Shown here: positions 1 through 64,000 of the stretch, in pieces
Layout: the number at the start of each line of letters is the position of its first letter
Numbering within the stretch: position 1 is the first letter of the stretch
Origin: an uncultured Acidobacteriota bacterium
GTDB lineage: Bacteria; Acidobacteriota; Terriglobia; Acidiferrales; UBA7541
Assembly (NCBI GenBank): GCA_963703805.1
Contig: CAVPFO010000002.1
Coordinates: forward strand, 54,694 to 118,693
Length of the DNA stretch: 64,000 nucleotides
Direction of reading: 5' to 3'
The notes under the pieces: model-generated
The model's input: the letters and a program-made list of their open reading frames with translations, nothing else
Told to the model about the DNA's origin: nothing
Database searches by the model: none
Program-made: the position numbers and the translations under genes

Positions 1-46
1 TTTATATCACGCGGATTGACAGGACTAATCCTTTAGGGAGAACTCC

Positions 47-1801
47 ATGACGAAAAACGTTTCCGACATACTGGTAGAACGGCTGATCGACTGGGGTGTG
101 GATACAATTTTTGGATTTCCGGGCGACGGCATAAACGGCATCTTCGAAGCCCTGCGCACCCATCAAGAAAAAATCAGATTCATTCAGGTAAGACACGAGG
201 AGGCCGCCGCATTCGCGGCAGTAGGCTACGCGAAATATTCAGGACGGCTCGGGGTGTGCATCGCCACATCAGGTCCGGGCGGAATCCATCTGTTGAACGG
301 ACTCTATGACGCAAAATGCGACGGCCAGCCGGTGCTGGCGATTACCGGGCACACTTTCCACGACTTGATCGGCACGCACTACCAACAGGATGTGGACCTC
401 GACAAGCTCTACATGGATGTCGCCGAGTTCAATCAACGCATCATGGGTCCGGGCCACGTTAACAATATCGTCGATGAGGCCATTAAGACATCTTTGACTC
501 GCCGCGGCGTGAGCCACATCACTATCCCTAAAGACATACAGGATTGGACCTCCCACGATGAGGAACGCTCGAAGGCCAACGTGCCCAAACACAGCGCGGA
601 TCTGTATGCAGCCTCTCATCCTGTTCCATCTGAAGAGTTGCTGCAGGCGGCCGCGGACTTGATCAACCAAGGAACTAAGGTCGCAATTCTTGCTGGGGCG
701 GGGTGCCTCAAGGCGCGCGCAGAAATTTTGCGGCTTGCAGAATTGACCGCAGCTCCCATCGTGAAACCGCTGCTGGGAAAAGCCGTGGTTCCTGACAACA
801 GCCCATACACAACAGGCGGCATTGGATTGCTGGGTACGGCTCCTTCTCAAGAAGCGTTGCAGGAATGCGAGACTCTGATTATTGCAGGGAGTGGATTTCC
901 TTATATGGAGTTTTATCCGAAGCCCGGGCGGGCCAAAACTGTACAGATAGACATTGACCCGGCTCGCATTGGTTTGCGCCACCCGGTGGATGTGGGCCTC
1001 GTTGGCGAATGTAGGTCCGTGCTAAGCGCTCTTTTGCCGCTCATCAAGAAGAAGCAAAACAGAAGCTTCCTTGAAAAAGCACAAAAGAACATGAAGAGCT
1101 GGAATCATCTGTTGGAAGTCCGCGGCACGCGCAAAGATATGCCGATGAAGCCGCAAGTGGTGACCTGGAATCTGAACAAATTACTCGATGACGATGCGAT
1201 CGTTTCCTCTGACAGTGGCACGATCGCAACCTGGAGTGCGCGATACATCGAGATGCGTGGCGAGATGAAGTTTTCACTTTCTGGCTCTCTCGCCACCATG
1301 GCGAATGGCTTGCCTTACAGCATCGGCGCGGCGGTGGCTTTTCCGGGAAGACAAGTGGTCTGCATTGTCGGCGACGGCGGATTGACCATGTTGATGGGAG
1401 AAATCGTCACGCTCGTCAAATACAAGCTTCCGGTGAAGGTGATCGTGATCAAGAACAATGTGCTGGGGCAGATCAAATGGGAACAGATGGTCATGGAAGG
1501 AAATCCCGAATACGGTGTTGAGCTCGAACCGATCGATTTCGCGGGCATCGCAAAAGCCTGCGGCGCGGCTGGGTACACAATCGAGGATCCGGAACAGGCT
1601 GCGTCTATCTTACGCGAAGCGCTTGCGCACGACGGCCCAGTGGTCGTGCAGGCCGTTGTTGACCCGAACGAACCCCCTACGCCCGGTAACATCAGCTCGG
1701 AGCAGGCCTTCAAATTTGCTGAGTCGCTGGTCAGAGGTGAAAAAAATGGCTGGAAAATATTCAAGTCGGTCTTAGGCGACAAAGTGCGGGAAGTGATTTA
1801 A
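47..1801 (+). CDS. thiamine-pyrophosphate-dependent enzyme, pyruvate oxidase / pyruvate dehydrogenase (quinone) PoxB-like
   Basis: 584-aa ORF preceded by GGGAGA RBS. N-terminal TPP-enzyme motifs FGFPGDGINGIFEAL, HEEAAAFAAVGYAK, TSGPGGIHLLNGLYDA. C-terminal TPP-binding motif VGDGGLTMLMGE...KNNVLG. Confidence 0.85.
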   Translation: MTKNVSDILVERLIDWGVDTIFGFPGDGINGIFEALRTHQEKIRFIQVRHEEAAAFAAVGYAKYSGRLGVCIATSGPGGIHLLNGLYDAKCDGQPVLAITGHTFHDLIGTHYQQDVDLDKLYMDVAEFNQRIMGPGHVNNIVDEAIKTSLTRRGVSHITIPKDIQDWTSHDEERSKANVPKHSADLYAASHPVPSEELLQAAADLINQGTKVAILAGAGCLKARAEILRLAELTAAPIVKPLLGKAVVPDNSPYTTGGIGLLGTAPSQEALQECETLIIAGSGFPYMEFYPKPGRAKTVQIDIDPARIGLRHPVDVGLVGECRSVLSALLPLIKKKQNRSFLEKAQKNMKSWNHLLEVRGTRKDMPMKPQVVTWNLNKLLDDDAIVSSDSGTIATWSARYIEMRGEMKFSLSGSLATMANGLPYSIGAAVAFPGRQVVCIVGDGGLTMLMGEIVTLVKYKLPVKVIVIKNNVLGQIKWEQMVMEGNPEYGVELEPIDFAGIAKACGAAGYTIEDPEQAASILREALAHDGPVVVQAVVDPNEPPTPGNISSEQAFKFAESLVRGEKNGWKIFKSVLGDKVREVI

Positions 1802-1838
1802 GCCTGGCTTCCCTTTCAGAAAGTGAGTGTGCCAGGCC

Positions 1839-2810
1839 ATGACCAAGGCTGAAGAGTTACTGAACCCTACGCAGGACATTCGGGAGGCTCAGCACGCGCG
1901 ATATATCGTCGCGCATCACATCCGCGAAGGGCGGTTCCAGCGCAGTCTGGCACTCACTGCAGGCCTTTCTAGCGTGATCGCCGGGATGGAAGTCGCCTAT
2001 GAGCACTATCGCGGAAGCTACGGCCAGAGGATCATGTACACGCCTGTGGCATGCAGTGGGGCTCTTCTGCTCGCCGGGGTCTCTGCAGCCTTCAGCCGGA
2101 AAGCGGCTCGCACTCTACTACCGGCAGTTTCTGCAATCACTCTTGTGGACTGCGGCATCGGGTTCATCTTCCATATCCGCGGTATTCAACGAAAACCAGG
2201 CGGATGGCGGCTTCCTGTCTTCAATATTGTGATGGGGCCGCCGCTTTTCGCTCCTCTTTTGTTCGGCACGAGTGCATACCTGGGTCTTGTGGCTTCGTTT
2301 CTGCGTCGCGAGGAATCCTCTCCAGCCCCGCAGGCAATGCCGCCCTCAGCGCCATGGACGAAGCTCCTGCCGCGGAAATTGCGCGGCGAGGAAATCACAT
2401 TGGTGCAAGATGTGCGGGAGGGAAAGTTTCAAAAACATCTCGCGGCCGCGACGGCTGCCTCAGCCTTTTTCAGCGGCATCGAAGCACTCTACTCGCACTA
2501 TAAAAACAATTTCAAATACAAAGCTCAGTGGAGTCCTATCGTCATCGCAGTCCTGCTGATCGGAGCCGCACTCGGCTCAATTTGGAGTCCCAGAGTCGCA
2601 AAAAAACTGTTGCCGGCGGCGTCCGCGCTCGCAATCCTGGACGGCGGAGTGGGTTTCTTTTATCACGCGCGAGGCGTCAAGCGCCGCCCAGGCGGCCTCA
2701 AGCGTCCTCTGTATAACGTAATGTACGGGCCGCCGATTTTTGCTCCGCTACTGTTCGCCGCCTGCGGATTTCTGGGCATCCTCGCCAGCATGTTCCGGAG
2801 GGAACGCTAA
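1839..2810 (+). CDS. multi-pass membrane protein with internal two-fold repeat, function unknown
   Basis: The two halves share REG(R/K)FQ, E..Y.HY, LLPA.SA..LD.G.GF..H.RG..R.PGG...P..N...GPP.FAPLLF and RRE. The stop overlaps the next start (TAATG, 2807-2812). An alternative GTG start lies at 1827. Confidence 0.6.
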   Translation: MTKAEELLNPTQDIREAQHARYIVAHHIREGRFQRSLALTAGLSSVIAGMEVAYEHYRGSYGQRIMYTPVACSGALLLAGVSAAFSRKAARTLLPAVSAITLVDCGIGFIFHIRGIQRKPGGWRLPVFNIVMGPPLFAPLLFGTSAYLGLVASFLRREESSPAPQAMPPSAPWTKLLPRKLRGEEITLVQDVREGKFQKHLAAATAASAFFSGIEALYSHYKNNFKYKAQWSPIVIAVLLIGAALGSIWSPRVAKKLLPAASALAILDGGVGFFYHARGVKRRPGGLKRPLYNVMYGPPIFAPLLFAACGFLGILASMFRRER

Positions 2811-3577
2811 TGCCTGACTCCATTGAGGAATCCCGGCCGGTCGACCCGGGCACGAGCGAACCCCTCGAGCCTAAAAGCCAGCCGGGCTATTACCCGGAAT
2901 TCCACACCATGAGCCAAATGGAATTTTGGGACGACGCGACCCGGAAAGTAATCGTCGCAAGAGTTGAGCGCGTTCCTCCTATTCGGTTCTTTTCCCCAGA
3001 GGAAGCGCGGCTGATGACAGCAGTCTGCGATCGCATCCTCCCGCAAGATGATCGCGATGACGCACACAGAATCCCAATTGTGAACGCAATTGACGAACGC
3101 CTTTACGAGAATCGCCTCGATGGCTATCGGTACGAAGACATGCCTCCCGACCAGGAAGCGCATCGGCTAGGCCTGAAAGGAATCGAAACAGTGGCGCGGC
3201 ACATGTTTGGAAAGCCATTTCTTGATCTCAGCACTCTCCAACAAGAAAGCGTTCTGGAAACCTTGCATGATGGCAATCCCCCCGCCGCTGATGACATCTG
3301 GAAGCAAATGGATGTGAAACGTTTCTGGCTCCTGCTGGTGCAGGATGTTGTGGGAGCCTACTATGCGCATCCCTACGCCTGGGACGAAATCGGTTTTGGG
3401 GGTCCTGCCTATCCACGCGGCTATATGCGCCTGGAGAACGGCGAGCCCGAGCCCTGGGAAGTAGAGGAGCTCCGTTATGAATGGGCTCCGCCTGTCGATT
3501 CGCCTTCCGGAAAATTTACCAAGGTGGGAGGCGCGGAAGAGCATAAAGCCAGTCCGGGCCAGGGGGGCACGCATTGA
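2810..3577 (+). CDS. gluconate 2-dehydrogenase subunit 3 (gamma)-family protein
   Basis: FFSPEEARLMTAVCDRILPQDD matches the family hallmark (F..E...L....D.I.P.D). Lies directly upstream of a GMC flavoprotein gene and overlaps it. No twin-arginine signal seen. Confidence 0.65.
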   Translation: MPDSIEESRPVDPGTSEPLEPKSQPGYYPEFHTMSQMEFWDDATRKVIVARVERVPPIRFFSPEEARLMTAVCDRILPQDDRDDAHRIPIVNAIDERLYENRLDGYRYEDMPPDQEAHRLGLKGIETVARHMFGKPFLDLSTLQQESVLETLHDGNPPAADDIWKQMDVKRFWLLLVQDVVGAYYAHPYAWDEIGFGGPAYPRGYMRLENGEPEPWEVEELRYEWAPPVDSPSGKFTKVGGAEEHKASPGQGGTH

Positions 3578-5310
3578 AAGCTCCGCTCTTCGGCCGCTTC
3601 AAGTCCCCAGCCGATTCCGTGCACATGCTCGGAGCCATGCAGCGGCTGGAATTTCCTATGCAGCGCTACGGTAATGACGAAGAAGTGGATTACTGCATCG
3701 TTGGCGTTGGTTCTGCCGGTGGCGTCCTATTACAGCGATTGGCGCGAGCCGGATTTAGCGTGGTGGGTCTCGAGGCCGGCCCGTTCTGGGATACAGAGCG
3801 CGATTGGGTTAGTGATGAAGCGGGCTCTCATAAACTTTACTGGAACGAATTACGCATCACCGGAGGCAAAGAACCGCTAGCTCTGGGCGCGAACAATAGT
3901 GGACGCGGAGTCGGCGGCGGGTCGGTTCACTGGGCTGGCTTCACGCCTCGGCTGCACCCGTCCGACTTTCGCGTTCACACGGAAGACGGAGTTGGGGTTG
4001 ATTGGCCAATTTCATATGACGACTTGAAGCCGTATTACGAACTCCTCGAAAAAGAAATTCCGGTTTCCGGCCCGGCCTACTTTCCATGGGGACATCCACA
4101 CGGCTACCCCTACGGCCCCCATCCCATGGGCGGATGCGGGGACATCTTGATCAAAGGCTGTACGAAGCTGGGGATTCGCGTAAGCATCGGCGGTCCTGTG
4201 GCAATCCTTGCCGGATCGCATGGGGATCGGCCGCACTGCATCTATCGTGGCTTCTGCATCCAAGGATGTAAGGTGGGGGCTAAGCAGAGCACGCTGATTT
4301 CTCATGTCCCGGACGCCATTGAGCACAAGGCGGAAATTCGCGCGCACTGCATGGCATCTCGAATCAATCTAGGTGATGACGGACGAGTGACCGGAGTCAC
4401 CTATTTCGACTCCGATGGAAAAGAGGCCGTGCAGAAAGCCAAGGCCATCATCGTCTGCGGTTACGCGATCGAGACACCCCGGTTGCTTCTGAATTCGGCA
4501 TGTCCCGGCCATGAGGACGGTCTCGCAAACTCCAGCGGGACGCTGGGTTGCTACTTGATGGCGCAGGGCGGCAATGTTGTCCTGGGGCGATTCAAAGAAC
4601 TCGTCAGAATGTATAAAGCTCCGCCTGCGCACGCGATGACGGAGGAGTTTTATGAAACCGATCCTAAACGAGGCTTTGCTCGTGGCTTTGCGATTCAGAC
4701 GGTTGGACCGCTGCCCATCGCATTCGCCCGGCAGATGATGGTCGCAAAGGGCGCATGGGGCTGGGGTATGCGTCGGATCATGATGGATTACAACCATTGG
4801 GGAGCCATCGCACTGCTCAGCGAAATTCTTCCTTGGAAGGACAATCGTGTCGAACTCGCCGAACAAAAAGACCGTAACGGAATTCCAGTGGCAAAGGTCA
4901 CGTTCAATCTGCATGAGAACGACAAGAAAGTAATTGCATTCGGAAAAAACAAAGTTATGGAGGTCATGGAAGCTGCGGGCGCCGAAGAGGTCGTCCAGGA
5001 AGCGCGTTACGCGCACCTGGTGGGTGGAGCGCGGATGGGCAATGACCCAAGAACTTCCATAACGGATAAGTTCGGACGAACCCATGACGTGCCAAATCTT
5101 TTCGTGTGCGACGGAAGCTTGCTGCCAACTCAGGGTTCAGCTAATCCGGGTTTGACGATTCAGGCTCTGGCGGCGCGCACCGCCGATTATTTGATTTCAC
5201 AGGGTACAGTCATTTTTTCGAGCTCGAAGAGAAGCATGGAGACGCCGCGAATACGATATGACCTCTCGCCGCCGGATACTTATGGCAAAGGTGTGCCCCG
5301 GTTGGCGTGA
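3574..5310 (+). CDS. GMC-family FAD-dependent oxidoreductase
   Basis: FAD Rossmann motif DYCIVGVGSAGGVLLQRLARAGFSVVGLEAGP. GMC C-terminal region HLVGGARMG...LFVCDGSLLPTQGSANP. The TTG start overlaps the upstream TGA; an alternative ATG lies at 3625. Confidence 0.85.
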   Translation: MKAPLFGRFKSPADSVHMLGAMQRLEFPMQRYGNDEEVDYCIVGVGSAGGVLLQRLARAGFSVVGLEAGPFWDTERDWVSDEAGSHKLYWNELRITGGKEPLALGANNSGRGVGGGSVHWAGFTPRLHPSDFRVHTEDGVGVDWPISYDDLKPYYELLEKEIPVSGPAYFPWGHPHGYPYGPHPMGGCGDILIKGCTKLGIRVSIGGPVAILAGSHGDRPHCIYRGFCIQGCKVGAKQSTLISHVPDAIEHKAEIRAHCMASRINLGDDGRVTGVTYFDSDGKEAVQKAKAIIVCGYAIETPRLLLNSACPGHEDGLANSSGTLGCYLMAQGGNVVLGRFKELVRMYKAPPAHAMTEEFYETDPKRGFARGFAIQTVGPLPIAFARQMMVAKGAWGWGMRRIMMDYNHWGAIALLSEILPWKDNRVELAEQKDRNGIPVAKVTFNLHENDKKVIAFGKNKVMEVMEAAGAEEVVQEARYAHLVGGARMGNDPRTSITDKFGRTHDVPNLFVCDGSLLPTQGSANPGLTIQALAARTADYLISQGTVIFSSSKRSMETPRIRYDLSPPDTYGKGVPRLA

Positions 5311-5413
5311 ATGATTGCCCCCACGTTCTTGCGATCAGCGTTGGTGAGAGTAGGCGGTTAGTGCGAATGATCTTTCCCAGTCGGGACTGAAAGGGAAAAG
5401 AGAGCAGCCACAT

Positions 5414-6430
5414 ATGTCCTCGAACAACGGTAACAAACGGGAAGTCGTTGTGATTACGGGCGCTTCGGCCGGCTTGGGCCGTGCGACAGCGCAGGCATTC
5501 GCGAAACGCGGAGCGCGGATTGGGCTTATCGCGAGAGGAAAAGATGGATTGGAGGGAGCGCGGGTGGATGTGGAGAATGCCGGAGGCGAAGCGCTCGCAA
5601 TCCCAACCGATGTAGCTCACAGCGAAGAAGTCGAAGCTGCAGCGGAGGCAATTGAGAAACAATTCGGCCCGATCGATATCTGGGTAAACAATGCGATGAC
5701 CACGGTTTTTTCGCCTTTCATGGAAATCACGGCGGAAGAATTTAAGCGGGCCACAGAAGTCACTTATCTCGGCACCGTATACGGCACGATGGCAGCAATG
5801 CGGCGTATGCATCCGCGAAATCGCGGAACCATCGTTCAAGTGGGTTCGGCGTTGGCCTATCGCTCGATACCGCTCCAGGCCCCTTACTGCGGGGCGAAAC
5901 ATGCTATTGCCGGATTCACCGATTCGCTGCGGTCAGAACTAATCCATGATCGTAGCAACATCCATCTCACCATGGTGCAGATGCCTGCACTGAACACCCC
6001 GCAATTCAGTTGGTGCAAGACGAAACTGCCGCGCCATCCTCAGCCTGTGCCGCCAATCTTTCAGCCCGAGGTTGCCGCCGAGGCAATTGTTTGGGCCGCG
6101 CATCATCGCCGCCGGGAAGTCTTCGTGGGCGCGCCCACGGTGCAAGCCATCGAAGGAAACAAGCTAGCTCCCGGACTACTGGATACTTATCTCGCCAGGA
6201 CTTGCTACGACGGACAGCAAACCGAGGAGCCCGTAAGTCCCGACAGGCCCAATAATCTCTTCGAGCCTGTGCCGGGCGACCACGGCGCGCATGGCATCTT
6301 CGATAATCGCGCGCGTACCAGCAGCGTTCAACTCTGGCAGACAACACACCGCGCCTCCTGGATACCGGCGGTCCTCGGCATTGCGGCTATTGGATGCGGA
6401 TTATTTCTGCGGAGCAAGCGATGCAGCTAA
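5414..6430 (+). CDS. SDR-family oxidoreductase with hydrophobic C-terminal tail
   Basis: TGASAGLGRA cofactor motif, NNAM, catalytic Y...K (PYCGAKHA). C-terminal IPAVLGIAAIGCGLFL looks like a membrane anchor. Confidence 0.85.
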   Translation: MSSNNGNKREVVVITGASAGLGRATAQAFAKRGARIGLIARGKDGLEGARVDVENAGGEALAIPTDVAHSEEVEAAAEAIEKQFGPIDIWVNNAMTTVFSPFMEITAEEFKRATEVTYLGTVYGTMAAMRRMHPRNRGTIVQVGSALAYRSIPLQAPYCGAKHAIAGFTDSLRSELIHDRSNIHLTMVQMPALNTPQFSWCKTKLPRHPQPVPPIFQPEVAAEAIVWAAHHRRREVFVGAPTVQAIEGNKLAPGLLDTYLARTCYDGQQTEEPVSPDRPNNLFEPVPGDHGAHGIFDNRARTSSVQLWQTTHRASWIPAVLGIAAIGCGLFLRSKRCS

Positions 6431-6951
6431 TCCAGCATAACGAAGATCAAGCGAGAAATTTAGGTTACGGTATTCGTAACAATTCACGGAAGGATATGAG
6501 GCGCCGCCGAGGAATCTTTGGACTTGCTCTGTCAGCTGCTGCCTCGATGAGCGTGATAGCGCTGTATCAGATGGGAATTTTCAAGCACGTTCCGGAACCG
6601 CACGGTTCGCGCTTTGACTCCGACGCAGTTACTGCATCGGCCAAAGCATACTCATTGCTTGAAACACCCGATTCTGTGCTGGCAATTGGCAGTTATGCTG
6701 TCACCATGGCACTCGCTGCGACGGGCTCACCGGACCGCGCTAGAGAACAGCCTCTGCTTCCTGTCCTTTTGGCTGCGAAGGTTGCATTCGACGCGGCGGT
6801 GGCGGCGAAATACACGATCGAGGAATGGAAAGGACACCGAGCCTTTTGTTTCTGGTGTTTGCTCGCCTCCGCGACAACGTTCGCGTCACTGGCATTGGCA
6901 ATTCCGGAGGCCCGCCGCTCAATGCACAACAGTGGGTCGCTCGAAGCCTAG
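6421..6951 (+). CDS. vitamin K epoxide reductase (VKOR)-family membrane protein (tentative)
   Basis: Small multi-pass membrane ORF with CFWC (CxxC) in the last hydrophobic helix. GGAG lies 6 nt before ATG 6421. Overlaps the SDR stop; the ORF could also start at 6394. Confidence 0.5.
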   Translation: MQLIQHNEDQARNLGYGIRNNSRKDMRRRRGIFGLALSAAASMSVIALYQMGIFKHVPEPHGSRFDSDAVTASAKAYSLLETPDSVLAIGSYAVTMALAATGSPDRAREQPLLPVLLAAKVAFDAAVAAKYTIEEWKGHRAFCFWCLLASATTFASLALAIPEARRSMHNSGSLEA

Positions 6952-6964
6952 GTCGGCAAAACAC

Positions 6965-8404
6965 ATGCCTACATTCACTTGCGATTTAACTCAATCTTCG
7001 AAGCCTTTCGCCCATTTCTGGGAGCATACGGTTGGAAGCGGGCACGCCCCGCTTGCCTTGCGCGCGGATTGGCAGGCCCAACTGCGTCGTTGCCACGAGG
7101 AACTGGGCTTTCAGCACGTGCGCTTTCACGCCCTGCTCTCGGACGAAATGGGAACGCTCGTACGCGAGATGGACAAGAACATCTATTCCTTCTTCAATGC
7201 GGATCAGGTAATGGATTTTCTTATTTCAATCGGAATGCGGCCCTTCGTCGAACTGAGCTTCATGCCCGAAGCGTTAGCTTCGGGTTCGACCAGGGTTTTC
7301 AGCTACCAGGCGAACGTCACTCCGCCGAAGAATTATCGCCAGTGGGAAGAGTTGATTCACAAGCTCGCGTCGCACTGGGTCGAGCGCTATGGCGTGGACG
7401 AAGTGCGCGAATGGTTTTTTGAGGTGTGGAACGAGCCCAACCTGAAGGCGTTCTGGACGGGTACTCAGAAGGATTACTTCAAGCTGTATCGGATCACCGC
7501 CAAGGCATTAAAGCGAGTTGATCCGTTACTGAAAGTCGGAGGTCCTGCGACCGCCAAGAACGCCTGGGTTCCGGAATTCCTGGAGTTCTGCGAAAATCGA
7601 AAAGTCCCGGTCGATTTCGTAAGCACGCATCATTATCCGACCGATGCCTTCGGCAAGGCCGGCGCGGATACGCTTTCTCAATTGCAGCACGCGCCGCCCC
7701 ACGTGATGCGCGACGATGTCAGAAAGGTTTGCCGTCAGGCGAAAGGTTTGCCGCGTCTATTACACTGAGTGGAATATCTCCTCGAACCCGCGCGATGCGC
7801 TTCACGATAAGCCGTTCGCGGCAACCTACGCGACCAAGATTATTCTCGAAGCCTGCGGACTTGTCGAAGGCTACAGCTTCTGGACCTTCAGCGACATCTT
7901 CAATGAGAATTACTTTCCTTCGGTCCCGTTTCAAGGCGGATTCGGTTTGCTTGAATCTTCACGGAATCGCAAAACCGATTTATCGCGCATTCGAGCTCCT
8001 GCATCGTTTAGGCACGGAGACTTTTTGACGTAGAGGGCCATCATGAAACCGTCGATGCCTGGTTGGTGGGCGGCCACACGGCGGCTACCATGATGCTTAC
8101 CAACCACGCCATGCCACGGCACCCTATTCGCAAGCAACGGGTAAATGTTCGGCTCAAGAGCGCCCGGCGTCCGCGACGCGTTTACGCCGAAAGAATCGAC
8201 GAGCGGCATGCGAACCCCCGGAGAGCTCTGGGAGTCGATGGGCGAGCCCCGCCTACTTGAGCGCCGCGCAAGTCGAGAAACTGAAGAGAGCTTCGCGAAT
8301 TAGTGAAGGAAGACCAGCGATGGCAATACCAGAATGGACACATGAGCTGTGCCGTGACTGTGCCCCCACACGGGATCGCAGCTGTGACATTTGAGTTCGC
8401 CTGA
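6965..8404 (+). pseudogene. glycoside hydrolase family 39 (beta-xylosidase-like), disrupted by multiple frameshifts
   Basis: The N-terminal half is intact (FAHFWEHTVGSGHA, EVWNEPNL acid/base motif). The continuation (YYTEWN nucleophile region, GGFGLL, HGIAKPIYRAFELLHRLG, LTNHAMPRHPI, ELWESMGEP, YLSAAQVEKLK, GIAAVTFEFA-stop) can only be followed by switching frames at about 7722-7753, 7953, 8022-8026, 8215-8219, 8247-8250 and 8296-8300. Confidence 0.75.
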
Positions 8405-8413
8405 ACCCGACCG

Positions 8414-9797
8414 ATGACGAAATCGACGACCGGCAACGGCAACTCGGACGAAGACGCGATGCTGCATCAATTGCAGCGTGAGACGTTCGAATATTTCGTG
8501 AAGGAATCCAATCTTGCCAATGGTCTTGTAAAAGACAAATCCCAGAAAGGCTCGCCTGCGAGCATCGCGGCCACAGGGCTGGCGTTGAGCGCTTACCCGG
8601 TCGGCGTCGAAAGATCCTTTATGTCGCGCGCCCACGCCGTGGAGCGAACGCTGGCTACCCTTCGTTTTTTTTGGAACAGCAAGCAGGGCACCGGTATGGA
8701 AGCGACCGGGCATCATGGCTTCTACTATCACTTCTTGAGTATGCAAACCGGAAGGCGCGTGTGGAAATGCGAGCTTTCCACCATCGATACCGCTTTGCTC
8801 CTGGCAGGAGCGCTCCTGGCGGCGAGCTACTATGATCGAAATAACAGCGAGGAACGCGAGATCCGTGATCTAGCCGATGGCTTATATCTGCGCGCCGATT
8901 GGCAATGGGCCCAAGCTGGAAAGTCCGCGGTCAGTCACGGATGGAAACCCGGCCAAGGGCGCGGATTTTTGAAATATCGCTGGCAAGGGTATAACGAAGC
9001 GCTCTTGCTAAACATACTGGGCCTGGGCTCACCGGCCCACCCGTTGCCCGAGGAAAGCTACGCGGCCTGGACCTCGGGTTTTCGGTGGGAAGATCACTTT
9101 GGGTACAGGTATCTTTACGCCGGCCCGCTTTTCATTCATCAGCTTCCCCAGGTTTGGCTCGATCTTCGCGGGATTCAGGACCGTTATATGCGCGAGAAGA
9201 GCAGCGATTACTTTGAGAACAGCCGCAGGGCGACGCTTGTTCAGCAGCAATATGCGATCCAGAATCCCCAAAAGTTCGCCAGGTATTCGGGGCATTGCTG
9301 GGGAATTACCGCGAGCGATGGGCCTGGCGATGCAACACGCCACCTCGACGGAGTGCGGCGTAGGTTTTTCGGTTATCGCGCGCGCGGGGTGCCCCGTGGA
9401 CCCGACGATGGCACGATTTCCCCTTGGGCGGCCGTCGACGTCACTCCCTTTCGCGCCAGAGGTCGTTTTGCCCACTATGCGGCACTTCGACCATTTGCGC
9501 CTTCGCGAGAATATGCCATATGGCTTCAAGGCCTCGTTCAATCCGACGTGGAGCGTCAAGGGAAATGCCAATGGTTGGGAAAGTCCGTGGCACTACGGCA
9601 TAAATCAAGGGCCCGTGGTGCTGATGATCGAGAATTACCAAACCGGCCTCATCTGGAAGTTGATGCAAAGATGTCCTTACATCGTCGAAGGATTGCGCCG
9701 AGCCGGTTTCCGGTCGCGAGGCACAGTTGCTGTCATCGCGACCGATCGGGTTCATCCGCTTTCAATAGAAGAAGAGAAGGAGCAATCCGAGCGCTAA
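8414..9797 (+). pseudogene. glucoamylase-family / beta-1,2-glucanase-like (DUF3131, GH144-like) protein with one frameshift
   Basis: The first ~340 aa are in one frame (HGFYYHFL, STIDTALLLAGALL, TISPWAAV). The conserved C-terminus (SLPFAPEVVLPTMRHF, YGFKASFNPTW, WHYGINQGPVVLMIENYQTGLIWKLM) continues in another frame from about 9437. Confidence 0.7.
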
Positions 9798-9819
9798 GCA
9801 CTTGGATTGATGGGAACCG

Positions 9820-11679
9820 TTGCGCTCAAAAATCGACGGCTACGCTCTGATCGGTGATCAGCATACGGCCGCGCTAATCAGTGAGCGCGGCACTCTCGCA
9901 TGGTTGTGTCTGCCCGACTTCGATTCGGAAGCATGCTTCGCCGGTCTTCTGGGAACCCGGGACCACGGAGCCTGGTCACTGTCTCCGCGAACAATACATA
10001 AAGTAAATCGCCGTTATCTTCCAGGCACATTAATTGTCGAGACTACCTATTCCCAACCCGATGCTATCGCCTCCGTCACCGATTTTATGACGGTATATGA
10101 CGGAAACTCTTGCGTGATCCGCATTGTGCGAGGACTCAAAGGGCGCGTCGTTATGCGCACCCGTTTCGCTCCTCGATTCGACTATGGCGGTGGAAAACCA
10201 CGGATTGAACGACAGCGCTCCGGCCACTGGAGTGTAGTTTCCGGACCGCATCGCCTGACGTTGCGGAGCACCGCGCCTATGTTGCCCGATTCTCATGATC
10301 TCGCCGCGGAATGGCCGGTGTGTCTTGGCGACACTCATTACTTCACTCTGCAGTACGCCAACTCTTATGCGAATCCAAAGCCGCCAAAGGTTTCTCCTGA
10401 ATCCGCACAAAGAAAGGCGGCCCGCTTTTGGCGCGAGTGGATTAAAGGTAGCCGTTACCGCGGCCAATATCGGGAGGCCGTGGAGCGATCCTTGATCACC
10501 CTGAAGGCTCTCACATTCGCGCCCTCCGGCGGTCTTGTCGCAGCGCCGACAACATCTCTGCCGGAGAAAATTGGCGGAATCAGAAACTGGGACTACCGAT
10601 TTTGTTGGCTTCGCGATTCAACATTCAGCCTGCAGGTTCTCACGGGATGCGGCCTCAAAAGAGATGCCCGTGCGTGGCTCGGGTGGCTGAATCGCTCCGT
10701 CCAATCGAATCCGCATGAGCTCAAGATAATGTACGGGATTACTGGAAGTCGAGAGCACGGTGAATGGAAAGCAGCGTGGCTGCCAGGATATAGACACTCG
10801 AAGCCGGTGAATATTGGCAACAAAGCCTCCGACCAGCTTCAGCTCGATACCTATGGCGAAGTTGTCGATTCGCTATACCGGGCGCGTTCCAAGGGTTTGC
10901 ACGCTGAGCGCGATCCGAGCGACAGCCCGCTTGTTGTTCCCCTGCTACAACGCCTGGAACAAATCTGGAGTGAACCGGATGCGGGCCTCTGGGAATTTCG
11001 TACTCCTTGCCAGCAATTTACCCATTCTAAAGTGATGGTTTGGGTGGCTTTCGATCGCGCCATTCGTATGGCTGAAGAGTTTGGTACGAAGGGGCCCGTT
11101 GGTCGATGGCGCCAACTACGCGACCGCATTCACAAGGAAGTTTGTGACAAAGGTTTCAATAAGAAAATGAAGACGTTCACTCAGGCCTACGGCTCCCGAC
11201 ATTTGGACGCTAGCTTGCTTCTGATACCGGTCGTCGGCTTTCTGGATATTGAAGACGAGCGCGTCACCGGAACGGTAAAAGCCATTGAAAAACATCTCAT
11301 GCGTGGCGGCTTACTTCTCCGCTACGACACCAGAAAAGTCCGAGACGGGCTGCCTCCCGGTGAAGGCTCCTTCCTCGCCTGCAACTTTTGGCTGATCGAT
11401 ATTTACATTTTGCAAGGACGCACCGATCAGGCCCGTTCGCACTTTGAGAAACTTCTCAAATACCGAAATTCAGTTGGTTTACTCTCCGAGGAGTACGACA
11501 AGAAAAATGGCCTGGTCGGAAATTTTCCCCAAGCCTTCTCGCATATCGGACTGGTAAACGCTGCGCTCAGTCTTGATGCGGGAACATCCGTCCGGTTGCG
11601 CGATCTTCAACGGCCTCAATCAGCAGAAGCTCGGACTCCGTTCAGGCCTCTTAAGCGAAAAGCATACGTTACCAACTAA
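9820..11679 (+). CDS. glycoside hydrolase family 15 protein (glucoamylase/trehalase-like)
   Basis: 619-aa ORF with N-terminal IDGYALIGDQHTAALISERGTLAWLCLPDFDSEACFAGLLG, then NWDYRFCWLRDSTF, LQLDTYGE and FPQAFSHIGLVNAAL. TTG start. About 35 C-terminal residues after the usual family end overlap the degraded crp/fnr-like gene. Confidence 0.85.
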   Translation: MRSKIDGYALIGDQHTAALISERGTLAWLCLPDFDSEACFAGLLGTRDHGAWSLSPRTIHKVNRRYLPGTLIVETTYSQPDAIASVTDFMTVYDGNSCVIRIVRGLKGRVVMRTRFAPRFDYGGGKPRIERQRSGHWSVVSGPHRLTLRSTAPMLPDSHDLAAEWPVCLGDTHYFTLQYANSYANPKPPKVSPESAQRKAARFWREWIKGSRYRGQYREAVERSLITLKALTFAPSGGLVAAPTTSLPEKIGGIRNWDYRFCWLRDSTFSLQVLTGCGLKRDARAWLGWLNRSVQSNPHELKIMYGITGSREHGEWKAAWLPGYRHSKPVNIGNKASDQLQLDTYGEVVDSLYRARSKGLHAERDPSDSPLVVPLLQRLEQIWSEPDAGLWEFRTPCQQFTHSKVMVWVAFDRAIRMAEEFGTKGPVGRWRQLRDRIHKEVCDKGFNKKMKTFTQAYGSRHLDASLLLIPVVGFLDIEDERVTGTVKAIEKHLMRGGLLLRYDTRKVRDGLPPGEGSFLACNFWLIDIYILQGRTDQARSHFEKLLKYRNSVGLLSEEYDKKNGLVGNFPQAFSHIGLVNAALSLDAGTSVRLRDLQRPQSAEARTPFRPLKRKAYVTN

Positions 11680-12150
11680 ATGTGGATGGGAGGATTCAAG
11701 GGAAAGAGAATGCACAGGGAAACTGCCTGTAATGATATCTGCGCAGGGTGCGAAGAGTCTCGGGCTCAGCATCTCGTTATAACGATGGAGCAGCGTATGC
11801 GTTGGTCTGACTCAATGGTTGCCGTGCGGGGGGGACTGCAGTCATCAGCGCAGCATTTGGGCGGTCGTGAAATTTCGGCAATGGAGCTCGCCGGCTATTG
11901 CTCGCGGGCATGTTCTCGATTTATTTTGTTCGACTACTGGCAAGATAGCGGCACGGCCTCGAAAGAGGGCGTTCACGTGGAACTCACGAAGACACATCAA
12001 GACCTGGCGGCGGAATTAGGAACAGTGCGAGAACTCGTCTCCCGCAATCTGAGCCGACTTCAGGCTGAGGGATTCCTAGAAGTGGACGGTCGGAGAATTA
12101 TAGTGAAAGACCTCGCGGGCCTAAAAAGCGAGCAGAAGAATTCTGAGTAA
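11573..12150 (+). pseudogene. Crp/Fnr-family transcriptional regulator, apparently degraded
   Basis: The C-terminal HTH is clear (LTKTHQDLAAELGTVRELVSRNLSRLQAEGFLEVDGRRIIVKD). N-terminal cNMP-domain-like pieces (CAIFNGLNQQKL..., GKLPVMISAQGAKSLGLSI) are in a different frame ending in a stop at 11782. A G7 run lies at 11828-11834. No single frame gives a full-length protein. Confidence 0.5.
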
Positions 12151-12182
12151 TTACCTCTCCTTTTTGATATTTGCACGGCCAT

Positions 12183-12198
12183 AGTGACTTTGGTCACT
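12183..12198. promoter_or_regulatory. perfect 16-bp palindrome AGTGACTTTGGTCACT (GTGA-N6-TCAC), candidate Crp/Fnr-type operator upstream of ric
   Basis: Perfect inverted repeat about 50 nt upstream of the ric ATG. Its architecture resembles TTGA-N6-TCAA FNR/FixK boxes. Confidence 0.4.
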
Positions 12199-12246
12199 GC
12201 CTCTTTGTGCCTTCCCATCCACACTATCAGCTGTCGCGGAGGAGTT

Positions 12247-12969
12247 ATGAATTTCAATGACGAAACCAAAGTGAAGGATATTGCGCTTTCGAATCCAGCG
12301 GTCAGGCAAATTCTCGAAGAGGCCGGGCTTGACTACTGCTGCGGTGGCGGGAAATCTCTGCAAGAAGCGTGCCTGCATGCAGAGGTTCCGACTGAAGAAA
12401 TCCTGAATCGTCTGCGTGAAAACAGCAAACAGGTAAATCCCGACGAAGCGAACTGGACATCTACATCCCTTGGTGTTCTGACACGGCATATCCGTGAGAG
12501 GCACCATCGGTACGTTCGTGAGGCAATCGTGCGGGTTCAGCCCTTATTGGGTAAAGTGGTAGCAAAGCACGGAAAGAATCATTCCGAACTCACAGATATT
12601 CAGAGACTCTTCGCCGAAGTTGCGCGAGAGATGATCATGCACATGCAGAAAGAGGAACAGATTCTGTTCCCATACATCGACGCACTGGAAAAGGCGAATA
12701 GTGCAAATGGCTCGGTCGAACCTCCCTTCTTCCAGACGGTGAAAAACCCGATTCACGCCATGATGAAAGAGCATGACGCTGCGGGAGAATTGGTGAAACA
12801 GATTCGCAAAGCCAGTATGGAATACACTGCTCCTGCGGATGCATGCACAAGTTATAAGGCTCTATACCAGGATTTGAGGGAATTCGAAGCGGACCTTCAC
12901 CAGCATGTGCATCTGGAAAACAACATCCTCTTCCCCCGTTCAGTAGAGATGGAAACTGCGGTCATCTAA
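12247..12969 (+). CDS. ric: iron-sulfur cluster repair di-iron protein (RIC/YtfE/ScdA family)
   Basis: GGAGGAG RBS. N-terminal ScdA_N-like GLDYCCGG. Hemerythrin-like His/Glu motifs HHRYVRE, HMQKEEQILFP, HDAAGE, HVHLENNILFP. Confidence 0.85.
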   Translation: MNFNDETKVKDIALSNPAVRQILEEAGLDYCCGGGKSLQEACLHAEVPTEEILNRLRENSKQVNPDEANWTSTSLGVLTRHIRERHHRYVREAIVRVQPLLGKVVAKHGKNHSELTDIQRLFAEVAREMIMHMQKEEQILFPYIDALEKANSANGSVEPPFFQTVKNPIHAMMKEHDAAGELVKQIRKASMEYTAPADACTSYKALYQDLREFEADLHQHVHLENNILFPRSVEMETAVI

Positions 12970-12984
12970 GGAAGGAATGGTGCC

Positions 12985-14352
12985 ATGTCGATTTCACTCG
13001 AAGCACCAGTGATAAGCGCCAAGAGCGAGCGCCATTCCTCGCTCTCTCCTGCCCAGATAATGGAGATTGCCCGCGCGCGTGAGGCGTCTCTTTCGCGCCT
13101 TCTCATGGCTTATATCAGCTCTGGCCTTGTTTTCATGCTACTGCCAGGCACATTCCTCGGGGTGTGGAACCTTCTCCAGATCAGCGGGCGCGAGAGCGCT
13201 GGGTCCATTTCGCCTGCATGGTTACAGGCTCACGGCCATGCACAGGTGTTCGGCTGGATAGGAAGCTTTATCTTGGGCATTGGTTTCTACTCGGTTCCGA
13301 AGCTACGCGGCGCAACGAAGCCAGCCTTCGGTGCTGCCTGGGCATGCTGGGTAATGTGGACAGTGGGTGTGGCGGTACGCTGGGCCGCAAATGTTTACGC
13401 GTGGCAATGGCGTTTGCTGCTTCCGCTCTCGGGCATCCTCGAACTGGCTGCGTTCCTGATTTTCTTCAGCGCGGTTTCACAGCACCGGCCCGAAGATTCC
13501 GGCAAGAGCCGACTGGAGCCGTGGATTTGGGTGGTTATCAGCGCAAGCACGGGGTTGATGTTGACGCTGATCGCGAACCTAGCGGTATGCTTCTATCTTG
13601 CGGTGCGCGGCGCAAGCCCAGCCTTGTCACACATTCTCGACCAACGCTATCTAGTGCTGGTCGCTTGGGGATTTCTGGTGCCGTTCGTTTGGGGATTCAG
13701 TACCAAATGGATGACAGTGTTCCTTGGTCTCAAGCCGGTTCATCCCAGGCTGCTCTTGGGCGCGCTGGTGGTGAACTTTGCGGGCGTTGTTTTGACGCTC
13801 TTGGGATGGGGAGCTGAAGCAACCGCCTTCTTTGTGATCAGCACAGCTCTGGCAATTGCGGCGCTGCGAATGTTCGAACCCGCACGACAGGAGCCAAAAA
13901 CGCGCGGCGTTCATCCCAGTTTCCCATTCTTCGTCCGCATGGCCTACGGCTGGCTTTTGGTGGCAGCATTACTTGGGGTAGGCGCGGTGGTCTGGGACTC
14001 TTCTGGCGGGATTTGGGGCGCTTCGCGGCACGCACTGACGGTCGGATTCATCGCGGTGATGGTCTTTTGCGTTGGCCAGCGCATTCTCCCTGCGTTTGCT
14101 GGGATGCGGCTATTGTGGAGTACCCGGTTGATGTTTGCTGGGCTCCTGCTGCTCACGGTTGGATGCACTCTGCGTGTCTCCAGTGAGGTTCTCGCATACC
14201 AGGGATATGCCAATTGGGCGTGGTCGGTTCTTCCTGTCTCGGCTATGCTCGAATTGGCCGGGATCACAGCATTTGCCATAAACATTTCCGGTACGTTTAT
14301 TCTGGAGCCGAGTCACGTGCAGAAACAGCCCATAGTCGTAGGGATAAACTAG
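12985..14352 (+). CDS. NnrS-family membrane protein
   Basis: 455-aa polytopic membrane ORF. QAHGHAQVFGWIGSFILGIGFY resembles the conserved His-containing helix of NnrS proteins. Starts 15 nt downstream of ric. Confidence 0.7.
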   Translation: MSISLEAPVISAKSERHSSLSPAQIMEIARAREASLSRLLMAYISSGLVFMLLPGTFLGVWNLLQISGRESAGSISPAWLQAHGHAQVFGWIGSFILGIGFYSVPKLRGATKPAFGAAWACWVMWTVGVAVRWAANVYAWQWRLLLPLSGILELAAFLIFFSAVSQHRPEDSGKSRLEPWIWVVISASTGLMLTLIANLAVCFYLAVRGASPALSHILDQRYLVLVAWGFLVPFVWGFSTKWMTVFLGLKPVHPRLLLGALVVNFAGVVLTLLGWGAEATAFFVISTALAIAALRMFEPARQEPKTRGVHPSFPFFVRMAYGWLLVAALLGVGAVVWDSSGGIWGASRHALTVGFIAVMVFCVGQRILPAFAGMRLLWSTRLMFAGLLLLTVGCTLRVSSEVLAYQGYANWAWSVLPVSAMLELAGITAFAINISGTFILEPSHVQKQPIVVGIN

Positions 14353-14390
14353 GGCATGTTCAGATGGCTATTTTGAGAGAGGAGTAAGTC

Positions 14391-14801
14391 ATGAGCGATA
14401 ATCCGAAACAATCAGCCAGCTCTGCCGCCATTCGTTCTCCGGGGCCATTGGAAAGTCCTATCCTTTCGTTTGACCTGAATGCTGAGATCGAACAGTTGCG
14501 TAGTGAGAATGCGTGGCAGGGTGGACGAAACTCAAAAACTCTAGTGAAACATCCAGATTTTCGAGTAGTACTCACAGTCCTGAAAACCAATGCGCGCCTT
14601 CACGAACATAAAGCCGCCGGTAGGATTTCTGTCCAGGCTGTCGCGGGCCGCATCCGAATGCATGTACAGGACAAGGTGATTGATCTGCCTGCTGGACACA
14701 TGCTGGCATTAGAGCGCGCGCTTCCGCACGATGTGGAAGCTCTTGAAGATAGCGCTTTTCTGCTGACTATCGCTTGGCCTGAGGACGCTACTAGAGTTTG
14801 A
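14391..14801 (+). CDS. cupin-domain protein (tentative)
   Basis: 136-aa ORF with a beta-rich core (HPDFRVVLTVLKTNARLHEHKAAGRISVQAVAGRIRMHV...LPAGHMLALE...PHDVEAL) typical of small cupins. Sits within the operon. Confidence 0.5.
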   Translation: MSDNPKQSASSAAIRSPGPLESPILSFDLNAEIEQLRSENAWQGGRNSKTLVKHPDFRVVLTVLKTNARLHEHKAAGRISVQAVAGRIRMHVQDKVIDLPAGHMLALERALPHDVEALEDSAFLLTIAWPEDATRV

Positions 14802-14823
14802 CCGGGCAGTTCGCGGAGGCAAT

Positions 14824-16491
14824 ATGATCGCGCTCGATCCGGCACACAGAGCCGTCCACTATCCGCCTGATCGCCGATTTCGCATCTGGATTCGACCTTC
14901 CATTCTGCTTGGAATCGGTATCGCGGCCCTCTCTGTCATCGCGGCGGCTTGGATCGAAGTCGCCGTGGCTGGGCTGCCTCATGTTCCCGCCGTTCCTCAG
15001 ATATATCCCAATAACTTCGCAGGGCCGCGCGGGTTTCCGGTCTGGGTGCGTTACTGCCACTTCTTTAATTTCCTTTTTGTGACGATGCTGATTCGCAGCG
15101 GGCTGTCCATTCTCATGGACCATCCTCGTCTATATTTCAACGATGGCTGCACGCCGGGGAGCGAATGGATCCGGCTTACCCCGCTAAAAGTTCCGCGCGA
15201 CCGACTCTGGACCGCGAAAGACGACGCCCGCTATATTTCGCCGTTAGTCGGGACACCGGGCTACCGGCACACAATCGGTATTGCACGAGTTTGGCACTTC
15301 ATCGACGTTCACGGCTTCATTATTACTGGCATTTTGTTCGTCATTATGCTCTTCGATACAGAGCAGTGGCGGCGTATTGTGCCAACTTCGCCGCTAGTTC
15401 TCTTGCAAGCATGGAACACGTTGGTGCACTATGCGACGTTTCATCTGCCAGCAGAACCGAATGGGTTTTATGGCTACAACGCATTGCAGCAGATTGCTTA
15501 TTTCACCGTCGTCTTTGTCTTTGGTCCCTTGGCGATTCTTACTGGGATCGCCATGTCGCCCGCCGTGGTGAATCGCTTTCCCTGGTACACACGAATCTTT
15601 GGTGGCAGGCAATCGGCCAGATCGATCCACTTCCTGACGATGTTCAGCTTCCTTGCATTCCTCGTCGTACACGTCACGTTGATTGTGATGACTGGATTCG
15701 CGCGCAATATGAACCACATTGTGCTCGGCACCGATGATCAGGGACATCTGGGCATGTATCTGGGTTTTGTCGGTATAGGCGTGGTCGTCGTCTCGTGGAT
15801 CGTGGCGCACTACATCTCGTGGAACCACGCGCGTGGATTGCAGCACGCGCTCAAGTCCGTGACCTATCCGATGCAGCTTCTGACGCTGAATCGCTTGAGC
15901 CCGCAGCAGAAGTATTCAGAGGAGGAAATCTCGCCGTACTTCTGGCCGAACGGGAAAATGCCGGTCCGGGACGATTGGAAGGGCCTGGCGGAAGCTGGCT
16001 TCGAGAACTTCCGGCTCAAGGTGGGAGGCCTCGTCGAAAGGCCCGTTGAGCTTTCCCTCGCCGACCTTGAGCGGTTGGGTGGGGCCGAACACATCACCAT
16101 GCATCATTGCATTCAGGGATGGAGCGGTGTCGCGAAGTGGGGCGGAATTCCAATGAAAACGCTCATTGAATTAGTGCGCCCAAAACCGGAGGCAAAAGTC
16201 GCGGCCTTTTTTTCTTTTGGCGAAGCACTCTACGGCGGTTCCTACTACGATACGCAAAGCCTGGAGAATCTGCTGAAGCCGCAATGCCTGCTGGCCCTGC
16301 GGATGAACGGACAACGGCTTCCGCAGGTATATGGAGCGCCGCTGCGGCTGAGAGTCGAGAACCAGCTTGGCTACAAGATGGTCAAATGGATCGAGCGTAT
16401 CGAGTTCATCGAGTCGGAAAAAGTGCTCGGCAAAGGAGAAGGCGGCAAAAACGAGGACGATGAGTATTTCGATTTGCTGCCCAACATCTGA
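14824..16491 (+). CDS. fusion of a membrane cytochrome b-like domain and a sulfite-oxidase-fold molybdopterin oxidoreductase domain (MsrQ/MsrP-like architecture in one polypeptide)
   Basis: The N-terminal ~340 aa are polytopic with conserved His in helices (RYCHFFNF, VWHFIDVHGF, SIHFLTMFSF...VVHV). The C-terminus carries FRLKVGGLVERPVELSLADL...ITMHHCIQGWSGVAKWGGIP...GAPLRLRVENQLGYKMVKWI, i.e. the Mo-binding domain. Confidence 0.8.
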   Translation: MIALDPAHRAVHYPPDRRFRIWIRPSILLGIGIAALSVIAAAWIEVAVAGLPHVPAVPQIYPNNFAGPRGFPVWVRYCHFFNFLFVTMLIRSGLSILMDHPRLYFNDGCTPGSEWIRLTPLKVPRDRLWTAKDDARYISPLVGTPGYRHTIGIARVWHFIDVHGFIITGILFVIMLFDTEQWRRIVPTSPLVLLQAWNTLVHYATFHLPAEPNGFYGYNALQQIAYFTVVFVFGPLAILTGIAMSPAVVNRFPWYTRIFGGRQSARSIHFLTMFSFLAFLVVHVTLIVMTGFARNMNHIVLGTDDQGHLGMYLGFVGIGVVVVSWIVAHYISWNHARGLQHALKSVTYPMQLLTLNRLSPQQKYSEEEISPYFWPNGKMPVRDDWKGLAEAGFENFRLKVGGLVERPVELSLADLERLGGAEHITMHHCIQGWSGVAKWGGIPMKTLIELVRPKPEAKVAAFFSFGEALYGGSYYDTQSLENLLKPQCLLALRMNGQRLPQVYGAPLRLRVENQLGYKMVKWIERIEFIESEKVLGKGEGGKNEDDEYFDLLPNI

Positions 16492-17126
16492 TGCAGAGAC
16501 CCGATTGGTTCGGCCAAGAGCGTCCTGGCCCTGACCACATTCTCTCCTTACTCCGAAAGCTACGGCTGGATTGGTTGCTGCATCACTTTCCGCCACGACT
16601 CGTGCGGTCACTCTATGTGTTTGTGAATGGCTTCATTACCATTGGGGTGCTTGCCCTGTTGGCGATTGTGAGCCGCAATCCGTTTGTTTTTCCATCGCTC
16701 GGACCCACTGCGTATCTCCTGTTCTTCTCGCCGCTCGGAAAAACGTCCAGCCCCCGAAATACTATTCTGGGGCACGCTATAGGACTCATCTGCGGTTATG
16801 CGGCGTTCGTTCTCACAGGCGCTGGAGCACTACCGTTTGGGGTGCACCCAGGTATCTTCTGGCCAAGGATCCTGGCTGCGGCTCTCTCGCTTTCGGCGAC
16901 AGGCGCGTTCATGGTCCTACTGGATGTCAGCCATCCGCCCGCTGGCGCAACTACGCTAATCGTTTCTCTCGGAATTATTTCGAGACCGCGTGAACTGGTT
17001 ATCATTGAAGTTGCAGTGTTCTTGCTCGTTGCTCAGGCTTTGGTAATCAATCGGCTCGCCGGATTACCCTACCCCATGTGGAATGCTGCGGCCTCGACCA
17101 AACCAGTGAATGAGGACTCGGATTAG
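16491..17126 (+). CDS. HPP-family membrane protein
   Basis: Signature DVSHPPAGATTLIV. The ATG overlaps the upstream TGA (TGATG at 16489-16493). Confidence 0.8.
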   Translation: MQRPDWFGQERPGPDHILSLLRKLRLDWLLHHFPPRLVRSLYVFVNGFITIGVLALLAIVSRNPFVFPSLGPTAYLLFFSPLGKTSSPRNTILGHAIGLICGYAAFVLTGAGALPFGVHPGIFWPRILAAALSLSATGAFMVLLDVSHPPAGATTLIVSLGIISRPRELVIIEVAVFLLVAQALVINRLAGLPYPMWNAAASTKPVNEDSD

Positions 17127-17146
17127 CGCCCCATCCCGTCACTTGG

Positions 17147-17500
17147 CTACACCGTGGAGCGTTGAAGAAGTGCACGCAGCACAACGGCTTGGTTGCGCCG
17201 TTCGTCACGGGCCGAATAGATCAGCGTTATCGTGAGATATGCCTTTTCCAGTTCTCGGAACTGTTCAGTTAATTCTGCCTTTGCTCTCAACTCTTCGCGA
17301 TAGCGCTTCTGAAATTCGATCCAGCGCTTGGCATCGTGCGCAAACCACTTGCGGAGTTGGTCGGACGGTGCAATCTCCTTCATCCACAGATCGATTCTAG
17401 CTTTCTCTTTTGAAACACCACGCGGCCAAATCCTGTCCACCAGGACTCGGTAGCCATCGGCTGGCTTGGCCGGAACATAAATTCGCTTAAGCTTGAACAT
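17147..17500 (-). CDS. DUF488 (YeaO-like) family protein
   Basis: MFKLKRIYVPAKPADGYRVLVDRIWPRGVSKEKARIDLWMKEIAPSDQLRKWF is typical of DUF488/YeaO proteins. Confidence 0.8.
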   Translation of the reverse strand: MFKLKRIYVPAKPADGYRVLVDRIWPRGVSKEKARIDLWMKEIAPSDQLRKWFAHDAKRWIEFQKRYREELRAKAELTEQFRELEKAYLTITLIYSARDERRNQAVVLRALLQRSTV

Positions 17501-17520
17501 CGCGGAGTCCTATCAGCAGG

Positions 17521-17607
17521 CGCGCCCCCTGTGCCAAAAGTGTGCCAGAATCCGACCTTTTCATGCAATTGGGGTTAGCTTTGAGCGAAAAGCAGATGTC
17601 CCAAGTT
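17521..17607. repeat. direct repeat copy A (~87 nt, contains the 30-nt core at 17566-17595)
   Basis: Aligns by hand with 23636-23721. The core CAATTGGGGTTAGCTTTGAGCGAAAAGCAG is identical in both copies. Confidence 0.9.
17531..17547 (-). promoter_or_regulatory. TGGCAC-N5-TGGCAC motif (sigma54 -24/-12-like, GG-N10-GC) upstream of the DUF488 gene
   Basis: The minus strand reads CTGGCACACTTTTGGCAC about 30 nt upstream of the DUF488 ATG. The same motif is conserved in repeat copy B (23645-23661). Confidence 0.3.
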
Positions 17608-17667
17608 CAGATTATTCTAAAGAAACTTCGAAAGGGATCATAGAGGTTTTGGGTTCTTCCCCGTATT

Positions 17668-18213
17668 TCAATCTGTAGCCGGTGCGGACTTGGCCTTCAT
17701 TCGATCTTGGATTTCGTCGAAGTGCCAAGGGCGAAAATCGTGAGTGTCCACTCCAACATCCATCGAAAGTGAAGTATCGGGGGCCAACAGTTTTCCGTGG
17801 GAGTGCCCATACAAATGCCAAGCTCCCCGCGATGACTGATTCCAGACTCTCATTGCATAGTGGCAGAGCACGATTCGTTGCCCATTGAGCGAGACTTCCG
17901 CGAGATCATTGAGCCACGCAAATTCCTGAGTAAGTTTGCGCGTTTCTTTGTCATGGTTTCCCGCGAGTGCAAATATCTTCTTGCAGCGAATCTGTTGGCG
18001 AAGCTCCGCAGCTCGTGCCTTTGGGCCGATGCAGAAATCTCCGAGGAAGTACAGAATATCGTTCGCTTTTACACGCGAGTTCAGGCGTTCTAAAATCTCT
18101 TGATTCATTTCCTCGACAGTTTGGAACGGGCGATTGCAGTATCGAATGATGTTCTTGTGCCCCAGATGAAAGTCGGCGGTGAACCAAATGTTGAGCACAG
18201 CTCGTTTCTCCAA
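17668..18213 (-). CDS. metallophosphoesterase (calcineurin-like)
   Basis: Metal-binding motifs DFHLGH, LGDF, GNHD and GHSHG in canonical order. Confidence 0.8.
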   Translation of the reverse strand: MEKRAVLNIWFTADFHLGHKNIIRYCNRPFQTVEEMNQEILERLNSRVKANDILYFLGDFCIGPKARAAELRQQIRCKKIFALAGNHDKETRKLTQEFAWLNDLAEVSLNGQRIVLCHYAMRVWNQSSRGAWHLYGHSHGKLLAPDTSLSMDVGVDTHDFRPWHFDEIQDRMKAKSAPATD

Positions 18214-18252
18214 TAAGGTACACGGAATGAGTATTCTATGCCGGGAGGTGAG

Positions 18253-18489
18253 ATGAGCAAGTCCAATCGCACAGACGCAACAGGTTCAATTGCTTCGTCC
18301 GGCGACGAACGTCCATGGACAGTTCAGCAAGCCGCTCAATTCCTTGGTGTGAGCCCACAAACTGTCTATCTATGGGTGGAGCGAAAGCAAATCCCCCATT
18401 TGCGCGTAATGGGCCGAAATATTCGCTTCCTCAGATCAGACCTAGAAACGTTCCGTGCCTCATTCAAACAAGACATAGACAAGGTTTAG
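18253..18489 (+). CDS. excisionase-family helix-turn-helix DNA-binding protein
   Basis: WTVQQAAQFLGVSPQTVYLWVERKQIPHLRVMGRNIRFLRSDLETF matches the excisionase/MerR-like HTH pattern. GGGAGG RBS before ATG 18253; the ORF also opens at ATG 18238. Confidence 0.7.
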   Translation: MSKSNRTDATGSIASSGDERPWTVQQAAQFLGVSPQTVYLWVERKQIPHLRVMGRNIRFLRSDLETFRASFKQDIDKV

Positions 18490-18674
18490 GTGGTTACAAC
18501 ACGCAGGCACGGCTCTTGCGGCTGAAAGCGGATCGCAATGGGCTGTTCCCGTACCGTTCATCTGGCTCAACTATGTGCTAACGCAGGCGGACTTCAATTG
18601 GGGGTAAAGGGCGTTATTATCCGTATTGACTGAAATCACCGAGGGCGCGTTCCTCGCTGTCTGGAAAAACTCTA

Positions 18675-19139
18675 ATGATCCCCATGAACGAAACATACAT
18701 GCTCGACACGAACGTTTTTAACGCCGTGCTTGATGGGAGGGTATTACTGGCGTCGTCCGTGGGCCGTATTCTCCTTGTTACCGGCATCCAAAGGGATGAA
18801 TTAGGCGCTACCGCAAAACCCGAAAGACGCGCGGCTCTTCTCGCGGTATATAGGGAGATCCGTCCCACCTCGCTGCCCGCGTCTAGCTTCGCTTTCGATA
18901 TCGAAGGTGCCGGTTTCGATCAAGCCTATTGGAACGACGGGAGTGGAAACTTTGAGAAGATGGTTGCTCGACTCCGGCAACTCGACCACAAGAACAAAAG
19001 CACATCCAACCAAGTGCGAGATATTTTAATCGCTGAGACAGCAATAAAGAATCGAGCGACTTTAGTCAGCGGGGATTCCAACTTACGGCAGGTGGTTACT
19101 GAATTCGGAGGCAACGCCATAGACCCGGATGATCTATGA
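18675..19139 (+). CDS. PIN-like (VapC-like) domain protein
   Basis: N-terminal YMLDTNVFNAVL and C-terminal RDILIAETAIKNRATLVSGDSNL match the first and last acidic PIN motifs. No antitoxin-sized ORF upstream. Confidence 0.6.
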   Translation: MIPMNETYMLDTNVFNAVLDGRVLLASSVGRILLVTGIQRDELGATAKPERRAALLAVYREIRPTSLPASSFAFDIEGAGFDQAYWNDGSGNFEKMVARLRQLDHKNKSTSNQVRDILIAETAIKNRATLVSGDSNLRQVVTEFGGNAIDPDDL

Positions 19140-19915
19140 ATGAACTTAGCGGCGCAGAGCGTTTCGAGCAGCTTTCAGACGAAAACAAAGCGCGTTACCT
19201 GGCGATTAATCGGCAGATGGTCCGACTCGCGAGAGATTATGCGGTCCCTATTATCTTCGCTCCTCCGCCAAGCGTCGGAGGCAAAATTAACGGGGCGAGC
19301 GGCTGTGTGGTGCAACTTGCCTCGGGCCTGTTTGTTGTCACTGCTTCCCACGTTTTGGCGGGTTACGAAAAGCGTGCGGCAGAAGGAGAGCGGCTTAACT
19401 GGCAAGTCGGCAACCTCCCTCCCTTCGATCCGCTCCCCCGCGTCGAGTGGAGGAGCCGTGAGAAGGATATAGTGCTCCTGCGCATTTCCGGGAATGAAGC
19501 ACGCAACATCGGACCTTGTACCATTTCGGCTCCTCGGCGCTGGCCGGTACAACCTCCAAAGGAGGGACAATTAGTGCTGGTAGCCGGTTACCCGAAAGGG
19601 TTGCGAGAAGAAAACCCATCTGAGGCGTGGATCGGTTCGGGTCCTTATTCGGCAATATTTCGAGTAACCGTTGCGGAAGCCAACCGCTGCAAATGCCTGA
19701 TTGAGCGCAGAAACCTTATCGGCTTCGAAGAAGGACGTTTGCCCGAGGCGGGCGCGGATATGGGCGGATTGAGCGGCGGGCCGGTGTTGCTAGTTGACAC
19801 TTTCGACTTCCCGCTAATCGGCATTGTGACCGACCGTTGCGAAATGAGTCTCGCAGAGCTGGAAATTCTCCAGTTTGCGACTCTTGAAAATGTAATGATT
19901 GGCGAGGATTCCTGA
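19136..19915 (+). CDS. trypsin-like (S1 family) serine protease
   Basis: His-Asp-Ser triad contexts VVTASHVLAG, EKDIVLLRI, MGGLSGGPVLL. The ATG overlaps the PIN-like gene stop (ATGA, 19136-19139). Confidence 0.7.
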   Translation: MNELSGAERFEQLSDENKARYLAINRQMVRLARDYAVPIIFAPPPSVGGKINGASGCVVQLASGLFVVTASHVLAGYEKRAAEGERLNWQVGNLPPFDPLPRVEWRSREKDIVLLRISGNEARNIGPCTISAPRRWPVQPPKEGQLVLVAGYPKGLREENPSEAWIGSGPYSAIFRVTVAEANRCKCLIERRNLIGFEEGRLPEAGADMGGLSGGPVLLVDTFDFPLIGIVTDRCEMSLAELEILQFATLENVMIGEDS

Positions 19916-19953
19916 ACGATCCACGACCAGGCGCACAGGGACGATTCGTTCTC

Positions 19954-21195
19954 TTAGCCCGGAACGAGAGCAACTTCGCCATCGGTCATGCGCAAAGTGC
20001 CAAAGAGTTTGTCTCCGGCTGCCATCTCCGTCGGTGACGACGGCGGCGACGGCCTGATCGTAAGCCCCACCTCATAACCGGCCTTCTCGCGGTCAATGAC
20101 AATCAAGCAGTGGGTTTTACCAAAGAATGCCATCGCGGCGATCATCAAAATCTGCGTTCGTTTATTCAACTCCTCGGGTTCAATGCCCGCACAGGAGCCG
20201 AACACAAATACCCACTCGGGCTTGGAGTCGAAGTGCAGCGCCCTGTAAGTGAATCCGTCCTTAGAATCACCGAACTTCTCGATTGCTCCAAGGAACGCGC
20301 TGCCAAGTTCCGATCTCTCTCGCAAACCCAAGCTCGCAAGCACGGCCTGCATCTTCAAATAATTAGCGCGGCTATCGGGCGCGTCGTATCGCGCAAGGGC
20401 CTCGGGGGATAGTCCCGCCGCGTAGTCGTCCCGGCGGGTCGCGAGCTGATCCGCAACATGCTCAACCAACCTGCCGTTCAGATCATGTTCTCGCTTCGAT
20501 CTCAAAGCCTGGCGCAATTCATCGCGCTGCGCCGCGACTGCGATGGCTGCGTCGGCCTTCCCCGCGCAGCCAGCCAAGCTGCCGCGTTGCAACAGGTAGA
20601 ACTCGAACAGCGCCCGCTCATCGCCAATGACTCGAAGATCCGAATACGGCAAAGCGCGCCTGGCATCCAGGTAAGCGAGAACTTCCGGCGCGGTTCGTAG
20701 CTCAATCGCAATGTTTAGAAAATCATTCAGTGAAAGATACGTGATCGGCGTACCGTGGTACTGCAACGGAAGATCGTCGGCCCGCGCGTTCAGATCGACG
20801 CGCTCGAATACCTCCACAAGCACGATGCCGTGGTTGATGTCCGGCAATCCATCGGGAAGCTCGACCCTCCCTCTGCGTGGATGGTCGCACCAGATCGGCT
20901 TACCGTGCGCAGTGCGCAACGCACCGCAAAGCTGCGAGGTCGCTCTCTTCGCCTCCTTCAAACCCCACGACGAAGTTTTTTCTGGAGTGCGGGCGAAAGG
21001 GTCCAGTTGCGTCTTCTGGGACATCAATATGCCAACGCCAGGATAGGCGACGAGCAAATCCGCAACTTCCTTTTGCGTTCCACCGTTCATGGTTTGCAGG
21101 CTGCGAAACACGAACTCGGATATGAACGGCAGTGCGAGAAAATCCCTCACGTATCGCTCGGCCCAGATCCCGCGTTCCTCTAACGCTTCCGACAT
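19954..21195 (-). CDS. hypothetical protein with N-terminal NERD/PD-(D/E)xK-like nuclease motif
   Basis: 413-aa ORF. KEVADLLVAYPGVGILMSQKTQ resembles the NERD pattern (E.D.L....G....E.K) with SQK in place of ExK. The rest has no recognisable domain. Confidence 0.45.
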   Translation of the reverse strand: MSEALEERGIWAERYVRDFLALPFISEFVFRSLQTMNGGTQKEVADLLVAYPGVGILMSQKTQLDPFARTPEKTSSWGLKEAKRATSQLCGALRTAHGKPIWCDHPRRGRVELPDGLPDINHGIVLVEVFERVDLNARADDLPLQYHGTPITYLSLNDFLNIAIELRTAPEVLAYLDARRALPYSDLRVIGDERALFEFYLLQRGSLAGCAGKADAAIAVAAQRDELRQALRSKREHDLNGRLVEHVADQLATRRDDYAAGLSPEALARYDAPDSRANYLKMQAVLASLGLRERSELGSAFLGAIEKFGDSKDGFTYRALHFDSKPEWVFVFGSCAGIEPEELNKRTQILMIAAMAFFGKTHCLIVIDREKAGYEVGLTIRPSPPSSPTEMAAGDKLFGTLRMTDGEVALVPG

Positions 21196-21272
21196 AATTG
21201 CTTCTTCACCTCTCTCCTGGGAATAGCTTATTTCGATCAGTCGATTCTGGTCAATGCCGATCCATACCCCAG

Positions 21273-21328
21273 ATGGCGAGATTGTGGCGAGAATATGGTA
21301 GAATTGTGGCGAGATTAGAGGCGAGATT
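21273..21328 (+). repeat. five tandem ~11-nt repeats (consensus RTGGCGAGATT) abutting the fic start codon
   Basis: ATGGCGAGATT / GTGGCGAGAAT / ATGGTAGAATT / GTGGCGAGATT / AGAGGCGAGATT, followed by ATGGCGAAGAA, which contains the fic ATG (21329). Confidence 0.85.
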
Positions 21329-22471
21329 ATGGCGAAGAAATATGTCCACGAACTTCGTGAGTGGCCCGGATTTACATGGGATTCAAAGAGGCTTGCCTCT
21401 TTGCTATCCGATGTCCGGTTGCGTCAGGGATTGTTGGTCGGGAAGATGCGTGGCTATGGCCTCGCTTCCCGGTGGACCGCGACCTTAAAAGTTCTTACCG
21501 AAGAAACGATTAAGTCCAGCGCAATAGAAGGCGTGAAGCTTGATCCAGAAAACGTGCGTTCTTCCCTCGCTCGGCGGCTTGGGCTTGAGGTGGGTGGGCT
21601 CACAGCGCACAAGGATCGAACCGTGGATGGCGTAGTTGAAATGATGTTGGACGCGACACAACAATTCAGCAAGCCGCTAACAAAGGAACTGTTGTTCGAG
21701 TGGCACGCGCATCTCTTTCCGGGCGTTCGCACGACGCGCGATAAATTCCGAGTTGGCGCATGGCGTGATGACAGCCAGGGCCCAATGCAAGTCGTGTCTG
21801 GGCCAGTCGGTCGTCACAAGGTTCATTACGAAGCGCCTACGGCTGATCGCGTCGAGGGCGAGATGGGAAAGTTTCTCGCGTGGTTCGACGGCAACGAACA
21901 AGAAGATCCCCTCCTAAAGGCGGGAATTGCGCATTTGTGGTTCGTAACGATCCACCCGTTTGAGGACGGCAACGGCAGAATCGGAAGAGCAATCGCTGAA
22001 ATGTGTTTGGCCAGATCTGATGGGAGCGCTCAGCGCTTTTACAGTATGTCCTCGCAAATTCTCGAAGATCGGAAGGACTACTACGAAGTTCTTGAGAGAA
22101 CGCAGGCAGGTCGGCTAGACATCACGGAATGGCTGACGTGGTTCCTCGGTTGCTTGGATAGGGCCATCGAGCAATCGAATCAAATCACCAGCAGCGCTCT
22201 GGAGAAGGAATTGTTCTGGAAAGGTTTGACGCAAAGGAAAGTCTCTCTCAATCATCGGCAAAACAAAGTCCTGAACAAGTTATTCGGAGAGTTTGAAGGA
22301 AAGCTGACGAGAGAAAAGTGGATGAAAATGACTAAGGCTTCCTCTCGTACTGCCCTTCGAGATATCGAAGAACTGATTGCCCTGGGAGTTTTGGAACAAG
22401 AGGAAGCGGGAGGGAGGAGCACTTCCTACAGGCTAAATAGGATCGTCAGGCAGACAGAAGGACGCAAATGA
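21329..22471 (+). CDS. Fic/DOC-family protein (class II, N-terminal inhibitory helix)
   Basis: Core motif HPFEDGNGRIGRAIAE. Inhibitory motif S...EG (SSAIEG) lies upstream of the core. DUF4172-like N-terminus (REWPGFTWD). C-terminal winged-helix-like tail. Confidence 0.9.
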   Translation: MAKKYVHELREWPGFTWDSKRLASLLSDVRLRQGLLVGKMRGYGLASRWTATLKVLTEETIKSSAIEGVKLDPENVRSSLARRLGLEVGGLTAHKDRTVDGVVEMMLDATQQFSKPLTKELLFEWHAHLFPGVRTTRDKFRVGAWRDDSQGPMQVVSGPVGRHKVHYEAPTADRVEGEMGKFLAWFDGNEQEDPLLKAGIAHLWFVTIHPFEDGNGRIGRAIAEMCLARSDGSAQRFYSMSSQILEDRKDYYEVLERTQAGRLDITEWLTWFLGCLDRAIEQSNQITSSALEKELFWKGLTQRKVSLNHRQNKVLNKLFGEFEGKLTREKWMKMTKASSRTALRDIEELIALGVLEQEEAGGRSTSYRLNRIVRQTEGRK

Positions 22472-22477
22472 ACTTCG

Positions 22478-23626
22478 GTGAGCAAGAACGTGACCGGTAG
22501 AAACGAACAGTGTCCCTGTGGTAGCGGCAAAAAGTTCAAGAAATGCTGCCTAGAGAAACCCCGAGTAATTCCCGCAGGACCACCGCCGGAAGTCTTCATG
22601 AAAGCAGCTTTACAAATGAGACAGAAGCAACAGGCACAGGAGGATTGGATTGCGCGGTACGGCCACGTAAGACCTGTGATCGCGACGGATAACTGGGGTA
22701 AGAAGTTCGTCGCCATTCGCAACCGACTGTCGTACTCAGAAGCTTGGAAGTTCATACCGGATTTTCTGCTCGACTATGTTCCACACGTATTTGGAAAAGA
22801 TTGGTGGGACGCAGAGGTAGCTAAACCGGAAGGCGAGAGGCACCAAGTATTTCAGTGGCGGGTGGGTTGCCTGCGTCACAAGCAGGCTGGCGTTAATGAT
22901 GGCGAGAAACGAATAGTAATGCCGGATGGCATGACTGGGGCCTATTTGTCCTTCGCGTTCAATCTGTTCGCGATAGAGGACAACAGCAGATTAGACGACC
23001 TCTTACTTCATAGGCTGAAGCACCCCGAGCAGTTTCAAGGAGCTTTACATGAAATCTTCGCGGAAGCCACTTGTCTGCGTGCCGGTTTTACAATCGAAAA
23101 GGAAGACGAGCGTGACCCTTCGACACGACACGCGGAGTTTACGGCAACGCATAAGATTACAGGTGAACGATTCTCAGTTGAGGCAAAGAGCAAACACAGG
23201 CCCGGTGTTCTTGGGCAAGCAGGGGTCGCACAACCGCATGAGAAGCTCAGGCTCACATTTGGTCGGCTCATCAATGACGCCGCCGCGAAAAATCCTAAGC
23301 ATCCTCTGGTGATTTTTCTCGACACTAACTTGCCATTCCGTTCGGCACACCATGTCTACGGTAACGATCCAGCCGTTCCATCGCGATATATTGCAGAGCT
23401 TTGTAAGCGCATCCGCAACGAACACGGCGGACAATATCCTTTCGTCATGTTGGCGCTCACGAACATTCCGCACCACTACGCCGCCGCTCATGAAACCGAC
23501 CCTCCAAAACACATTCACTCGATGATGACGGAACATCCGGCTACAAGCAAAGGTCAAGCTTTGACGGCTCTTTACAATGCCGTTCCGCTGTACGGAAACA
23601 TACCCAACGAGTTTCCAAGATTCTGA
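22478..23626 (+). CDS. SEC-C metal-binding motif protein with PD-(D/E)xK-like nuclease core
   Basis: N-terminal CPCGSGKKFKKCC. Central HEIFAEATCLRAGF...RHAEFTATHKITGERFSVEAKSK resembles a restriction-endonuclease-fold E...(D/E)xK core. GTG start 7 nt after the fic stop. Confidence 0.75.
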   Translation: MSKNVTGRNEQCPCGSGKKFKKCCLEKPRVIPAGPPPEVFMKAALQMRQKQQAQEDWIARYGHVRPVIATDNWGKKFVAIRNRLSYSEAWKFIPDFLLDYVPHVFGKDWWDAEVAKPEGERHQVFQWRVGCLRHKQAGVNDGEKRIVMPDGMTGAYLSFAFNLFAIEDNSRLDDLLLHRLKHPEQFQGALHEIFAEATCLRAGFTIEKEDERDPSTRHAEFTATHKITGERFSVEAKSKHRPGVLGQAGVAQPHEKLRLTFGRLINDAAAKNPKHPLVIFLDTNLPFRSAHHVYGNDPAVPSRYIAELCKRIRNEHGGQYPFVMLALTNIPHHYAAAHETDPPKHIHSMMTEHPATSKGQALTALYNAVPLYGNIPNEFPRF

Positions 23627-23635
23627 CGGCAGACA

Positions 23636-23721
23636 CGCGCCGCTGTGCCAGAACTGTGCCAAAACCTTACCTTTTCGATCAATTGGGGTTAGCTTTGAGC
23701 GAAAAGCAGGCTCCCCAAGTT
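23636..23721. repeat. direct repeat copy B (~86 nt, contains the 30-nt core at 23680-23709)
   Basis: See copy A. Starts 10 nt after the SEC-C gene stop. Carries GTGCCAGAACTGTGCCA (23645-23661). Confidence 0.9.
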
Positions 23722-24061
23722 GTTGAAAAGATTGAAAACGCAAACCAACAAATGGAAGCGGTGAAGTGGCGAATCGCCCTCAGAAGGTAGACGCTGCAAA
23801 GTCTGGTCGATGGGCTGAGATATTTCTCCACGGTCCCGTATCCTCTGGATTTGTTCTTCGGAAAACCGTAGCCACTCAGCTTAAAACGCAACCACGCGGG
23901 CCTGCTCCAGATCGTAGCTCGGCATATCGGAGATCGTTGAGCCGCGTACATCAGAAGTTGGGAACAAGTTGGGAACAATAACCGCCGAATACCCCCATAA
24001 ACCGTGATATAAGATGCGCGAAAGACATGGACGAGACAACTACTTAGCGTTTTAGAGTTTA

Positions 24062-24107
24062 CCTTGGGCGCAGGAGGCCTGGAGTTCGAATCTCCACGCC
24101 CCGACCA
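24062..24107 (+). pseudogene. orphan 3' fragment of tRNA-Pro(UGG): anticodon loop through CCA, no 5' half
   Basis: Reads CTTGGGC (loop with U33, anticodon TGG, G37), GCAGG, AGGCC, T arm TGGAG-TTCGAAT-CTCCA, acceptor strand CGCCCCG, discriminator A, CCA. The upstream sequence cannot pair with GCAGG or CGCCCCG. Confidence 0.8.
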
Positions 24108-24278
24108 ATTCAGCTTGCCTTCGAGGACACAACTCCAAAGTGTGCAAAGCAGGTGGGGGCGGGATCGGGCACGGAACACGCGTATTTTTGTCGCATCGTC
24201 CGCACTCCGTACGCAACGGACGATACGATCGGCACCCAGGTTGACAATGTAACGAAGTGGTGTGAGAGTCGTGCGAAC

Positions 24279-24752
24279 ATGACCGCTTCTCACGTGTTGT
24301 TGCTCGCCCTTTTAATCGGCATCCTCTCCGGCTTGCGCGCGCTGAGCCCTATTGCGGTGACGGCTTGGGGCGCTTACCTAGGATGGTTCAATCTGCCGCG
24401 GCCGTATTCGCTGATCGGCACGATCGCTGGCGTGGCGATTCTTTCGCTGGCGGCAATCGCCGAACTCGTAAACGACAAGCTGCCAAAAACACCGCCGCGC
24501 ACGGCACCGCCAAGCGTGGTGATTCGCTGCCTGCTCGGCGCGTTTGCAGGAGCGTGCATCGCAATGGCTGGCATGCAAAGCGCGATTGCGGGAGCAGGCG
24601 CGGGCATTGTGGGAGGGCTAATCGGCACATTTGGCGGTTATCAGGTGCGGATGCGGCTCGTGAAGGCGCTCGGCACGCCGGATTTTCCCATCGCGATCCT
24701 CGAAGATCTTGTCACGATTCTCGGCTCGCTGTGGGTAGCCAGCCGGTTCTAA
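24279..24752 (+). CDS. DUF4126-family membrane protein
   Basis: Glycine/alanine-rich polytopic ORF (LLIGILSGLRALSPIAVTAW..., AIAELVNDKLPKTP, GGLIGTFGGYQVR). ATG 24279 chosen over the longer ORF that opens at 24153. Confidence 0.65.
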   Translation: MTASHVLLLALLIGILSGLRALSPIAVTAWGAYLGWFNLPRPYSLIGTIAGVAILSLAAIAELVNDKLPKTPPRTAPPSVVIRCLLGAFAGACIAMAGMQSAIAGAGAGIVGGLIGTFGGYQVRMRLVKALGTPDFPIAILEDLVTILGSLWVASRF

Positions 24753-24806
24753 TTGCCACGGGCAATCGCTCGATCACATCCATATTTCCCTTCCGGGAGA
24801 CCTAGC

Positions 24807-26198
24807 ATGAGTCCTTCCAAGCATTACGACGCGATTGTGATCGGCTCGGGCCAAGGAGGCACTCCGCTGTGCCAGGCGCTGGCCGAGGCCGGCATGCGCA
24901 CGGCTTTGGTGGAGCGCGAACATATCGGCGGCACCTGCATCAACGAAGGTTGCACGCCGACAAAAACCATTATCGCGAGCGGCCGCGTGGCATATCTCAC
25001 GCGGCGAGGGGCCGATTACGGAGTGAAGAGCGGCGCCCTACACATTGCGATGGAACGCATCCGGAAGCGAAAACGCGATATTGTGAAACAGTTTCGCACC
25101 GGCAGCGAAAAGCGCATTCAGAAAACTGCCCGGCTGGATTTGATCTACGGAGAGGCGGCATTCGCGGGAGCGGAATCGCTGGAGGTACGCCTACGAAAAG
25201 GAGGCGTAACGACTCTTCATGCCGAGCGCATTTTTATCAATGCGGGTTGCCGGCCCGCCATTCCTGCGCTGGATGGATTGAAAGACGTGCCGTTTCTCGA
25301 TAGCACTTCGATTATGGAGCTCGCACGCGTGCCTCAGCACTTATTGGTTCTCGGTGGCGGGTACGTTGGCCTGGAATTCGGGCAATTGTTTCGGCGGTTG
25401 GGCAGCCGGGTAACGATCGTGCAGAACGGAACGCAACTCCTGGCGCGAGAGGATGAAGACGTTGCTAAGGAGGTGGCCAAAATTCTGAAAGAAGATGGGG
25501 TAGAGGTGCTGTTAAACACGAAAGCGGAAAGCGTGGCACGCTCGCGTTCGGAAATCGCTTTAAAAGTGCGATCCAAGCGAGGTGCACGCACGATCGTGGG
25601 GACGCACCTGCTGGTGGCTACTGGCCGCGTGCCCAATACGGAGGTTCTGCGCCTGGCCGCGGCAGGCATCGCGACGGACAAACGCGGCTTTATTCCCGTG
25701 GACAACAAACTGCAAACGAATGTGAGCGGCGTGTTCGCGTTGGGAGACATCAACGGCGGCCCGGCGTTTACGCACATTTCTTACGACGATTTTCGGATCG
25801 TACGCACGAATGTGATCGAAAAGGGCAGCGCAACGACCACGCATCGGCTTGTTCCCTACACCGTATTCATGGACCCGCAATTGGGGCGCGTAGGTCTGAC
25901 AGAAGCGCAAGCGCGCGAAGAAGGGCGCAAGATTCGCGTGGCGAAAATGCCGATGACGTATGTGGCCCGCGCAGTGGAAACCGCCGAAACGCGAGGCTTT
26001 ATGAAAGCCGTCGTTGACGCCTCCACCGATCAAATCCTGGGTGCGGCAGTTCTAGGAATCGAAGGCGGAGAGATTATGAGCCAACTGGAGATCGCGATGA
26101 TGGGCAAGCTACCCTATCCCGTGCTGAAGGATGCCGTGTTTGCGCACCCGACACTGGCGGAATCGTTGAATAACCTCTTCGGCCACTTTGAGAGCTGA
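24807..26198 (+). CDS. class I FAD-dependent pyridine nucleotide-disulfide oxidoreductase
   Basis: YDAIVIGSGQGG FAD motif. Redox-active GGTCINEGCTPTK (CxxxxC). Second Rossmann LLVLGGGYVGLEFGQ. C-terminal dimerisation region with AHPTLAE. GGGAGA RBS before ATG 24807. Confidence 0.85.
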   Translation: MSPSKHYDAIVIGSGQGGTPLCQALAEAGMRTALVEREHIGGTCINEGCTPTKTIIASGRVAYLTRRGADYGVKSGALHIAMERIRKRKRDIVKQFRTGSEKRIQKTARLDLIYGEAAFAGAESLEVRLRKGGVTTLHAERIFINAGCRPAIPALDGLKDVPFLDSTSIMELARVPQHLLVLGGGYVGLEFGQLFRRLGSRVTIVQNGTQLLAREDEDVAKEVAKILKEDGVEVLLNTKAESVARSRSEIALKVRSKRGARTIVGTHLLVATGRVPNTEVLRLAAAGIATDKRGFIPVDNKLQTNVSGVFALGDINGGPAFTHISYDDFRIVRTNVIEKGSATTTHRLVPYTVFMDPQLGRVGLTEAQAREEGRKIRVAKMPMTYVARAVETAETRGFMKAVVDASTDQILGAAVLGIEGGEIMSQLEIAMMGKLPYPVLKDAVFAHPTLAESLNNLFGHFES

Positions 26199-26218
26199 GC
26201 CACAGATCCGATTTATTG

Positions 26219-27880
26219 TCACAAGGAGTGCGAGGCTGCCGCGATTCCCTTCCCAGACGCGTCTTTGTCAGTGGGCTTCAGTGACCTACTGGTGGCGCCT
26301 TCCTGGGAACTCCGCTGAAACTGAGATAGTGCGTCAAGAATTGCCTGGCCGTAAAGCTGCGCTTTGCGTTCACCAAAGCCCGAGACTTGCAGCAACTCCT
26401 GAATCGAAGATGGGCGCACGCGGCACAACTCTTCGAGAGACGTATCATGCATGACGACAAACGCAGGGACGCCTTGCGCTTTAGACACGTTGCGCCGCCA
26501 TTCACGAAGATGCTCGCGAAGGCTGGAACCCGCGCATCCTGAAGCGGAAGCGCCTGGTCCTTTTTCTACAGGGTGAGCTACTGCGCGCTGAGCGGTATGC
26601 GCCTTCGGTCCGAGAATCTTGCGCGTTCGCTTACTCGGAGTTTCATTGGCGTCCACGAGCCATTCCAAACCAACGCCGCAGACGTCACACGCGCCACAGG
26701 AATTCCATTTCGGCGTTTCGCCAAAATGTACGCAGATGCGGCGATGGCGGCAGGTTTTTGCTTCAGCGAACTGGCGAATTTCATCGTAGCGCCGCCAGGC
26801 GCCCTGTTTTTCGACCGGGTCGCTGATCTGGTGGATGAAATGAACGAGCAAGCCAACGTCGCGTTTTTGCCAGAGGAGCAAGCAATCCGCAGGATGGCCG
26901 TCGCGGCCGGCGCGTCCCGCTTCCTGATAATACTGCTCGATGGATTTTGGCAGCGAGAGATGAACCACGGCGCGCACGGCAGCCTTATTGATTCCCAACC
27001 CAAAGGCAACCGTGCCGACCAATACACGCACTTCGTCCGACATCCAGCGCTCCTGATTGCGCCGGCGGATTGTGGACTCCATTTGCCCGTGATAAGCGAT
27101 CGCGGCGATTCCTTTCTCCTCGAGAAACTCCACGGTTTCTTCCACACGCGCAATGGTAGGTGCATAGACAATCATGTTGCTGCCCTCATGCTTCTTCACT
27201 GCACGCAAGAGCACGCTCGACTGTGTGCGTGCGTCGCACTGCCGGGCGATATAGCGAAGGTTCGGGCGGTGAAAGCTGGCGATGTATTTGTGCGGATCGC
27301 GCAGGCGCAACTGGGCAATGATGTCATGCCGTACCTGACGGGTAGCGCTGGCGGTGAAGGCGGCGATGGCGCGATTTGGGAAATTTTGGCGCAGGCTACT
27401 GAGCTGGCGGTATTCGGGACGGAATTCATGCCCCCATTCAGAAATGCAATGCGCTTCATCGATGGCAAAGAAGGAAATCGGAACGCGTTGCAGCCAAGTG
27501 ACGGTATCCGGCCGCGCGAGCCTCTCGGGGGAAAGGTATAACAGGCGATACTCGCCGCTGCGAGCCTTCTCGCAAATCGCGGACTGCTCGGCTCCTGAGA
27601 GCGAGCTATTGAGAAACGCCGCGCTCAGGCCCATCTGCGAAAGCTGTGCGACTTGATCCTGCATCAGCGCAATCAGCGGCGAGACGACGATGACGGTTTG
27701 CCCGCTGAGAATTGCCGCAGGCAACTGGTAGCACAGGGATTTGCCGCCGCCCGTAGGTAAAACCACGCACGTATCCTGGTGCGCCAACAGGCTGCGCACG
27801 ATGCGCTCCTGAAACGGGCGGAAAGAATCATAGCCCCAATAGCGCCGCAGCGGTGTTGCCAGGTCGGGATTTGGCGTCAC
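26219..27880 (-). CDS. recQ: RecQ-family ATP-dependent DNA helicase
   Basis: FRPFQE, Walker A PTGGGKS, DEAH box FAIDEAHC. RQC zinc cluster CRHRRICVHF...CGACDVC. C-terminal HRDC-like region. Confidence 0.88.
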   Translation of the reverse strand: MTPNPDLATPLRRYWGYDSFRPFQERIVRSLLAHQDTCVVLPTGGGKSLCYQLPAAILSGQTVIVVSPLIALMQDQVAQLSQMGLSAAFLNSSLSGAEQSAICEKARSGEYRLLYLSPERLARPDTVTWLQRVPISFFAIDEAHCISEWGHEFRPEYRQLSSLRQNFPNRAIAAFTASATRQVRHDIIAQLRLRDPHKYIASFHRPNLRYIARQCDARTQSSVLLRAVKKHEGSNMIVYAPTIARVEETVEFLEEKGIAAIAYHGQMESTIRRRNQERWMSDEVRVLVGTVAFGLGINKAAVRAVVHLSLPKSIEQYYQEAGRAGRDGHPADCLLLWQKRDVGLLVHFIHQISDPVEKQGAWRRYDEIRQFAEAKTCRHRRICVHFGETPKWNSCGACDVCGVGLEWLVDANETPSKRTRKILGPKAHTAQRAVAHPVEKGPGASASGCAGSSLREHLREWRRNVSKAQGVPAFVVMHDTSLEELCRVRPSSIQELLQVSGFGERKAQLYGQAILDALSQFQRSSQEGATSRSLKPTDKDASGKGIAAASHSL

Positions 27881-27930
27881 CTACGCAGTATAGTGCCGCG
27901 AGTAAGGCCGGTCTATGCGGGCAGAGGTTA

Positions 27931-29010
27931 TCAAGGAGTGGGCTTCCCGAACGTTACGCGAAGACCCGTGGTCAGGATGGTGTCATTTTTCTTGAGGCCG
28001 TTGATGGGATTGCTGAGGAATTGATCGTTGTATGTGACTTGCCAGCTCAGCCAACCTTTTAGCGCTGCCGCCGCGGTGGCATTGAAAAGAAACCGGTACT
28101 GGCCGCGTTCCGACGTGTTAACGTCAGGATAAAGGGAAAGGGTTTCGCCCAAGGTGAACCGTTTGCCAAACTTCATAGATAAATCTTCTCCCAGCAGAAC
28201 TTCAGCGCTCTTGCGCGTCAGATTTGTGGAGAAATATTCCTGTTCGTAAGTGGCGCCGCCCAATAGATCGAAGGTCGTATGCGCGCTTTTTATGACGTGG
28301 TAGCCGGCCCCGCCGCCAAGCGTATTGCGCAGATTCAAATCCTGGAATTGGTCAAATTGGAAGTCGGTTTGCGCGAAGACGAAGATGCGCGGGCTTACGT
28401 TGAGATCGCCGCGCACGCCGCCCTGAATGTCATGTGCCGTTGTGATCGTGGTTCCGGTGGTGGAATTATTCGCGTAGATCGCCGTGGTGTACACGGAGAT
28501 TTTGTCGCGATCGGAAGTGCGCGTCGCGGTGCCGGAAAGATTGTAGTTGAGGGTTTCCGAGTTGCCCCGGGTTACGTTGAAGCCGGTATCCACCACGCCG
28601 CTCCAGAGATCGGCCAGCCCCGGATGAAGGACCTCGCGCTCGTAAACAGCCTCCGCGGAATCATCCCGGATTGCAGTGACATCAGCTTTCGCGGCGCTGA
28701 CGCTTCCGGTGTTCTTGGTTGCGACGATCAAGGTGTCGTTGTTGGTGGTCACCGATCCAACGACGGTCTCGCCACCTTTTAAGGCGACATGCAAGGCCTG
28801 CGAAGACTCGATGGCCGTTACCGCCGCCCACTGGATTTTGAGCTCGCCCGCGTAGTCTGTCTTCAGGACCAGCGTTTTGGCGTCCGAACTCTCGATGGTT
28901 CCGGTTAGATGATCGCCATTCTTCAACGACACCGTGTCGGCGGATACGGTCGAACCAATCGCCAGAGCAAAAAGAAACACTATCACAGCTTGAACGACGC
29001 TCTTATGCAT
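27931..29010 (-). CDS. DUF481-family outer-membrane protein
   Basis: Signal peptide MHKSVVQAVIVFLFALAIGSTVSA after a GGGGAG RBS. The C-terminal beta-rich region ends ...WQVTYNDQFLSNPINGLKKNDTILTTGLRVTF, typical of DUF481. Confidence 0.65.
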   Translation of the reverse strand: MHKSVVQAVIVFLFALAIGSTVSADTVSLKNGDHLTGTIESSDAKTLVLKTDYAGELKIQWAAVTAIESSQALHVALKGGETVVGSVTTNNDTLIVATKNTGSVSAAKADVTAIRDDSAEAVYEREVLHPGLADLWSGVVDTGFNVTRGNSETLNYNLSGTATRTSDRDKISVYTTAIYANNSTTGTTITTAHDIQGGVRGDLNVSPRIFVFAQTDFQFDQFQDLNLRNTLGGGAGYHVIKSAHTTFDLLGGATYEQEYFSTNLTRKSAEVLLGEDLSMKFGKRFTLGETLSLYPDVNTSERGQYRFLFNATAAAALKGWLSWQVTYNDQFLSNPINGLKKNDTILTTGLRVTFGKPTP

Positions 29011-29211
29011 GACACTCCCCTTTGAGGCTTTCATTTGATTGACTTGAGCAGAAATCCGTGACCGGCACATAAAGAGCCCCACCCGATTCGCGTGGTATCC
29101 TTGCTACGCGCTTCGAACGCAAGCAGTCGCGAACTGTGCAGAGGGCGAGGGAAGCAATTTTGCGGGAGCACTGCCAATCGGGCATGCGCTTGAGATTGTG
29201 CGGAAATCACG

Positions 29212-29958
29212 GTGAGTGACCTGACCCCGACGCCTCAGGAAACCCCTGCGACGCGTCAACCCGTGGCGGGCGCTCCGCATACGATAGGCCTGATCGCTTT
29301 AGTGCTCGTGTGGGCCTACGTGGGAATGCGCACTGCCCATCAAATTCGCGGGGGAATTCCACTGCCCGGCGGGAGCAAGATCCTGCTCTACCTTCCTACG
29401 TTTGTCTTTGAATGGATTCTATTCGCGTATATCGCCATTGGCTTGCGCCGGCGCGGAATCCTGATGCAGGAGATTACCGGAAGGATTTTCACCGGCGGCA
29501 AGGAATTGCTGCGCGATCTCGGCTTGGCGTTGCTGTTCTGGCCTACGGCGCTCGTAATTCTTGGCTTGGTCTCCTATGCTCTGCATATCGGCGCGAAGCT
29601 TCAATCCAGTATAAGATTCCTGTTGCCGCAAACTCCCGCTGAAATCGCTGCGTGGATCGTGCTTTCCGTGACTGCGGGGATTTGCGAAGAGACGATTTTT
29701 CGAGGTTATCTGCAGCGGCAATTCATAAGCTGGAGCGGAAATGCCGTCGCGGGCATTTTGCTCTCCGCCGCACTTTTTGGCGCCGCGCACATTTATCAAG
29801 GGGGGCGCCAAGCAATCGTGATCGGCGTATTTGGAATGCTGTTTGGCATCCTGGCGGAATCGCGGGGAAGTTTGCGGCCGGGCATGATCGCCCACGCCTG
29901 GCAAGATACGTTCAGCGGAATCCTCGGGAGCCTGCTGGCCAGACGCCTCCCTTCCTGA
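29212..29958 (+). CDS. CPBP-family intramembrane glutamic endopeptidase
   Basis: Motifs EETIFRGYLQ, FGAAH and HAWQD in a polytopic protein. GTG start. Confidence 0.8.
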   Translation: MSDLTPTPQETPATRQPVAGAPHTIGLIALVLVWAYVGMRTAHQIRGGIPLPGGSKILLYLPTFVFEWILFAYIAIGLRRRGILMQEITGRIFTGGKELLRDLGLALLFWPTALVILGLVSYALHIGAKLQSSIRFLLPQTPAEIAAWIVLSVTAGICEETIFRGYLQRQFISWSGNAVAGILLSAALFGAAHIYQGGRQAIVIGVFGMLFGILAESRGSLRPGMIAHAWQDTFSGILGSLLARRLPS

Positions 29959-30035
29959 ATTTCAAGACCGGCGGGTGCAACTCTTGCCGGTAGCCATACG
30001 TAGAAATAAGTGAGAGGACAAGACCGTCCACAAGC

Positions 30036-30749
30036 ATGAACGATACGCAACCGGCTTTGGAAGCCAAAGATGTAACGCGGCATTACGCGATGGGCGAGAC
30101 GCTGATCCGCGCGGTGGATGGAGTTTCGCTCAGCGTCGCACCCGGGGAGTTCGTGGCGCTTTTAGGAAGCTCGGGCTCGGGTAAGTCTACGCTGCTAAAT
30201 CTTATCGCGGGGCTCGACCGCCCTACCAGCGGCGCGGTTCTAGCGCACGGCCGGAATCTCGCCGAGATGTCCGGCGACGAACTGGCGCAGCATCGCAATC
30301 GCACCGTGGGGATGGTGTTTCAGGCGTTTAATTTGCTGCCGCGAATGTCCCTCGAAGAAAACGTGGAACTGCCGCTGCGCCTGGCAGAGGCGGAATACGA
30401 TATGCGCGCCGGCCGGGTACGCGAATCGCTCGAACGCGTAGGGCTAGGGGCGCGTATGAAGCACCGGCCGAGCGAACTGAGCGGCGGCGAGCAGCAACGC
30501 GCCTCGCTGGCGCGGGCGCTGGTCAATCGTCCCACGATTCTGCTTGCCGACGAGCCTACCGGAAATCTCGACAGCCGCACCGGCGAAGAGATCATGAGCT
30601 ATATTGCGCAATTCAATCGCGAGATGGGGATGACGGTGCTGCTGGTGACGCACGAGCCGGGGCTCGCAGAGCGCTACACGCATCGGCAGTTTTATCTGAA
30701 GGATGGAAAGATGAGCAACGGTCTGCAAGCCAGCGGAGGCGCAGCGTGA
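30036..30749 (+). CDS. ABC transporter ATP-binding protein (MacB/LolD-like)
   Basis: Walker A GSSGSGKST, signature LSGGEQQR, Walker B LLADEPT. Confidence 0.9.
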   Translation: MNDTQPALEAKDVTRHYAMGETLIRAVDGVSLSVAPGEFVALLGSSGSGKSTLLNLIAGLDRPTSGAVLAHGRNLAEMSGDELAQHRNRTVGMVFQAFNLLPRMSLEENVELPLRLAEAEYDMRAGRVRESLERVGLGARMKHRPSELSGGEQQRASLARALVNRPTILLADEPTGNLDSRTGEEIMSYIAQFNREMGMTVLLVTHEPGLAERYTHRQFYLKDGKMSNGLQASGGAA

Positions 30750-32119
30750 AGACGCGAGACTTGGTGGACCTGGCGTCGCGCAATTTGCGCGAGGCGGCGC
30801 TGCGAAACAGCCTGACCACGGCGGGAATCGCCGTGGGGGTGGCGTCGCTCGTGGCCATGCTGTCGCTCGGAATTGGCTTGCAAACACTAACGCTCAGCCG
30901 CCTCGAGGGCACCGGACTTTTCAACACGATTTACGTTTACCCTAAAACAAATCGCGGTGGGCGCGGAGGACGCGGTGGTGAAGTCCCGGACGAAGCGCGG
31001 CCCGGCGACATCAAGATGCTAACGGACCAAATCCGCGAGCAGCTCGCGGCGATGCCGCACGTGGTGGAGGTTTTTCCAGAACTGCGCTTCACCGCCGATC
31101 TGCGTTACGCCGGGGCGGGACATGTGACGTCCGCCGCCAGCGTGCCGGGCACGGCCAAGGGCACGGGGCAATTTGACTCCGTGCAAGGCTCGTTCTTCTC
31201 GAACGAATCGGCTCCGGAAGCGATTTTGCATATGGACCTCGCCAAGCAAATGGCGGACGAGGCCAAAATTCAGCCCACGGATTTGATCGGCCAGGAAGTG
31301 GTGCTGAGGTACCCGCAGCGTAAGCCGGTGCCGGCGGCGCCAAACCAGTCCTCCGCCGACCAGGCCGCGAACGACGAATTTGGCATGGGTTTCACGATCG
31401 CGCCCGCCGAAACGAAAGTGAAGATCGTGGGATTGGTGGAAAACGAGCAAGCAGGTCCGGGCGGACTCGGCGGAGTGCGCATTTTGCTGCCATTGCAATT
31501 TGTGGAGCAATTGAACGCCGTACAGGGGTCGGACGTGCGCTCGGTGGTACAAAGCCCGGACGAACACCTCTACGCGAGTTTGACGGTAAAAGTGGACGAT
31601 CCCAAGCGGGTGACCGATATCGAGCCTTCGATCAAGCAGATGGGCTTCAATACATTTTCGCTTTTTGACGCGACGCGCAACCTACACATCATTTTTACAG
31701 TACTCGATCTATTCTTAGGAATGTTTGGCAGTCTGGCGCTCGCGGTAGCGTCGCTGGGCATTATCAATACACTCGTGATGGCGATTCTTGAGCGGAGGCG
31801 CGAGATCGGCGTGCTCAAAGCTCTTGGGGCCGCGGACCGCGATGTGCGCCGGCTATTTTTCGCCGAGGCTGGCGTGATGGGTCTTGCCGGCGGCGCGCTG
31901 GGCGTGTTCCTCGGATGGGCCATCGGAAAAATCATCAATTTTGGCATCAATATTTATCTGCACTCGCAGAACCTCCAACCGGAGAAGGTCTGGTTCGTGC
32001 CCTGGTGGCTGGTGGGCGCGGCCATCGGCTTCTCCGTCGTGGTGAGCCTCGCCGCCGGACTTTACCCCGCGGCGCGAGCGGCGCGCCTCGATCCCGTGCA
32101 AGCATTGCGCTACGAATAG
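30746..32119 (+). CDS. ABC transporter permease (MacB-type periplasmic domain + FtsX domain)
   Basis: GTG start overlaps the ATPase stop (GTGA). C-terminal FtsX region ERRREIGVLKALGA...LYPAARAARLDPVQALRYE. Confidence 0.85.
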   Translation: MKTRDLVDLASRNLREAALRNSLTTAGIAVGVASLVAMLSLGIGLQTLTLSRLEGTGLFNTIYVYPKTNRGGRGGRGGEVPDEARPGDIKMLTDQIREQLAAMPHVVEVFPELRFTADLRYAGAGHVTSAASVPGTAKGTGQFDSVQGSFFSNESAPEAILHMDLAKQMADEAKIQPTDLIGQEVVLRYPQRKPVPAAPNQSSADQAANDEFGMGFTIAPAETKVKIVGLVENEQAGPGGLGGVRILLPLQFVEQLNAVQGSDVRSVVQSPDEHLYASLTVKVDDPKRVTDIEPSIKQMGFNTFSLFDATRNLHIIFTVLDLFLGMFGSLALAVASLGIINTLVMAILERRREIGVLKALGAADRDVRRLFFAEAGVMGLAGGALGVFLGWAIGKIINFGINIYLHSQNLQPEKVWFVPWWLVGAAIGFSVVVSLAAGLYPAARAARLDPVQALRYE

Positions 32120-32140
32120 GAGTGTCTTTCCCCTTGACGA

Positions 32141-32174
32141 TAACTGACGGGAAGCGTAGCCTCTCTGTCAGTTA
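32141..32174. promoter_or_regulatory. 8-bp inverted repeat TAACTGAC-N18-GTCAGTTA overlapping a TTGACG -35-like hexamer upstream of padR
   Basis: Seen directly. TTGACG at 32134-32139, with TAGCCT 17 nt downstream as a weak -10. Candidate autoregulatory operator. Confidence 0.35.
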
Positions 32175-32190
32175 ATGAGGGGAGCGCGCT

Positions 32191-32520
32191 TTGAGCAAGC
32201 CTACCGAACTCGTTCAGGGCACGCTGGATTTGCTGATCCTTAAGACGCTGCAACTCGATCCTTCTCACGGCTGGGCGATTGCCAAGCGTATTCGGCAGGT
32301 TTCAAACAGCGTTCTGCGCGTGAATCAGGGCGCTTTGTATCCCGCACTTCATCGCCTCGAACAGCAGGGCTGGATCAAAGCCGAATGGGGCGAGTCTGAA
32401 AACAACCGCCGGGCGAAATACTATTCGCTCACCGCGGCCGGCAAGAAATTCCTCCACAAAGAAGAGGCGAACTGGGCACGGCTCTCGCAGGCCATCGGGT
32501 TGGTTCTAGACATGGCGTGA
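32191..32520 (+). CDS. PadR-family transcriptional regulator
   Basis: [30 protein letters not shown]...[35 protein letters not shown] is a canonical PadR winged helix. TTG start after GAGGGGA. Confidence 0.9.
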
Positions 32521-32528
32521 GGCACAGT

Positions 32529-35255
32529 ATGCGCTGGCTCGACAAAATCCGACTTCGGGTTCGTTCCCTTCTTCAGAAGCCTGCCGTGGATCGTGAACTC
32601 GATGAGGAAGTTCGTTTTCACCTCGAGCGGCAAATCCAGGAGAACATCACCGCGGGGATGTCGCCTGAGGAAGCTTTGCGTGCGGCGCGGATTGAGTTTG
32701 GCGCTGCTCCAACTGTTCAGGAAGAGTGCCGGGAAGCGCGGGGCCTAACGTTTCTGCAGGACGTGGCCCGGGACGTGCGCGTCGCTCTGCGAACGCTTCG
32801 CAAGAATCCTGGATTCGCCGCGGTCACCATTCTGACGCTCGCGCTCGTAATCGGCGCGAATTCCGCCATTTTCAGCGCCATCTACACCCTCGTGTTCCGG
32901 CGCCTGCCGTACAAAGATCCGAATCAACTCGTAGCCATTTGGGATTCGAATCGCCACACCGGCGTGGATCACATCCCCGTCATGGAAGGATCGTACCCGA
33001 TCCTGCACGACCGGGCGAAAAGCTTCAGCGGCATGGCGGCATTCGTAGGCGGCATCGGCCAAGCCGATATGTTCCAGGCACGAATCTGGGGCACCGAGGA
33101 GCGCGTCACCGAAATTGGCTGTACGTCGGAGCTCTTTCCCTTGCTCGGTGTCTCGCCTTTCATCGGGCATTCTTTTGATCCCCGTGGCGATGTAAACAAC
33201 GATCTCAACGCTTACCCTCCGCCGCGAGGTTCTGCAATTCTTAGCTACTCCTTCTGGCAGCGGCACTACGGCGCGAGTCCCGACGCGATTGGCAAGACGC
33301 TTTCGATTAACGACTTGGGCGTGCGATACGATTCCACAATCGTTGGCGTGATGCCCGCCAGTTTCGAATTTCCCTATCCTCTGCATCCTACTAAGCCCGA
33401 CATTTGGTTCCAGCGAGGAGTGAAAAACAGCGGCTTCTCTCCGGGACAGGTGCTGCAAGTCGTCGCCCGTCTTCAGCCTCGGGCTAGCCTGGGAACGGCG
33501 CAGGCGGAACTCGATACCATCGCCGACTCTATCCGCCGTGACCATGCCAAGTATTACGAGGCCGAGTACGTAACCGCCGTTCCCCTGCGATCGGAACTGA
33601 CCCGCGACGCTCGACCCATTCTTTGGGCACTCCTCATGGCGCTAAGCTTCGTGCTGTTGATAGGATGCGCCAATATCGGCAACCTGATGCTGATGCGCGC
33701 GGTCTCGCGTGAAAAGGAAATGGCGGTTCGTGTGGCGCTGGGCGCAGGCAAATTGGCGCTGATTCGTCAGATGCTCGCCGAAACCACGCTGCTCTCGCTG
33801 AGCGGTGGCGCGATTGGGCTCCTTTTGGCGCATTGGTGCCTGCGTGTGATCGTGGCCCGGATTCCAGCGTCCATTTACATTCCGCGCGCGAATTCGGTAG
33901 CGCTGGAATCTGGTGTTCTGGTCTGCTGCGTGGCCGCGTCGGTGGTTGCCGCCGCGTTTTTTAGCCTGCTGCCGGGCCTACGCTTGGCGCGGCCCGACCT
34001 GAACCGCGTGATCAACGCCGCCACCGCCGCCCCGGATCGGCCCGCCATTTCGATTTTCCGCCGGCCCGGAAGCCTGCTGCTGATCTCGGAAGTGTCTCTG
34101 GCCGTTGTGCTGCTTACCGGTACGGTCCTTTTAGCGAAAAGCCTAAAGAGGCTGATTGACGTCAATCTTCACTTTCAACCCGAGCATTTGCTCGTGATGG
34201 ACTGGTCGTTTTCGAACGCGTTCATCCTGGCGCATCAATCTGATTCCGTATACGCAGCCGCCTTTTCCCAGATCGAGCGGGAAGTCGAAGGCATACCGGG
34301 CGTGAAGGCCGTCGCGTTCGCGGACGGGTTCCCGTTCGGCAACGGCCCGGACACGCAGCAGTTCAAGGCGGACGGCGGCGGCGGTCCGATTGCCCAAAGC
34401 TATCAGCCTGCGGAAGCGCATGTGGTCTCGCCAAGTTTCTTTGAAATGATGGGAATGACCCTCGAACGCGGGCGCTGGCTCGCGGATAGCGACACTCCAA
34501 AGTCGCTTCCCGTCGTCGTCATCAATCAGGCGATGGCGGAACGATATTGGCCGGGAGCAGAGGCGCTCGGTCAGCGGGTCCAGCCGTATTTTCGCTATAG
34601 CGACAAGCCCATTTCGTACGTGGTCGTGGGGATCGTTCACGAACCGCAGCGCTTCGGCAACGGAGGGACGCCCAAGCCAGCGGTCTATCTGGCCTCAGCG
34701 CAAGCGGTGTTCGCTTCCGACACGATCCTGGTACGCACGTCCGCCGATCCGCGAAGCCTAGCCGGCCCGCTGCGCAATGCGGCTTTGAAGCTGGCACCCG
34801 GCCAGATGTTCGTGAGCCAGGTGCGCACCGGAGATGATCTAATTTCGGAATCGAGCGCCCGCTCGCGCATCACCGTGATTTTGCTCGCAAGTTTTGCGGG
34901 CCTTGCCTTGGTGCTTGGGATGATCGGAATCTACGGCCTGATTTCGTACTACACAGCACAGCGAACGCGCGAAATCGGAATTCGCATGGCGCTGGGCGCG
35001 ACGCCCCTCAAGGTGTTCCGGCTAGTGCTGAAAGAAGGAATGTCTCTCGTGAGTATCGGGCTGGCGTTGGGTTTGATCTTCGGGTATGGATTCGGCAAGA
35101 GCCTCGCGAACTTGCTTTACGCTACGTCTCCAGGGGACCTCGTTTCGTTCGCGGTCGCCGCTGCGGTTTTTGGCGTGGTCGCATTCGCGGCTTGTTACAT
35201 TCCCGCGCGGCGCGCCACTCGCGTAGATCCGATGACCGCGCTTCGTGCGGAGTAG
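32529..35255 (+). CDS. ADOP-family duplicated (two FtsX domains) ABC-type permease
   Basis: N-terminal MRWLDKIRLRVRSLLQKPAVDRELDEEVRFHLE leader. Two MacB_PCD/FtsX modules, ending REIGIRMALGA...ARRATRVDPMTALRAE. The ORF also opens at GTG 32517, overlapping the padR stop. Confidence 0.85.
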   Translation: MRWLDKIRLRVRSLLQKPAVDRELDEEVRFHLERQIQENITAGMSPEEALRAARIEFGAAPTVQEECREARGLTFLQDVARDVRVALRTLRKNPGFAAVTILTLALVIGANSAIFSAIYTLVFRRLPYKDPNQLVAIWDSNRHTGVDHIPVMEGSYPILHDRAKSFSGMAAFVGGIGQADMFQARIWGTEERVTEIGCTSELFPLLGVSPFIGHSFDPRGDVNNDLNAYPPPRGSAILSYSFWQRHYGASPDAIGKTLSINDLGVRYDSTIVGVMPASFEFPYPLHPTKPDIWFQRGVKNSGFSPGQVLQVVARLQPRASLGTAQAELDTIADSIRRDHAKYYEAEYVTAVPLRSELTRDARPILWALLMALSFVLLIGCANIGNLMLMRAVSREKEMAVRVALGAGKLALIRQMLAETTLLSLSGGAIGLLLAHWCLRVIVARIPASIYIPRANSVALESGVLVCCVAASVVAAAFFSLLPGLRLARPDLNRVINAATAAPDRPAISIFRRPGSLLLISEVSLAVVLLTGTVLLAKSLKRLIDVNLHFQPEHLLVMDWSFSNAFILAHQSDSVYAAAFSQIEREVEGIPGVKAVAFADGFPFGNGPDTQQFKADGGGGPIAQSYQPAEAHVVSPSFFEMMGMTLERGRWLADSDTPKSLPVVVINQAMAERYWPGAEALGQRVQPYFRYSDKPISYVVVGIVHEPQRFGNGGTPKPAVYLASAQAVFASDTILVRTSADPRSLAGPLRNAALKLAPGQMFVSQVRTGDDLISESSARSRITVILLASFAGLALVLGMIGIYGLISYYTAQRTREIGIRMALGATPLKVFRLVLKEGMSLVSIGLALGLIFGYGFGKSLANLLYATSPGDLVSFAVAAAVFGVVAFAACYIPARRATRVDPMTALRAE

Positions 35256-35272
35256 GGGTCCGGGGACAATCA

Positions 35273-38001
35273 ATGCGATGGCTCGACAAAATCAGACTTC
35301 GATTCCGCTCTCTCTTCCAGAAGCCTGCCGTGGATCGCGAACTGGACGACGAACTGCGGTTCCACATCGAGCGTCAAACACAGGAAAACATCGCCGCACG
35401 GATGTCACCTGACGAAGCTTTGCGTGCGGCGCGGATCGAGTTCGGGCAGCGCCTAGTGTTTGGGAAGAGTGCCGCGAAGCGCAAAGCGTGACCCTTTTAT
35501 ACGATCTAGCCCGAGATACGCGCATCGGACTTCGGACGCTTCGAAGGAATGCCGGATTTGCCTACGTGGCGATCCTCACGCTTGCGCTTGTGATTGGCGC
35601 AAATACGGCTATTTTCAGCGCCATTTACGGACTGCTTTTCCGCAGCCTGCCCTATCGCGATTCAGACCGGCTGGTGATGCTCTGGGACTCCAACCGGCGC
35701 ACGGGCCAGGAACATATGGGCGTGATGGAAGGCTCATTTCCAATTCTGGAGAGCGAGGCGAAGAGTTTTAGCGGCATGGGTGCATTCACTGGCATGGGAG
35801 CACTTGGATCGATGTTCGCGGACAAGCTGTGGGGCACGGACGAACGCGTAGCAACAACTCTCTGTACTTCCCAACTGTTCCCCGTACTCGGAGTATCTCC
35901 TTTCCTGGGTCGCACATTTTCCCCGCAAAACGATGTCTACGATGAGCATGCGAGGTCTTCAGACTCAAGTGTGGCGATTCTCAGTTACGCCTTCTGGCAG
36001 AGACATTACGGGGCGAGCGCCGATGTAATTGGAAAGACCCTCGCCCTCAATGACTATGGCAAACACCAGGAATACACAATCATTGGCGTGATGCCGCAAG
36101 GATTTGCATTTCCGTACCCAATGTTTGCGGAAAAGCCGGACGTTTGGCTGCCGTACCCAATATCGAACGCGCACTTCTCGCCAGGAAACAATCTGTTGGT
36201 GATCGCACGCCTGCGAACGGGCGTGAGTCCGCGCAATGCGCAGGCGGAGCTCAATACGATCACCGGACGCCTCCAGCAGGAATTTGCAAAGTACTACAAG
36301 GGCGAATACGTCACAGTGACCACGCTCGGCTCGGAACTCGTTCGTGATGCGCGGACAATGCTTTGGACACTGTTTGCCGCTTTGGGATTTGTCTTGCTAA
36401 TCGGCTGCGCAAACGTCGGCAACCTAATGTTGATGCGCGCCGTTTCGCGCGGGAAAGAAATGGCGGTGCGGGCAGCGCTGGGAGCGGGGCGCCTCGCAGT
36501 GATCCGCCAGATGCTTGCGGAAGCCACGCTCCTGGCGGTTGCCGGAGGCGCGCTCGGATTTCCGCTGGCCCATTGGACTCTACGGCTGGCCGTCGCGGCT
36601 GTGCCGGCCTCGATTTATATTCCGCGCCTGGATTTGATCGCGCTCGATACGAGGATTCTTGCGCTGACCGCAGCGATCTCCACGTTTGCGGCTGCCCTAT
36701 TTGGCACGCTTCCAAGCGTGCGGTTTTCCGGGCCGGATCTGAGTCGGATGATCAATGCCGCGCCCGCTCCAGACCGCGCCAGCCCTTCGATTCTCCGGCG
36801 TCCGGGTAGCCTACTTCTCATTTCGGAGGTGTCGCTGGCGGTGGTTCTGCTTACTGGAACGGCACTTCTGACGAAGAGTTTGAAAAGGCTGATGGATGTA
36901 AATCTGCATTTCCAGCCCGACCGCCTACTCGTGATGGACGTCGCTTTCTCCAATGCATACGTGGAGGCAACGCCGGATTTTGACGAGCGCAAGGTTACGC
37001 TCTATTCGCAGTTCCAACAGCAGCTCGAAGGCATGCCAGGGGTTCACTCGGTGACTTTTGTGGACCAATTCCCGCTGCCGACGCTGCGCGGCTTATCCAT
37101 CCAGGGTTTTAAAGAGACAGGCGGCAGTGGACCAATTTCTGAAAATTATCAGCCGGCGGAAATGCACGTGGTTACGCCGAATTTCTTCGAAATGATGGGG
37201 TCAAGCTTGCAACGCGGGCGTTGGTTGGCCGATGCGGACACGCCGAAGTCGCTTCCAGTCGCCGTCATCAACCAAGCCATGGCGGAGGCCTATTGGCCGG
37301 GCGCGGATCCTCTGGGGCACCGCATCGCGCCGTTCATCCGGTACACCGATCGCAAAGACTCTTATGCCATCGTCGGCGTCGTGCAGGACCCAAAACGCTT
37401 TGGTACGGGACAAGCGCCGGAGCCAGCCGTCTATCTGGCCACAGGCCAGGTTCCACTGAATTTTTATTCTGTCTTGGTGCGCACATCGGGTGACCCGCAT
37501 AGCCTGGCAGGTCCTTTGCGCTCCGCAGCGCTTCAAATGGCGCCGGGCCAAATGTACGTGAGCGAGGTACGCACGGGTGGCGATCTGGTTTCGGAATCGA
37601 GCGCGCGATCTCGAGTGACGGCGCTACTGCTTGCGTGTTTTGCAGGACTCGCGGTGATTCTAGGCGTGATCGGAATCTACGGACTCATCGCGTACTATAC
37701 CGCTCAACGCACGCGTGAAATCGGAATTCGTATGGCGTTGGGCGCAACACCGCGCAACGTGATGCGTCTCGTTCTAGGAGAAGGGATGTCTCTGATCGGC
37801 TTGGGAGTGATGCTCGGTTTGTTCCTCGCGTATGGCTTCGCGCGAAGCTTGGCCAGCCTGCTCTACGGAACACCTCCAGCAGACTTGCCGGAATACTTGG
37901 TGGCCGCCGCGTTATTTGCGTGCGTTGGATTAGCGGCCTGTTACATTCCCGCTCGCCGCGCCATGCGCGTCGATCCCATGATCGCCCTACGGCACGAATA
38001 A
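35273..38001 (+). pseudogene. ADOP-family duplicated permease paralogue, split by a -1 frameshift in a G-run
   Basis: MRWLDKIRLRFRSLFQKPAVDRELDDELRFHIE...AARIEFG in one frame. AAPSVWEECREAQSVTLLYDLARDTRIGLRTLRRN... continues in the next frame. The junction is TTCGGGCAG at 35441-35449; one more G would restore the frame. Confidence 0.75.
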
Positions 38002-38019
38002 CCCCCAAAAATAAATCGG

Positions 38020-38054
38020 CCGGGAGGCGTCGCTGAGGGGTCGACGCGTCCCGG
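38020..38054. terminator. imperfect 13-bp hairpin between the convergent ADOP and PilZ genes
   Basis: CCGGGAGGCGTCG-loop-CGACGCGTCCCGG, one mismatched position in the stem. No clear U-tract. Confidence 0.35.
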
Positions 38055-38093
38055 CGGTTCCTGCCCGCATCCGCAGGATATGGGCAAGCTTGT

Positions 38094-38423
38094 TTACGCG
38101 GCGTATTCGTCGCTGCCGCGCAGGAATTCGTAGCGTTCGATCTGGGCCACAATGCCGACGGTGTTCGGGTCTTTGTTTTCGTTGCGCGAAACACGTCCCA
38201 GGCAGCGCACGCGCACCGGACCAGCCAGCGTAATTTCGTGAGGAAGCGTCAGTAGGATTTCCACGCGCGAGCTTTCCTTCACCTCTTTGGGCAGAAAGAA
38301 ATACACACCGCGCGAGCTGACGTTTTTCGATTCCGTGAGAATTTCGCCTACGGATGAGCCGGTGGTCCAGCGTACCGTCATCGGCAGGCGAATCTGAAAG
38401 CGTTGGTTCAGTCGTCGTTCCAT
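38094..38423 (-). CDS. PilZ-domain protein
   Basis: RxxxR (RLNQR) and NxSxxG (NVSSRG) c-di-GMP-binding motifs. ATG 38423 preceded by AGGAG. Confidence 0.75.
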   Translation of the reverse strand: MERRLNQRFQIRLPMTVRWTTGSSVGEILTESKNVSSRGVYFFLPKEVKESSRVEILLTLPHEITLAGPVRVRCLGRVSRNENKDPNTVGIVAQIERYEFLRGSDEYAA

Positions 38424-38686
38424 GCCGGTCACTGGCTCCTTAGAATCATCGCGGCGGACTACGGAATCGGAAGCCGCCCTCGATGCCCCAAGATTATGGC
38501 AAGCCGCCCCTGCGCTCAATAGGTCAAGAGGCTCAATTTGGCGAGCGCAAAATCGGTACCGGCGTACTAGAGGGGTTTTTGCTCAATATTTTCACAGGAA
38601 ATCCACCGGAAAAGGTTGGCGGGTGACTCGGAAGGTTGGTTTCGGCCGGCCCGAGAGGAGGGTGCACTAAGCTAACCGACTTAGGT

Positions 38687-40561
38687 TCAGTGGCTTGCGG
38701 ACGTTAGCTCGGCGGAATTACGGAGATACGAGTTCAGCACGTCCGAAAGGGCCAGGACACCCTCCAGCCGGCGGGCATCGGCACGGTGTACGACCGGCAA
38801 ATAGGGCCAATCGCGCATCAGGCGCATGGCCAGGTCCACGGACTGATCGGGATGGAGCCTGGGCAGGCGCTGCGTGCCAAGCACGTCGTTTAGCGGCGTG
38901 GAGCCCTTCCCTTCCGATAGGAGTTTGTGCAGCGCCGGAATTCGAATTCCGGCCCAGCGGCCGGTGGGAAAGCTCACCAAAAAGAACTCCTCCGCCGCAC
39001 CGTCCGTGCGAGCTTCGAGACGCGCCAGGGCTTCCGTCACCGTGTCGTCGCCGGATAAGACCGGCGTGACGGGCGAGCGCATGGCATCTTCCACCTGGAG
39101 TGCATGACTTTCGCGCAGCTCTTCCATGGAAGGCAGGTCAATGCCGTCCTGACGCGCGAGGACATCGAAAATGGGAGTCGGCTGGAAACGCATCGAGATC
39201 AGGTAGGCGAGCGCATTCGAAATGATTACCGGCAAGATGATGGAATAGTTGCCGCTGACTTCGAGCACCATAAAGACAGAGGTGAGCGGCACGCGCAAGA
39301 ATCCCGCAAAGAGGGTGCCCATGCCGACGAGCGCGTAGGCCCCCACAGGCCCCGCCAGCGCCGGGAAAAAGTGATGCTGGGTGCTGCCGATGGCGGCGCC
39401 GAGCATGGCGCCCACAAAAAGCGTTGGCGCGAACATACCGCCGGGTGCGCCCGAGGAAAATGAAATCGTAGTGGCGACGATCTTGGCCAATGCCAAAAGA
39501 AAGAGCATGTACCAGACGAACTGGCCGTGCATGGCCTGGTCCATGAAATCGTAACCGGCACCCATCACTTGGGGCAGAAAAATTCCCATCACGCCAATGA
39601 TCAGGCCGGCTATTGCAGGCAAGAAATAACGCCAGTAAGAGGGCAGCGCGCGGACTATCGGGCGCGTGTAGCTGATCATTTTCGCGAAGAAGAGCGACGC
39701 GAACCCGCCGATGATGCCCAATGCCGCATAAGAGAGCAGCTCCACGGGGTGCACCAACGTGTAGGGCGGCGTTCGAAAGAGAGGTTCGGCTCCGAGGAAC
39801 CAACGGCTGACGACCACGCTCGAGACGGCCGCGAGGACGATCGCGCCCAAAACTCCCGCGCTCCAGGTGCCGATTACTTCCTCGATTACGAAGATGACGG
39901 CAGCGATCGGAGAATTGAACGCCGCCGCGAGACCTGCCGCCGCGCCCACGGGCGCAATCAGCCGAATTTTCTCGCGCGACAGGCGCAGCTTCCGCCCCAG
40001 CAGTGACGCGATTCCCGCTCCCATTTGCAGCGAGGGATCTTCCGGCCCGAGCGATTGGCCGCTGCCGATCGCCAGCGCGCAACAGATAAATTTCCCTATG
40101 ACGGTATCAAACGGAATATAGCCGTCATAAACGTAGACCGCGGACTTAGTCTGCGTGACCCCGCTCCCGCGTACGCGCGGGAAGAATCGGTAAACCAAAA
40201 TCGCGACGACAAGGCCCGCAACCGTAGGCACCAGCACGACGCGCGGCCAACCTGGATAAAGCGCGGAACCGAGCAGCGCAATGCGCGTCCAGTCAATGAA
40301 AATGCGGAAGCAAACCACAGCCAGCCCAGAGAAAAGGCCGATAATCACGGCCAAGACCAGGAAGAGGCTGCCCTCCCGGAGGGCCAGGATGGCTTGCAAG
40401 CGATTCAGGAATTCTCTTCCCCGGCCTGATTTGGCAACGACCCCAGGGACCGACGACTCGACTCCCGAAGTAGGCAAAGACACTGCAACGGACGGCTCGA
40501 CCGACGAGGCGGGCGTTGCGACGGTGCCGAACGGAGCGCCGCTCGAATCCTCGCGAGGCAT
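38687..40561 (-). CDS. ClC-family chloride channel/antiporter with C-terminal CBS pair
   Basis: Selectivity-filter-like GSGVTQ, GPEDP and GAPGGMFAP. The C-terminal ~150 aa are CBS-like. ATG 40561 avoids overlap with the upstream gene. Confidence 0.85.
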   Translation of the reverse strand: MPREDSSGAPFGTVATPASSVEPSVAVSLPTSGVESSVPGVVAKSGRGREFLNRLQAILALREGSLFLVLAVIIGLFSGLAVVCFRIFIDWTRIALLGSALYPGWPRVVLVPTVAGLVVAILVYRFFPRVRGSGVTQTKSAVYVYDGYIPFDTVIGKFICCALAIGSGQSLGPEDPSLQMGAGIASLLGRKLRLSREKIRLIAPVGAAAGLAAAFNSPIAAVIFVIEEVIGTWSAGVLGAIVLAAVSSVVVSRWFLGAEPLFRTPPYTLVHPVELLSYAALGIIGGFASLFFAKMISYTRPIVRALPSYWRYFLPAIAGLIIGVMGIFLPQVMGAGYDFMDQAMHGQFVWYMLFLLALAKIVATTISFSSGAPGGMFAPTLFVGAMLGAAIGSTQHHFFPALAGPVGAYALVGMGTLFAGFLRVPLTSVFMVLEVSGNYSIILPVIISNALAYLISMRFQPTPIFDVLARQDGIDLPSMEELRESHALQVEDAMRSPVTPVLSGDDTVTEALARLEARTDGAAEEFFLVSFPTGRWAGIRIPALHKLLSEGKGSTPLNDVLGTQRLPRLHPDQSVDLAMRLMRDWPYLPVVHRADARRLEGVLALSDVLNSYLRNSAELTSASH

Positions 40562-40599
40562 CGCTTCAAACGGCAACTGTGGGGTAGCGTCTTTGGGAT

Positions 40600-41952
40600 T
40601 CACTGGCCAACACCGGAATGGCTTCGGCCGAGCAGCACCAGTGCCGCATTCGAGCCCGCGGGCGCGGGACCACATTGCTGATCCGCCGCGGCTTCGATCT
40701 GAAATACGAGATTCATCAGGGCGGTGACGTCGTCTGGATGGACTACAAGCTGCGGCTCGGTTGCGTGCGGAAGCTCCGCTATGGCTTCCGCGTTTAGTTG
40801 TTGCAGTGGGCTGGGCACCGCCGGTGGCGGATTTTGCAGATCAACGTTTTTCAATTTCGCGCAGTCCTTCAAGCGTTCGAATGCGAAATTGAAATCGGCG
40901 GCGGCAAGGCGCCCTCGTTCGGCCACCGAGAGGCTTTCTGCAAAAGGATCGAGGGAAACGACGGCGGTGGCGGTTTCCAGCATTTCACGATCGGAACCGG
41001 CAAGCTCATTTTCGCGATCGGCGCGCGCGAGGTATCGGGCGGCGTCTTTATAATTTCCCTGCCGATAGGCAGCGACACCAGAGCCACGTAGCGCACCCTG
41101 CGCCGCGCGATCGAGTCGGAGCGCTTGCGTAAACTGAACCATGGCTTGATCGTTCTCACCCGTATCGAGGAGCAAATTCCCCGCCTGCACGTGCAGCGTG
41201 GGATCGGGAGGCAGCGCAGCGGCCATGGCAATCAACTGGGCCTGCGCATCGGCCACCGCCCCCCGGTCCATCAGAAATTTGGCATATTCGATACGCGTCT
41301 GCCGGCGGCGTTCGGTTGGGTTGGCGTCCCACGCGCCGAAAATGGCGGCATTGTAATAACGGGAGGCCGCTGTAACGTCGTTCTGGCGGGCGGCGAGCCG
41401 CGCCAATTCGAGATTGATGGTAGCGTTTCCTGGAGCTTGTTCCTCGAGCGCCAGCAAATAGGAACGCGCCTCCTCCAGGCGGCCCTCTTCCGCCAAGGCT
41501 TCCGCAAGATGCAAATCGTAGTCGTTGTTCGCGCCGCTGGTGTCGCCATTCTCGCGCGAGTAAATCATGGCCGTGCGAAAATCCTGGATGGCATCCGCGG
41601 AACGCCCGGCCGCCAGCGCGGTCTGGCCATACGAATACCAGTGGCGGGCAAGGCTGCGTTCGGTTTGGTGATAAAAGCGGGAGAAAAAGCCAGTGACGGT
41701 AAAGAATAAAAATAGGATCCCGACAGAAAGCAGCAGGACGGTCTCACGCGAGAAATTCCACCATGGAGATTTGACGCCACAGTCGCACTTATCGGCACTG
41801 GGGGGCAGTGCGTTGCCGCAATTTTCGCAGATGCGTGGGGCGCCAGTAACCGGAAGATTTGCCGTTGCCAAGAATTCCTCGAGCACTACAAGAAAGCGCG
41901 TGCGCCGGTAGCGGCCGGCAGTTATCCATCCTAACGCAGCAACACGCGGCAC
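40600..41952 (-). CDS. zinc-ribbon / single-TM / TPR-repeat protein
   Basis: CENCGNALPPSADKCDCG zinc ribbon, hydrophobic helix LLLSVGILFLFFTVTGFF, then multiple TPR-like repeats. Confidence 0.7.
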   Translation of the reverse strand: MPRVAALGWITAGRYRRTRFLVVLEEFLATANLPVTGAPRICENCGNALPPSADKCDCGVKSPWWNFSRETVLLLSVGILFLFFTVTGFFSRFYHQTERSLARHWYSYGQTALAAGRSADAIQDFRTAMIYSRENGDTSGANNDYDLHLAEALAEEGRLEEARSYLLALEEQAPGNATINLELARLAARQNDVTAASRYYNAAIFGAWDANPTERRRQTRIEYAKFLMDRGAVADAQAQLIAMAAALPPDPTLHVQAGNLLLDTGENDQAMVQFTQALRLDRAAQGALRGSGVAAYRQGNYKDAARYLARADRENELAGSDREMLETATAVVSLDPFAESLSVAERGRLAAADFNFAFERLKDCAKLKNVDLQNPPPAVPSPLQQLNAEAIAELPHATEPQLVVHPDDVTALMNLVFQIEAAADQQCGPAPAGSNAALVLLGRSHSGVGQ

Positions 41953-41995
41953 TCAAATGAAGGAAGCGAATTTGTAAAAGAAAATAAACTTGTGG

Positions 41996-42661
41996 CTAGG
42001 TTTTCTCGATGAGCCGGTGGTGGATCGCGTAAAGCGCCAGTTCGAGGCGGTCGGAAACGCCAAGTTTGTCAAAAATATTGTGCAGATGATTTTTCACCGT
42101 CTGCTCGCTGATGAATAGCTTCTCCCCGATTTCCTTGTTGCGGAATCCTTGCGCCACCAGTTGGACGATTTCCTTTTCGCGATCGCTCAGAAGCGGCTTT
42201 TCCCGGCGTGGACCGCTTTCGGAGGACTTCGAAAACGCCTTCATCACCTCGGCGGTCATGTGATTATCGAGCCAGATTTCGCCGGCATGCACGCGCTGGA
42301 TACTTTTGACGAGCAAATCAGTGGCGGATTGCTTTAGCACCACGCCACGCGCTCCCAGGCGCATCGCCCGCACCACGTCGCGGTCGTCTTCGGCGGCGGT
42401 TACGCAAATCACACGCGTGGGCAGCGAATCGAAATTCACCTCTTCGAGTACGGCCAGCCCATCCTTATCGGGCATGCGCAAGTCGAGCAGGAGAATATCG
42501 GGCTTGAGTTTCGTGACGAGCTTGATGCACTCGTTTCCGTTTTGGGCTTCGCCGACAATGGCGATATCGTCGTCTGAATCCAGTAATTTGCGCAGACCAT
42601 CACGGAATATCGCGTGATCATCGGCTACCAGCACGCGAATCGGTTGTTTGCTTTTTGCCAT
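41996..42661 (-). CDS. NarL/FixJ-family response regulator (REC + LuxR HTH)
   Basis: RVLVADDH...LLLDLRMPDKDG receiver. C-terminal LSDREKEIVQLVAQGFRNKEIGEKLFISEQTVKNHLHNIF. Confidence 0.9.
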   Translation of the reverse strand: MAKSKQPIRVLVADDHAIFRDGLRKLLDSDDDIAIVGEAQNGNECIKLVTKLKPDILLLDLRMPDKDGLAVLEEVNFDSLPTRVICVTAAEDDRDVVRAMRLGARGVVLKQSATDLLVKSIQRVHAGEIWLDNHMTAEVMKAFSKSSESGPRREKPLLSDREKEIVQLVAQGFRNKEIGEKLFISEQTVKNHLHNIFDKLGVSDRLELALYAIHHRLIEKT

Positions 42662-42662
42662 C

Positions 42663-44327
42663 TTAGCTCAGTGGAACCTCAACAGTTAGACGTGCACCAT
42701 GGCCGGGACTTGATTCCACGGTCAAAACTCCTCCGACGGTACGGGTGCGCTCCTTGATCGAGATTGGACCTAGCCGCAAGCGGTCCAGTTCATCGCCTGA
42801 AAAGCGTCCCGCGAAGCTGAACCCCTCTCCATTATCATCTACGACCAAGGCAATGCGGCTATCCGACTGAGACAGTTTTACCACGACATGTGTAGCCCTA
42901 GCATGCTTTTTTATGTTGTTGAGTGCTTCCCTGTAAATCTGGAAAAGTTCGCGGCAAACCCGGTCCGGGGCCTGCAAATCGGCCGCATCCACGAGCAAAT
43001 CGAGCTTCAATTGCGAGTCATTTCGAAAGCGCTCGGCAAAGCCGCGCATCAGATCGAGCAAATCGGCGCTTTGTACGCGCAGGGGCCGGAGGTCGGTGAC
43101 CATGCGGCGCAACTCGGCGGATTCGTTTCGAACGGTCTGTTCGAGCGAGGCCAACGAAGCCGCCACTTGCTCGCCTTCCTCGGGGAGCTTCTTCCGCAGC
43201 ACATCAAGCTGGATCTGAACGCTCAAAAGCGTTTGCAGGATGCCGTCGTGTAGATCGCGCGAGATGCGGCTGCGCTCGGCCTCGATCGCCCTCGCGCGCA
43301 AATGACGCAGCAGGAAGAGGTTTTCGAGTGGCGTGCCCAAGTGCCGTGAGATGCGCTCCAACCACTGCAAATCGCGCGGCGCGAAACGCCTCTGGCCGTT
43401 GCCAAGAATCAGGCGGGCCACCGGATCGCCTTGCACATCAATGGCGGCGGCAAGCGCGGAGCGAAGCCCAAGCACTTCTCGCGTGGGAGCAGGGAAGCGT
43501 GGAAATTCGGCCAAGGGCTTGCCATCTTGACGGTTCCACCCGAAGCCTTCTCCGCGGCCTTCGAAACTGTTGATGCCAATATTTGCGTCCGGCACGTCCA
43601 GCAGCAGGCCTTCTCCGGCCGTCAAGGGCCAGTTCTCAGGGGCGATCCGGCCACCCTCGCCGCGAGCCAGCTTCCAGACGAAGATGCGTTCCATGTCGGC
43701 GTCGCGATAGACGAGAACCGCTGCGCCGCAGTCGAAGCCTTCCATCAATTTTTCGAACAGTCCGCGCAGTGAGTCCGCCACACCGGCATCGACGCGCAAC
43801 TCCTCACTGAGCCCCGCGAGAAACTGCGATTCGAACGCGGAGCGCCGGTTCCGCTCGCCAAGGTGCGCCATCCCAAAGCCTGCGGCAAGCGTGCCGCTGC
43901 CCACGGCTACGGCGCGGAGAGCATCCTCCCAGTTTGCGTGCCGCCGAATCAGCGACCATGCCAGCACGGCGCACGCGGCTGCCAGCACAATCCAATACGC
44001 GGGCCGCTGCCCCCACTCTACCGCCGCGGCAAAAGCCACAAAGACCAATAGAAACCACATGGGCGCGGCCGATGGCGCAAAGATTAGAAAAGCTCCAAGC
44101 GCGGCCACGTCTGCCGCCAAGGGAAAGCCCCATTCACTGCCCCACTTGGTGGATTGCGCGACGGCGAAGAACAAGCTGACCGCCAGATATCCGGCCTGAA
44201 AAATCAGCACGCGGGCGGGCGGCACCGGCAGTTCGAGCACGCTCACCAAACCCAGAACGAGTAGTAGCGGGCGCGCCAGCGTAACTTGGCGTTTCAGGGA
44301 GCGGCGATCGGAAGGGTGCGGCTGCAT
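42663..44327 (-). CDS. membrane sensor histidine kinase (HisKA_3 / HATPase_c, GAF-like middle domain)
   Basis: N-terminal multi-TM region. H-box ERSRISRDLHDGILQTL. ATPase motifs NNIKKHA and DDNGEGF. Ends 1 nt before the response regulator start. Confidence 0.85.
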   Translation of the reverse strand: MQPHPSDRRSLKRQVTLARPLLLVLGLVSVLELPVPPARVLIFQAGYLAVSLFFAVAQSTKWGSEWGFPLAADVAALGAFLIFAPSAAPMWFLLVFVAFAAAVEWGQRPAYWIVLAAACAVLAWSLIRRHANWEDALRAVAVGSGTLAAGFGMAHLGERNRRSAFESQFLAGLSEELRVDAGVADSLRGLFEKLMEGFDCGAAVLVYRDADMERIFVWKLARGEGGRIAPENWPLTAGEGLLLDVPDANIGINSFEGRGEGFGWNRQDGKPLAEFPRFPAPTREVLGLRSALAAAIDVQGDPVARLILGNGQRRFAPRDLQWLERISRHLGTPLENLFLLRHLRARAIEAERSRISRDLHDGILQTLLSVQIQLDVLRKKLPEEGEQVAASLASLEQTVRNESAELRRMVTDLRPLRVQSADLLDLMRGFAERFRNDSQLKLDLLVDAADLQAPDRVCRELFQIYREALNNIKKHARATHVVVKLSQSDSRIALVVDDNGEGFSFAGRFSGDELDRLRLGPISIKERTRTVGGVLTVESSPGHGARLTVEVPLS

Positions 44328-44544
44328 CGCGGTTTCGGGACTGGCGCGTCACTTTGAAAGTCACACACCGCGAGGCCGGGTGCAAGCTGGGGTTCCTGGG
44401 GAGCACGTGCTGGGGAGGCAACTAGAGGCTCGATCCGAACGGACGCGAAGACTCCTGCGACACCTTTGATGGAGGACGGACAGGATTTCGAACGAAATGG
44501 TCCGCCAGGAGAGGCCCAGTTTGGCCTCTCTAGGCGACTCCGCT

Positions 44545-45468
44545 CTAATTTGTGGCTGTGGAAGTCCGCGGCGGGCGGGCGTAGGCCGTATCCTGCGCCT
44601 TTTCCTGCGGATTCGACGAGGCCGCGACTTCCGCCAGTTCGTGCTTTGGGACTGCGGGCCGATTGGCCTTTTCGAGATAGAGCGCTTCGTCGGCCCTCGC
44701 GAGCAGCGACTCGATGCTATCGCCAACCTGGTGTTGTGCGCGGCCCCGCGAACAGCCCACCGGAATCTTCTGTTTGTTAATGCTCACCTCGAATGGACCG
44801 ATGCGCGACAGAATCACGGAGACGTTCTCGCGCGGGCATTCGGGCAGCACGACCATGAATTCGTCGCCACCGACGCGAATCGGTACATCGCAGGCGCGAA
44901 TGGCCCGCTTCAAGCGACGCGAGAATTCCTTCAGCACGAGATCGCCGGCCGCATGGCCATATTCGTCATTGATCTGCTTGAAGTGATCCAGATCGAGCAG
45001 CAGGACGGCGAGACTATCGCCATTGCGTTCCGCGCGTACGATTTCCTCCTGGAGGCGCTCTTCTCCGAAGCGGCGGTTATAAAGCCCCGTGAGCGGATCG
45101 AGGATGGCCATGCCATAGAACTTCTCGGCGCGGATGCGCTGGCGCATGGCTGTTTCCATTTGTTCCGCAAGCTGGTTGCGAAAGAATTTCAGATGGCGCT
45201 GCTGGAAGAGCGTGAAGAAGTTGAGAAGTAACATCAGCGCCAGAATCGCACCGATCACGGAGCCAGGTTTCTGCGCGGCGAGAAAGTCATCGAATTGCAA
45301 CAACCCTGGAAATAGGGCGATGGTGATCGTGGTGGCCAACAAACCGATGGCAACCACCGTGTTCCACCAGAACCATAGGGTGCTGCGGTCCAGGCGCTTC
45401 AGGCTCTGCCGAATCGCCTGCTGGCCGGCGAATTCAGGTTCGTGTTGAACGGACTGGGGCATCCTCAT
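44545..45468 (-). CDS. GGDEF diguanylate cyclase with two N-terminal TM helices
   Basis: LTGLYNRR, LLLDLDHFKQINDEYGHAAGD, active site RVGGDEF. The I-site RxxD (RACD) lies 5 residues upstream. Confidence 0.9.
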   Translation of the reverse strand: MRMPQSVQHEPEFAGQQAIRQSLKRLDRSTLWFWWNTVVAIGLLATTITIALFPGLLQFDDFLAAQKPGSVIGAILALMLLLNFFTLFQQRHLKFFRNQLAEQMETAMRQRIRAEKFYGMAILDPLTGLYNRRFGEERLQEEIVRAERNGDSLAVLLLDLDHFKQINDEYGHAAGDLVLKEFSRRLKRAIRACDVPIRVGGDEFMVVLPECPRENVSVILSRIGPFEVSINKQKIPVGCSRGRAQHQVGDSIESLLARADEALYLEKANRPAVPKHELAEVAASSNPQEKAQDTAYARPPRTSTATN

Positions 45469-45747
45469 TGGCCTCGGATCAGCACGTCAGAGCCTGGCGC
45501 ATCGCGAGCCAGCCTGCGGCTGGAACGACTGCGGGAGCTGCCCGCTCTTGACTTGTGCAGAATACGGTGACGCTCCGTCGGTACCAATGGCTCGCTCGTA
45601 TCATTCGGTGCCCAACCTTGGTACTAGTTGCCGAGAACCATACCGCACCGCGGCTCTAACGACCGGACGACCAGGGGCGTCTATCTGTCACAAAATAAGA
45701 GGGTAAGAACTGGCGCGAAAAGATAGCCTAGACGCTCGGCAACCGTC

Positions 45748-46488
45748 TCAGGCTTTGGCTTTTACGTGAACGGTTCCGGGAGTCCAGTCCACGGGCGGAA
45801 AGGAAATCTGCCAGAAGGAAGGGTTGGGCACGAGAAATTCGACGGCCAGTTCGACGCGATTTTGTTGCGCCTCGCCGACGTGTACGACCGTACATTCCTG
45901 CATCGCGGAAGTTTGCAGATTGCGCATCAGGAACTGTTCGCCTTTGCGCATCGGCTTTGAAACGAGCATGGAAGCGCCGTGTGCGTTAATCACAAGCGTG
46001 TGCGTATCCTCTTCGAAAGCGGCGGCCGAATCCCTGGAGCTGAAGACTTTTACGGGAATCTTCATGACGACGCGCTGGCTTCGGCGGCGTGTGGAGGCAA
46101 ACCAGGATGCTTCGCGCGACGCTAAGAGCCAACCGTCAAGGATCCGAAGTTGCTCGGGGTCCGCATCGGTGAACATCAGGCCCATGCCGTGGCCTTGCAG
46201 CGAAAAGATCACGCGGGCGTGAACGGTGCAGGAATCTTTTGCATGTGTGATTCTTGCGGTGACGGTTGCACCCACAGGGTAGGGCTGCGGCGTGTTCACA
46301 AAACAACCGCGCTTGCCCAGATCGCTGACGCGGGCTTCGATCCGCTGCGCCTTTCGGGTCTCGCCGTCTTCCCCCGTGGATTCGGCAATCTCGATCGCAG
46401 CCGTAAACTCGTAACGGCGATGCTGGCGACGATCCGTAAAGGTAGGCCGCGGAGGCTTAGGGGAAGCGTCCTTTGGCAATTCAGCCAT
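45748..46488 (-). CDS. tandem PilZ-like domain protein
   Basis: RRQHRR...VSDLGKRGCFV in the first half and RRRSQR in the second half. ATG 46488 chosen. Confidence 0.65.
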   Translation of the reverse strand: MAELPKDASPKPPRPTFTDRRQHRRYEFTAAIEIAESTGEDGETRKAQRIEARVSDLGKRGCFVNTPQPYPVGATVTARITHAKDSCTVHARVIFSLQGHGMGLMFTDADPEQLRILDGWLLASREASWFASTRRRSQRVVMKIPVKVFSSRDSAAAFEEDTHTLVINAHGASMLVSKPMRKGEQFLMRNLQTSAMQECTVVHVGEAQQNRVELAVEFLVPNPSFWQISFPPVDWTPGTVHVKAKA

Positions 46489-46626
46489 GGCTGAGTATAG
46501 CTTTGCGGTTCCACAATGGCGCACCAAAGAGTCGGTACAGACGGGTCGGAATGTGCTCAATGGTTAACGTGTGACGTTGTTCTAAAACACTAAAACTAGA
46601 GACTCTGCGAGGGTTATTAGAAATTA

Positions 46627-46648
46627 GGGGCGTTCGGGGAAACGCCCC
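46627..46648 (-). terminator. rho-independent terminator-like hairpin after the DPP-IV gene
   Basis: 8-bp GC-rich stem GGGGCGTT/AACGCCCC with a 6-nt loop. Followed on the minus strand by AATTTCT. Confidence 0.5.
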
Positions 46649-46664
46649 CTTCGAACCAGGCCAT

Positions 46665-48998
46665 TTATTGGCTCGCGGTTGAGCTTTGTGTCGTCACACC
46701 CTGCTGGTTCCATTCGGGCGGCGTCATTCCCCAGAGATGTTGCACAAAGAAATCTTCGCGCTTGCGGTCTCCGTAGGCAGTGTACTTATCGCCGCGCGCC
46801 GCAGGATGATCGGCGCCGGGAACAACGAGCATGTCAAACACCTTGTTGTGCTTCATGAGCTGGTTGACCACCTGCATGGTGGACGACGGATCGACGTTGG
46901 TATCGAGTTCTCCGAAGATCAGCAAGAGATCACCCTGCAGGCGATAGGCGTTGTCCACGTTTGAAGATGCCGAGTATTGCGGGCCGATCGGCCACCCCAT
47001 CCACTGTTCGTTCCACCAGATTTTGTCCATGCGGTTGTCGTGACAGCCCGCGAAGGCGACGCCGACTTTGTAGAACTCAGGGTGAAAGAGCAAGCCACCG
47101 AGAGAATTTTGTCCGCCGGCCGAACCTCCGTAAATACCTACGCGCGTGATGTCGTACCACGGATATTTCGCCGCGACGGCTTTGTGCCACAGAATGCGAT
47201 CTGGGAAGCCGGCGTCGCCGAGATCTTTCCACGCCGTGTCTTGAAACGCCTTTGAACGGTTCGAGGTGCCCATGCCGTCCATCTGCGAGAGGATGAAGCC
47301 GACTTCGGCCTGCGCCATCATCGGCGAATAGACCGTAAACGTCTTCGGCACAAAGGACCCCTGCGGACCCGCGTAGATGTATTCGATCACTGGATACTTC
47401 TTCGAAGGATTGAAATTCGTGGGGCGCATGATGACGCCCCAAATGTCCGTCTTGCCGTCGCGGCCCTTCGAAACAAATACCTCCGGCGGTTTCCAGCCGG
47501 CGGCGAGGAGCCCACTCATGTCTCCCTTTTCAAGTGTGGCGAGCACGCTGTTGTCGGAAACGCGGCGCACCTCAACCACCGGTGGCAGATCGATGCGCGA
47601 ATAGGTGTCCACGAAGAATTGGCCGTCGTGTGAGTACGAGCCGGTGTAATCGGCGTCTTCGGGTGTGAGGCGCGTCAAACCGGTACCGTCAAAATTGATG
47701 CGGTAATAGTTGGCGAAATAGGGGTCTTTCCCGGGATACATTCCGCCGGCGCTGAACCAGATCTGCCGCTTGGCTTCATCCACATTCTGGACGGCGCGGA
47801 CCACCCAGTCACCCTTGGTGATCTGGTTTTTCAGGGCGCCGGTGACGCCATCGAACAAATAAAGATGGTTCCAGCCGTCGCGCTCGGACATCCAGATGAC
47901 TTCCTTGCCGTCGTTAACGTCGTAACGGTATTCCTTGCCGGAGTCGGCCAAGCCGCCGGTGGCGCGGCGATAGTTGAAGAATGTCTTGGGTTCTTCGGAG
48001 ATAACGGAGCGCGCCCGGCCGGTCGCCGCGTCCACTTCGATGATGCGGTAGACCTGGTGGCCGCGCTGGTTGTATTCGAAGGTGACGGCGTGGCTATCTT
48101 TTCGCCAGACCAACTCCGAAAGCGAGAAGGGATTCGTGAAGAGCGAATTATCGATGTTGATCTGTTTCTTCGCGTTCAAATCAAAAAGGACCGGCTGATC
48201 GAGATCGAGGACGTCTCCGGGCTTTGCGTAAGCGAGAGAAAGCAATTCGGGCTGGAGCTGGTCCTCGGGCGAGGATTCGATGTAGTGAATCTCACGGTGA
48301 TAGCCGGGCTTTACGCGATACGCCGCGAGCTTGGTGGAATCCGGCGACCAGACGATGGAAGAAAGCTCGTAGTAATTCCCTTCCGATCCATCCAGGCTCA
48401 AGCGCTGCAGTTCGTGTGAGCCCGGAGCGCGAATCACAACGTTGAAATTGTTAATCAGCGCTTCCCATTTGCCGTCCGGAGAGACGCGCGGTCCATCCTG
48501 CTGCGGCCGCCGGCCGACAGTCATCCCTACCCCTAAACGCGGAGGGCCTCCCTCCACCTTCCGGCACGCGGAGTCCGAAACGGTGCAGCGGTAGCGCGCG
48601 CCATCCACCATGGTGCTGAACGCGGAGCCATTTTCTTCAAATACGATAGTGGTGAAAGGGAGCTTATTCGCGGCGTAGCTGTTCCCGGCCGCTTTCGAAA
48701 GCGTTTGTGCGACCTTCTCATGATCGAAGGCGGGCTGTTTTTGCAACGTGTCCGCATCGGCCACCATGAATTCGTACGAGCCGTGAGAAAGTTTCCTGTA
48801 CCAAAATCGGTGCGTGTTGCCGATCCAAGTCGCCGGGCCCGCGATATCAATCGCGGCAGCTTCGTACTTGGCTTGCAGTCCAGCGGCGCGCTGATAATCG
48901 GCCGGAGTGCCTTGCGCGGCGGCGCTCGAAGGAAAGCAAAAGGCCAATGCGGAGCCGGAGAGCGCCCAGGCAATGACTCGGTAACGGAATGATTTCAT
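46665..48998 (-). CDS. S9B-family dipeptidyl peptidase IV-like serine peptidase
   Basis: Signal peptide [29 protein letters not shown] after a GGGAGA RBS. DPP-IV-type N-terminal propeller region. Catalytic GGSAGG and C-terminal Asp/His region. Confidence 0.85.
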
Positions 48999-49195
48999 TT
49001 TGTGTCTCCCTAGAACAGAAGCGTACCGCGAGCGTTCAAACGTAATCGGCCTGTCAACACAGGCTTTACTGCGTGCGCGAAGGATGACTGCGTTTGGAAC
49101 TGACACGGCACAGCCAGGAGCGGCTGTGCTACGGAAAAGAATTTCGACGGACGACGTGCCGTGAATGGGGGGAGTCAAGAAAATCCAAACTTCGA

Positions 49196-49224
49196 CAGGG
49201 AAGCCGCGCAATGCGGCTTCCCTG
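49196..49224 (-). terminator. rho-independent terminator after the TonB-dependent receptor gene
   Basis: Perfect 12-bp stem CAGGGAAGCCGC/GCGGCTTCCCTG with a 5-nt loop, 14 nt past the stop. A T-rich tract follows on the minus strand. Confidence 0.65.
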
Positions 49225-49237
49225 CCCGAAAGGAACG

Positions 49238-52200
49238 TTAGAAGTTGAGCTTCAACCCGAGCTGCAAAATGCGGCCCGTGCTGTCCAGAGTCGACGAGAT
49301 TACCCCGAAGGCGTTCAGCGCGGGGTTGGCGTTGTAGTTGCTGATATTTGCCGCGGGATTGGCAAAAATCACGTTATTGAACAGCTTGAACGCTTCTGCC
49401 CGGAACTGCAGATCGAAACGTTCGCGGAAGTGAAAATCCTTGATCAGCGCCAAGTCAAAGCGCTGCTCAAAGGGTCCGCGCGCGATGTTGCGGGCACCGT
49501 ATCCGAACAAAGTGCCACCCGAAGTATCACCGGCGGCACCGCCAATCGTGTAGCTCTGATTGCCGGGGCCCTCAGACGGAGTCAGGTTCGATAGAACCGT
49601 GCCATTCGTCAGCGTCGGGATCGGAGAGAAGCACGATGGATTTACGTAATTGTTCAGTTTGCTGCCCGCTGAGCCACTGGGGCTGTAGCCACCGCTGCAA
49701 CTATTGACGATGGCCGGAATCGTGACCGAACCGGTCAGACCCGCCAAGCCGAGACCGCTCGTGCTGGATACGGTGTACGGCAGCCCAGACTGGAGCGTGT
49801 ACACACCCGACAGACTCCAGCCGCCTATGGTATTGCCAAGGAAACCGGTCTTCGGGCCCGGCAGATCCCACACGTAAGTGAAGACGACCCGGTGTGGCTG
49901 GTTAAAGTCGGAGTTGGCTCGAGAGAGGTACGGGTTTTCCTGGTTGCCGACAAAGCTATCAAGATCCGAACCCGTTGGGCCCGAGTCGTTGTCAATCGAG
50001 TGGGAATAGGTGTAATCCACCCGGAACTGGAAGCTGTTGGAGAAATCATGCTTCACTTCCAGAATCGCGGCGTTGTAGCTCGAGAAGCCCTGATTGGTTA
50101 CCAAGTTGAGTCCAGCCGGAGCGAAACCCAAGACCGGCACACGGATCGTGGCATTCGTATTGGAATTGACGGTGAGACCGTCAACGCCGGGATTTGCCGG
50201 ATTGACCAATTGCGCCATGTTGAGGCTTGGCTCGACCAATAAGGCAACGCCGTGCGATCCGATGTAACCGATTTCCGCGACCCATCCTTTCAGAAACTCA
50301 TACTGGGTGCTGAGGTTCCATTGTTCGACATAGGGAATTCTCAGGTTGCGGGTGAAGCCGTAGAGTGATTGTGAAACCGCAGGTTTCCCGGCCGCAGTAA
50401 CGAAAAGCGGAGCGCCGGAGGCACTGTAATTGCCTTGGAATTGTCCAATCTGCGGCAGAACTGGGAACGCAGCGGGCAGAGGCAGCCCGGCAGGCCATGG
50501 GTTCGCGAGGACATCGCTACCCACAATTCCTGTCCCGGAGGCCAAATACTGCTGCACCCATGGTGGCGAGGAGATCGGCTGCAGAACGGTCTGCCCCGAC
50601 GTTTCGATGTAGAAGATCCCGTACCCACCGCGGATCGACATTTTGCCGTTCCCGATCGGATCATAGGCAAACCCGAGACGAGGAGAGAAATTGTGATATC
50701 GCGTGGTCTCCTGCGTAGACGGGCTTACACCGGGTGTGCCGAAGCTTGTCCCAGCCGGCGAGACGAAGCCCGCATCCACGCAATTCCCGCCGCCATTCGC
50801 GATGCAGGACGCGGTCACCTGGCTTGGGTCGAATGCGCTAACCTTGCCGTTCGTGTCATATGGCCAGCCAATAAAGTCCCAGCGAACGCCCAAATTCAAC
50901 ATCAGCTTCTTCGTGATGCGGTAATCATCTTGGATAAAGGTGGCGCCGTCGTTCGCGCGGAAATTGCGAGAGAAAATTCCGACGTCGACTTGCAGGCGAT
51001 TCGGCGTACCGGTCAGAAAAGAGTTGAAGTTGGGGAAGGAAAGCGAACCGCGCGTTCCGTAATCGTTCTCATAGTTCCACCCGGCCCGGCGGTATTCACC
51101 ACCGAACCGAATCGTGTGCTTACCATGCACCCAAGAAAGCGTATCGCCAATCGTGGTGGTATTGGTGCCGCCGTGCACGAAGCTATTCACTCCGAGCCCG
51201 CCGAAACTCAATACGCCGCTGGGTGAAAACGCCGGAATTCCGGGGTACGTACTGGCATCCCACTTCGCCATACCAATATCGCTGGTGGTGATGTTCTCGG
51301 TGCCTTCGCTGATGGACTTAATGTCTGTGAAGCCCGCCCGGAACTCATTGACGAGGTCTTGGCTGAAAGTGTGTGTGTCGGTGATCGCTCCATGGTAATT
51401 CTTGGCCGGAGCGTTGATTCCCTGTCCGAGGCTGACACCGCCCCCCGTCGGGGAGTATTGGGTAATATTCGCGTAGAAAAACTGTACCGCGACATGGTTG
51501 TTGTGAAAAAGATCGTGATCAATTGCGGCCGAATATTGATTCTCATTGTAGATGGTGGGAAGCGACACAGCGTAATTCGCGAGAGTTCCGACTGTACCGG
51601 TCCCTGAACCTACCAAGTAGCCGCCATATTGACCTGGCTGAAGCAAAACGTTTACAGCCACAGGATCAATCGAGGCCAAGGGTACACCGAACGCTGTCGA
51701 TAACGCCGTAGCGTAAGTGGATTCGGATTCGCCGCTACTGCGTGCTGGCAGCACCGGCAGTTTGCCGGTCACTGCGCTCGATACGCCATTCTTTTGCCCC
51801 ATTCCCTGATAGGAGAAGAACCAGAACGTGTGCTTGAGTTTGGGAACTGGACCCCCCGCGGTGCCGCCGTATTGGTTCTGCAAGAGCACGGGGCGAGGCT
51901 TGCCGACCGCGTTGAAGAAGAAGTCGTTGGCGTTAAAATCGTTGCTGCGATAGAACTCAAAAAGCCCGCCGTGATACTGATCGGTGCCGGAGCGCATGAC
52001 GACGTTGATGTTTCCGCCGGAGCCGCGGCCCTGGCTCGCGTCATACATGCTGGTGCTGACGCGGAATTCCTGAATGGCGTCCGGATTGGGCACCGGGACG
52101 CTGGCCAGGCTGCCGCTTCCGAAATTGTTGGCATCCACGCCATCCAAGACGAAGTTGTTTGTGGTGGCGCGCGATCCGGCCACGTCAAGTATAGGCACGC

Positions 52201-52741
52201 CGCGACCGACCGTCGCCGCGCTTTGGATTCTGGCGCTGACGCCGGCCTGGAACGTGGTCAGGTCAAGGAAATTTCGTGTGGGCAAAGGTATGTTTCGAAT
52301 TTGGGTACCGGTCATGACGTCACCGGTGGTCGCCGTGCTGGTATCCACCTGCAAAGCGGCTTCGCTCACCGTCACCTGTGTGGACACCTGGCCGATCTGC
52401 ATTTTCGCGTTAGCGACCGTGACCTTCGTGACTTCGACCTTAATGTCATTCAATAGGGCAGCCTCGAAACCCTGGGCCTGCACCTGAATCTTGTAGTTCC
52501 CCGGCGGGATCAATGCGAACACGAAGCTACCGTCAGGCTCGCTGGTTACCTGCTTGGTGGTGCCCGTATCTGTGTCTGTCAGAATTACCGTGGCACCGCC
52601 GACCGTTGCGTTTTGCGGATCGGTTACCCTGCCCTGAACCGCGCCGGTCGATGCGCTAATTTGCGCGCGCACAGGCGCGGTACACAACAACAGAAAAGCG
52701 GCGCTCAAAAACACCAACCCCCATCGCTTACACTGATTCAT
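49238..52741 (-). CDS. TonB-dependent outer-membrane receptor with N-terminal carboxypeptidase-regulatory-like domain
   Basis: Signal peptide. [49 protein letters not shown] CarboxypepD_reg-type domain. Very long beta-barrel ending LGLKLNF. GGAGGA RBS before ATG 52741. Confidence 0.8.
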
Positions 52742-53214
52742 GCTTTCCTCCGCAGGACGTAAATGCATTCACCCCAAAAACCGCAGCCTGCATGGAGCAG
52801 GCCGTAGAGCTAAAACCAAAGAACGAACCCACCGATGGGCGAGATTGAACACCTTTGGGGAGCGGAAGTCAACAGTATGTATACATTATCCGGGAGGCGT
52901 CAACGGCAAATCGCCGCATGATTCATTTTCGTCAATAGCCTGATAAAGTACTCTATAGTGAACAACATGAGGCTGAAATCACAGCGGCCCACCATTTGTC
53001 TCATTGCGAGCGTGCGATGGACGGAGGCTGTTGAACGTACCGTGGAAAACGACCTGGTCTCCGCCTAACCCACAGCACTACCACGCGGCTCTAGTACTAA
53101 AATCCCTTTGCCGGAAGGCCCTTTGTGCCGATAAATTGTGAAAGGGAGAGTTCGCGCCGAGGTTTTGGCTCGGTGACGAATGGCTCACCCGGTGCCTGCC
53201 GGAAACCTTTTCCG

Positions 53215-54108
53215 ATGCAACAGAAATTCACACGAAATGAAGTTGTGCGCATGCTCGGAATTCGCACGCGCGAACTCGATCGCTGGTCGAAACTCGGCTT
53301 GATTGCTCCGGCCCGGGCATCGGGGGTGGAAACCTACGGGTTCGCCGACCTCGTGGCGCTGAAGACGCTGAAGCAGCTCACCGAACAGGGAGTGCCCTCG
53401 CGCAGGTTGCGTCAAGCGCTGGCGGCTTTGCCCCAAAAAATAGGCGAGAGTGCAGCGCCCCTTTCTCGCCTGCAAATTTCCACGCACCGGCGAAAAGTCG
53501 TGGTCGGAGAAGCGGGGCGGGCTCCGATCGAGCCGATCTCAGGTCAGATGCTTTTCGCGTTTGAGAACGGGAAAACCGGACAGAAGGTTCGTTCCTTGCC
53601 GTCGCGCACGGCGGAGGAATGGTTTGATATCGGGCTCGCTTACGACACGGATCGAAGCACCATGCGCGAGGCCGCGGACGCCTACCGCCGCGCGGTCTCT
53701 GCATCGCCAAACTGGGTGGAAGCGCACTTAAACTTGGGCACAGCGCTTTTCCATCTCGGGCATATCAAGGAAGCGTACGCCTGTTTCAAGAAGGGTTGCG
53801 AGTTAGGGCCGGAAAACGTGCTGGCGCATTTCAACATGGGTTGCGTGCTCGAGCGTATGGGCAAGCGCCGCGCGGCGATCAAGGAGCTAAGGCAGGCGGT
53901 GGGATTGGAACCGGATTCGGCCGATGCGCACCTGAACCTGGCATTGCTCTATGAGGCCGATGGCCAAGCACAGAAAACCCGCGAACATCTTACGCAATAT
54001 TTGCGTTTGCAGCCGCAAGGGCAGTGGGCCAAATTTGCGCGTTCCAAATTGCCCGCCGAGAGGGGGACGAGCCGCGGCAAGATTACGCCCTTCAGGAAGC
54101 GCGGCTAA
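53215..54108 (+). CDS. MerR-type HTH protein fused to TPR repeats
   Basis: FTRNEVVRMLGIRTRELDRWSKLGLI...YGFADLVALKTLKQL MerR-like HTH. The C-terminal half has TPR repeats (AYRRAV..SPNWVEAHLNLG, AHFNMG, AHLNLALLY). Confidence 0.7.
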   Translation: MQQKFTRNEVVRMLGIRTRELDRWSKLGLIAPARASGVETYGFADLVALKTLKQLTEQGVPSRRLRQALAALPQKIGESAAPLSRLQISTHRRKVVVGEAGRAPIEPISGQMLFAFENGKTGQKVRSLPSRTAEEWFDIGLAYDTDRSTMREAADAYRRAVSASPNWVEAHLNLGTALFHLGHIKEAYACFKKGCELGPENVLAHFNMGCVLERMGKRRAAIKELRQAVGLEPDSADAHLNLALLYEADGQAQKTREHLTQYLRLQPQGQWAKFARSKLPAERGTSRGKITPFRKRG

Positions 54109-54139
54109 GAGAGAGCGCGCGGCTATCAGAAAGTTTGCG

Positions 54140-54169
54140 GAGCCCAATTTCCTGAATTCCATTGGGCTC
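54140..54169. terminator. 9-bp hairpin GAGCCCAAT/ATTGGGCTC between convergent genes
   Basis: Perfect stem with a 12-nt loop. No strong U-tract. Confidence 0.3.
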
Positions 54170-54234
54170 GTGCTCACGTTCAAATTTCCTACTCCGCAGA
54201 AACGGCCTTATACGGATTTGCCGGAGCTCCCACT

Positions 54235-54633
54235 TCAATTCGCCGGCTTCGGGTCGGACGGAAAGAAGCGCTGGTGCCTTATGATGGCGTCGATCGCTTC
54301 CACTAATATCTCGCCGACTTCGGCTTTGGCCACGTATCCCTGCACTCCGATTTTTTGCGCCTCTTCGATCAGCTCTCGAATGCTGTGAACAGAAACCATT
54401 AGGATCGGGGTATCCGGCGAGACTTGCCGAATCATTTTAGCGGCATCCATTCCGTTCATCACCGGCATGCTAACGTCCAAAATCACCAGGTCCGGGGCGA
54501 ACTCGAGCGTCCTCTCGACCGCTTGCTCACCATCAGCCGCTTCAGCGCACACTTCGAACTGTGGGTGGGCCTCAAGTAAGGAACGTATGCCTTCGCGCAC
54601 GTCCTGCTGATCATCCGCAATCAATATGCGCAC
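54235..54633 (-). CDS. stand-alone response-regulator receiver protein
   Basis: MRILIADDQ...DLVILDVSMPVMNG...GYVAK receiver motifs. No output domain. Confidence 0.85.
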   Translation of the reverse strand: MRILIADDQQDVREGIRSLLEAHPQFEVCAEAADGEQAVERTLEFAPDLVILDVSMPVMNGMDAAKMIRQVSPDTPILMVSVHSIRELIEEAQKIGVQGYVAKAEVGEILVEAIDAIIRHQRFFPSDPKPAN

Positions 54634-54706
54634 GCCGACCCCTTGAAGCAGACGCGGCGAACCCGAACAGAGGGCCCCTATAGCAGAACAAACTTGCGTC
54701 CCCTAT

Positions 54707-56464
54707 ATGATGAGCGAGCGAGGAAATCGGGCCTACGTACTTCGCCCAACGGCTGGCAGGCAGATTCAAGGATACGGCGCGTCTGCCAATGCTACACTCC
54801 CAGCCGTGAGCGAACCCGAGCACGCTTCACGACCCACGTCGGGAACACACGAACACCTGCATAAAGCGCCGCTGTCGTTGTGGCTGATGGCGGTGATCCT
54901 CCTTACGAGTTGTGTGGGCTACTTCAGCCATTTGGGAACCCTTGGGCTTACGGGACCGGACGAACCGCGTTACGCTTCGATTGCGCGCAATATGGCGGAA
55001 ACGGGCGACTGGGTGACTCCGCGCCTGAATGGGCAACCATGGTTTGAAAAACCTGCGCTCTACTATTGGGCTGCTGCAGCGTCTTTCCGGATCTTTGGCG
55101 AAAATGACTACGCGGCCCGCTTACCGAGCGGGCTTGCGGGCCTGCTGGCAAGTCTGGCGATGGCTTGGGCCGCGTGGCGGTTCTTTAGCGCAGCGACGAC
55201 CGTACTCGTCCTGCTGATCATGCCAACGACGTTAGGCATCGTGGTGTTTTCCCGCGCGGCAACACCCGACATGCTTTTCGCAGGAACGCTCGCGGCGGCC
55301 ATGGCGCTAGGAGCGGAGCTGATCGTCGCGGAAAAGCCGCGCGAATTGCACCGCTTGGGCTTCGGCATTTTTCTGGGGCTGGCGGCTCTTGCGAAGGGGC
55401 CGGCAGCGGTTGTGCTCGCTGGGGGCTCGATCGCTTTGTGGATGCTCCTCACGCGAGAATGGAAACGCGCGCTGCGAGTTGTACATCCGGTGAGCGTAGC
55501 GGCGTTTCTCGTGACGGCTGTACCGTGGTACGCAGCTTGCGCGGCGCGTAATCCCGATTTCCTACGCACATTTTTCTGGCTCCACAATTTTGAACGGTAT
55601 TTGACCCCGCTGTTCCGGCACATGGAGCCGTGGTGGTTTTTTGTAGCGATCGTGCTGCTAGCGCTGCTGCCGTGGACGGCTTTACTCGGATCCGCGGGAA
55701 AAGACGCGGGCGAGGCGATACAGCGAGGAGATTGGGCCGACCGGCCAGGACTTTACTTCGGATGTTGGGCCCTCTTCACGCTGCTGTTTTTCAGCGCTTC
55801 AAAGTCCAAGCTGCCTAGCTACATCTTGCCGGCGGTGCCGCCCCTGGTTCTGATTCTAGCGAATACGGCAGCCCGGATGATTCGCCGGCGGGACGGCGTG
55901 GCGCGCGTGGTTTGCGTGGGGCTCGGGGCCACGTGGCTTGCTCTGGTCGCCAGTGTAGGAATTTGGGCAGGACGCTTACCTGCGGGCACCTTCCTAAACA
56001 ACCCTGCGTGGTGGCGGCCTTGGCTGCTGGTGGCAGGGGCTGGAAGCGTGGCGATCATCGCGCTGGGGAGCAGCCGCCGCGTCGCCGGAGCGTTGTTGCT
56101 TCAGGCGCTACTGCTGGCAGGCATGCTCGAAGCGGCAAATTGGGAAATCCTGCCGGGTCTTTCCGTTTTGTTGTCATCCCGAGCGGCAGCACACGTGGCA
56201 ATCGCGAGCGGCCTTCCGCTTGGGCCAATCGAAGCCTATCGTTTGCAAAGAGGTTGGCAGTATGGGCTGGAATATTATTTGCGCCAGACCCTGCCCGAAT
56301 GGCGTGCGGACGAAGCCCCTGGGAACTTGAGCATCGCAAAGCCGGCGTACCTATTCACAACCTCGCGAGGGTGCGACGAAATCACAACTGGAGGCAGCGT
56401 TTGCGAAGTGATTCAGAAAACAAGTCCGCAGGCTTGGCTCGTGCGCGTTAGGAAATCGCCCTAG
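54707..56464 (+). CDS. glycosyltransferase family 39 (ArnT/PMT-like) membrane protein
   Basis: GPDEPRYASIARNMAETGDWVTPRLNGQPWFEKPALYYW is the characteristic first-loop motif. Polytopic. Start uncertain. Confidence 0.8.
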   Translation: MMSERGNRAYVLRPTAGRQIQGYGASANATLPAVSEPEHASRPTSGTHEHLHKAPLSLWLMAVILLTSCVGYFSHLGTLGLTGPDEPRYASIARNMAETGDWVTPRLNGQPWFEKPALYYWAAAASFRIFGENDYAARLPSGLAGLLASLAMAWAAWRFFSAATTVLVLLIMPTTLGIVVFSRAATPDMLFAGTLAAAMALGAELIVAEKPRELHRLGFGIFLGLAALAKGPAAVVLAGGSIALWMLLTREWKRALRVVHPVSVAAFLVTAVPWYAACAARNPDFLRTFFWLHNFERYLTPLFRHMEPWWFFVAIVLLALLPWTALLGSAGKDAGEAIQRGDWADRPGLYFGCWALFTLLFFSASKSKLPSYILPAVPPLVLILANTAARMIRRRDGVARVVCVGLGATWLALVASVGIWAGRLPAGTFLNNPAWWRPWLLVAGAGSVAIIALGSSRRVAGALLLQALLLAGMLEAANWEILPGLSVLLSSRAAAHVAIASGLPLGPIEAYRLQRGWQYGLEYYLRQTLPEWRADEAPGNLSIAKPAYLFTTSRGCDEITTGGSVCEVIQKTSPQAWLVRVRKSP

Positions 56465-56498
56465 ATTTGCGACGATCGAGGCGCACGATAATACGAGA

Positions 56499-57437
56499 TC
56501 AGTTTCTCGGATGGCTAGCCGGAGGAAGGTTCGTAAGGAAGAAGCTGAGGATACGATTCTCGTAGACGCGCTTGGCGTCATCAAGCATCCCAGCGTAGTT
56601 CCCCACGGGAATTTCCGCGCGCTGCTTCGGTTCGGGTACCCTGAAGTAAAGACTCTGCGTATCTCTCGCCAGGAGTGGCTCGTCCTGGGCTTGCAGAAAG
56701 AGCTTGGAATCGCCTCCGAGCGGCCCCATATCGGCCGAGATCGGTGGGGACCGCCGCAGCGCGCCTTCTTTCCAGTCAAATTCCGCAACCGTAAGCCGTT
56801 CGACCAACGGCAGCCGCGCCAGGCCGGATCGCTCGATCTGTACTCGCAGAAAATCCTCCGGCCGATCATAGACCGATTCGATCACCATAGAGCGCACCCG
56901 AGGATCATGCTCGGCGGTGAAGAGCGAGGCGTAGGCACCCAGGTTCGTGCCCCACAATCCAAAACGCATGGGGTCCACGTCATCCCGTTTGGAAATCGCA
57001 TTCAGCGCCGCCTCCAGTTCCCCGGCTTCTTCGAAGCCAAGAGTAGTCTGGCCCTTGCTATCACCATGCCCGGCGAAATCGAACAAGAACACGTTGTACT
57101 GCCGGTCCTGCAAAGACGTTGCCAGCGTCAGCAATTCACCGCGATTGGATCCGTAGCCGTGGCACAGAACGATCGTGGGAGCGCCGCGGATGCCGGGGAA
57201 AAACCACCCCGAGCGTTCCTCGCCTTTGGGCAAGGAAAAGAGAAAATCTTCAGGGTGTCCGGGAAAGTCCGTGCTGCCCAGCTCCTCGTGCGTCACCGGG
57301 GGGGTAAGAATCCGATACAGCAGATACACCGACAGCGTGGCGGTGAAAAGGCAGACAAAAAAGCCCACAGCGACAATAACCACGAACAACTTCGAGTACC
57401 AACGGGTTGGACGCCGCAGCTCTGAGAAAATGGGCAT
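56499..57437 (-). CDS. membrane-anchored alpha/beta-hydrolase-fold protein lacking the nucleophile serine
   Basis: N-terminal TM helix. APTIVLCHGYGSNRGE...FLFDFAGHGDS. The nucleophile elbow reads GTNLG (Asn codon AAC at 56943-56945, minus strand). Confidence 0.7.
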   Translation of the reverse strand: MPIFSELRRPTRWYSKLFVVIVAVGFFVCLFTATLSVYLLYRILTPPVTHEELGSTDFPGHPEDFLFSLPKGEERSGWFFPGIRGAPTIVLCHGYGSNRGELLTLATSLQDRQYNVFLFDFAGHGDSKGQTTLGFEEAGELEAALNAISKRDDVDPMRFGLWGTNLGAYASLFTAEHDPRVRSMVIESVYDRPEDFLRVQIERSGLARLPLVERLTVAEFDWKEGALRRSPPISADMGPLGGDSKLFLQAQDEPLLARDTQSLYFRVPEPKQRAEIPVGNYAGMLDDAKRVYENRILSFFLTNLPPASHPRN

Positions 57438-57655
57438 GCCGTTCGGTAAGAAGGGACCCCTGCGCACAATGGGCGTCTTCAGCGCCCATCGAGCGAATGG
57501 TAGCACAGCGGGTGTGGTGGAACGTGCGCGGCTGCGCACGCGTGTTCCTGAGCCAAACGCCCTCCCGTTTAGCGAATTCCGGGGTATCATACGCGCGCGG
57601 AAGCGTGCGGCGCCCTCGTGCGCTTGTCTCGATTCGGGGTGGGAAACTCGATCCG

Positions 57656-58591
57656 ATGCAACTGGTGGACCTGCGGCAGCTGAGCACTAAGCAACTTTCT
57701 CCCCTGCTCGAACAGGAAGCGCAGATTTGGCGCGAGGAGTTGCATTGGGACTATCGTTTTTCGGTCGAACTCATCAAAAAATTCCTCGACACGCACTCAC
57801 TCGCCGGCACCGCCGTCCTGGATGATGGCCAGCCGGTGGGTTACGGCTTCTACGTAATCGAAGAACAGAAGGGCTTGCTGGGCGGGCTGTTTGTTTCCCC
57901 GCTGCAGCCGCAGGTGGAGTTCGGCCGGCGGCTTTTGCGAGAGATTGTGGAGACCCTGCGTGGGATTCCGCACGTACACCGCATTGAGGCGCAGCTTATG
58001 CCCTTTGGCGCGGGGCTTGGCGATTCGCTCACGTCTCTTGGTTTCAAGCTTTATAAGCGCCAGTTCATGCTGCTTGCTGTCGGCGAAGCCCCCAAAACAG
58101 CAAGCGCGGCGGCACCGTTGGGAATGCGGCTGGAACGGTGGCAAGACCGGCACATGGGGCAAACCGCTGAACTGATTCATCTGGCGTACGCCGATCACGT
58201 AGACGGTGAAATCAACGATCAGTACCGCAGCCAAGCCGGCGCGGCAAAGTTTCTAAAAAACATCGTGCTGCTGCCGGGGTGCGGTCAATTCGAAGAGCAA
58301 GCGTCATTTGTGATTCGTGATGGACTGACAGATCACCTGGTTGGCGTGGTACTGACTTCGATCGTGGCGAAAGGTGTGGGGCATACGACCCAAGTTTGCG
58401 TGCTGCCGGGCTATCGGGGCCGAGGGCTTGGCCGCCTGCTGATGGATGCGTCTACTGCTGCGCTGCGCCGAATGAGAACCGACGAACTATCGTTGACCGT
58501 GACTTCCGATAATTCGAATGCGGTAAAGCTCTACGAACTGCTCGGTTTTCGTACGGTGAAGTCTTTCGTTGCGGCGGTCTGGAAAGAATAG
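57656..58591 (+). CDS. GNAT-family N-acetyltransferase
   Basis: VCVLPGYRGRGLGRLLMDAS...NSNAVKLYELLGFR acetyl-CoA-binding motif. ATG 57656 chosen. Confidence 0.75.
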   Translation: MQLVDLRQLSTKQLSPLLEQEAQIWREELHWDYRFSVELIKKFLDTHSLAGTAVLDDGQPVGYGFYVIEEQKGLLGGLFVSPLQPQVEFGRRLLREIVETLRGIPHVHRIEAQLMPFGAGLGDSLTSLGFKLYKRQFMLLAVGEAPKTASAAAPLGMRLERWQDRHMGQTAELIHLAYADHVDGEINDQYRSQAGAAKFLKNIVLLPGCGQFEEQASFVIRDGLTDHLVGVVLTSIVAKGVGHTTQVCVLPGYRGRGLGRLLMDASTAALRRMRTDELSLTVTSDNSNAVKLYELLGFRTVKSFVAAVWKE

Positions 58592-58606
58592 CTAGCAGAC
58601 AAGCCG

Positions 58607-59818
58607 TTAGACCGTCCAGATTTGTGTGAGCACGCGCTGAAAATTCCCCCCGAGAACCCCCTCGATATCCTGGTCATGGTAGCCGCGCCGGATTAGACCG
58701 TCCGCAATATCGTAGAAGCGGCGTGGGTGGTTCAGGTGCTCGATATCGTCCTGATCGCGGAACGCATAGCTCGATTTGTAATTTCCATGAAGCGCCTTGC
58801 GCTCCTCGGGCGGCATTTTATCGTAGCCGTCCAGATCGATATCGCTGCCCACACCTACGTGCTCGACACCGACAAGTTTGGCGACATGGTCGTAATGGTC
58901 GAGGACATTTTCAATCGTGGTGGGCTCTTTTGCGGTGACGAACATGCGCACGCCACTGATGCCCATCACGCCGCCCTTGGCCGCCATTTTCTTTATGGCT
59001 TCGTCAGTTTTGCAACGTACGTGAGGATTGAGCGCGCGGCAATTCGCATGGGTGATCAGCACCGGCTTCGCGGAAACGTCGAACGAATCAAGTGTGGTTT
59101 TATCGCCGCAATGGGAAACGTCGACGGCCATGCCCACTTTATTCATGCGCGCGACGATGGCCGCGCCAAAATCAGAAATTCCGCCGTCTTCGCGCTCGGT
59201 GGACCCAGCTCCGATCATCGTCTGTGAATTGTAGGTCAATTGGGAAATGCGTTGGCCGAGCGACCAGAAGAAATCCACGTCGTCCGGCCGGCGGAACTGC
59301 TCGGAGTTTTGCAGGCCGAGCAGGATACCGGATTTGCCCGATTCCTTCACCTGCGTCAGACGCTCCGGCGAATCAATTCGCAGGAACCATTCAGGATGCG
59401 CGGCCAGAAAACCGTCCCACAGCGCGAAGAATTGAAGCGTGCTCAGGTACGCGTCGGGACCGCCGATCCCAACCGCGATGTGAAATACGTTAATGCCGGA
59501 ATCTCGATATCGTTGCCAATCTGCAGCCGTAAAGGTTTCGGGATGCAACATCCAGCGATCGAACTTGGAGGGGCTTAGCACCAGCGGTGACAGCATGTCG
59601 AGCGTCGTCGTGCGGCCCACGAGTTCGATGGCCCGCGACGAATATTCTTCTGCCAGGCCAGGAACAAGGGCGTAACGGCCCCGAATTACCGCCGGTGCGC
59701 TGGGCAAATCGGCAGCGCCCGTTGTTGCTGCCGAGATATTCCCGGCAAGTCCGGCACCCGCCGCCACCGCAGCGCTGCCTGCAGCAGCCTTTTTCAACCA
59801 CGCGCGGCGCGTCAACAT
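58607..59818 (-). CDS. M19-family membrane dipeptidase with Tat-type signal
   Basis: MLTRRAWLKKAAAGSAAVAAGAG signal. DVSHCGDKT, THANCRAL and GVGSDIDLDG motifs. GAGGGAAG RBS. Confidence 0.85.
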   Translation of the reverse strand: MLTRRAWLKKAAAGSAAVAAGAGLAGNISAATTGAADLPSAPAVIRGRYALVPGLAEEYSSRAIELVGRTTTLDMLSPLVLSPSKFDRWMLHPETFTAADWQRYRDSGINVFHIAVGIGGPDAYLSTLQFFALWDGFLAAHPEWFLRIDSPERLTQVKESGKSGILLGLQNSEQFRRPDDVDFFWSLGQRISQLTYNSQTMIGAGSTEREDGGISDFGAAIVARMNKVGMAVDVSHCGDKTTLDSFDVSAKPVLITHANCRALNPHVRCKTDEAIKKMAAKGGVMGISGVRMFVTAKEPTTIENVLDHYDHVAKLVGVEHVGVGSDIDLDGYDKMPPEERKALHGNYKSSYAFRDQDDIEHLNHPRRFYDIADGLIRRGYHDQDIEGVLGGNFQRVLTQIWTV

Positions 59819-59843
59819 GACTCTTCCCTCTCTGTACGGATTT

Positions 59844-60308
59844 TCACTTATGCACCCGCTCATTCAGCAGGCCCTTTAACTCGACCATGAATTCCTTTAC
59901 GTCCTTAAAATCGAGATAGACGGAAGCGAAGCGAACGTAAGCTACCTTGTCGAGTTTCTTGAGCCGGTTCATCAACAACCCGCCGATTTCCGTGGTGGTT
60001 TGCTCACGCTCAGGAGCCTCGTGTACAAAGCGCTCGACTTCTTCAACCAGCGCTTCGAGCTTGCCCGTTGGGACCGGGCGTTTCTCGCAGGCTTTGAGCA
60101 GGCCTTGCAGAATCTTCTGCCGGTCAAAGCGCTCGCGCCGCCCGTCTTTCTTGATCACCATGTAGGGGATTTCGTCGATGCGCTCGTACGTGGTAAAGCG
60201 CCGTCCGCATTTCAGGCACTCGCGGCGGCGGCGAATCAGATCGCCGGGGCGCGCTCCTCGCGAATCGATCACCTTGTCATCAAGGTGCGAGCAAAAAGGG
60301 CATTTCAC
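59844..60308 (-). CDS. nrdR: transcriptional repressor NrdR
   Basis: [17 protein letters not shown]...[12 protein letters not shown] zinc ribbon plus ATP-cone. Confidence 0.92.
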
Positions 60309-61444
60309 CGGTGGGAATCTCCAGCGCTTTTTGCCGTCCGATGGTGCCTTTCCGAAAGTTTGGCCGCGGAAACGTGCGATCCGGCTGCCTCCGCCTTGGA
60401 TTCGGCGCTGGCCAATTGCCGCAGTTCGCCCATGGACCAGCCCTCATGAATCGCAAGCGGAATCCCCACCAAGCTGCTGGCCGCGAAGGTGACGAGCCAC
60501 AGGACCAACGATGCCGCCAGTGCCGGCTCGGTATCAATTCCGAATATGCTCGTAAACGCGATGAAGCTAGCGATCTGCGACCCGCCGCCCACACCGGGTA
60601 TCTGCAAGGTCGAGCCCACCATGGTGAAAGCCAGCACCAACATCGCACCCGGAAAATCAATCTGCCCAAGATCGCCACCAAAGCTGCGAATCACCAGGTA
60701 ATACGCCAGAGCGATGACTCCCCAGTGCGCTGCAGAATAGAAAATCGCCTCGCCCAGGTCATAAAAGGAGCGAATCGCCTGCAAACCATCGCTAAAACCG
60801 GTAAACGCGGTGGCCGTCTTGCCGCGCCAGCCACCGCGCGTATGCCAGCTTTGCAGCCGGCGAGCAATAGCGCCGGCCCCGTGCAACCGAAAATACACCA
60901 GGAAACCGATGGCGGCCAAAAGCCCCAAGAGAAGAATGAGTCCGGCCTCCCTGGCCCGCACCTCTCCGGCCGGATTCGCCCCGCCCAGCGACATCATCTC
61001 GGGAAACAGTAGCAGGCTAATCCCTGCCAGGATCGCCGTAGAGCAGACGTCAAAAAGACGCTCGAGCACGTAAATACCAAACATCGAAGAAACTGGCATC
61101 TTCTCGCGGCGGGCGATTAACAAAGGACGCACAGGCTCACCCGCGCGACCCAGGATAAACACGGCGGCGAAGCCGATGATGGTCGAGCGATAAATTCCCA
61201 TCAGGCTACAGGGTCCAATATGGCGGGAAAAGCGCTTCCAGCGCACCGACCGGATGAAATACGCGCCATAAATCGCAATCAGGCCGAGTAAAAGACCTGA
61301 AAAGCGCGCTTCACGTACCGCTTGCGCAAGCCGCCCCCACCGGAAATGCCCGTTGTGCAGCATTCCGCGCGCGTGGTAGGCCACGACGGCGAGAAGGATT
61401 AGAACCAGAGCCCAGATGAGGATCCGACGGTACTGGACACGCAT
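60305..61444 (-). CDS. UPF0104 / lysylphosphatidylglycerol-synthase-TM-region family membrane protein
   Basis: 379-aa polytopic ORF with an N-terminal pattern typical of flippase-like UPF0104 proteins. Overlaps the nrdR start by 4 nt. Confidence 0.65.
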
Positions 61445-61659
61445 TCGAACGCGAGCCTAACTGGCGGCTCCATGACTGTCAAGAAAAGAGGGAAAAGGGT
61501 TAGTGACTCCCTTTGGTTTTGCGTCCCCTAGACAGGTAGTCCGACACTGCCGCAAAATGGGTCTATGGAGAGAACTAGAAAGCTTCCTAGAGATATGAAC
61601 CAGGTCGCGGCTGAGATTGTGCGTTTATCCACAACGGAAGGCATACTTGAGCCACTCCA

Positions 61660-61803
61660 ATGCGTTCTGCGTTATCGGAGTATTTGGCTGAAATTGGGCG
61701 CAAAGGTGGTATTAAGGGAGGCCCCGCGAGAGCAAAAAAACTCACCAAGAAGAAACTGCGAGCTCATGGCAAATGGGCAGCACATGCAAGGCTGGCCAAC
61801 TAA
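61660..61803 (+). CDS. small basic ORF with GRKGGIKGGPARAKKL motif (tentative)
   Basis: 47 codons found by hand; below the ORF-track cutoff. The KGG-type motif recurs in small stress/phage-associated proteins. The upstream ORF 61565.. may be its frameshifted N-terminus. Confidence 0.3.
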   Translation: MRSALSEYLAEIGRKGGIKGGPARAKKLTKKKLRAHGKWAAHARLAN

Positions 61804-62042
61804 GAGGTCAGGAAGCAACAGAAAACACGATACTTAGTAAACGTTTGCGATTGCGCCGCAAACATTATGGCAGCAGTTGCGCACTGTTTGCCAATAAGCA
61901 TAAGTTTTATGTATGGCAAAGAAGAAAAGGAAAGTCGATATTGCCGCTGACCGAATCGCTGGGCTGCTCATCAAGCATATGGAAGAGACGATGACCCCAG
62001 CGGAAGCTAGGATCATGCGTAAGGATCTCCGCAAGCTCGCCG

Positions 62043-62234
62043 TCAAATCAAATCGTCGATCTTCCCGTCACGGAACGCCCTCACAATCAACGCGAAACGC
62101 GGGTTCTCGTCTTTTATTCCGTGCTTCCGCAGAAAAGCCATAAGTTCGCGTTCGTCTCTGTTTCGTATGACTCGTGCTAATTCGCGTGCCATTGCGCGCC
62201 TTTCTGCTGGTGTGTGCCTATACTTGTCGGGCAT
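62043..62234 (-). CDS. small hypothetical protein
   Basis: 63-aa charged helical ORF starting 3 nt after the stop of the upstream minus-strand gene. Confidence 0.35.
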   Translation of the reverse strand: MPDKYRHTPAERRAMARELARVIRNRDERELMAFLRKHGIKDENPRFALIVRAFRDGKIDDLI

Positions 62235-62237
62235 GAG

Positions 62238-62768
62238 TTAGCTTTCGCTGTCCGATTTTTCCTCACTTGTTTTTCTTCCTCCCGGATACCATTCGGCAAG
62301 CCCCCATTCTCCCTTGCCAACACGAACAACTTCGTTTACACCTTCCATTCGCAATAAGGTGGGATACACAGTTTGATAGAGGTTCTTGGCTTGATGTGTT
62401 AGACCGCCGGCATCAAGTGCTGCCGTAATGTCCTTCGCTGCCCTCGGACGCTTTGCAATATTCAAATACTTCTTGATTGCATCTGGAACCGACAGGCGAA
62501 AGAACGAATCATTCGCTAGTCGTGGGAACCGCATGAGGCCGTCGGGTCCTGGTTTGGGAGCCGGCGTCGTAAGAGACCCCTCGCCGGCCTCTTCTTGTTC
62601 TTTCCGCTTTGCCCATGCAATCATCCGATCAATATCAGCGCGATCTTCCAAGAGCTTCTCTACGAGCTGCCCATAATCAATAGGGTCCGACACGTCTTGT
62701 ATCCCTTTCCTATTGCCTGCTATGAATGCAGAAGGCGAAGCGTTAGGGGCTGTTTTCAGGCCCCACAC
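62238..62768 (-). CDS. hypothetical protein with C-terminal HARE-HTH/winged-helix-like region
   Basis: DAIKKYLNIAKRPRAAKDITAALDAGGL...YPTLLRMEGVNEVVRVGKGEWGLAEW resembles HARE-HTH domains. GTG start at 62768, or GTG 62693 after AAGGGA. Confidence 0.45.
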   Translation of the reverse strand: MWGLKTAPNASPSAFIAGNRKGIQDVSDPIDYGQLVEKLLEDRADIDRMIAWAKRKEQEEAGEGSLTTPAPKPGPDGLMRFPRLANDSFFRLSVPDAIKKYLNIAKRPRAAKDITAALDAGGLTHQAKNLYQTVYPTLLRMEGVNEVVRVGKGEWGLAEWYPGGRKTSEEKSDSES

Positions 62769-62971
62769 CCTTCCGAGGGGTGTCTAGCTTCTCATCAGCT
62801 TCCCTGCCTGCTGTGGGGTCCAGTCCATTGCTTTGCCGCAAACCCAGATCCTCAGACTCCCTAAATCTAAAGCAGAAAAAGTTCTTTGTCAACTCCGCGC
62901 GTACGGCCACATGGCGACACATTGACATTTCCATTGACGGTGCCCTTAGCGCCTCAAGCATAGCGAGCAGT

Positions 62972-63375
62972 ATGAATCGACTAAGCAAAGGGCGACGAAC
63001 GCGGATTATGACAGTCCTCGGACGGTAACTCGGTTCGGGCCACGGCTCGCATGTGCGACGTGGGGTTTAACACTGTGTTAAAGCTGTTCCGGAGATCGGC
63101 GCGGCGTGCCTAAAGTTCCAAGAAAACGCGCTTCACAGGCTTTGTAGAATGGCCAGAATCTTACAATTCGGATGAAGATGCGACGCTTTACCCGGCTAAC
63201 AAATGCTTTCTCCAAGAAAGCGGAGAACCATATGTGAGCCATCGCACTTCACTATATGGATTATAATTTCTGCCGAGTCCATCAAACCTTACGGGTCACG
63301 CCAGCAATGGAGGCAGGGGTTGCGGATCACGTTTGGGGCGGTGAGGAGATCGGAGAGCTTTTGGATTCAAAATGA
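62972..63375 (+). mobile_element. remnant of an IS1-like transposase gene: N-terminal HTH and C-terminal end only, catalytic middle deleted
   Basis: MNRLSKGRRTRIMTVL.. / GNSVRATARMCDVGFNTVLKL / PEIGAACLKFQ in three frames. Then NLTIRMKMRRFTRLTNAFSKKAENHM-TGA(63235-63237)-AIALHYMDYNFCRVHQTLRVTPAMEAGVADHVW. Confidence 0.6.
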
Positions 63376-63425
63376 GCTACTACCCGGGAAAAGGGGCCAA
63401 GGTGTGCCCATGACTGCGGCGGAAA

Positions 63426-64000
63426 CTAACGCAGGAGGTCTTCGAGTTGGATCTTGGCGTCTGTTTTGGAATCGCGATACTTCACGATCACCGGCGTATA
63501 GAGCGAAAGGCCCCAGTCCCTCCCCTTTCCGATCGAAATCGGTCTTGAGCCGGCAACCACCACGGCATCCTCCGGGATCATCAGCGGCTCGGCATCCGAG
63601 GCGGTGTAAACCTGCTCGCGGACCAAATCGTACACCGGCGTCGAGCGGTTCAGGATCGTGCCGGTTCCTAATACCGCCCGGCGCTTGATAACGGTGCCCT
63701 CATACACGCCACAGTTACCGCCGACGAGCACGTCGTCTTCGACGATCACCGGAAGTGCGCCAATCGGCTCGAGCACGCCGCCGATCTGCGCCGCGGCGGA
63801 AAGATGGCAATTTCGGCCAATCTGCGCGCAGCTTCCCACGAGAGCGTGAGAATCCACCATCGTGCCTTCTCCGACGTAGGCACCCGCGTTGATAAACATG
63901 GGTGGCATGCAGGTGACGCCACGGCCGACGAAGCAGCCATCACGTATGCTCGAGCCCCCCGCGACAATCCGGATGCCGTCGGATTCCGAGATGCGGCGCA
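63426..64000 (-). CDS. dapD: 2,3,4,5-tetrahydropyridine-2,6-dicarboxylate N-succinyltransferase, 5' end outside the window
   Basis: [31 protein letters not shown]...GGVLEP hexapeptide repeats. C-terminal [26 protein letters not shown] matches the DapD tail. The frame stays open to the window edge. Confidence 0.88.

What the first reader, a model, noticed from the sequence alone, without database searches (positions are those of the whole stretch)
17521..23721. 6.1-kb seven-gene accessory cassette bracketed by ~87-nt direct repeats with a 30-nt identical core, no integrase
The repeats:
- 17521-17607 and 23636-23721 align end to end by hand, with one indel. The upstream flank is roughly three quarters identical; similarity fades after about 12 nt downstream of the core.
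- They share the perfect 30-mer CAATTGGGGTTAGCTTTGAGCGAAAAGCAG (17566-17595 and 23680-23709).
- Copy A ends 60 nt before the 3' end of the first cargo gene. Copy B starts 10 nt after the stop of the last.

The cargo is all mobile or defence-flavoured: a metallophosphoesterase, an excisionase-type HTH, a PIN-like + S1 protease pair, a NERD-like protein, and a Fic + SEC-C/PD-(D/E)xK-like pair. By eye the cassette looks more AT-rich than its flanks (not computed).

The geometry is that of attL/attR. However, no integrase, transposase or relaxase is present, so the cassette is either a decayed or satellite element, or was captured by repeat-mediated recombination.
Basis: partly seen in the sequence, partly recalled or inferred. 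Interest (0 to 1): 0.7.

Follow-up and report, generated by a model that had tools for sequence, protein, structure and literature searches.

The report
Stacked gene islands ending in tRNA-linked repeats
The two repeats are real, but they are separate copies of a roughly 150-base DNA module found across the phylum Acidobacteriota at joints between imported genes and broken tRNA genes, so the cassette is one layer of a stacked, integrase-less genomic island rather than a self-contained mobile element.

Summary
The repeats exist exactly as described. The 30-mer occurs twice in the window, against none expected by chance.

They are not an attL/attR pair of this cassette:
- A 23-nt part of the core occurs in at least 119 loci of Acidobacteriota genomes. 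There it belongs to a module ('E') of constant length, about 150 bp.
- In 97 of those 119 loci, the right end of E abuts a tRNA gene broken in its anticodon loop.
- Variable cargo genes lie on the other side of E and travel with it.
- Copy A is a truncated Pro-type E and copy B a full Arg(TCT)-type E. Each is closer to copies in other species than to the other.

The accessory DNA actually ends at a displaced tRNA-Pro 3' half (24063-24107), which follows a separate integrase-type arm. A 99.8% identical 6.5-kb segment sits at the same tRNA in a divergent host.

The window holds no integrase and no intact tRNA.

Best reading: cargo blocks accumulated one after another at a tRNA-Pro hot spot, and each block ends in an E arm. 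The recombinase that acts on E and the role of its invariant palindromic core are unknown.

Verdict: moderately interesting, a new variant of a known kind.

The parts
17514..17609 (+). E copy A, a truncated Pro-type module. It contains CAGCAGGCGCGCCCC; two 11-bp direct repeats (17529-17539 CTGTGCCAAAA and 17540-17550 GTGTGCCAGAA); a spacer; and the invariant palindromic core (30-mer at 17566-17595, with stem GCTTT 17578-17582 pairing with AAAGC 17589-17593). Family similarity ends near 17609. The right about 90 nt of the module and the tRNA joint are missing.
   Evidence: nhmmer E=1e-23 to the family profile, model positions 3-87; nearest copies are Pro-type, 92-96%; breakpoints in relatives at 17523 (L003), 17582/3 (L127) and 17597 (L001)
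23640..23795 (+). E copy B, a full-length Arg(TCT)-type module. It contains direct repeats at 23643-23653 and 23654-23664; the core 30-mer at 23680-23709; a decayed loop-like joint CTCAGAAGG at 23779-23787; and an 8-nt remnant TAGACGCT (23788-23795) of the reverse-complemented tRNA-Arg(TCT) 5' half.
   Evidence: (E=9e-25); nearest copies L056, L048, L022 and L008 are all Arg(TCT)-type; the same joint to the following DNA is present in L008 and L022
17668..23626 (.).
- metallophosphoesterase, 17668-18213 (-)
- excisionase-family HTH_17, 18238-18489 (+)
- weak PIN, 18675-19139 (+)
- Trypsin_2 protease, 19136-19915 (+)
- unknown 413 aa, 19954-21195 (-)
- Fic/DUF4172 (SoFic-like), 21329-22471 (+)
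- SEC-C-motif protein, 22478-23626 (+)
   Evidence: Pfam, PADLOC, NCBIfam; GC 53.3%; found in other contexts in L127, L002 and L004; Fic and the phosphoesterase lie left of an E copy in L119, and Fic alone in L110
23796..24062 (+). Arm of a second, canonical tRNA-Pro-integrating element. It carries tandem 11-bp repeats AGTTGGGAACA at 23956-23966 and 23967-23977, about 90 nt before the crossover.
   Evidence: In L022 the same arm is followed by the tRNA-Pro 3' half, then TTGGGTCCA repeats and an integrase gene. TTGGGAACA repeats also lie next to the integrase in L083.
24063..24107 (+). Displaced 3' half of tRNA-Pro(TGG): anticodon loop CTTGGGC, stem GCAGG, T arm, acceptor and CCA. This is the real outer edge of the accessory DNA. 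The crossover lies at or before 24079.
   Evidence: BLAST to tRNA-Pro; sequence; weak Rfam tRNA-like-domain hit at 24067-24107. The window and L127 are identical up to 24079, and then the T stem differs with compensatory changes and the flanks diverge. ARAGORN finds no intact tRNA.
11941..17513 (.). Cargo block 1, which ends in E copy A: a truncated CRP-like gene, ScdA/hemerythrin, an NnrS-like gene, a small cupin-like ORF, a molybdopterin oxidoreductase fused to cytochrome b561, an HPP membrane protein, and DUF488 (17147-17500, -).
   Evidence: L001 is 98% identical to 11941-17597 and has unrelated DNA on both sides. In L088, from another species, the same oxidoreductase and HPP genes lie left of a full E joined to a tRNA-Pro 5' half. 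Pfam.

Best explanation
**What the repeats are**
- Each repeat is part of a separate copy of a conserved DNA module of about 150 bp, called E here.
- E is the element-side arm of a site-specific recombination joint in the anticodon loop of tRNA genes.
- Reading along E, the blocks are: two 11-bp direct repeats of the kind that lie beside integrase genes in these genomes; a 20-nt spacer; an invariant 34-nt palindromic core; about 65 nt carrying short conserved blocks; and then the tRNA loop.
- Imported cargo always lies on the direct-repeat side, and the broken tRNA gene on the other side.

**How the window is built**
- Two such cargo blocks lie head to tail.
- Block 1 spans about 11.9-17.6 kb. 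It carries nitrosative-stress-type genes and DUF488, and ends in the truncated copy A.
- Block 2 is the 6.1-kb defence/toxin-flavoured cassette, and ends in the full copy B.
- A third, canonical integrase-type arm follows, and then a displaced tRNA-Pro 3' half at 24063-24107.
- The locus is therefore a tRNA-Pro integration hot spot where modules piled up one after another and the recombinase genes were lost or never present.

**What is shown**
- The family exists and its members have a constant length.
- E is linked to tRNA loops.
- Cargo is linked to the direct-repeat side.
- A and B belong to different subfamilies.
- There is a tRNA-Pro boundary, and the same island occurs in a different host.

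**What is inferred**
- E is bound by a tyrosine recombinase and accessory proteins.
- The modules are moved in trans, or by homologous exchange through the invariant core.
- The order of events.
For: **Family and layout**
Nearly all are Acidobacteriota of several orders, and several genomes hold 2-3 copies.
- The distance from the first direct repeat to the tRNA joint is 153-158 nt in 38 diverse copies of all subfamilies.

**Link to tRNA loops**
- In 97 of 119 loci the right end of E abuts a tRNA fragment that starts in the anticodon loop.
- The fragments are Pro(TGG) 47 full and 29 partial; Arg(TCT) 6 and 4; Ala(TGC) 7; Val 2; Arg(TCG) 1; Lys 1.
- ARAGORN finds no intact tRNA at these joints in 13 of the 14 loci it was run on.
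- tRNA-Ala has the palindromic loop centre TTGCAA and is the only target joined in both orientations. This is what a crossover inside the loop predicts.

**Cargo side**
- Ten Bryobacterales-type loci from GTDB species representatives share the DNA left of E: 36 of 36 comparable pairs align over at least 500 nt. None of 21 pairs share the DNA beyond the tRNA fragment.
- Where the island is short, an intact tRNA of the same kind lies at its far end: L097, L057 and L026 for Pro, and L126 for Arg(TCT).
- These short islands hold only cargo. In L057 and L126, integrase genes sit beyond the tRNA.

**Stacking and repeat class**
- Thirteen loci hold two or more E copies in tandem, 7 of them about 160 nt apart and of mixed tRNA type.
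- The reverse complement of E's direct repeats reads TTGGCACAG. This is the same class and 11-bp spacing as the TTGGGAACA and TTGGGTCCA repeats next to integrases.

**Window boundary**
- The window matches L127 at 99.83% over 17583-24108. Identity ends inside the tRNA-Pro 3' half, while RecQ downstream is only 72% identical.
- L001 diverges from the window exactly at the right edge of the invariant core, at 17597.
Against: - No recombinase has been tied to E. No integrase family lies consistently next to it, and the short complete islands have none.
- The one integrase family followed up (L125 type, 635 relatives) belongs to a tRNA-Gly joint that has no E.
- A 34-nt block that hardly varies across several orders is far more conserved than att arms usually are.
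- An extended inverted repeat around the loop, expected for core-type binding sites, is not supported: 4.6 of 12 complementary positions against 3.6 +/- 1.6 by chance.
- Most joints displace the 5' half of the tRNA, which is the unusual orientation.
- The window has no intact tRNA-Pro, so the stacking order cannot be read directly.
- No excision scar or circle junction for the cassette was found.
- Most of the comparison DNA comes from metagenome assemblies, where chimeric joins at repeats are possible.
Confidence: 0.6

Rival explanations
1. The two repeats are the attL and attR of a single decayed or satellite element of 6.1 kb, made by one integration into a site that contained the 30-nt core.
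For: - The repeats are direct, bracket seven accessory genes and share an identical core.
- An excisionase-family gene lies inside, and GC content is lower.
- The cassette moves between genomes.
Against: - The core is identical in at least 119 loci of other species, so its identity says nothing about a local duplication.
- A and B are of different subfamilies and are each closer to foreign copies.
- Both have the same polarity relative to cargo as all family members.
- The segment shared with L127 runs past copy B to the tRNA-Pro half.
- L002 shares 17001-22456, which includes copy A and DUF488 but not copy B.
Confidence: 0.08
2. E is a gene for a non-coding RNA, or a transcribed leader, linked to tRNA loci. 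One example would be a transcript started at the promoter of the displaced tRNA 5' half and running through E on the minus strand. On this view the repeats are two paralogous RNA genes.
For: - Sequence conservation of the core hairpin is extreme, and the module has a constant length.
- The displaced tRNA 5' halves keep promoter-like upstream regions that point into E.
Against: - There is no Rfam family, even at E<=10.
- RNAalifold on either strand predicts only the invariant hairpin, with 0-1 compensatory pairs.
- Conservation comes as short blocks at fixed spacing rather than as stems.
- The partner tRNA type and orientation vary.
- Copy A lacks more than half of the module.
Confidence: 0.12
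3. E is a selfish miniature repeat (MITE/REP-like) that spreads by transposition and merely tends to land near tRNA genes. On this view it has nothing to do with the cassette's boundaries.
For: - It is multi-copy, short and non-coding, sometimes occurs in tandem, and is confined to one phylum.
- Two IS families insert in or beside it.
Against: - It has no terminal inverted repeats: 4.4 of 20 positions match.
- Its right end is always fused to the anticodon loop at the same register, not to random targets.
- Its left flank moves with it while the right flank does not.
Confidence: 0.05
4. Copy A is simply the promoter/regulatory region of DUF488. On the minus strand its direct repeats read TGGCAC-N5-TTGGCA, which is sigma-54-like, and lie about 30 nt upstream of the DUF488 ATG. 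Copy B would be a stray duplicate.
For: The motif and its spacing fit the -24/-12 consensus except at one position (direct reading).
Against: - The GG and GC dinucleotides are not kept in other subfamilies, which read GTGCAC... and TGACAC....
- In L003, DUF488 is intact and E is absent.
- Copy B points into the 3' end of a convergent gene.
Confidence: 0.03

Closest known systems
Genomic islands integrated in tRNA genes by tyrosine (P4-like) integrases, as catalogued by Islander (PMC4383910)
   Same: - The crossover lies in a tRNA gene, and a displaced tRNA fragment marks the island end (24063-24107).
- Tandem 11-bp arm repeats lie near the crossover.
- The cargo consists of defence and toxin genes.
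- The same island is found at the same tRNA in different hosts.
   Different: - There is no integrase and no regenerated tRNA in the window.
- E has a 34-nt core that is invariant across a phylum.
- E is usually joined to the 5' half of the tRNA, not the 3' half.
Tycheposons and tRNA-seeded islands of Prochlorococcus (bioRxiv 10.1101/2020.12.28.424599)
   Same: - Successive integrations at one tRNA push older elements inward.
- Islands contain partial tRNAs and degenerate remnants.
- Elements lie adjacent, separated only by an att remnant.
   Different: - The phylum is different.
- Tycheposons are defined by their own integrase and replication genes, and none is present here.
- No conserved 150-bp arm module is described for them in the passages read.
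Integrative elements that reverse the usual target orientation, supplying the 5' part and promoter of the tRNA (Zhao and Williams 2002, recalled from memory; the title is cited in PMC6563490 and PMC1635311). Also phages whose integration leaves the tRNA broken (PMC10865867; abstract only read).
   Same: - E joints displace the tRNA 5' half together with its promoter.
- In four short islands an intact tRNA with its own promoter region lies at the far end.
   Different: - Those are single autonomous elements with an integrase.
- E islands seen here are integrase-less, multi-copy and spread over five tRNA isoacceptor types.
Recombinase-less modules moved in trans: IMEX elements at dif, pdif modules of Acinetobacter plasmids, and CIMEs flanked by ICE att sites (own knowledge)
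   Same: - Cargo is bracketed by copies of a conserved recombination site.
- The modules carry no recombinase gene of their own.
- They occur in tandem arrays.
- The site stays conserved because the enzyme is encoded elsewhere.
   Different: - No trans-acting enzyme has been identified here.
- The site is a 150-bp arm plus a tRNA loop, not a 28-bp dif-like site.
- Mobility in trans is inferred, not shown.
Integron gene cassettes with attC sites (own knowledge)
   Same: The units are arrays of cargo plus a repeat with a hairpin.
   Different: - The cassette holds seven genes on both strands.
- The repeat is conserved in sequence rather than only in structure.
- No intI or attI was found.
- The anchor is a tRNA gene.

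Membership tests
   A versus B is 86.6% over 67 nt. A versus foreign Pro-type copies is 92-96%, and B versus foreign Arg(TCT)-type copies is 81-89% over 117-154 nt.
   Variants break at 17001, 17523, 17582/3, 17597, 22456 and about 24079. None leaves a single hybrid repeat. One metagenome scan with the left flank of A plus the core found only an unrelated locus.
tRNA-integrating genomic island (tyrosine integrase type) | A displaced tRNA fragment at one end, with the crossover inside the tRNA gene | tested here: met
   A tRNA-Pro(TGG) 3' half lies at 24063-24107. Identity with L127 stops at 24079, and the T stems then differ with compensatory changes.
tRNA-integrating genomic island (tyrosine integrase type) | A regenerated intact tRNA at the other end | tested here: not met
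   ARAGORN finds no tRNA gene in the 64-kb window.
tRNA-integrating genomic island (tyrosine integrase type) | An integrase gene inside the element | tested here: not met
   No hit in the window's ORFs of 80 aa or more with three integrase queries at E<=1. Pfam of the cassette genes shows none.
Module E as an att arm | A fixed position next to a recombination crossover, with cargo on one side only | tested here: met
   Constant length of 153-158 nt up to the loop. A tRNA fragment abuts in 97 of 119 loci. The left flank is shared in 36 of 36 pairs and the right flank in 0 of 21.
Module E as an att arm | A cognate recombinase that binds its repeats | not testable with these tools
   No integrase is consistently adjacent. 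The repeats resemble those beside integrases, but binding needs an experiment or a genome-wide co-variation study.
Structured non-coding RNA | A conserved secondary structure supported by compensatory changes, or a match to a curated family | tested here: not met
   No Rfam hits. On both strands only the invariant hairpin is predicted, with 0-1 compensatory pairs. An invariant hairpin says nothing for or against structure.
MITE / REP-type repeat | Terminal inverted repeats and dispersed insertion sites | tested here: not met
   The ends match at 4.4 of 20 positions. The right end is always joined to an anticodon loop.
Integron cassette array | Mostly single promoterless ORFs, each followed by an attC, next to intI/attI | tested here: not met
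   Seven genes on both strands lie between the repeats. No integrase is in the window.

The most novel reading that the evidence does not exclude
E-terminated blocks form a phylum-wide system of integrase-less gene cassettes. A conserved recombinase encoded elsewhere, helped by a protein that binds the invariant palindromic core, inserts them, stacks them and shuffles them at tRNA anticodon loops. This would be an integron-like or IMEX-like cassette economy anchored on tRNA genes. It would explain four things: why the arm is far more conserved than its cargo, why cargo-less E units pile up in tandem, why arrays mix tRNA types, and why no integrase travels with E.
Probability: 0.2. Interest if true: 0.75.

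Novelty: new variant of a known kind. Interest (0 to 1): 0.5.

Why it matters
Acidobacteriota are among the most abundant soil bacteria, and their mobile DNA is poorly charted. A short, easily searched sequence (the 34-nt core) that flags the edge of imported DNA at tRNA genes across the phylum would be a practical marker. It could be used to map genomic islands, defence cargo and recombination hot spots in thousands of soil genomes. If the modules prove to be moved by an enzyme encoded elsewhere, that would add a tRNA-anchored cassette system to the short list of recombinase-less mobile modules. For this window alone the result is more modest: the cassette is one layer of a composite, decayed island.

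Tried and rejected
- **Protein-coding reading of the repeat.** An open frame runs through it (...PLGLALSEKQIPQ...). However, the third codon positions are the least variable, stops and starts are not conserved, and entropy shows no coding periodicity.
- **Sigma-54 promoter on the minus strand.** The motif is not conserved across subfamilies.
- **Minus-strand ORF 23679-24293 (204 aa).** It has no family match, and its tblastn 'homologues' only mirror the nucleotide conservation of E, so it is treated as spurious.
- **'End-2' motif (TGTCTCA-N-GGGGTTCAC).** It was first taken for the other end of the element. It is the terminal repeat of an IS of about 1.5 kb that inserts beside E.
- **Integrase next to E in L125.** It looked like the cognate enzyme because repeats of E's type precede it. 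Its family in fact sits 60-100 nt after a tRNA-Gly 5' half, and none of the five loci fetched contains E.
- **Extended inverted repeat around the loop.** Not above chance.
- **Resemblance of 17598-17667 to tRNA promoter regions.** A profile of 49 such regions gives no hit in the window.
- **Phage origin.** The 23-mer has no match in 2.9 million viral contigs.
- **Empty-site search from the right flank.** Exact-protein look-ups of DUF4126 (two start codons) and of the pyridine-nucleotide oxidoreductase found nothing.

Full report
**1. The observation**

The 30-mer CAATTGGGGTTAGCTTTGAGCGAAAAGCAG is present at 17566-17595 and 23680-23709 on the + strand. It occurs nowhere else in the window even with three mismatches, and none is expected in shuffles. 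The two copies align at 86.6% over 67 nt. There is one indel upstream, and about 12 similar bases follow the core.

The distances to the flanking genes are as stated. The seven genes between the repeats are:
- a metallophosphoesterase;
- an excisionase-family HTH protein (TIGR01764 above its cut-off);
- a weak PIN protein;
- a Trypsin_2 protease;
- a 413-aa protein with no family match;
- a Fic/DUF4172 protein (PADLOC SoFic, 4.8e-49);
- a protein with only an N-terminal SEC-C motif.

The cassette has 53.3% GC. This is lower than any other 6-kb window of the sequence (minimum 54.1%, mean 57.8 +/- 1.7%). The window has no tRNA gene and no integrase-like ORF.

**2. The repeat is a member of a phylum-wide family**

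A 23-nt piece of the core was searched in one genome per species of bacteria and archaea. All but one are in Acidobacteriota (Terriglobia, Bryobacterales, Acidiferrales/Acidoferrum), and several genomes carry two or three copies.

Similarity around the core extends over a discrete unit. In 38 diverse copies the distance from the first direct repeat to the right-hand joint is 153-158 nt, whatever the subfamily. I call this unit E.

Its conserved blocks, in order, are:
- two 11-bp direct repeats (CTGTGCCAAAA, with the subfamily variants CCGTGGC/CCGTGTC and CTGTGCAC);
- a 20-nt spacer;
- an almost invariant 34 nt, TTGGGGTTAGCTTTGAGCGAAAAGCAGATTCCCC, containing the palindrome GCTTT-N6-AAAGC;
- about 65 nt with short motifs (TGGAG...TTGGAG);
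- a joint.

**3. The right end of E is a tRNA anticodon loop**

In 97 of 119 loci, E is followed by a tRNA fragment that begins in the anticodon loop:

| Fragment | Loci |
|---|---|
| tRNA-Pro(TGG) 5' half, reverse complement | 47 full, 29 partial |
| tRNA-Arg(TCT) 5' half | 6 full, 4 partial |
| tRNA-Val(CAC) | 2 |
| tRNA-Arg(TCG) | 1 |
| tRNA-Lys(TTT) | 1 |
| tRNA-Ala(TGC), sense 3' half | 5 |
| tRNA-Ala(TGC), reverse-complemented 5' half | 2 |

ARAGORN finds no intact tRNA at these joints in 13 of the 14 loci it was run on. In the fourteenth, L047, it later called the E right end plus the Ala 3' half a tRNA-Ala. What follows the loop is always GCAG(G/A).

tRNA-Ala has the palindromic loop centre TTGCAA and is the only target joined in both orientations. 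This is what a crossover inside the loop predicts.

**4. Cargo lies on the other side and moves with E**

Ten Bryobacterales-type loci, each from a different GTDB species representative, share an AlbA_2-like gene and E. On the left side, all 36 comparable pairs align over at least 500 nt. Beyond the tRNA fragment, none of 21 pairs aligns.

The genes left of E are diverse accessory genes: AbiEi-like genes, Fic, a metallophosphoesterase and IS transposases.

In four loci the island is short enough to see both ends. An intact tRNA of the same kind, with its own promoter-like region, lies at the far left:
- L097, about 130 nt away;
- L057, 0.5 kb away;
- L126, tRNA-Arg(TCT), 2.7 kb away;
- L026, 4.8 kb away.

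These islands hold only cargo. Integrase genes lie beyond the tRNA, on its 3' side, in L057 and L126.

Thirteen loci have two or more E copies in the same orientation. Seven of them are about 160 nt apart, with no cargo between the copies and with mixed tRNA types.

**5. DNA site or RNA?**

Several tests argue against an RNA or a coding sequence:
- No Rfam family matches, even at E<=10.
- RNAalifold on either strand predicts only the invariant hairpin, with 0-1 compensatory pairs.
- There is no coding periodicity.
- There are no terminal inverted repeats.
- The 23-mer has no match in viral contigs.

The reverse complement of E's direct repeats (TTGGCACAG, 11-bp spacing) is of the same class as the TTGGGAACA and TTGGGTCCA repeats that lie between tRNA genes and P4-like integrase genes in these genomes.

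Short conserved blocks at fixed spacing next to a crossover point fit a protein-bound recombination arm better than an RNA. The palindromic core looks like the site of a dimeric DNA-binding protein, but that is inference.

**6. What the window contains**

*Copy A (17514-17609)* is a Pro-type E cut off about 14 nt after the core. Its nearest relatives are Pro-type copies of other species, at 92-96% identity.

*Copy B (23640-23787)* is a full Arg(TCT)-type E with a decayed joint and an 8-nt remnant of tRNA-Arg. Its nearest relatives are Arg(TCT)-type copies. The same joint to the following DNA is present in L008 and L022.

*After copy B* comes a different arm (23796-24062) carrying the repeats AGTTGGGAACA x2 at 23956-23977. 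A tRNA-Pro(TGG) 3' half then follows at 24063-24107.

*Contig L127* matches 17583-24108 at 99.83%. Identity stops at 24079. The T stem then differs with compensatory changes, and the flanks are unrelated. RecQ further on is only 72% identical. The 6.5-kb segment has therefore been transferred recently between divergent hosts into the same tRNA, and its outer edge is the tRNA-Pro crossover, not copy B.

*To the left,* L001 shares 11941-17597 at 98% and then diverges exactly at the right edge of the invariant core. In L088, from another species, the same oxidoreductase and HPP genes lie left of a full E joined to a tRNA-Pro 5' half.

The window thus holds two E-terminated blocks in series, then a canonical arm and a displaced tRNA half.

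**7. Other variants**

- L002 shares 17001-22456, which is DUF488, copy A and the cassette up to Fic. Its flanks on both sides are different.
- In L003, E is replaced at 17523 by the end of an IS. The terminal motif of that IS is found 20-40 nt upstream of E in about 13 other loci.
- In L127 an IS110-family element sits in the loop of copy A's hairpin, at GCTTT^GAGCG.
- None of these variants is an empty site for the cassette.

**8. Interpretation**

The most economical reading is serial accretion of cargo modules at a tRNA-Pro hot spot. This is the pattern described for tRNA-seeded islands elsewhere (PMC4383910). Each module ends in an E arm, and the recombinase genes were lost or are supplied in trans.

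The invariant core also gives every E copy about 30 bp of perfect homology with every other copy. Homologous exchange through it is therefore a plausible second route, and the L001 breakpoint fits that.

Three things remain unknown: the enzyme acting on E, the reason for the extreme conservation of the core, and whether the modules are still mobile. I put 0.6 on the att-arm and stacking explanation.

**9. What did not work**

- The integrase family next to E in L125 (635 relatives) turned out to belong to a tRNA-Gly joint without E.
- An extended inverted repeat around the loop is not supported.
- A resemblance of 17598-17667 to tRNA promoter regions is not significant.
- Three look-ups from the right flank failed.
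- The single metagenome scan returned only an unrelated locus. That locus, L128, repeats the layout of copy B: E, a short tRNA remnant, an arm with direct repeats, and a tRNA-Pro 3' half.

Noticed in passing
window 24063-24107 (and 23956-23977): A tRNA-Pro(TGG) 3' half lies on the + strand just upstream of the DUF4126 gene, preceded by two tandem AGTTGGGAACA repeats. ARAGORN does not report it because it is only half a tRNA. It is the real edge of the accessory DNA.
   Followed up: yes
L127:295-1762 (insertion point equals window 17582/17583): An IS110-family element (DEDD_Tnp_IS110 + Transposase_20, 482 aa) is inserted in the loop of the invariant hairpin of copy A (GCTTT^GAGCG). The core may be a preferred target of this sequence-guided IS family.
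   Followed up: partly
L003:9940-9978; also L019, L037, L042, L052, L059, L070, L088, L100, L103, L104, L107 and L122, about 20-40 nt left of E: An IS of about 1.5 kb, with the terminal motif TGTCTCA-N5-8-GGGGTTCAC, sits at nearly the same place beside E in about 13 species (site GCAGGCGC^G). In L003 it replaces E next to DUF488. An IS3-family transposase lies next to it in L088.
   Followed up: partly
L129:9880-10001, L130:9785-10001, L131, L132, L134:9880-10001, L125: A large, highly conserved tyrosine-integrase family (635 hits at E<=1e-20; the 120 listed hits are 66-93% identical) starts 60-100 nt after a tRNA-Gly 5' half that is broken in the anticodon loop. No 3' half follows. Islands that displace the 5' half of a tRNA therefore seem common in this phylum.
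   Followed up: partly
window 11680-12150: The CRP-like ORF has only the HTH domain (156 aa), whereas the L001 homologue is 289 aa with a cNMP-binding domain. Homology with L001 starts at 11941 inside it. The left edge of block 1 therefore truncates this gene next to a GH15 glycosidase.
   Followed up: no
L097 (E-oriented -211 to +170): This is a minimal arrangement: an intact tRNA-Pro, its promoter region, E with a 20-nt insertion between its two direct repeats, and then a decayed second copy of the tRNA 5' half plus promoter. It amounts to an 'island' of about 350 nt with no cargo at all.
   Followed up: partly
L093 (E-oriented +97 to +242): An intact tRNA-Pro is followed on its 3' side by a 72-nt sequence that resembles a short, hairpin-less version of E (TTTTCAGTAATTTG..., then two direct repeats). 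This hints that E descends from the integrase-proximal arm downstream of tRNA genes.
   Followed up: no
window 23679-24293 (-): A 204-aa minus-strand ORF spans copy B and the following arm. It has no family match, and its apparent homologues only reflect nucleotide conservation of E, so it is probably not a gene.
   Followed up: partly
L064 (JABDGM010000065.1): One of the E loci is in a genome labelled Planctomycetota. This may be a binning error or a rare transfer outside the phylum.
   Followed up: no

Follow-up and report, generated by a model that had tools for sequence, protein, structure and literature searches.

A displaced tRNA-Pro(UGG) 3' half very probably marks the outer attachment site of stacked integrative elements in an uncultured Acidobacteriota genome

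How does the 3' half of a tRNA gene come to stand alone in a bacterial chromosome, and what does it mark there? The piece in question, 46 nt on the plus strand (CCTTGGGCGCAGGAGGCCTGGAGTTCGAATCTCCACGCCCCGACCA), lies in a 64-kb stretch of DNA (the window; contig C2:54694-118693) from the six-contig, 4.6-Mb assembly G000, and corresponds to the 3' half of tRNA-Pro(UGG), positions 31-76 plus CCA, without a 5' partner (Table 1). ARAGORN finds no tRNA in the window, and neither does Rfam at the gathering threshold. At E<=10, the Rfam tmRNA model matched a T-arm-sized stretch around the fragment, and this and the other weak matches at the site (snoRNA, lncRNA) were dismissed as chance or as T-arm-only. 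A scan of the 150 nt upstream for pairing partners gave at best 5/7 pairs with the acceptor strand (at -124) and 4/5 with the anticodon stem. The cloverleaf of a functional tRNA, with acceptor and anticodon stems, is not formed, and since the fragment lacks a 5' partner it is not a gene. It is an end fragment in the sense of the Islander signature, running from position 31 to CCA, and not an internal piece. An earlier note on this DNA had described an orphan 3' half of tRNA-Pro(UGG) that is not a gene, in a window without intact tRNA-Pro and without integrase; the sequence, ARAGORN, Rfam and the pairing scan agree on the first point, and ARAGORN and Pfam on the second.

We consider it very probable that integrative elements have stacked up in the single-copy chromosomal tRNA-Pro(UGG) gene and that the fragment forms the core of their attR. 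A P4-like tyrosine integrase encoded on contig C1 (int424) would recombine the element attP, in which tRNA positions 31-76 stand between a 109-nt P arm and a P' arm overlapping the integrase 3' end, with the tRNA gene. Strand exchange would take place in or beside the anticodon loop, the gene would be regenerated as a chimera of host 5' half and element 3' half, and the previous host 3' half would come to lie past the element P arm, at the insert's far end. Repeated insertions would build a stack, here a 40-kb ICE bearing a type IV secretion system (T4SS) and ending at a second orphan half (copy A), followed by a 38.5-kb integrase-less mosaic ending at the fragment. Insertion of integrase-carrying elements would have displaced the fragment ~80 kb from the gene, and the outermost fragment would preserve the pre-insertion, genus-typical T arm. 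This reading draws on the anatomy of the fragment, the homology of its arm, the linkage between integrase and tRNA, synteny, and a T arm that is inherited together with the element, all of which we observed.

Table 1. Features at and around the orphan tRNA-Pro(UGG) half, in window coordinates
Feature	Position	Strand	Basis
Right-hand 24 kb of the 38.5-kb island segment without integrase	1..23952	.	Pfam; homology to neighbouring ICE
M arm copy 2, holding repeat copy A of the earlier note	17515..17607	-	
M arm copy 3, holding repeat copy B of the earlier note (23640-23721); tandem TTGGCACAG motifs	23636..23756	-	
P arm, element side of putative attR, 109 nt	23953..24061	+	Conserved with copy A and relatives' int424-type attR
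Two tandem AGTTGGGAACA repeats, candidate arm-type integrase-binding sites	23956..23977	+	5 genome-wide occurrences, three att arms
19-nt block CCTTGGGCGCAGGAGGCCT, putative strand-exchange zone including anticodon loop	24062..24080	+	Same in C1 gene, copy A and fragment
Displaced tRNA-Pro(UGG) 3' half, putative core and host side of attR, outer end of island array	24062..24107	+	Sequence; no tRNA call; 46/46 in congeners
C31 of fragment	24062		
Anticodon loop CTTGGGC (anticodon UGG) of fragment	24063-24069		
3' anticodon-stem strand GCAGG of fragment	24070-24074		
Variable loop AGGCC (5 nt) of fragment	24075-24079		
T arm TGGAG-TTCGAAT-CTCCA of fragment, perfect	24080-24096		
Acceptor strand CGCCCCG of fragment	24097-24103		
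A73 of fragment	24104		
CCA of fragment	24105-24107		
131 nt between fragment and conserved chromosome	24108..24238	.	No congener match
Chromosomal flank, DUF4126 gene and pyridine-nucleotide disulfide oxidoreductase	24239..26198	+	92% to G010; Pfam

The sole complete, credible tRNA-Pro(UGG) of the genome lies on C1 (complement 4902-4980). A genome-wide tRNA search, as proposed in the earlier note, therefore recovers the intact gene, but on another contig and not upstream in the window. It agrees with the fragment over the 19 nt at the fragment's start (CCTTGGGCGCAGGAGGCCT) and the 12 nt at the fragment's end, whereas the T arm of the gene differs (TCGCGG-TTCAAAT-CCGCGA) and has one extra base on each side of the stem, which makes a 79-nt gene. 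The Rfam tRNA model gives this gene 50 bits, as against 65.7-66.3 bits for the 77-nt genes of relatives. A 78-nt form with the extra base on the 3' side only adjoins a 97%-identical int424 in another MAG (L059). The integrase itself is a 424-aa protein (Pfam Phage_integrase, 1.7e-20) encoded on the opposite strand and ending 16 nt past the tRNA 3' end, and is followed downstream by a VirB11-type ATPase, a type IV coupling protein (T4CP) and the contig end; int424 on C1 is thus the integrase beside a regenerated tDNA, in the Islander sense, for the whole array. The C1 gene is very probably a chimera of host 5' half and element 3' half with an unusual T stem. The comparison of the fragment with the 3' 46 nt of the genome's own gene, which the earlier note had named as a check, has two sides: the match to that gene is not good (19 + 12 nt, with a different T arm), and the match to the genes of congeners is far beyond chance. 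The fragment would differ from the resident gene because the latter now has an element-derived T arm.

The congeners supply the missing counterpart. The fragment alone matches the 3' part of their intact tRNA-Pro(UGG) genes at 46/46 positions (E=1.6e-17), and when the 5' half of the C1 gene is joined to the fragment, the resulting 77-mer is identical (77/77) to the intact tRNA-Pro(UGG) in G017, G002, G009 and G018 and 99% identical in four further congeners, compared with 91% for the resident C1 gene. These matches support the view that the fragment is the genus-typical 3' half as it was before insertion. The intact gene is assembled on C1 and the fragment on C2, and a single contig of one relative, the 69%-complete MAG G010, joins both loci in the right orientation. 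This contig carries, in order, a homolog of C1:19712-4826 (92% identical) including tRNA-Pro and 76 nt past it, 4.6 kb of unrelated DNA downstream of tRNA-Pro, and a homolog of C2:78932-82789 (92% identical) that starts 131 nt right of the fragment. Therefore, the C1 tRNA-Pro and the right flank of the fragment are ancestral neighbours in the expected orientation, and the synteny comparison that the earlier note had called for places the ancestral tRNA-Pro locus next to that flank; the chromosomal flank in Table 1 appears to be the ancestral downstream neighbourhood of tRNA-Pro(UGG). G013 was rejected as a further witness, its flank homolog being 71% identical and in another context. The 131 nt directly right of the fragment have no match in 18 congeners, and no terminator-like site was found in them. 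There may have been an older outer element, since deleted, in which case the T arm of the fragment would be 'previous' and not 'native'.

Left of the fragment, the P arm is conserved with the corresponding arm of copy A (C2:40145-40253) and with the attR of G003, G004, G041, G042, G043 and G045. The homology starts exactly at the tandem repeats, and the DNA farther left is unrelated. The repeated 11-mer, AGTTGGGAACA, occurs 5 times in the 4.6-Mb genome, every time within one of three att arms: on the downstream side of the C1 tRNA, where the pair lies ~65-86 nt downstream of the intact gene inside the int424 3' end; left of copy A; and left of the fragment. The repeats are also kept beside 17/17 int424 homologs. 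Copy A, detected by BLAST with the fragment and its flanks, occupies C2:40145-40303, 14.4 kb left of the window start; its left ~110 nt are roughly 95% identical to those of the fragment, its T arm is of a third type (TCCGG/CCGGA), and to its right stands a remnant of about the last 18 integrase codons (LFLIVPKLHHNAATPESG vs LFPTVPNLHHNAAGTETG). Beyond this remnant there is no integrase gene right of copy A, where DUF2252, Mn catalase and DUF892 genes are found instead. No integrase or P'-arm remnant lies right of the 46-nt fragment. With an element arm, a core and a host side, and without an integrase remnant, the fragment therefore has the anatomy of an attR.

Copy A has the look of a place where two elements meet, or of a fossil attP. 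It may be the latter in a hybrid ICE in which the module of an unrelated integrase, int380, replaced the original one for integration, since the similarity between C1 and C2 stops exactly at the VirB11 3' end. That similarity limit, and the P arm, core and P'-arm/integrase remnant of copy A, lend some plausibility to a comparable account of the fragment, namely that it, too, would be a fossil attP, with P arm and tRNA-like core, that travelled as a passenger in an element inserted by another route. We consider this quite unlikely: the fragment's T arm is genus-typical, its right side lacks the P'-arm and integrase remnant seen at copy A, and 131 nt on begins chromosome that in G010 is downstream of tRNA-Pro in the same orientation. 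Another conceivable origin, one that needs no integrase, would be a duplicate tRNA-Pro gene in decay, its 5' half removed by a random deletion. The fragment alone cannot tell deletion from recombination, and the window is without an integrase; however, the tRNA break falls at position 31/32 in the fragment, in copy A and in the attR sites of at least six other genomes, joined in every case to the same 109-nt arm with its arm-type repeats. Since the junction recurs across genomes and random deletion would not recreate it, we regard this origin as effectively refuted. Returning to the fragment as attR, int424 acting in trans could plausibly still use the site, because the core and both arm repeats are intact; any such remaining recombination competence is, like the order of the insertions, inferred.

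The relatives show what lies at either end of an int424-type element. In the genome collection, all int424 homologs of at least 81% identity (17/17) are followed, 18 nt past the stop codon, by a tRNA-Pro(UGG) 3' part, belonging to a full gene in 15 cases and to a copy-A-like half in 2; the MAGs that carry them belong to uncultured Acidobacteriota, Terriglobia or 'Ca. Acidiferrales'. G003 (OY969905.1), a closed genome, contains a 42-kb element that runs from tRNA-Pro/int424 through C2-like T4SS genes to a homologous P arm and an orphan half. The same pair of ends, a tRNA/int424 junction and a P arm with a half, lies on one contig in direct orientation in G041 (42 kb apart), G042 (47 kb), G043 (104 kb) and G045 (40 kb), so that int424 elements bounded by the P arm span 40-104 kb in these five relatives. 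'P arm plus 3' half' is therefore the far end of int424-type elements. As a side observation, the contigs of int424 loci L057, L058, L060, L064, L065 and L067, like C1 of G000, break 1-6 kb into the ICE head; such recurrent breaks near int424 in independent long-read MAGs hint at multi-copy heads or at population heterogeneity, for example through excision.

The T arm locates the crossover. Beside int424, the T arm varies by locus (TCCGG, TGCGG, CGCGG, CGCGG+A and TGGAG), and loci with a common variant have element sides that are 76-99% identical (93-99% within an integrase sub-lineage) and host flanks without detectable similarity. Since a shared T arm goes with alike element sides and unrelated host flanks, the T arm travels with the element; the exchange therefore falls on the 5' side of the T arm, within or beside the anticodon loop. 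The outermost orphan would consequently keep the pre-insertion 3' half. T arms differ between regenerated gene and displaced fragment in G003, G041 and G045 as well. An attR in which the fragment bears the element T arm, and the resident gene that of the host, would require a crossover 3' of the T arm, at a T-loop/acceptor 'J' site. The tRNA-like identity does reach the 3' end, which makes a 3'-side crossover formally possible, and G010, G003 and G014 have the TGGAG arm beside int424-type P' arms. Yet the same T-arm variants accompany near-identical element sides in unrelated host contexts, the T stem of the resident 79-nt gene is aberrant, with two extra bases, and has its 78-nt kin form beside a 97%-identical int424, and on its left the tRNA-like segment borders directly on the anticodon loop, like sites of the Islander 'A' class (PMC4383910). 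A 'J'-site crossover is accordingly very unlikely in our judgement. For the anticodon-loop 'A' class speak both the left edge, at 31/32 in all attR copies, and the co-segregation of the T arm with the element; the exact 7-bp overlap we infer. Arm homology, T-arm co-inheritance and synteny support the proposal of the earlier note that a tyrosine-integrase crossover at the anticodon loop left the fragment at the distal end of an island.

The DNA between copy A and the fragment measures 38.5 kb (starting at C2:40301), with att-like sites at both ends and no integrase bar the 18-codon remnant. Both options entertained in the earlier note apply to it: the island exceeds 24 kb, the bounded segment being 38.5 kb, and its proximal end is deleted, in that the recombination module is gone and ~18 integrase codons are left beside copy A. 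By Pfam, the part within the window encodes a TPP enzyme, gluconate-2-dehydrogenase/GMC oxidoreductase, SDR, GH39 and GH15 proteins, then RIC/hemerythrin, NnrS-like, Mo-oxidoreductase-cytochrome b fusion and HPP proteins, and finally metallophosphoesterase, PIN, peptidase, Fic and SEC-C proteins. The whole segment is a mosaic of stress/catalase genes, a GAF histidine kinase, carbohydrate and oxidoreductase genes, the RIC-NnrS-Mo-enzyme-HPP cluster, and the PIN, peptidase, Fic and SEC-C genes. Window positions 17580-18478 and 21273-22456 have homologs in C2:34245-36426, at the neighbouring ICE's right end, and the last ~3 kb of the segment plus its arm are 85-95% identical to that end, so the two are diverged relatives and not a recent duplication. 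Separately, the first 2.4 kb past copy A (C2:40480-42863; DUF2252 and Mn catalase) are 89% identical, in inverted orientation, to C2:300478-298094, which adjoins tRNA-Lys(UUU) (complement 300715-300789) and suggests a related island at that gene.

Left of copy A, the 40-kb element at C2:144-40145 encodes VirB4, VirB6/8, VirB9, VirB10, VirB11 and T4CP. Its stretch C2:144-16458 holds integrase, VirB11, T4CP, VirB6/8, TrbI, CagX and VirB4, and the element ending at copy A thus combines the integrase, type IV secretion system and coupling protein of an ICE. C1 breaks off within an ICE head. The first bases of C2 fall in another tRNA-Pro 5' half, of opposite orientation and beside int380, and for this reason a plain join of reverse-complemented C1 to the C2 start, as a canonical tandem array, was rejected. 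The T4CP-VirB11 head is present in three diverged copies (on C1, on C2 and, frameshifted, on C5), and the assembled T4SS body in one. A collapsed identical repeat behind the C1 and C5 breaks was likewise rejected, these copies being 95-98% and 91-94% identical to the C2 copy up to the contig ends. A search of the other contig ends for the missing 3' half of the C2-start tRNA found none. Neither the contig breaks nor the ambiguity of copy A affects the reading of the fragment as the terminal attR. Elsewhere in the genome, C5:1544950-1653620 holds tRNA-Pro(CGG) beside a 40%-identical int424 paralog (C5:1545248-1546393), with three orphan 3' halves downstream of it (~C5:1622430, 1650122 and 1653606), and looks like another stacked island array.

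A second family of elements has left its traces in the same DNA. The 82-nt repeats at window positions 17526-17607 and 23640-23721, pointed out in the earlier note, are real and have a third copy at C2:51040-51203; in reverse complement they belong to a conserved 'M arm' of ~165 nt with tandem TTGGCACAG motifs, oriented in the window opposite to the 46-nt fragment. Further copies lie at C2:292509-292593 and at C5:5223-5384, the latter with a tRNA-Pro anticodon-loop remnant; on the same contig, C5:1-5400 carries the frameshifted T4CP-VirB11 head, then an integrase (3756-4796) and a co-oriented tRNA-Met (4914-4990). The better-preserved M arms are always joined to a 12-16-nt anticodon stem/loop piece, (CC)TGCCTTGGGCG(C), and in G011 and G004 the M arm is fused directly to orphan tRNA-Pro(UGG) 5' halves. 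The 380-aa tyrosine integrase int380 (C2:144-1286) is unrelated to int424, has an M-arm motif after its stop codon, and reads towards a tRNA-Pro(UGG) 5' half on the minus strand, truncated by the C2 start; this half is preceded by ~97 nt of native-like upstream flank. Among int380 homologs, 28/30 are followed by a full co-oriented tRNA-Pro(UGG) ~103 nt past the stop codon; G047, a closed genome, has an orphan 5' half together with an M arm 38 kb upstream on that strand, and in G048, where there is also an M site inside, this arrangement spans 19 kb. These arrangements point to int380 elements as a rarer type that would regenerate the 5' half of tRNA-Pro(UGG) at the same anticodon loop, with the M arm as their probable distal arm. 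The earlier note's suggestion of successive insertions at the locus therefore holds, whereas its repeat copy B is not another copy of the fragment's att site: it would be an int380-type distal arm, and two families are involved. As candidates for an integrase beside repeat copy B in the window, two ORFs were rejected, one of 382 aa being a SEC-C-motif protein and one of 380 aa Fic. A 204-aa antisense ORF across the fragment (23679-24293) was taken as spurious; it is not conserved at copy A, and the conserved M arm covers its 3' end alone.

On CAVWJK010000003.1 (L058/L113; ~9.4-12.0 kb), int424 and int380 flank a single tRNA-Pro(UGG), of which both halves are probably element-derived. This contig is labelled Solirubrobacteraceae yet has an Acidobacteriota-type tRNA, and may be mis-binned. 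It is conceivable, though we hold it only tentatively and at somewhat less than even chances, that the tRNA-Pro(UGG) anticodon loop in these Acidobacteriota is a landing pad common to two unrelated tyrosine-integrase families acting on opposite sides. In such a case, int424-type elements would swap the 3' half, and int380-type elements would swap promoter and 5' half and leave orphan 5' halves fused to the M arm.

Classes of tDNA sublocation were reportedly laid out by Williams in 2002. In the Islander collection of islands in tRNA and tmRNA genes, which includes tyrosine integrases at an anticodon-centred 'A' site (Hudson, Lau & Williams 2015; PMC4383910), 3,760 of 3,919 islands have a 3' fragment and 159 of 3,919 a 5' fragment, 2,083 islands are at site A and 125 are tandem arrays (Table 1 of PMC4383910). 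The present locus resembles these islands in its regenerated tDNA and displaced 3' fragment at the island ends, in the integrase adjoining the regenerated gene, in a fragment reaching from the anticodon loop to the 3' end, and in tandem arrays. It differs in that the segment at the fragment has no integrase, so that the Islander integrase filter alone would reject it, and in that scars left by a family regenerating the 5' half are interspersed in the array, whose host is an uncultured Acidobacteriota MAG. In pSAM2 of Streptomyces ambofaciens and other actinomycete elements in tRNA-Pro, att identity extends from the anticodon loop to the 3' end. The isoacceptor family, the sublocation and the identity block from the anticodon loop through CCA are the same here; however, the integrases are unrelated at the level tested, Streptomyces matches to int424 being 28-55% identical over partial lengths, and the T arm within the identity block is heterogeneous between attP and attB. 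ICEs of the ICESt1/ICESt3 type are known for accretion and for cis-mobilizable elements (CIMEs). Here too, an att-flanked segment without integrase stands in tandem with an ICE that itself codes for the cognate integrase family, and composite excision of the 38.5-kb segment is conceivable by analogy, but this segment is a mosaic with scars of another family and not a simple deletion derivative.

Taken by itself, a 3' fragment at an anticodon-loop site is a textbook tDNA-island boundary; the integrase/ICE family in uncultured Acidobacteriota is newly described, and T-arm replacement, element stacking and a second family regenerating the 5' half of the same gene are instructive and not unprecedented. 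For annotation pipelines, the locus illustrates that a displaced fragment may fit the genes of relatives better than the genome's own gene. The fragment sets the right-hand boundary of ~80 kb or more of horizontally acquired DNA in the genome of an uncultured soil Acidobacteriota, and window positions 1-24061 are therefore island DNA and not core genome. The locus also offers a clean natural case in which tDNA-targeting elements have altered a portion of an essential tRNA gene and piled up as mosaics. Were the anticodon loop indeed a landing pad for both integrase families, an essential resident gene could end up wholly element-derived, as on CAVWJK010000003.1, its T arm would turn over with each insertion, sometimes to sub-optimal forms such as the 79-nt gene, and orphan halves within islands may serve as secondary targets, giving rise to the inverted, nested layout of C2.
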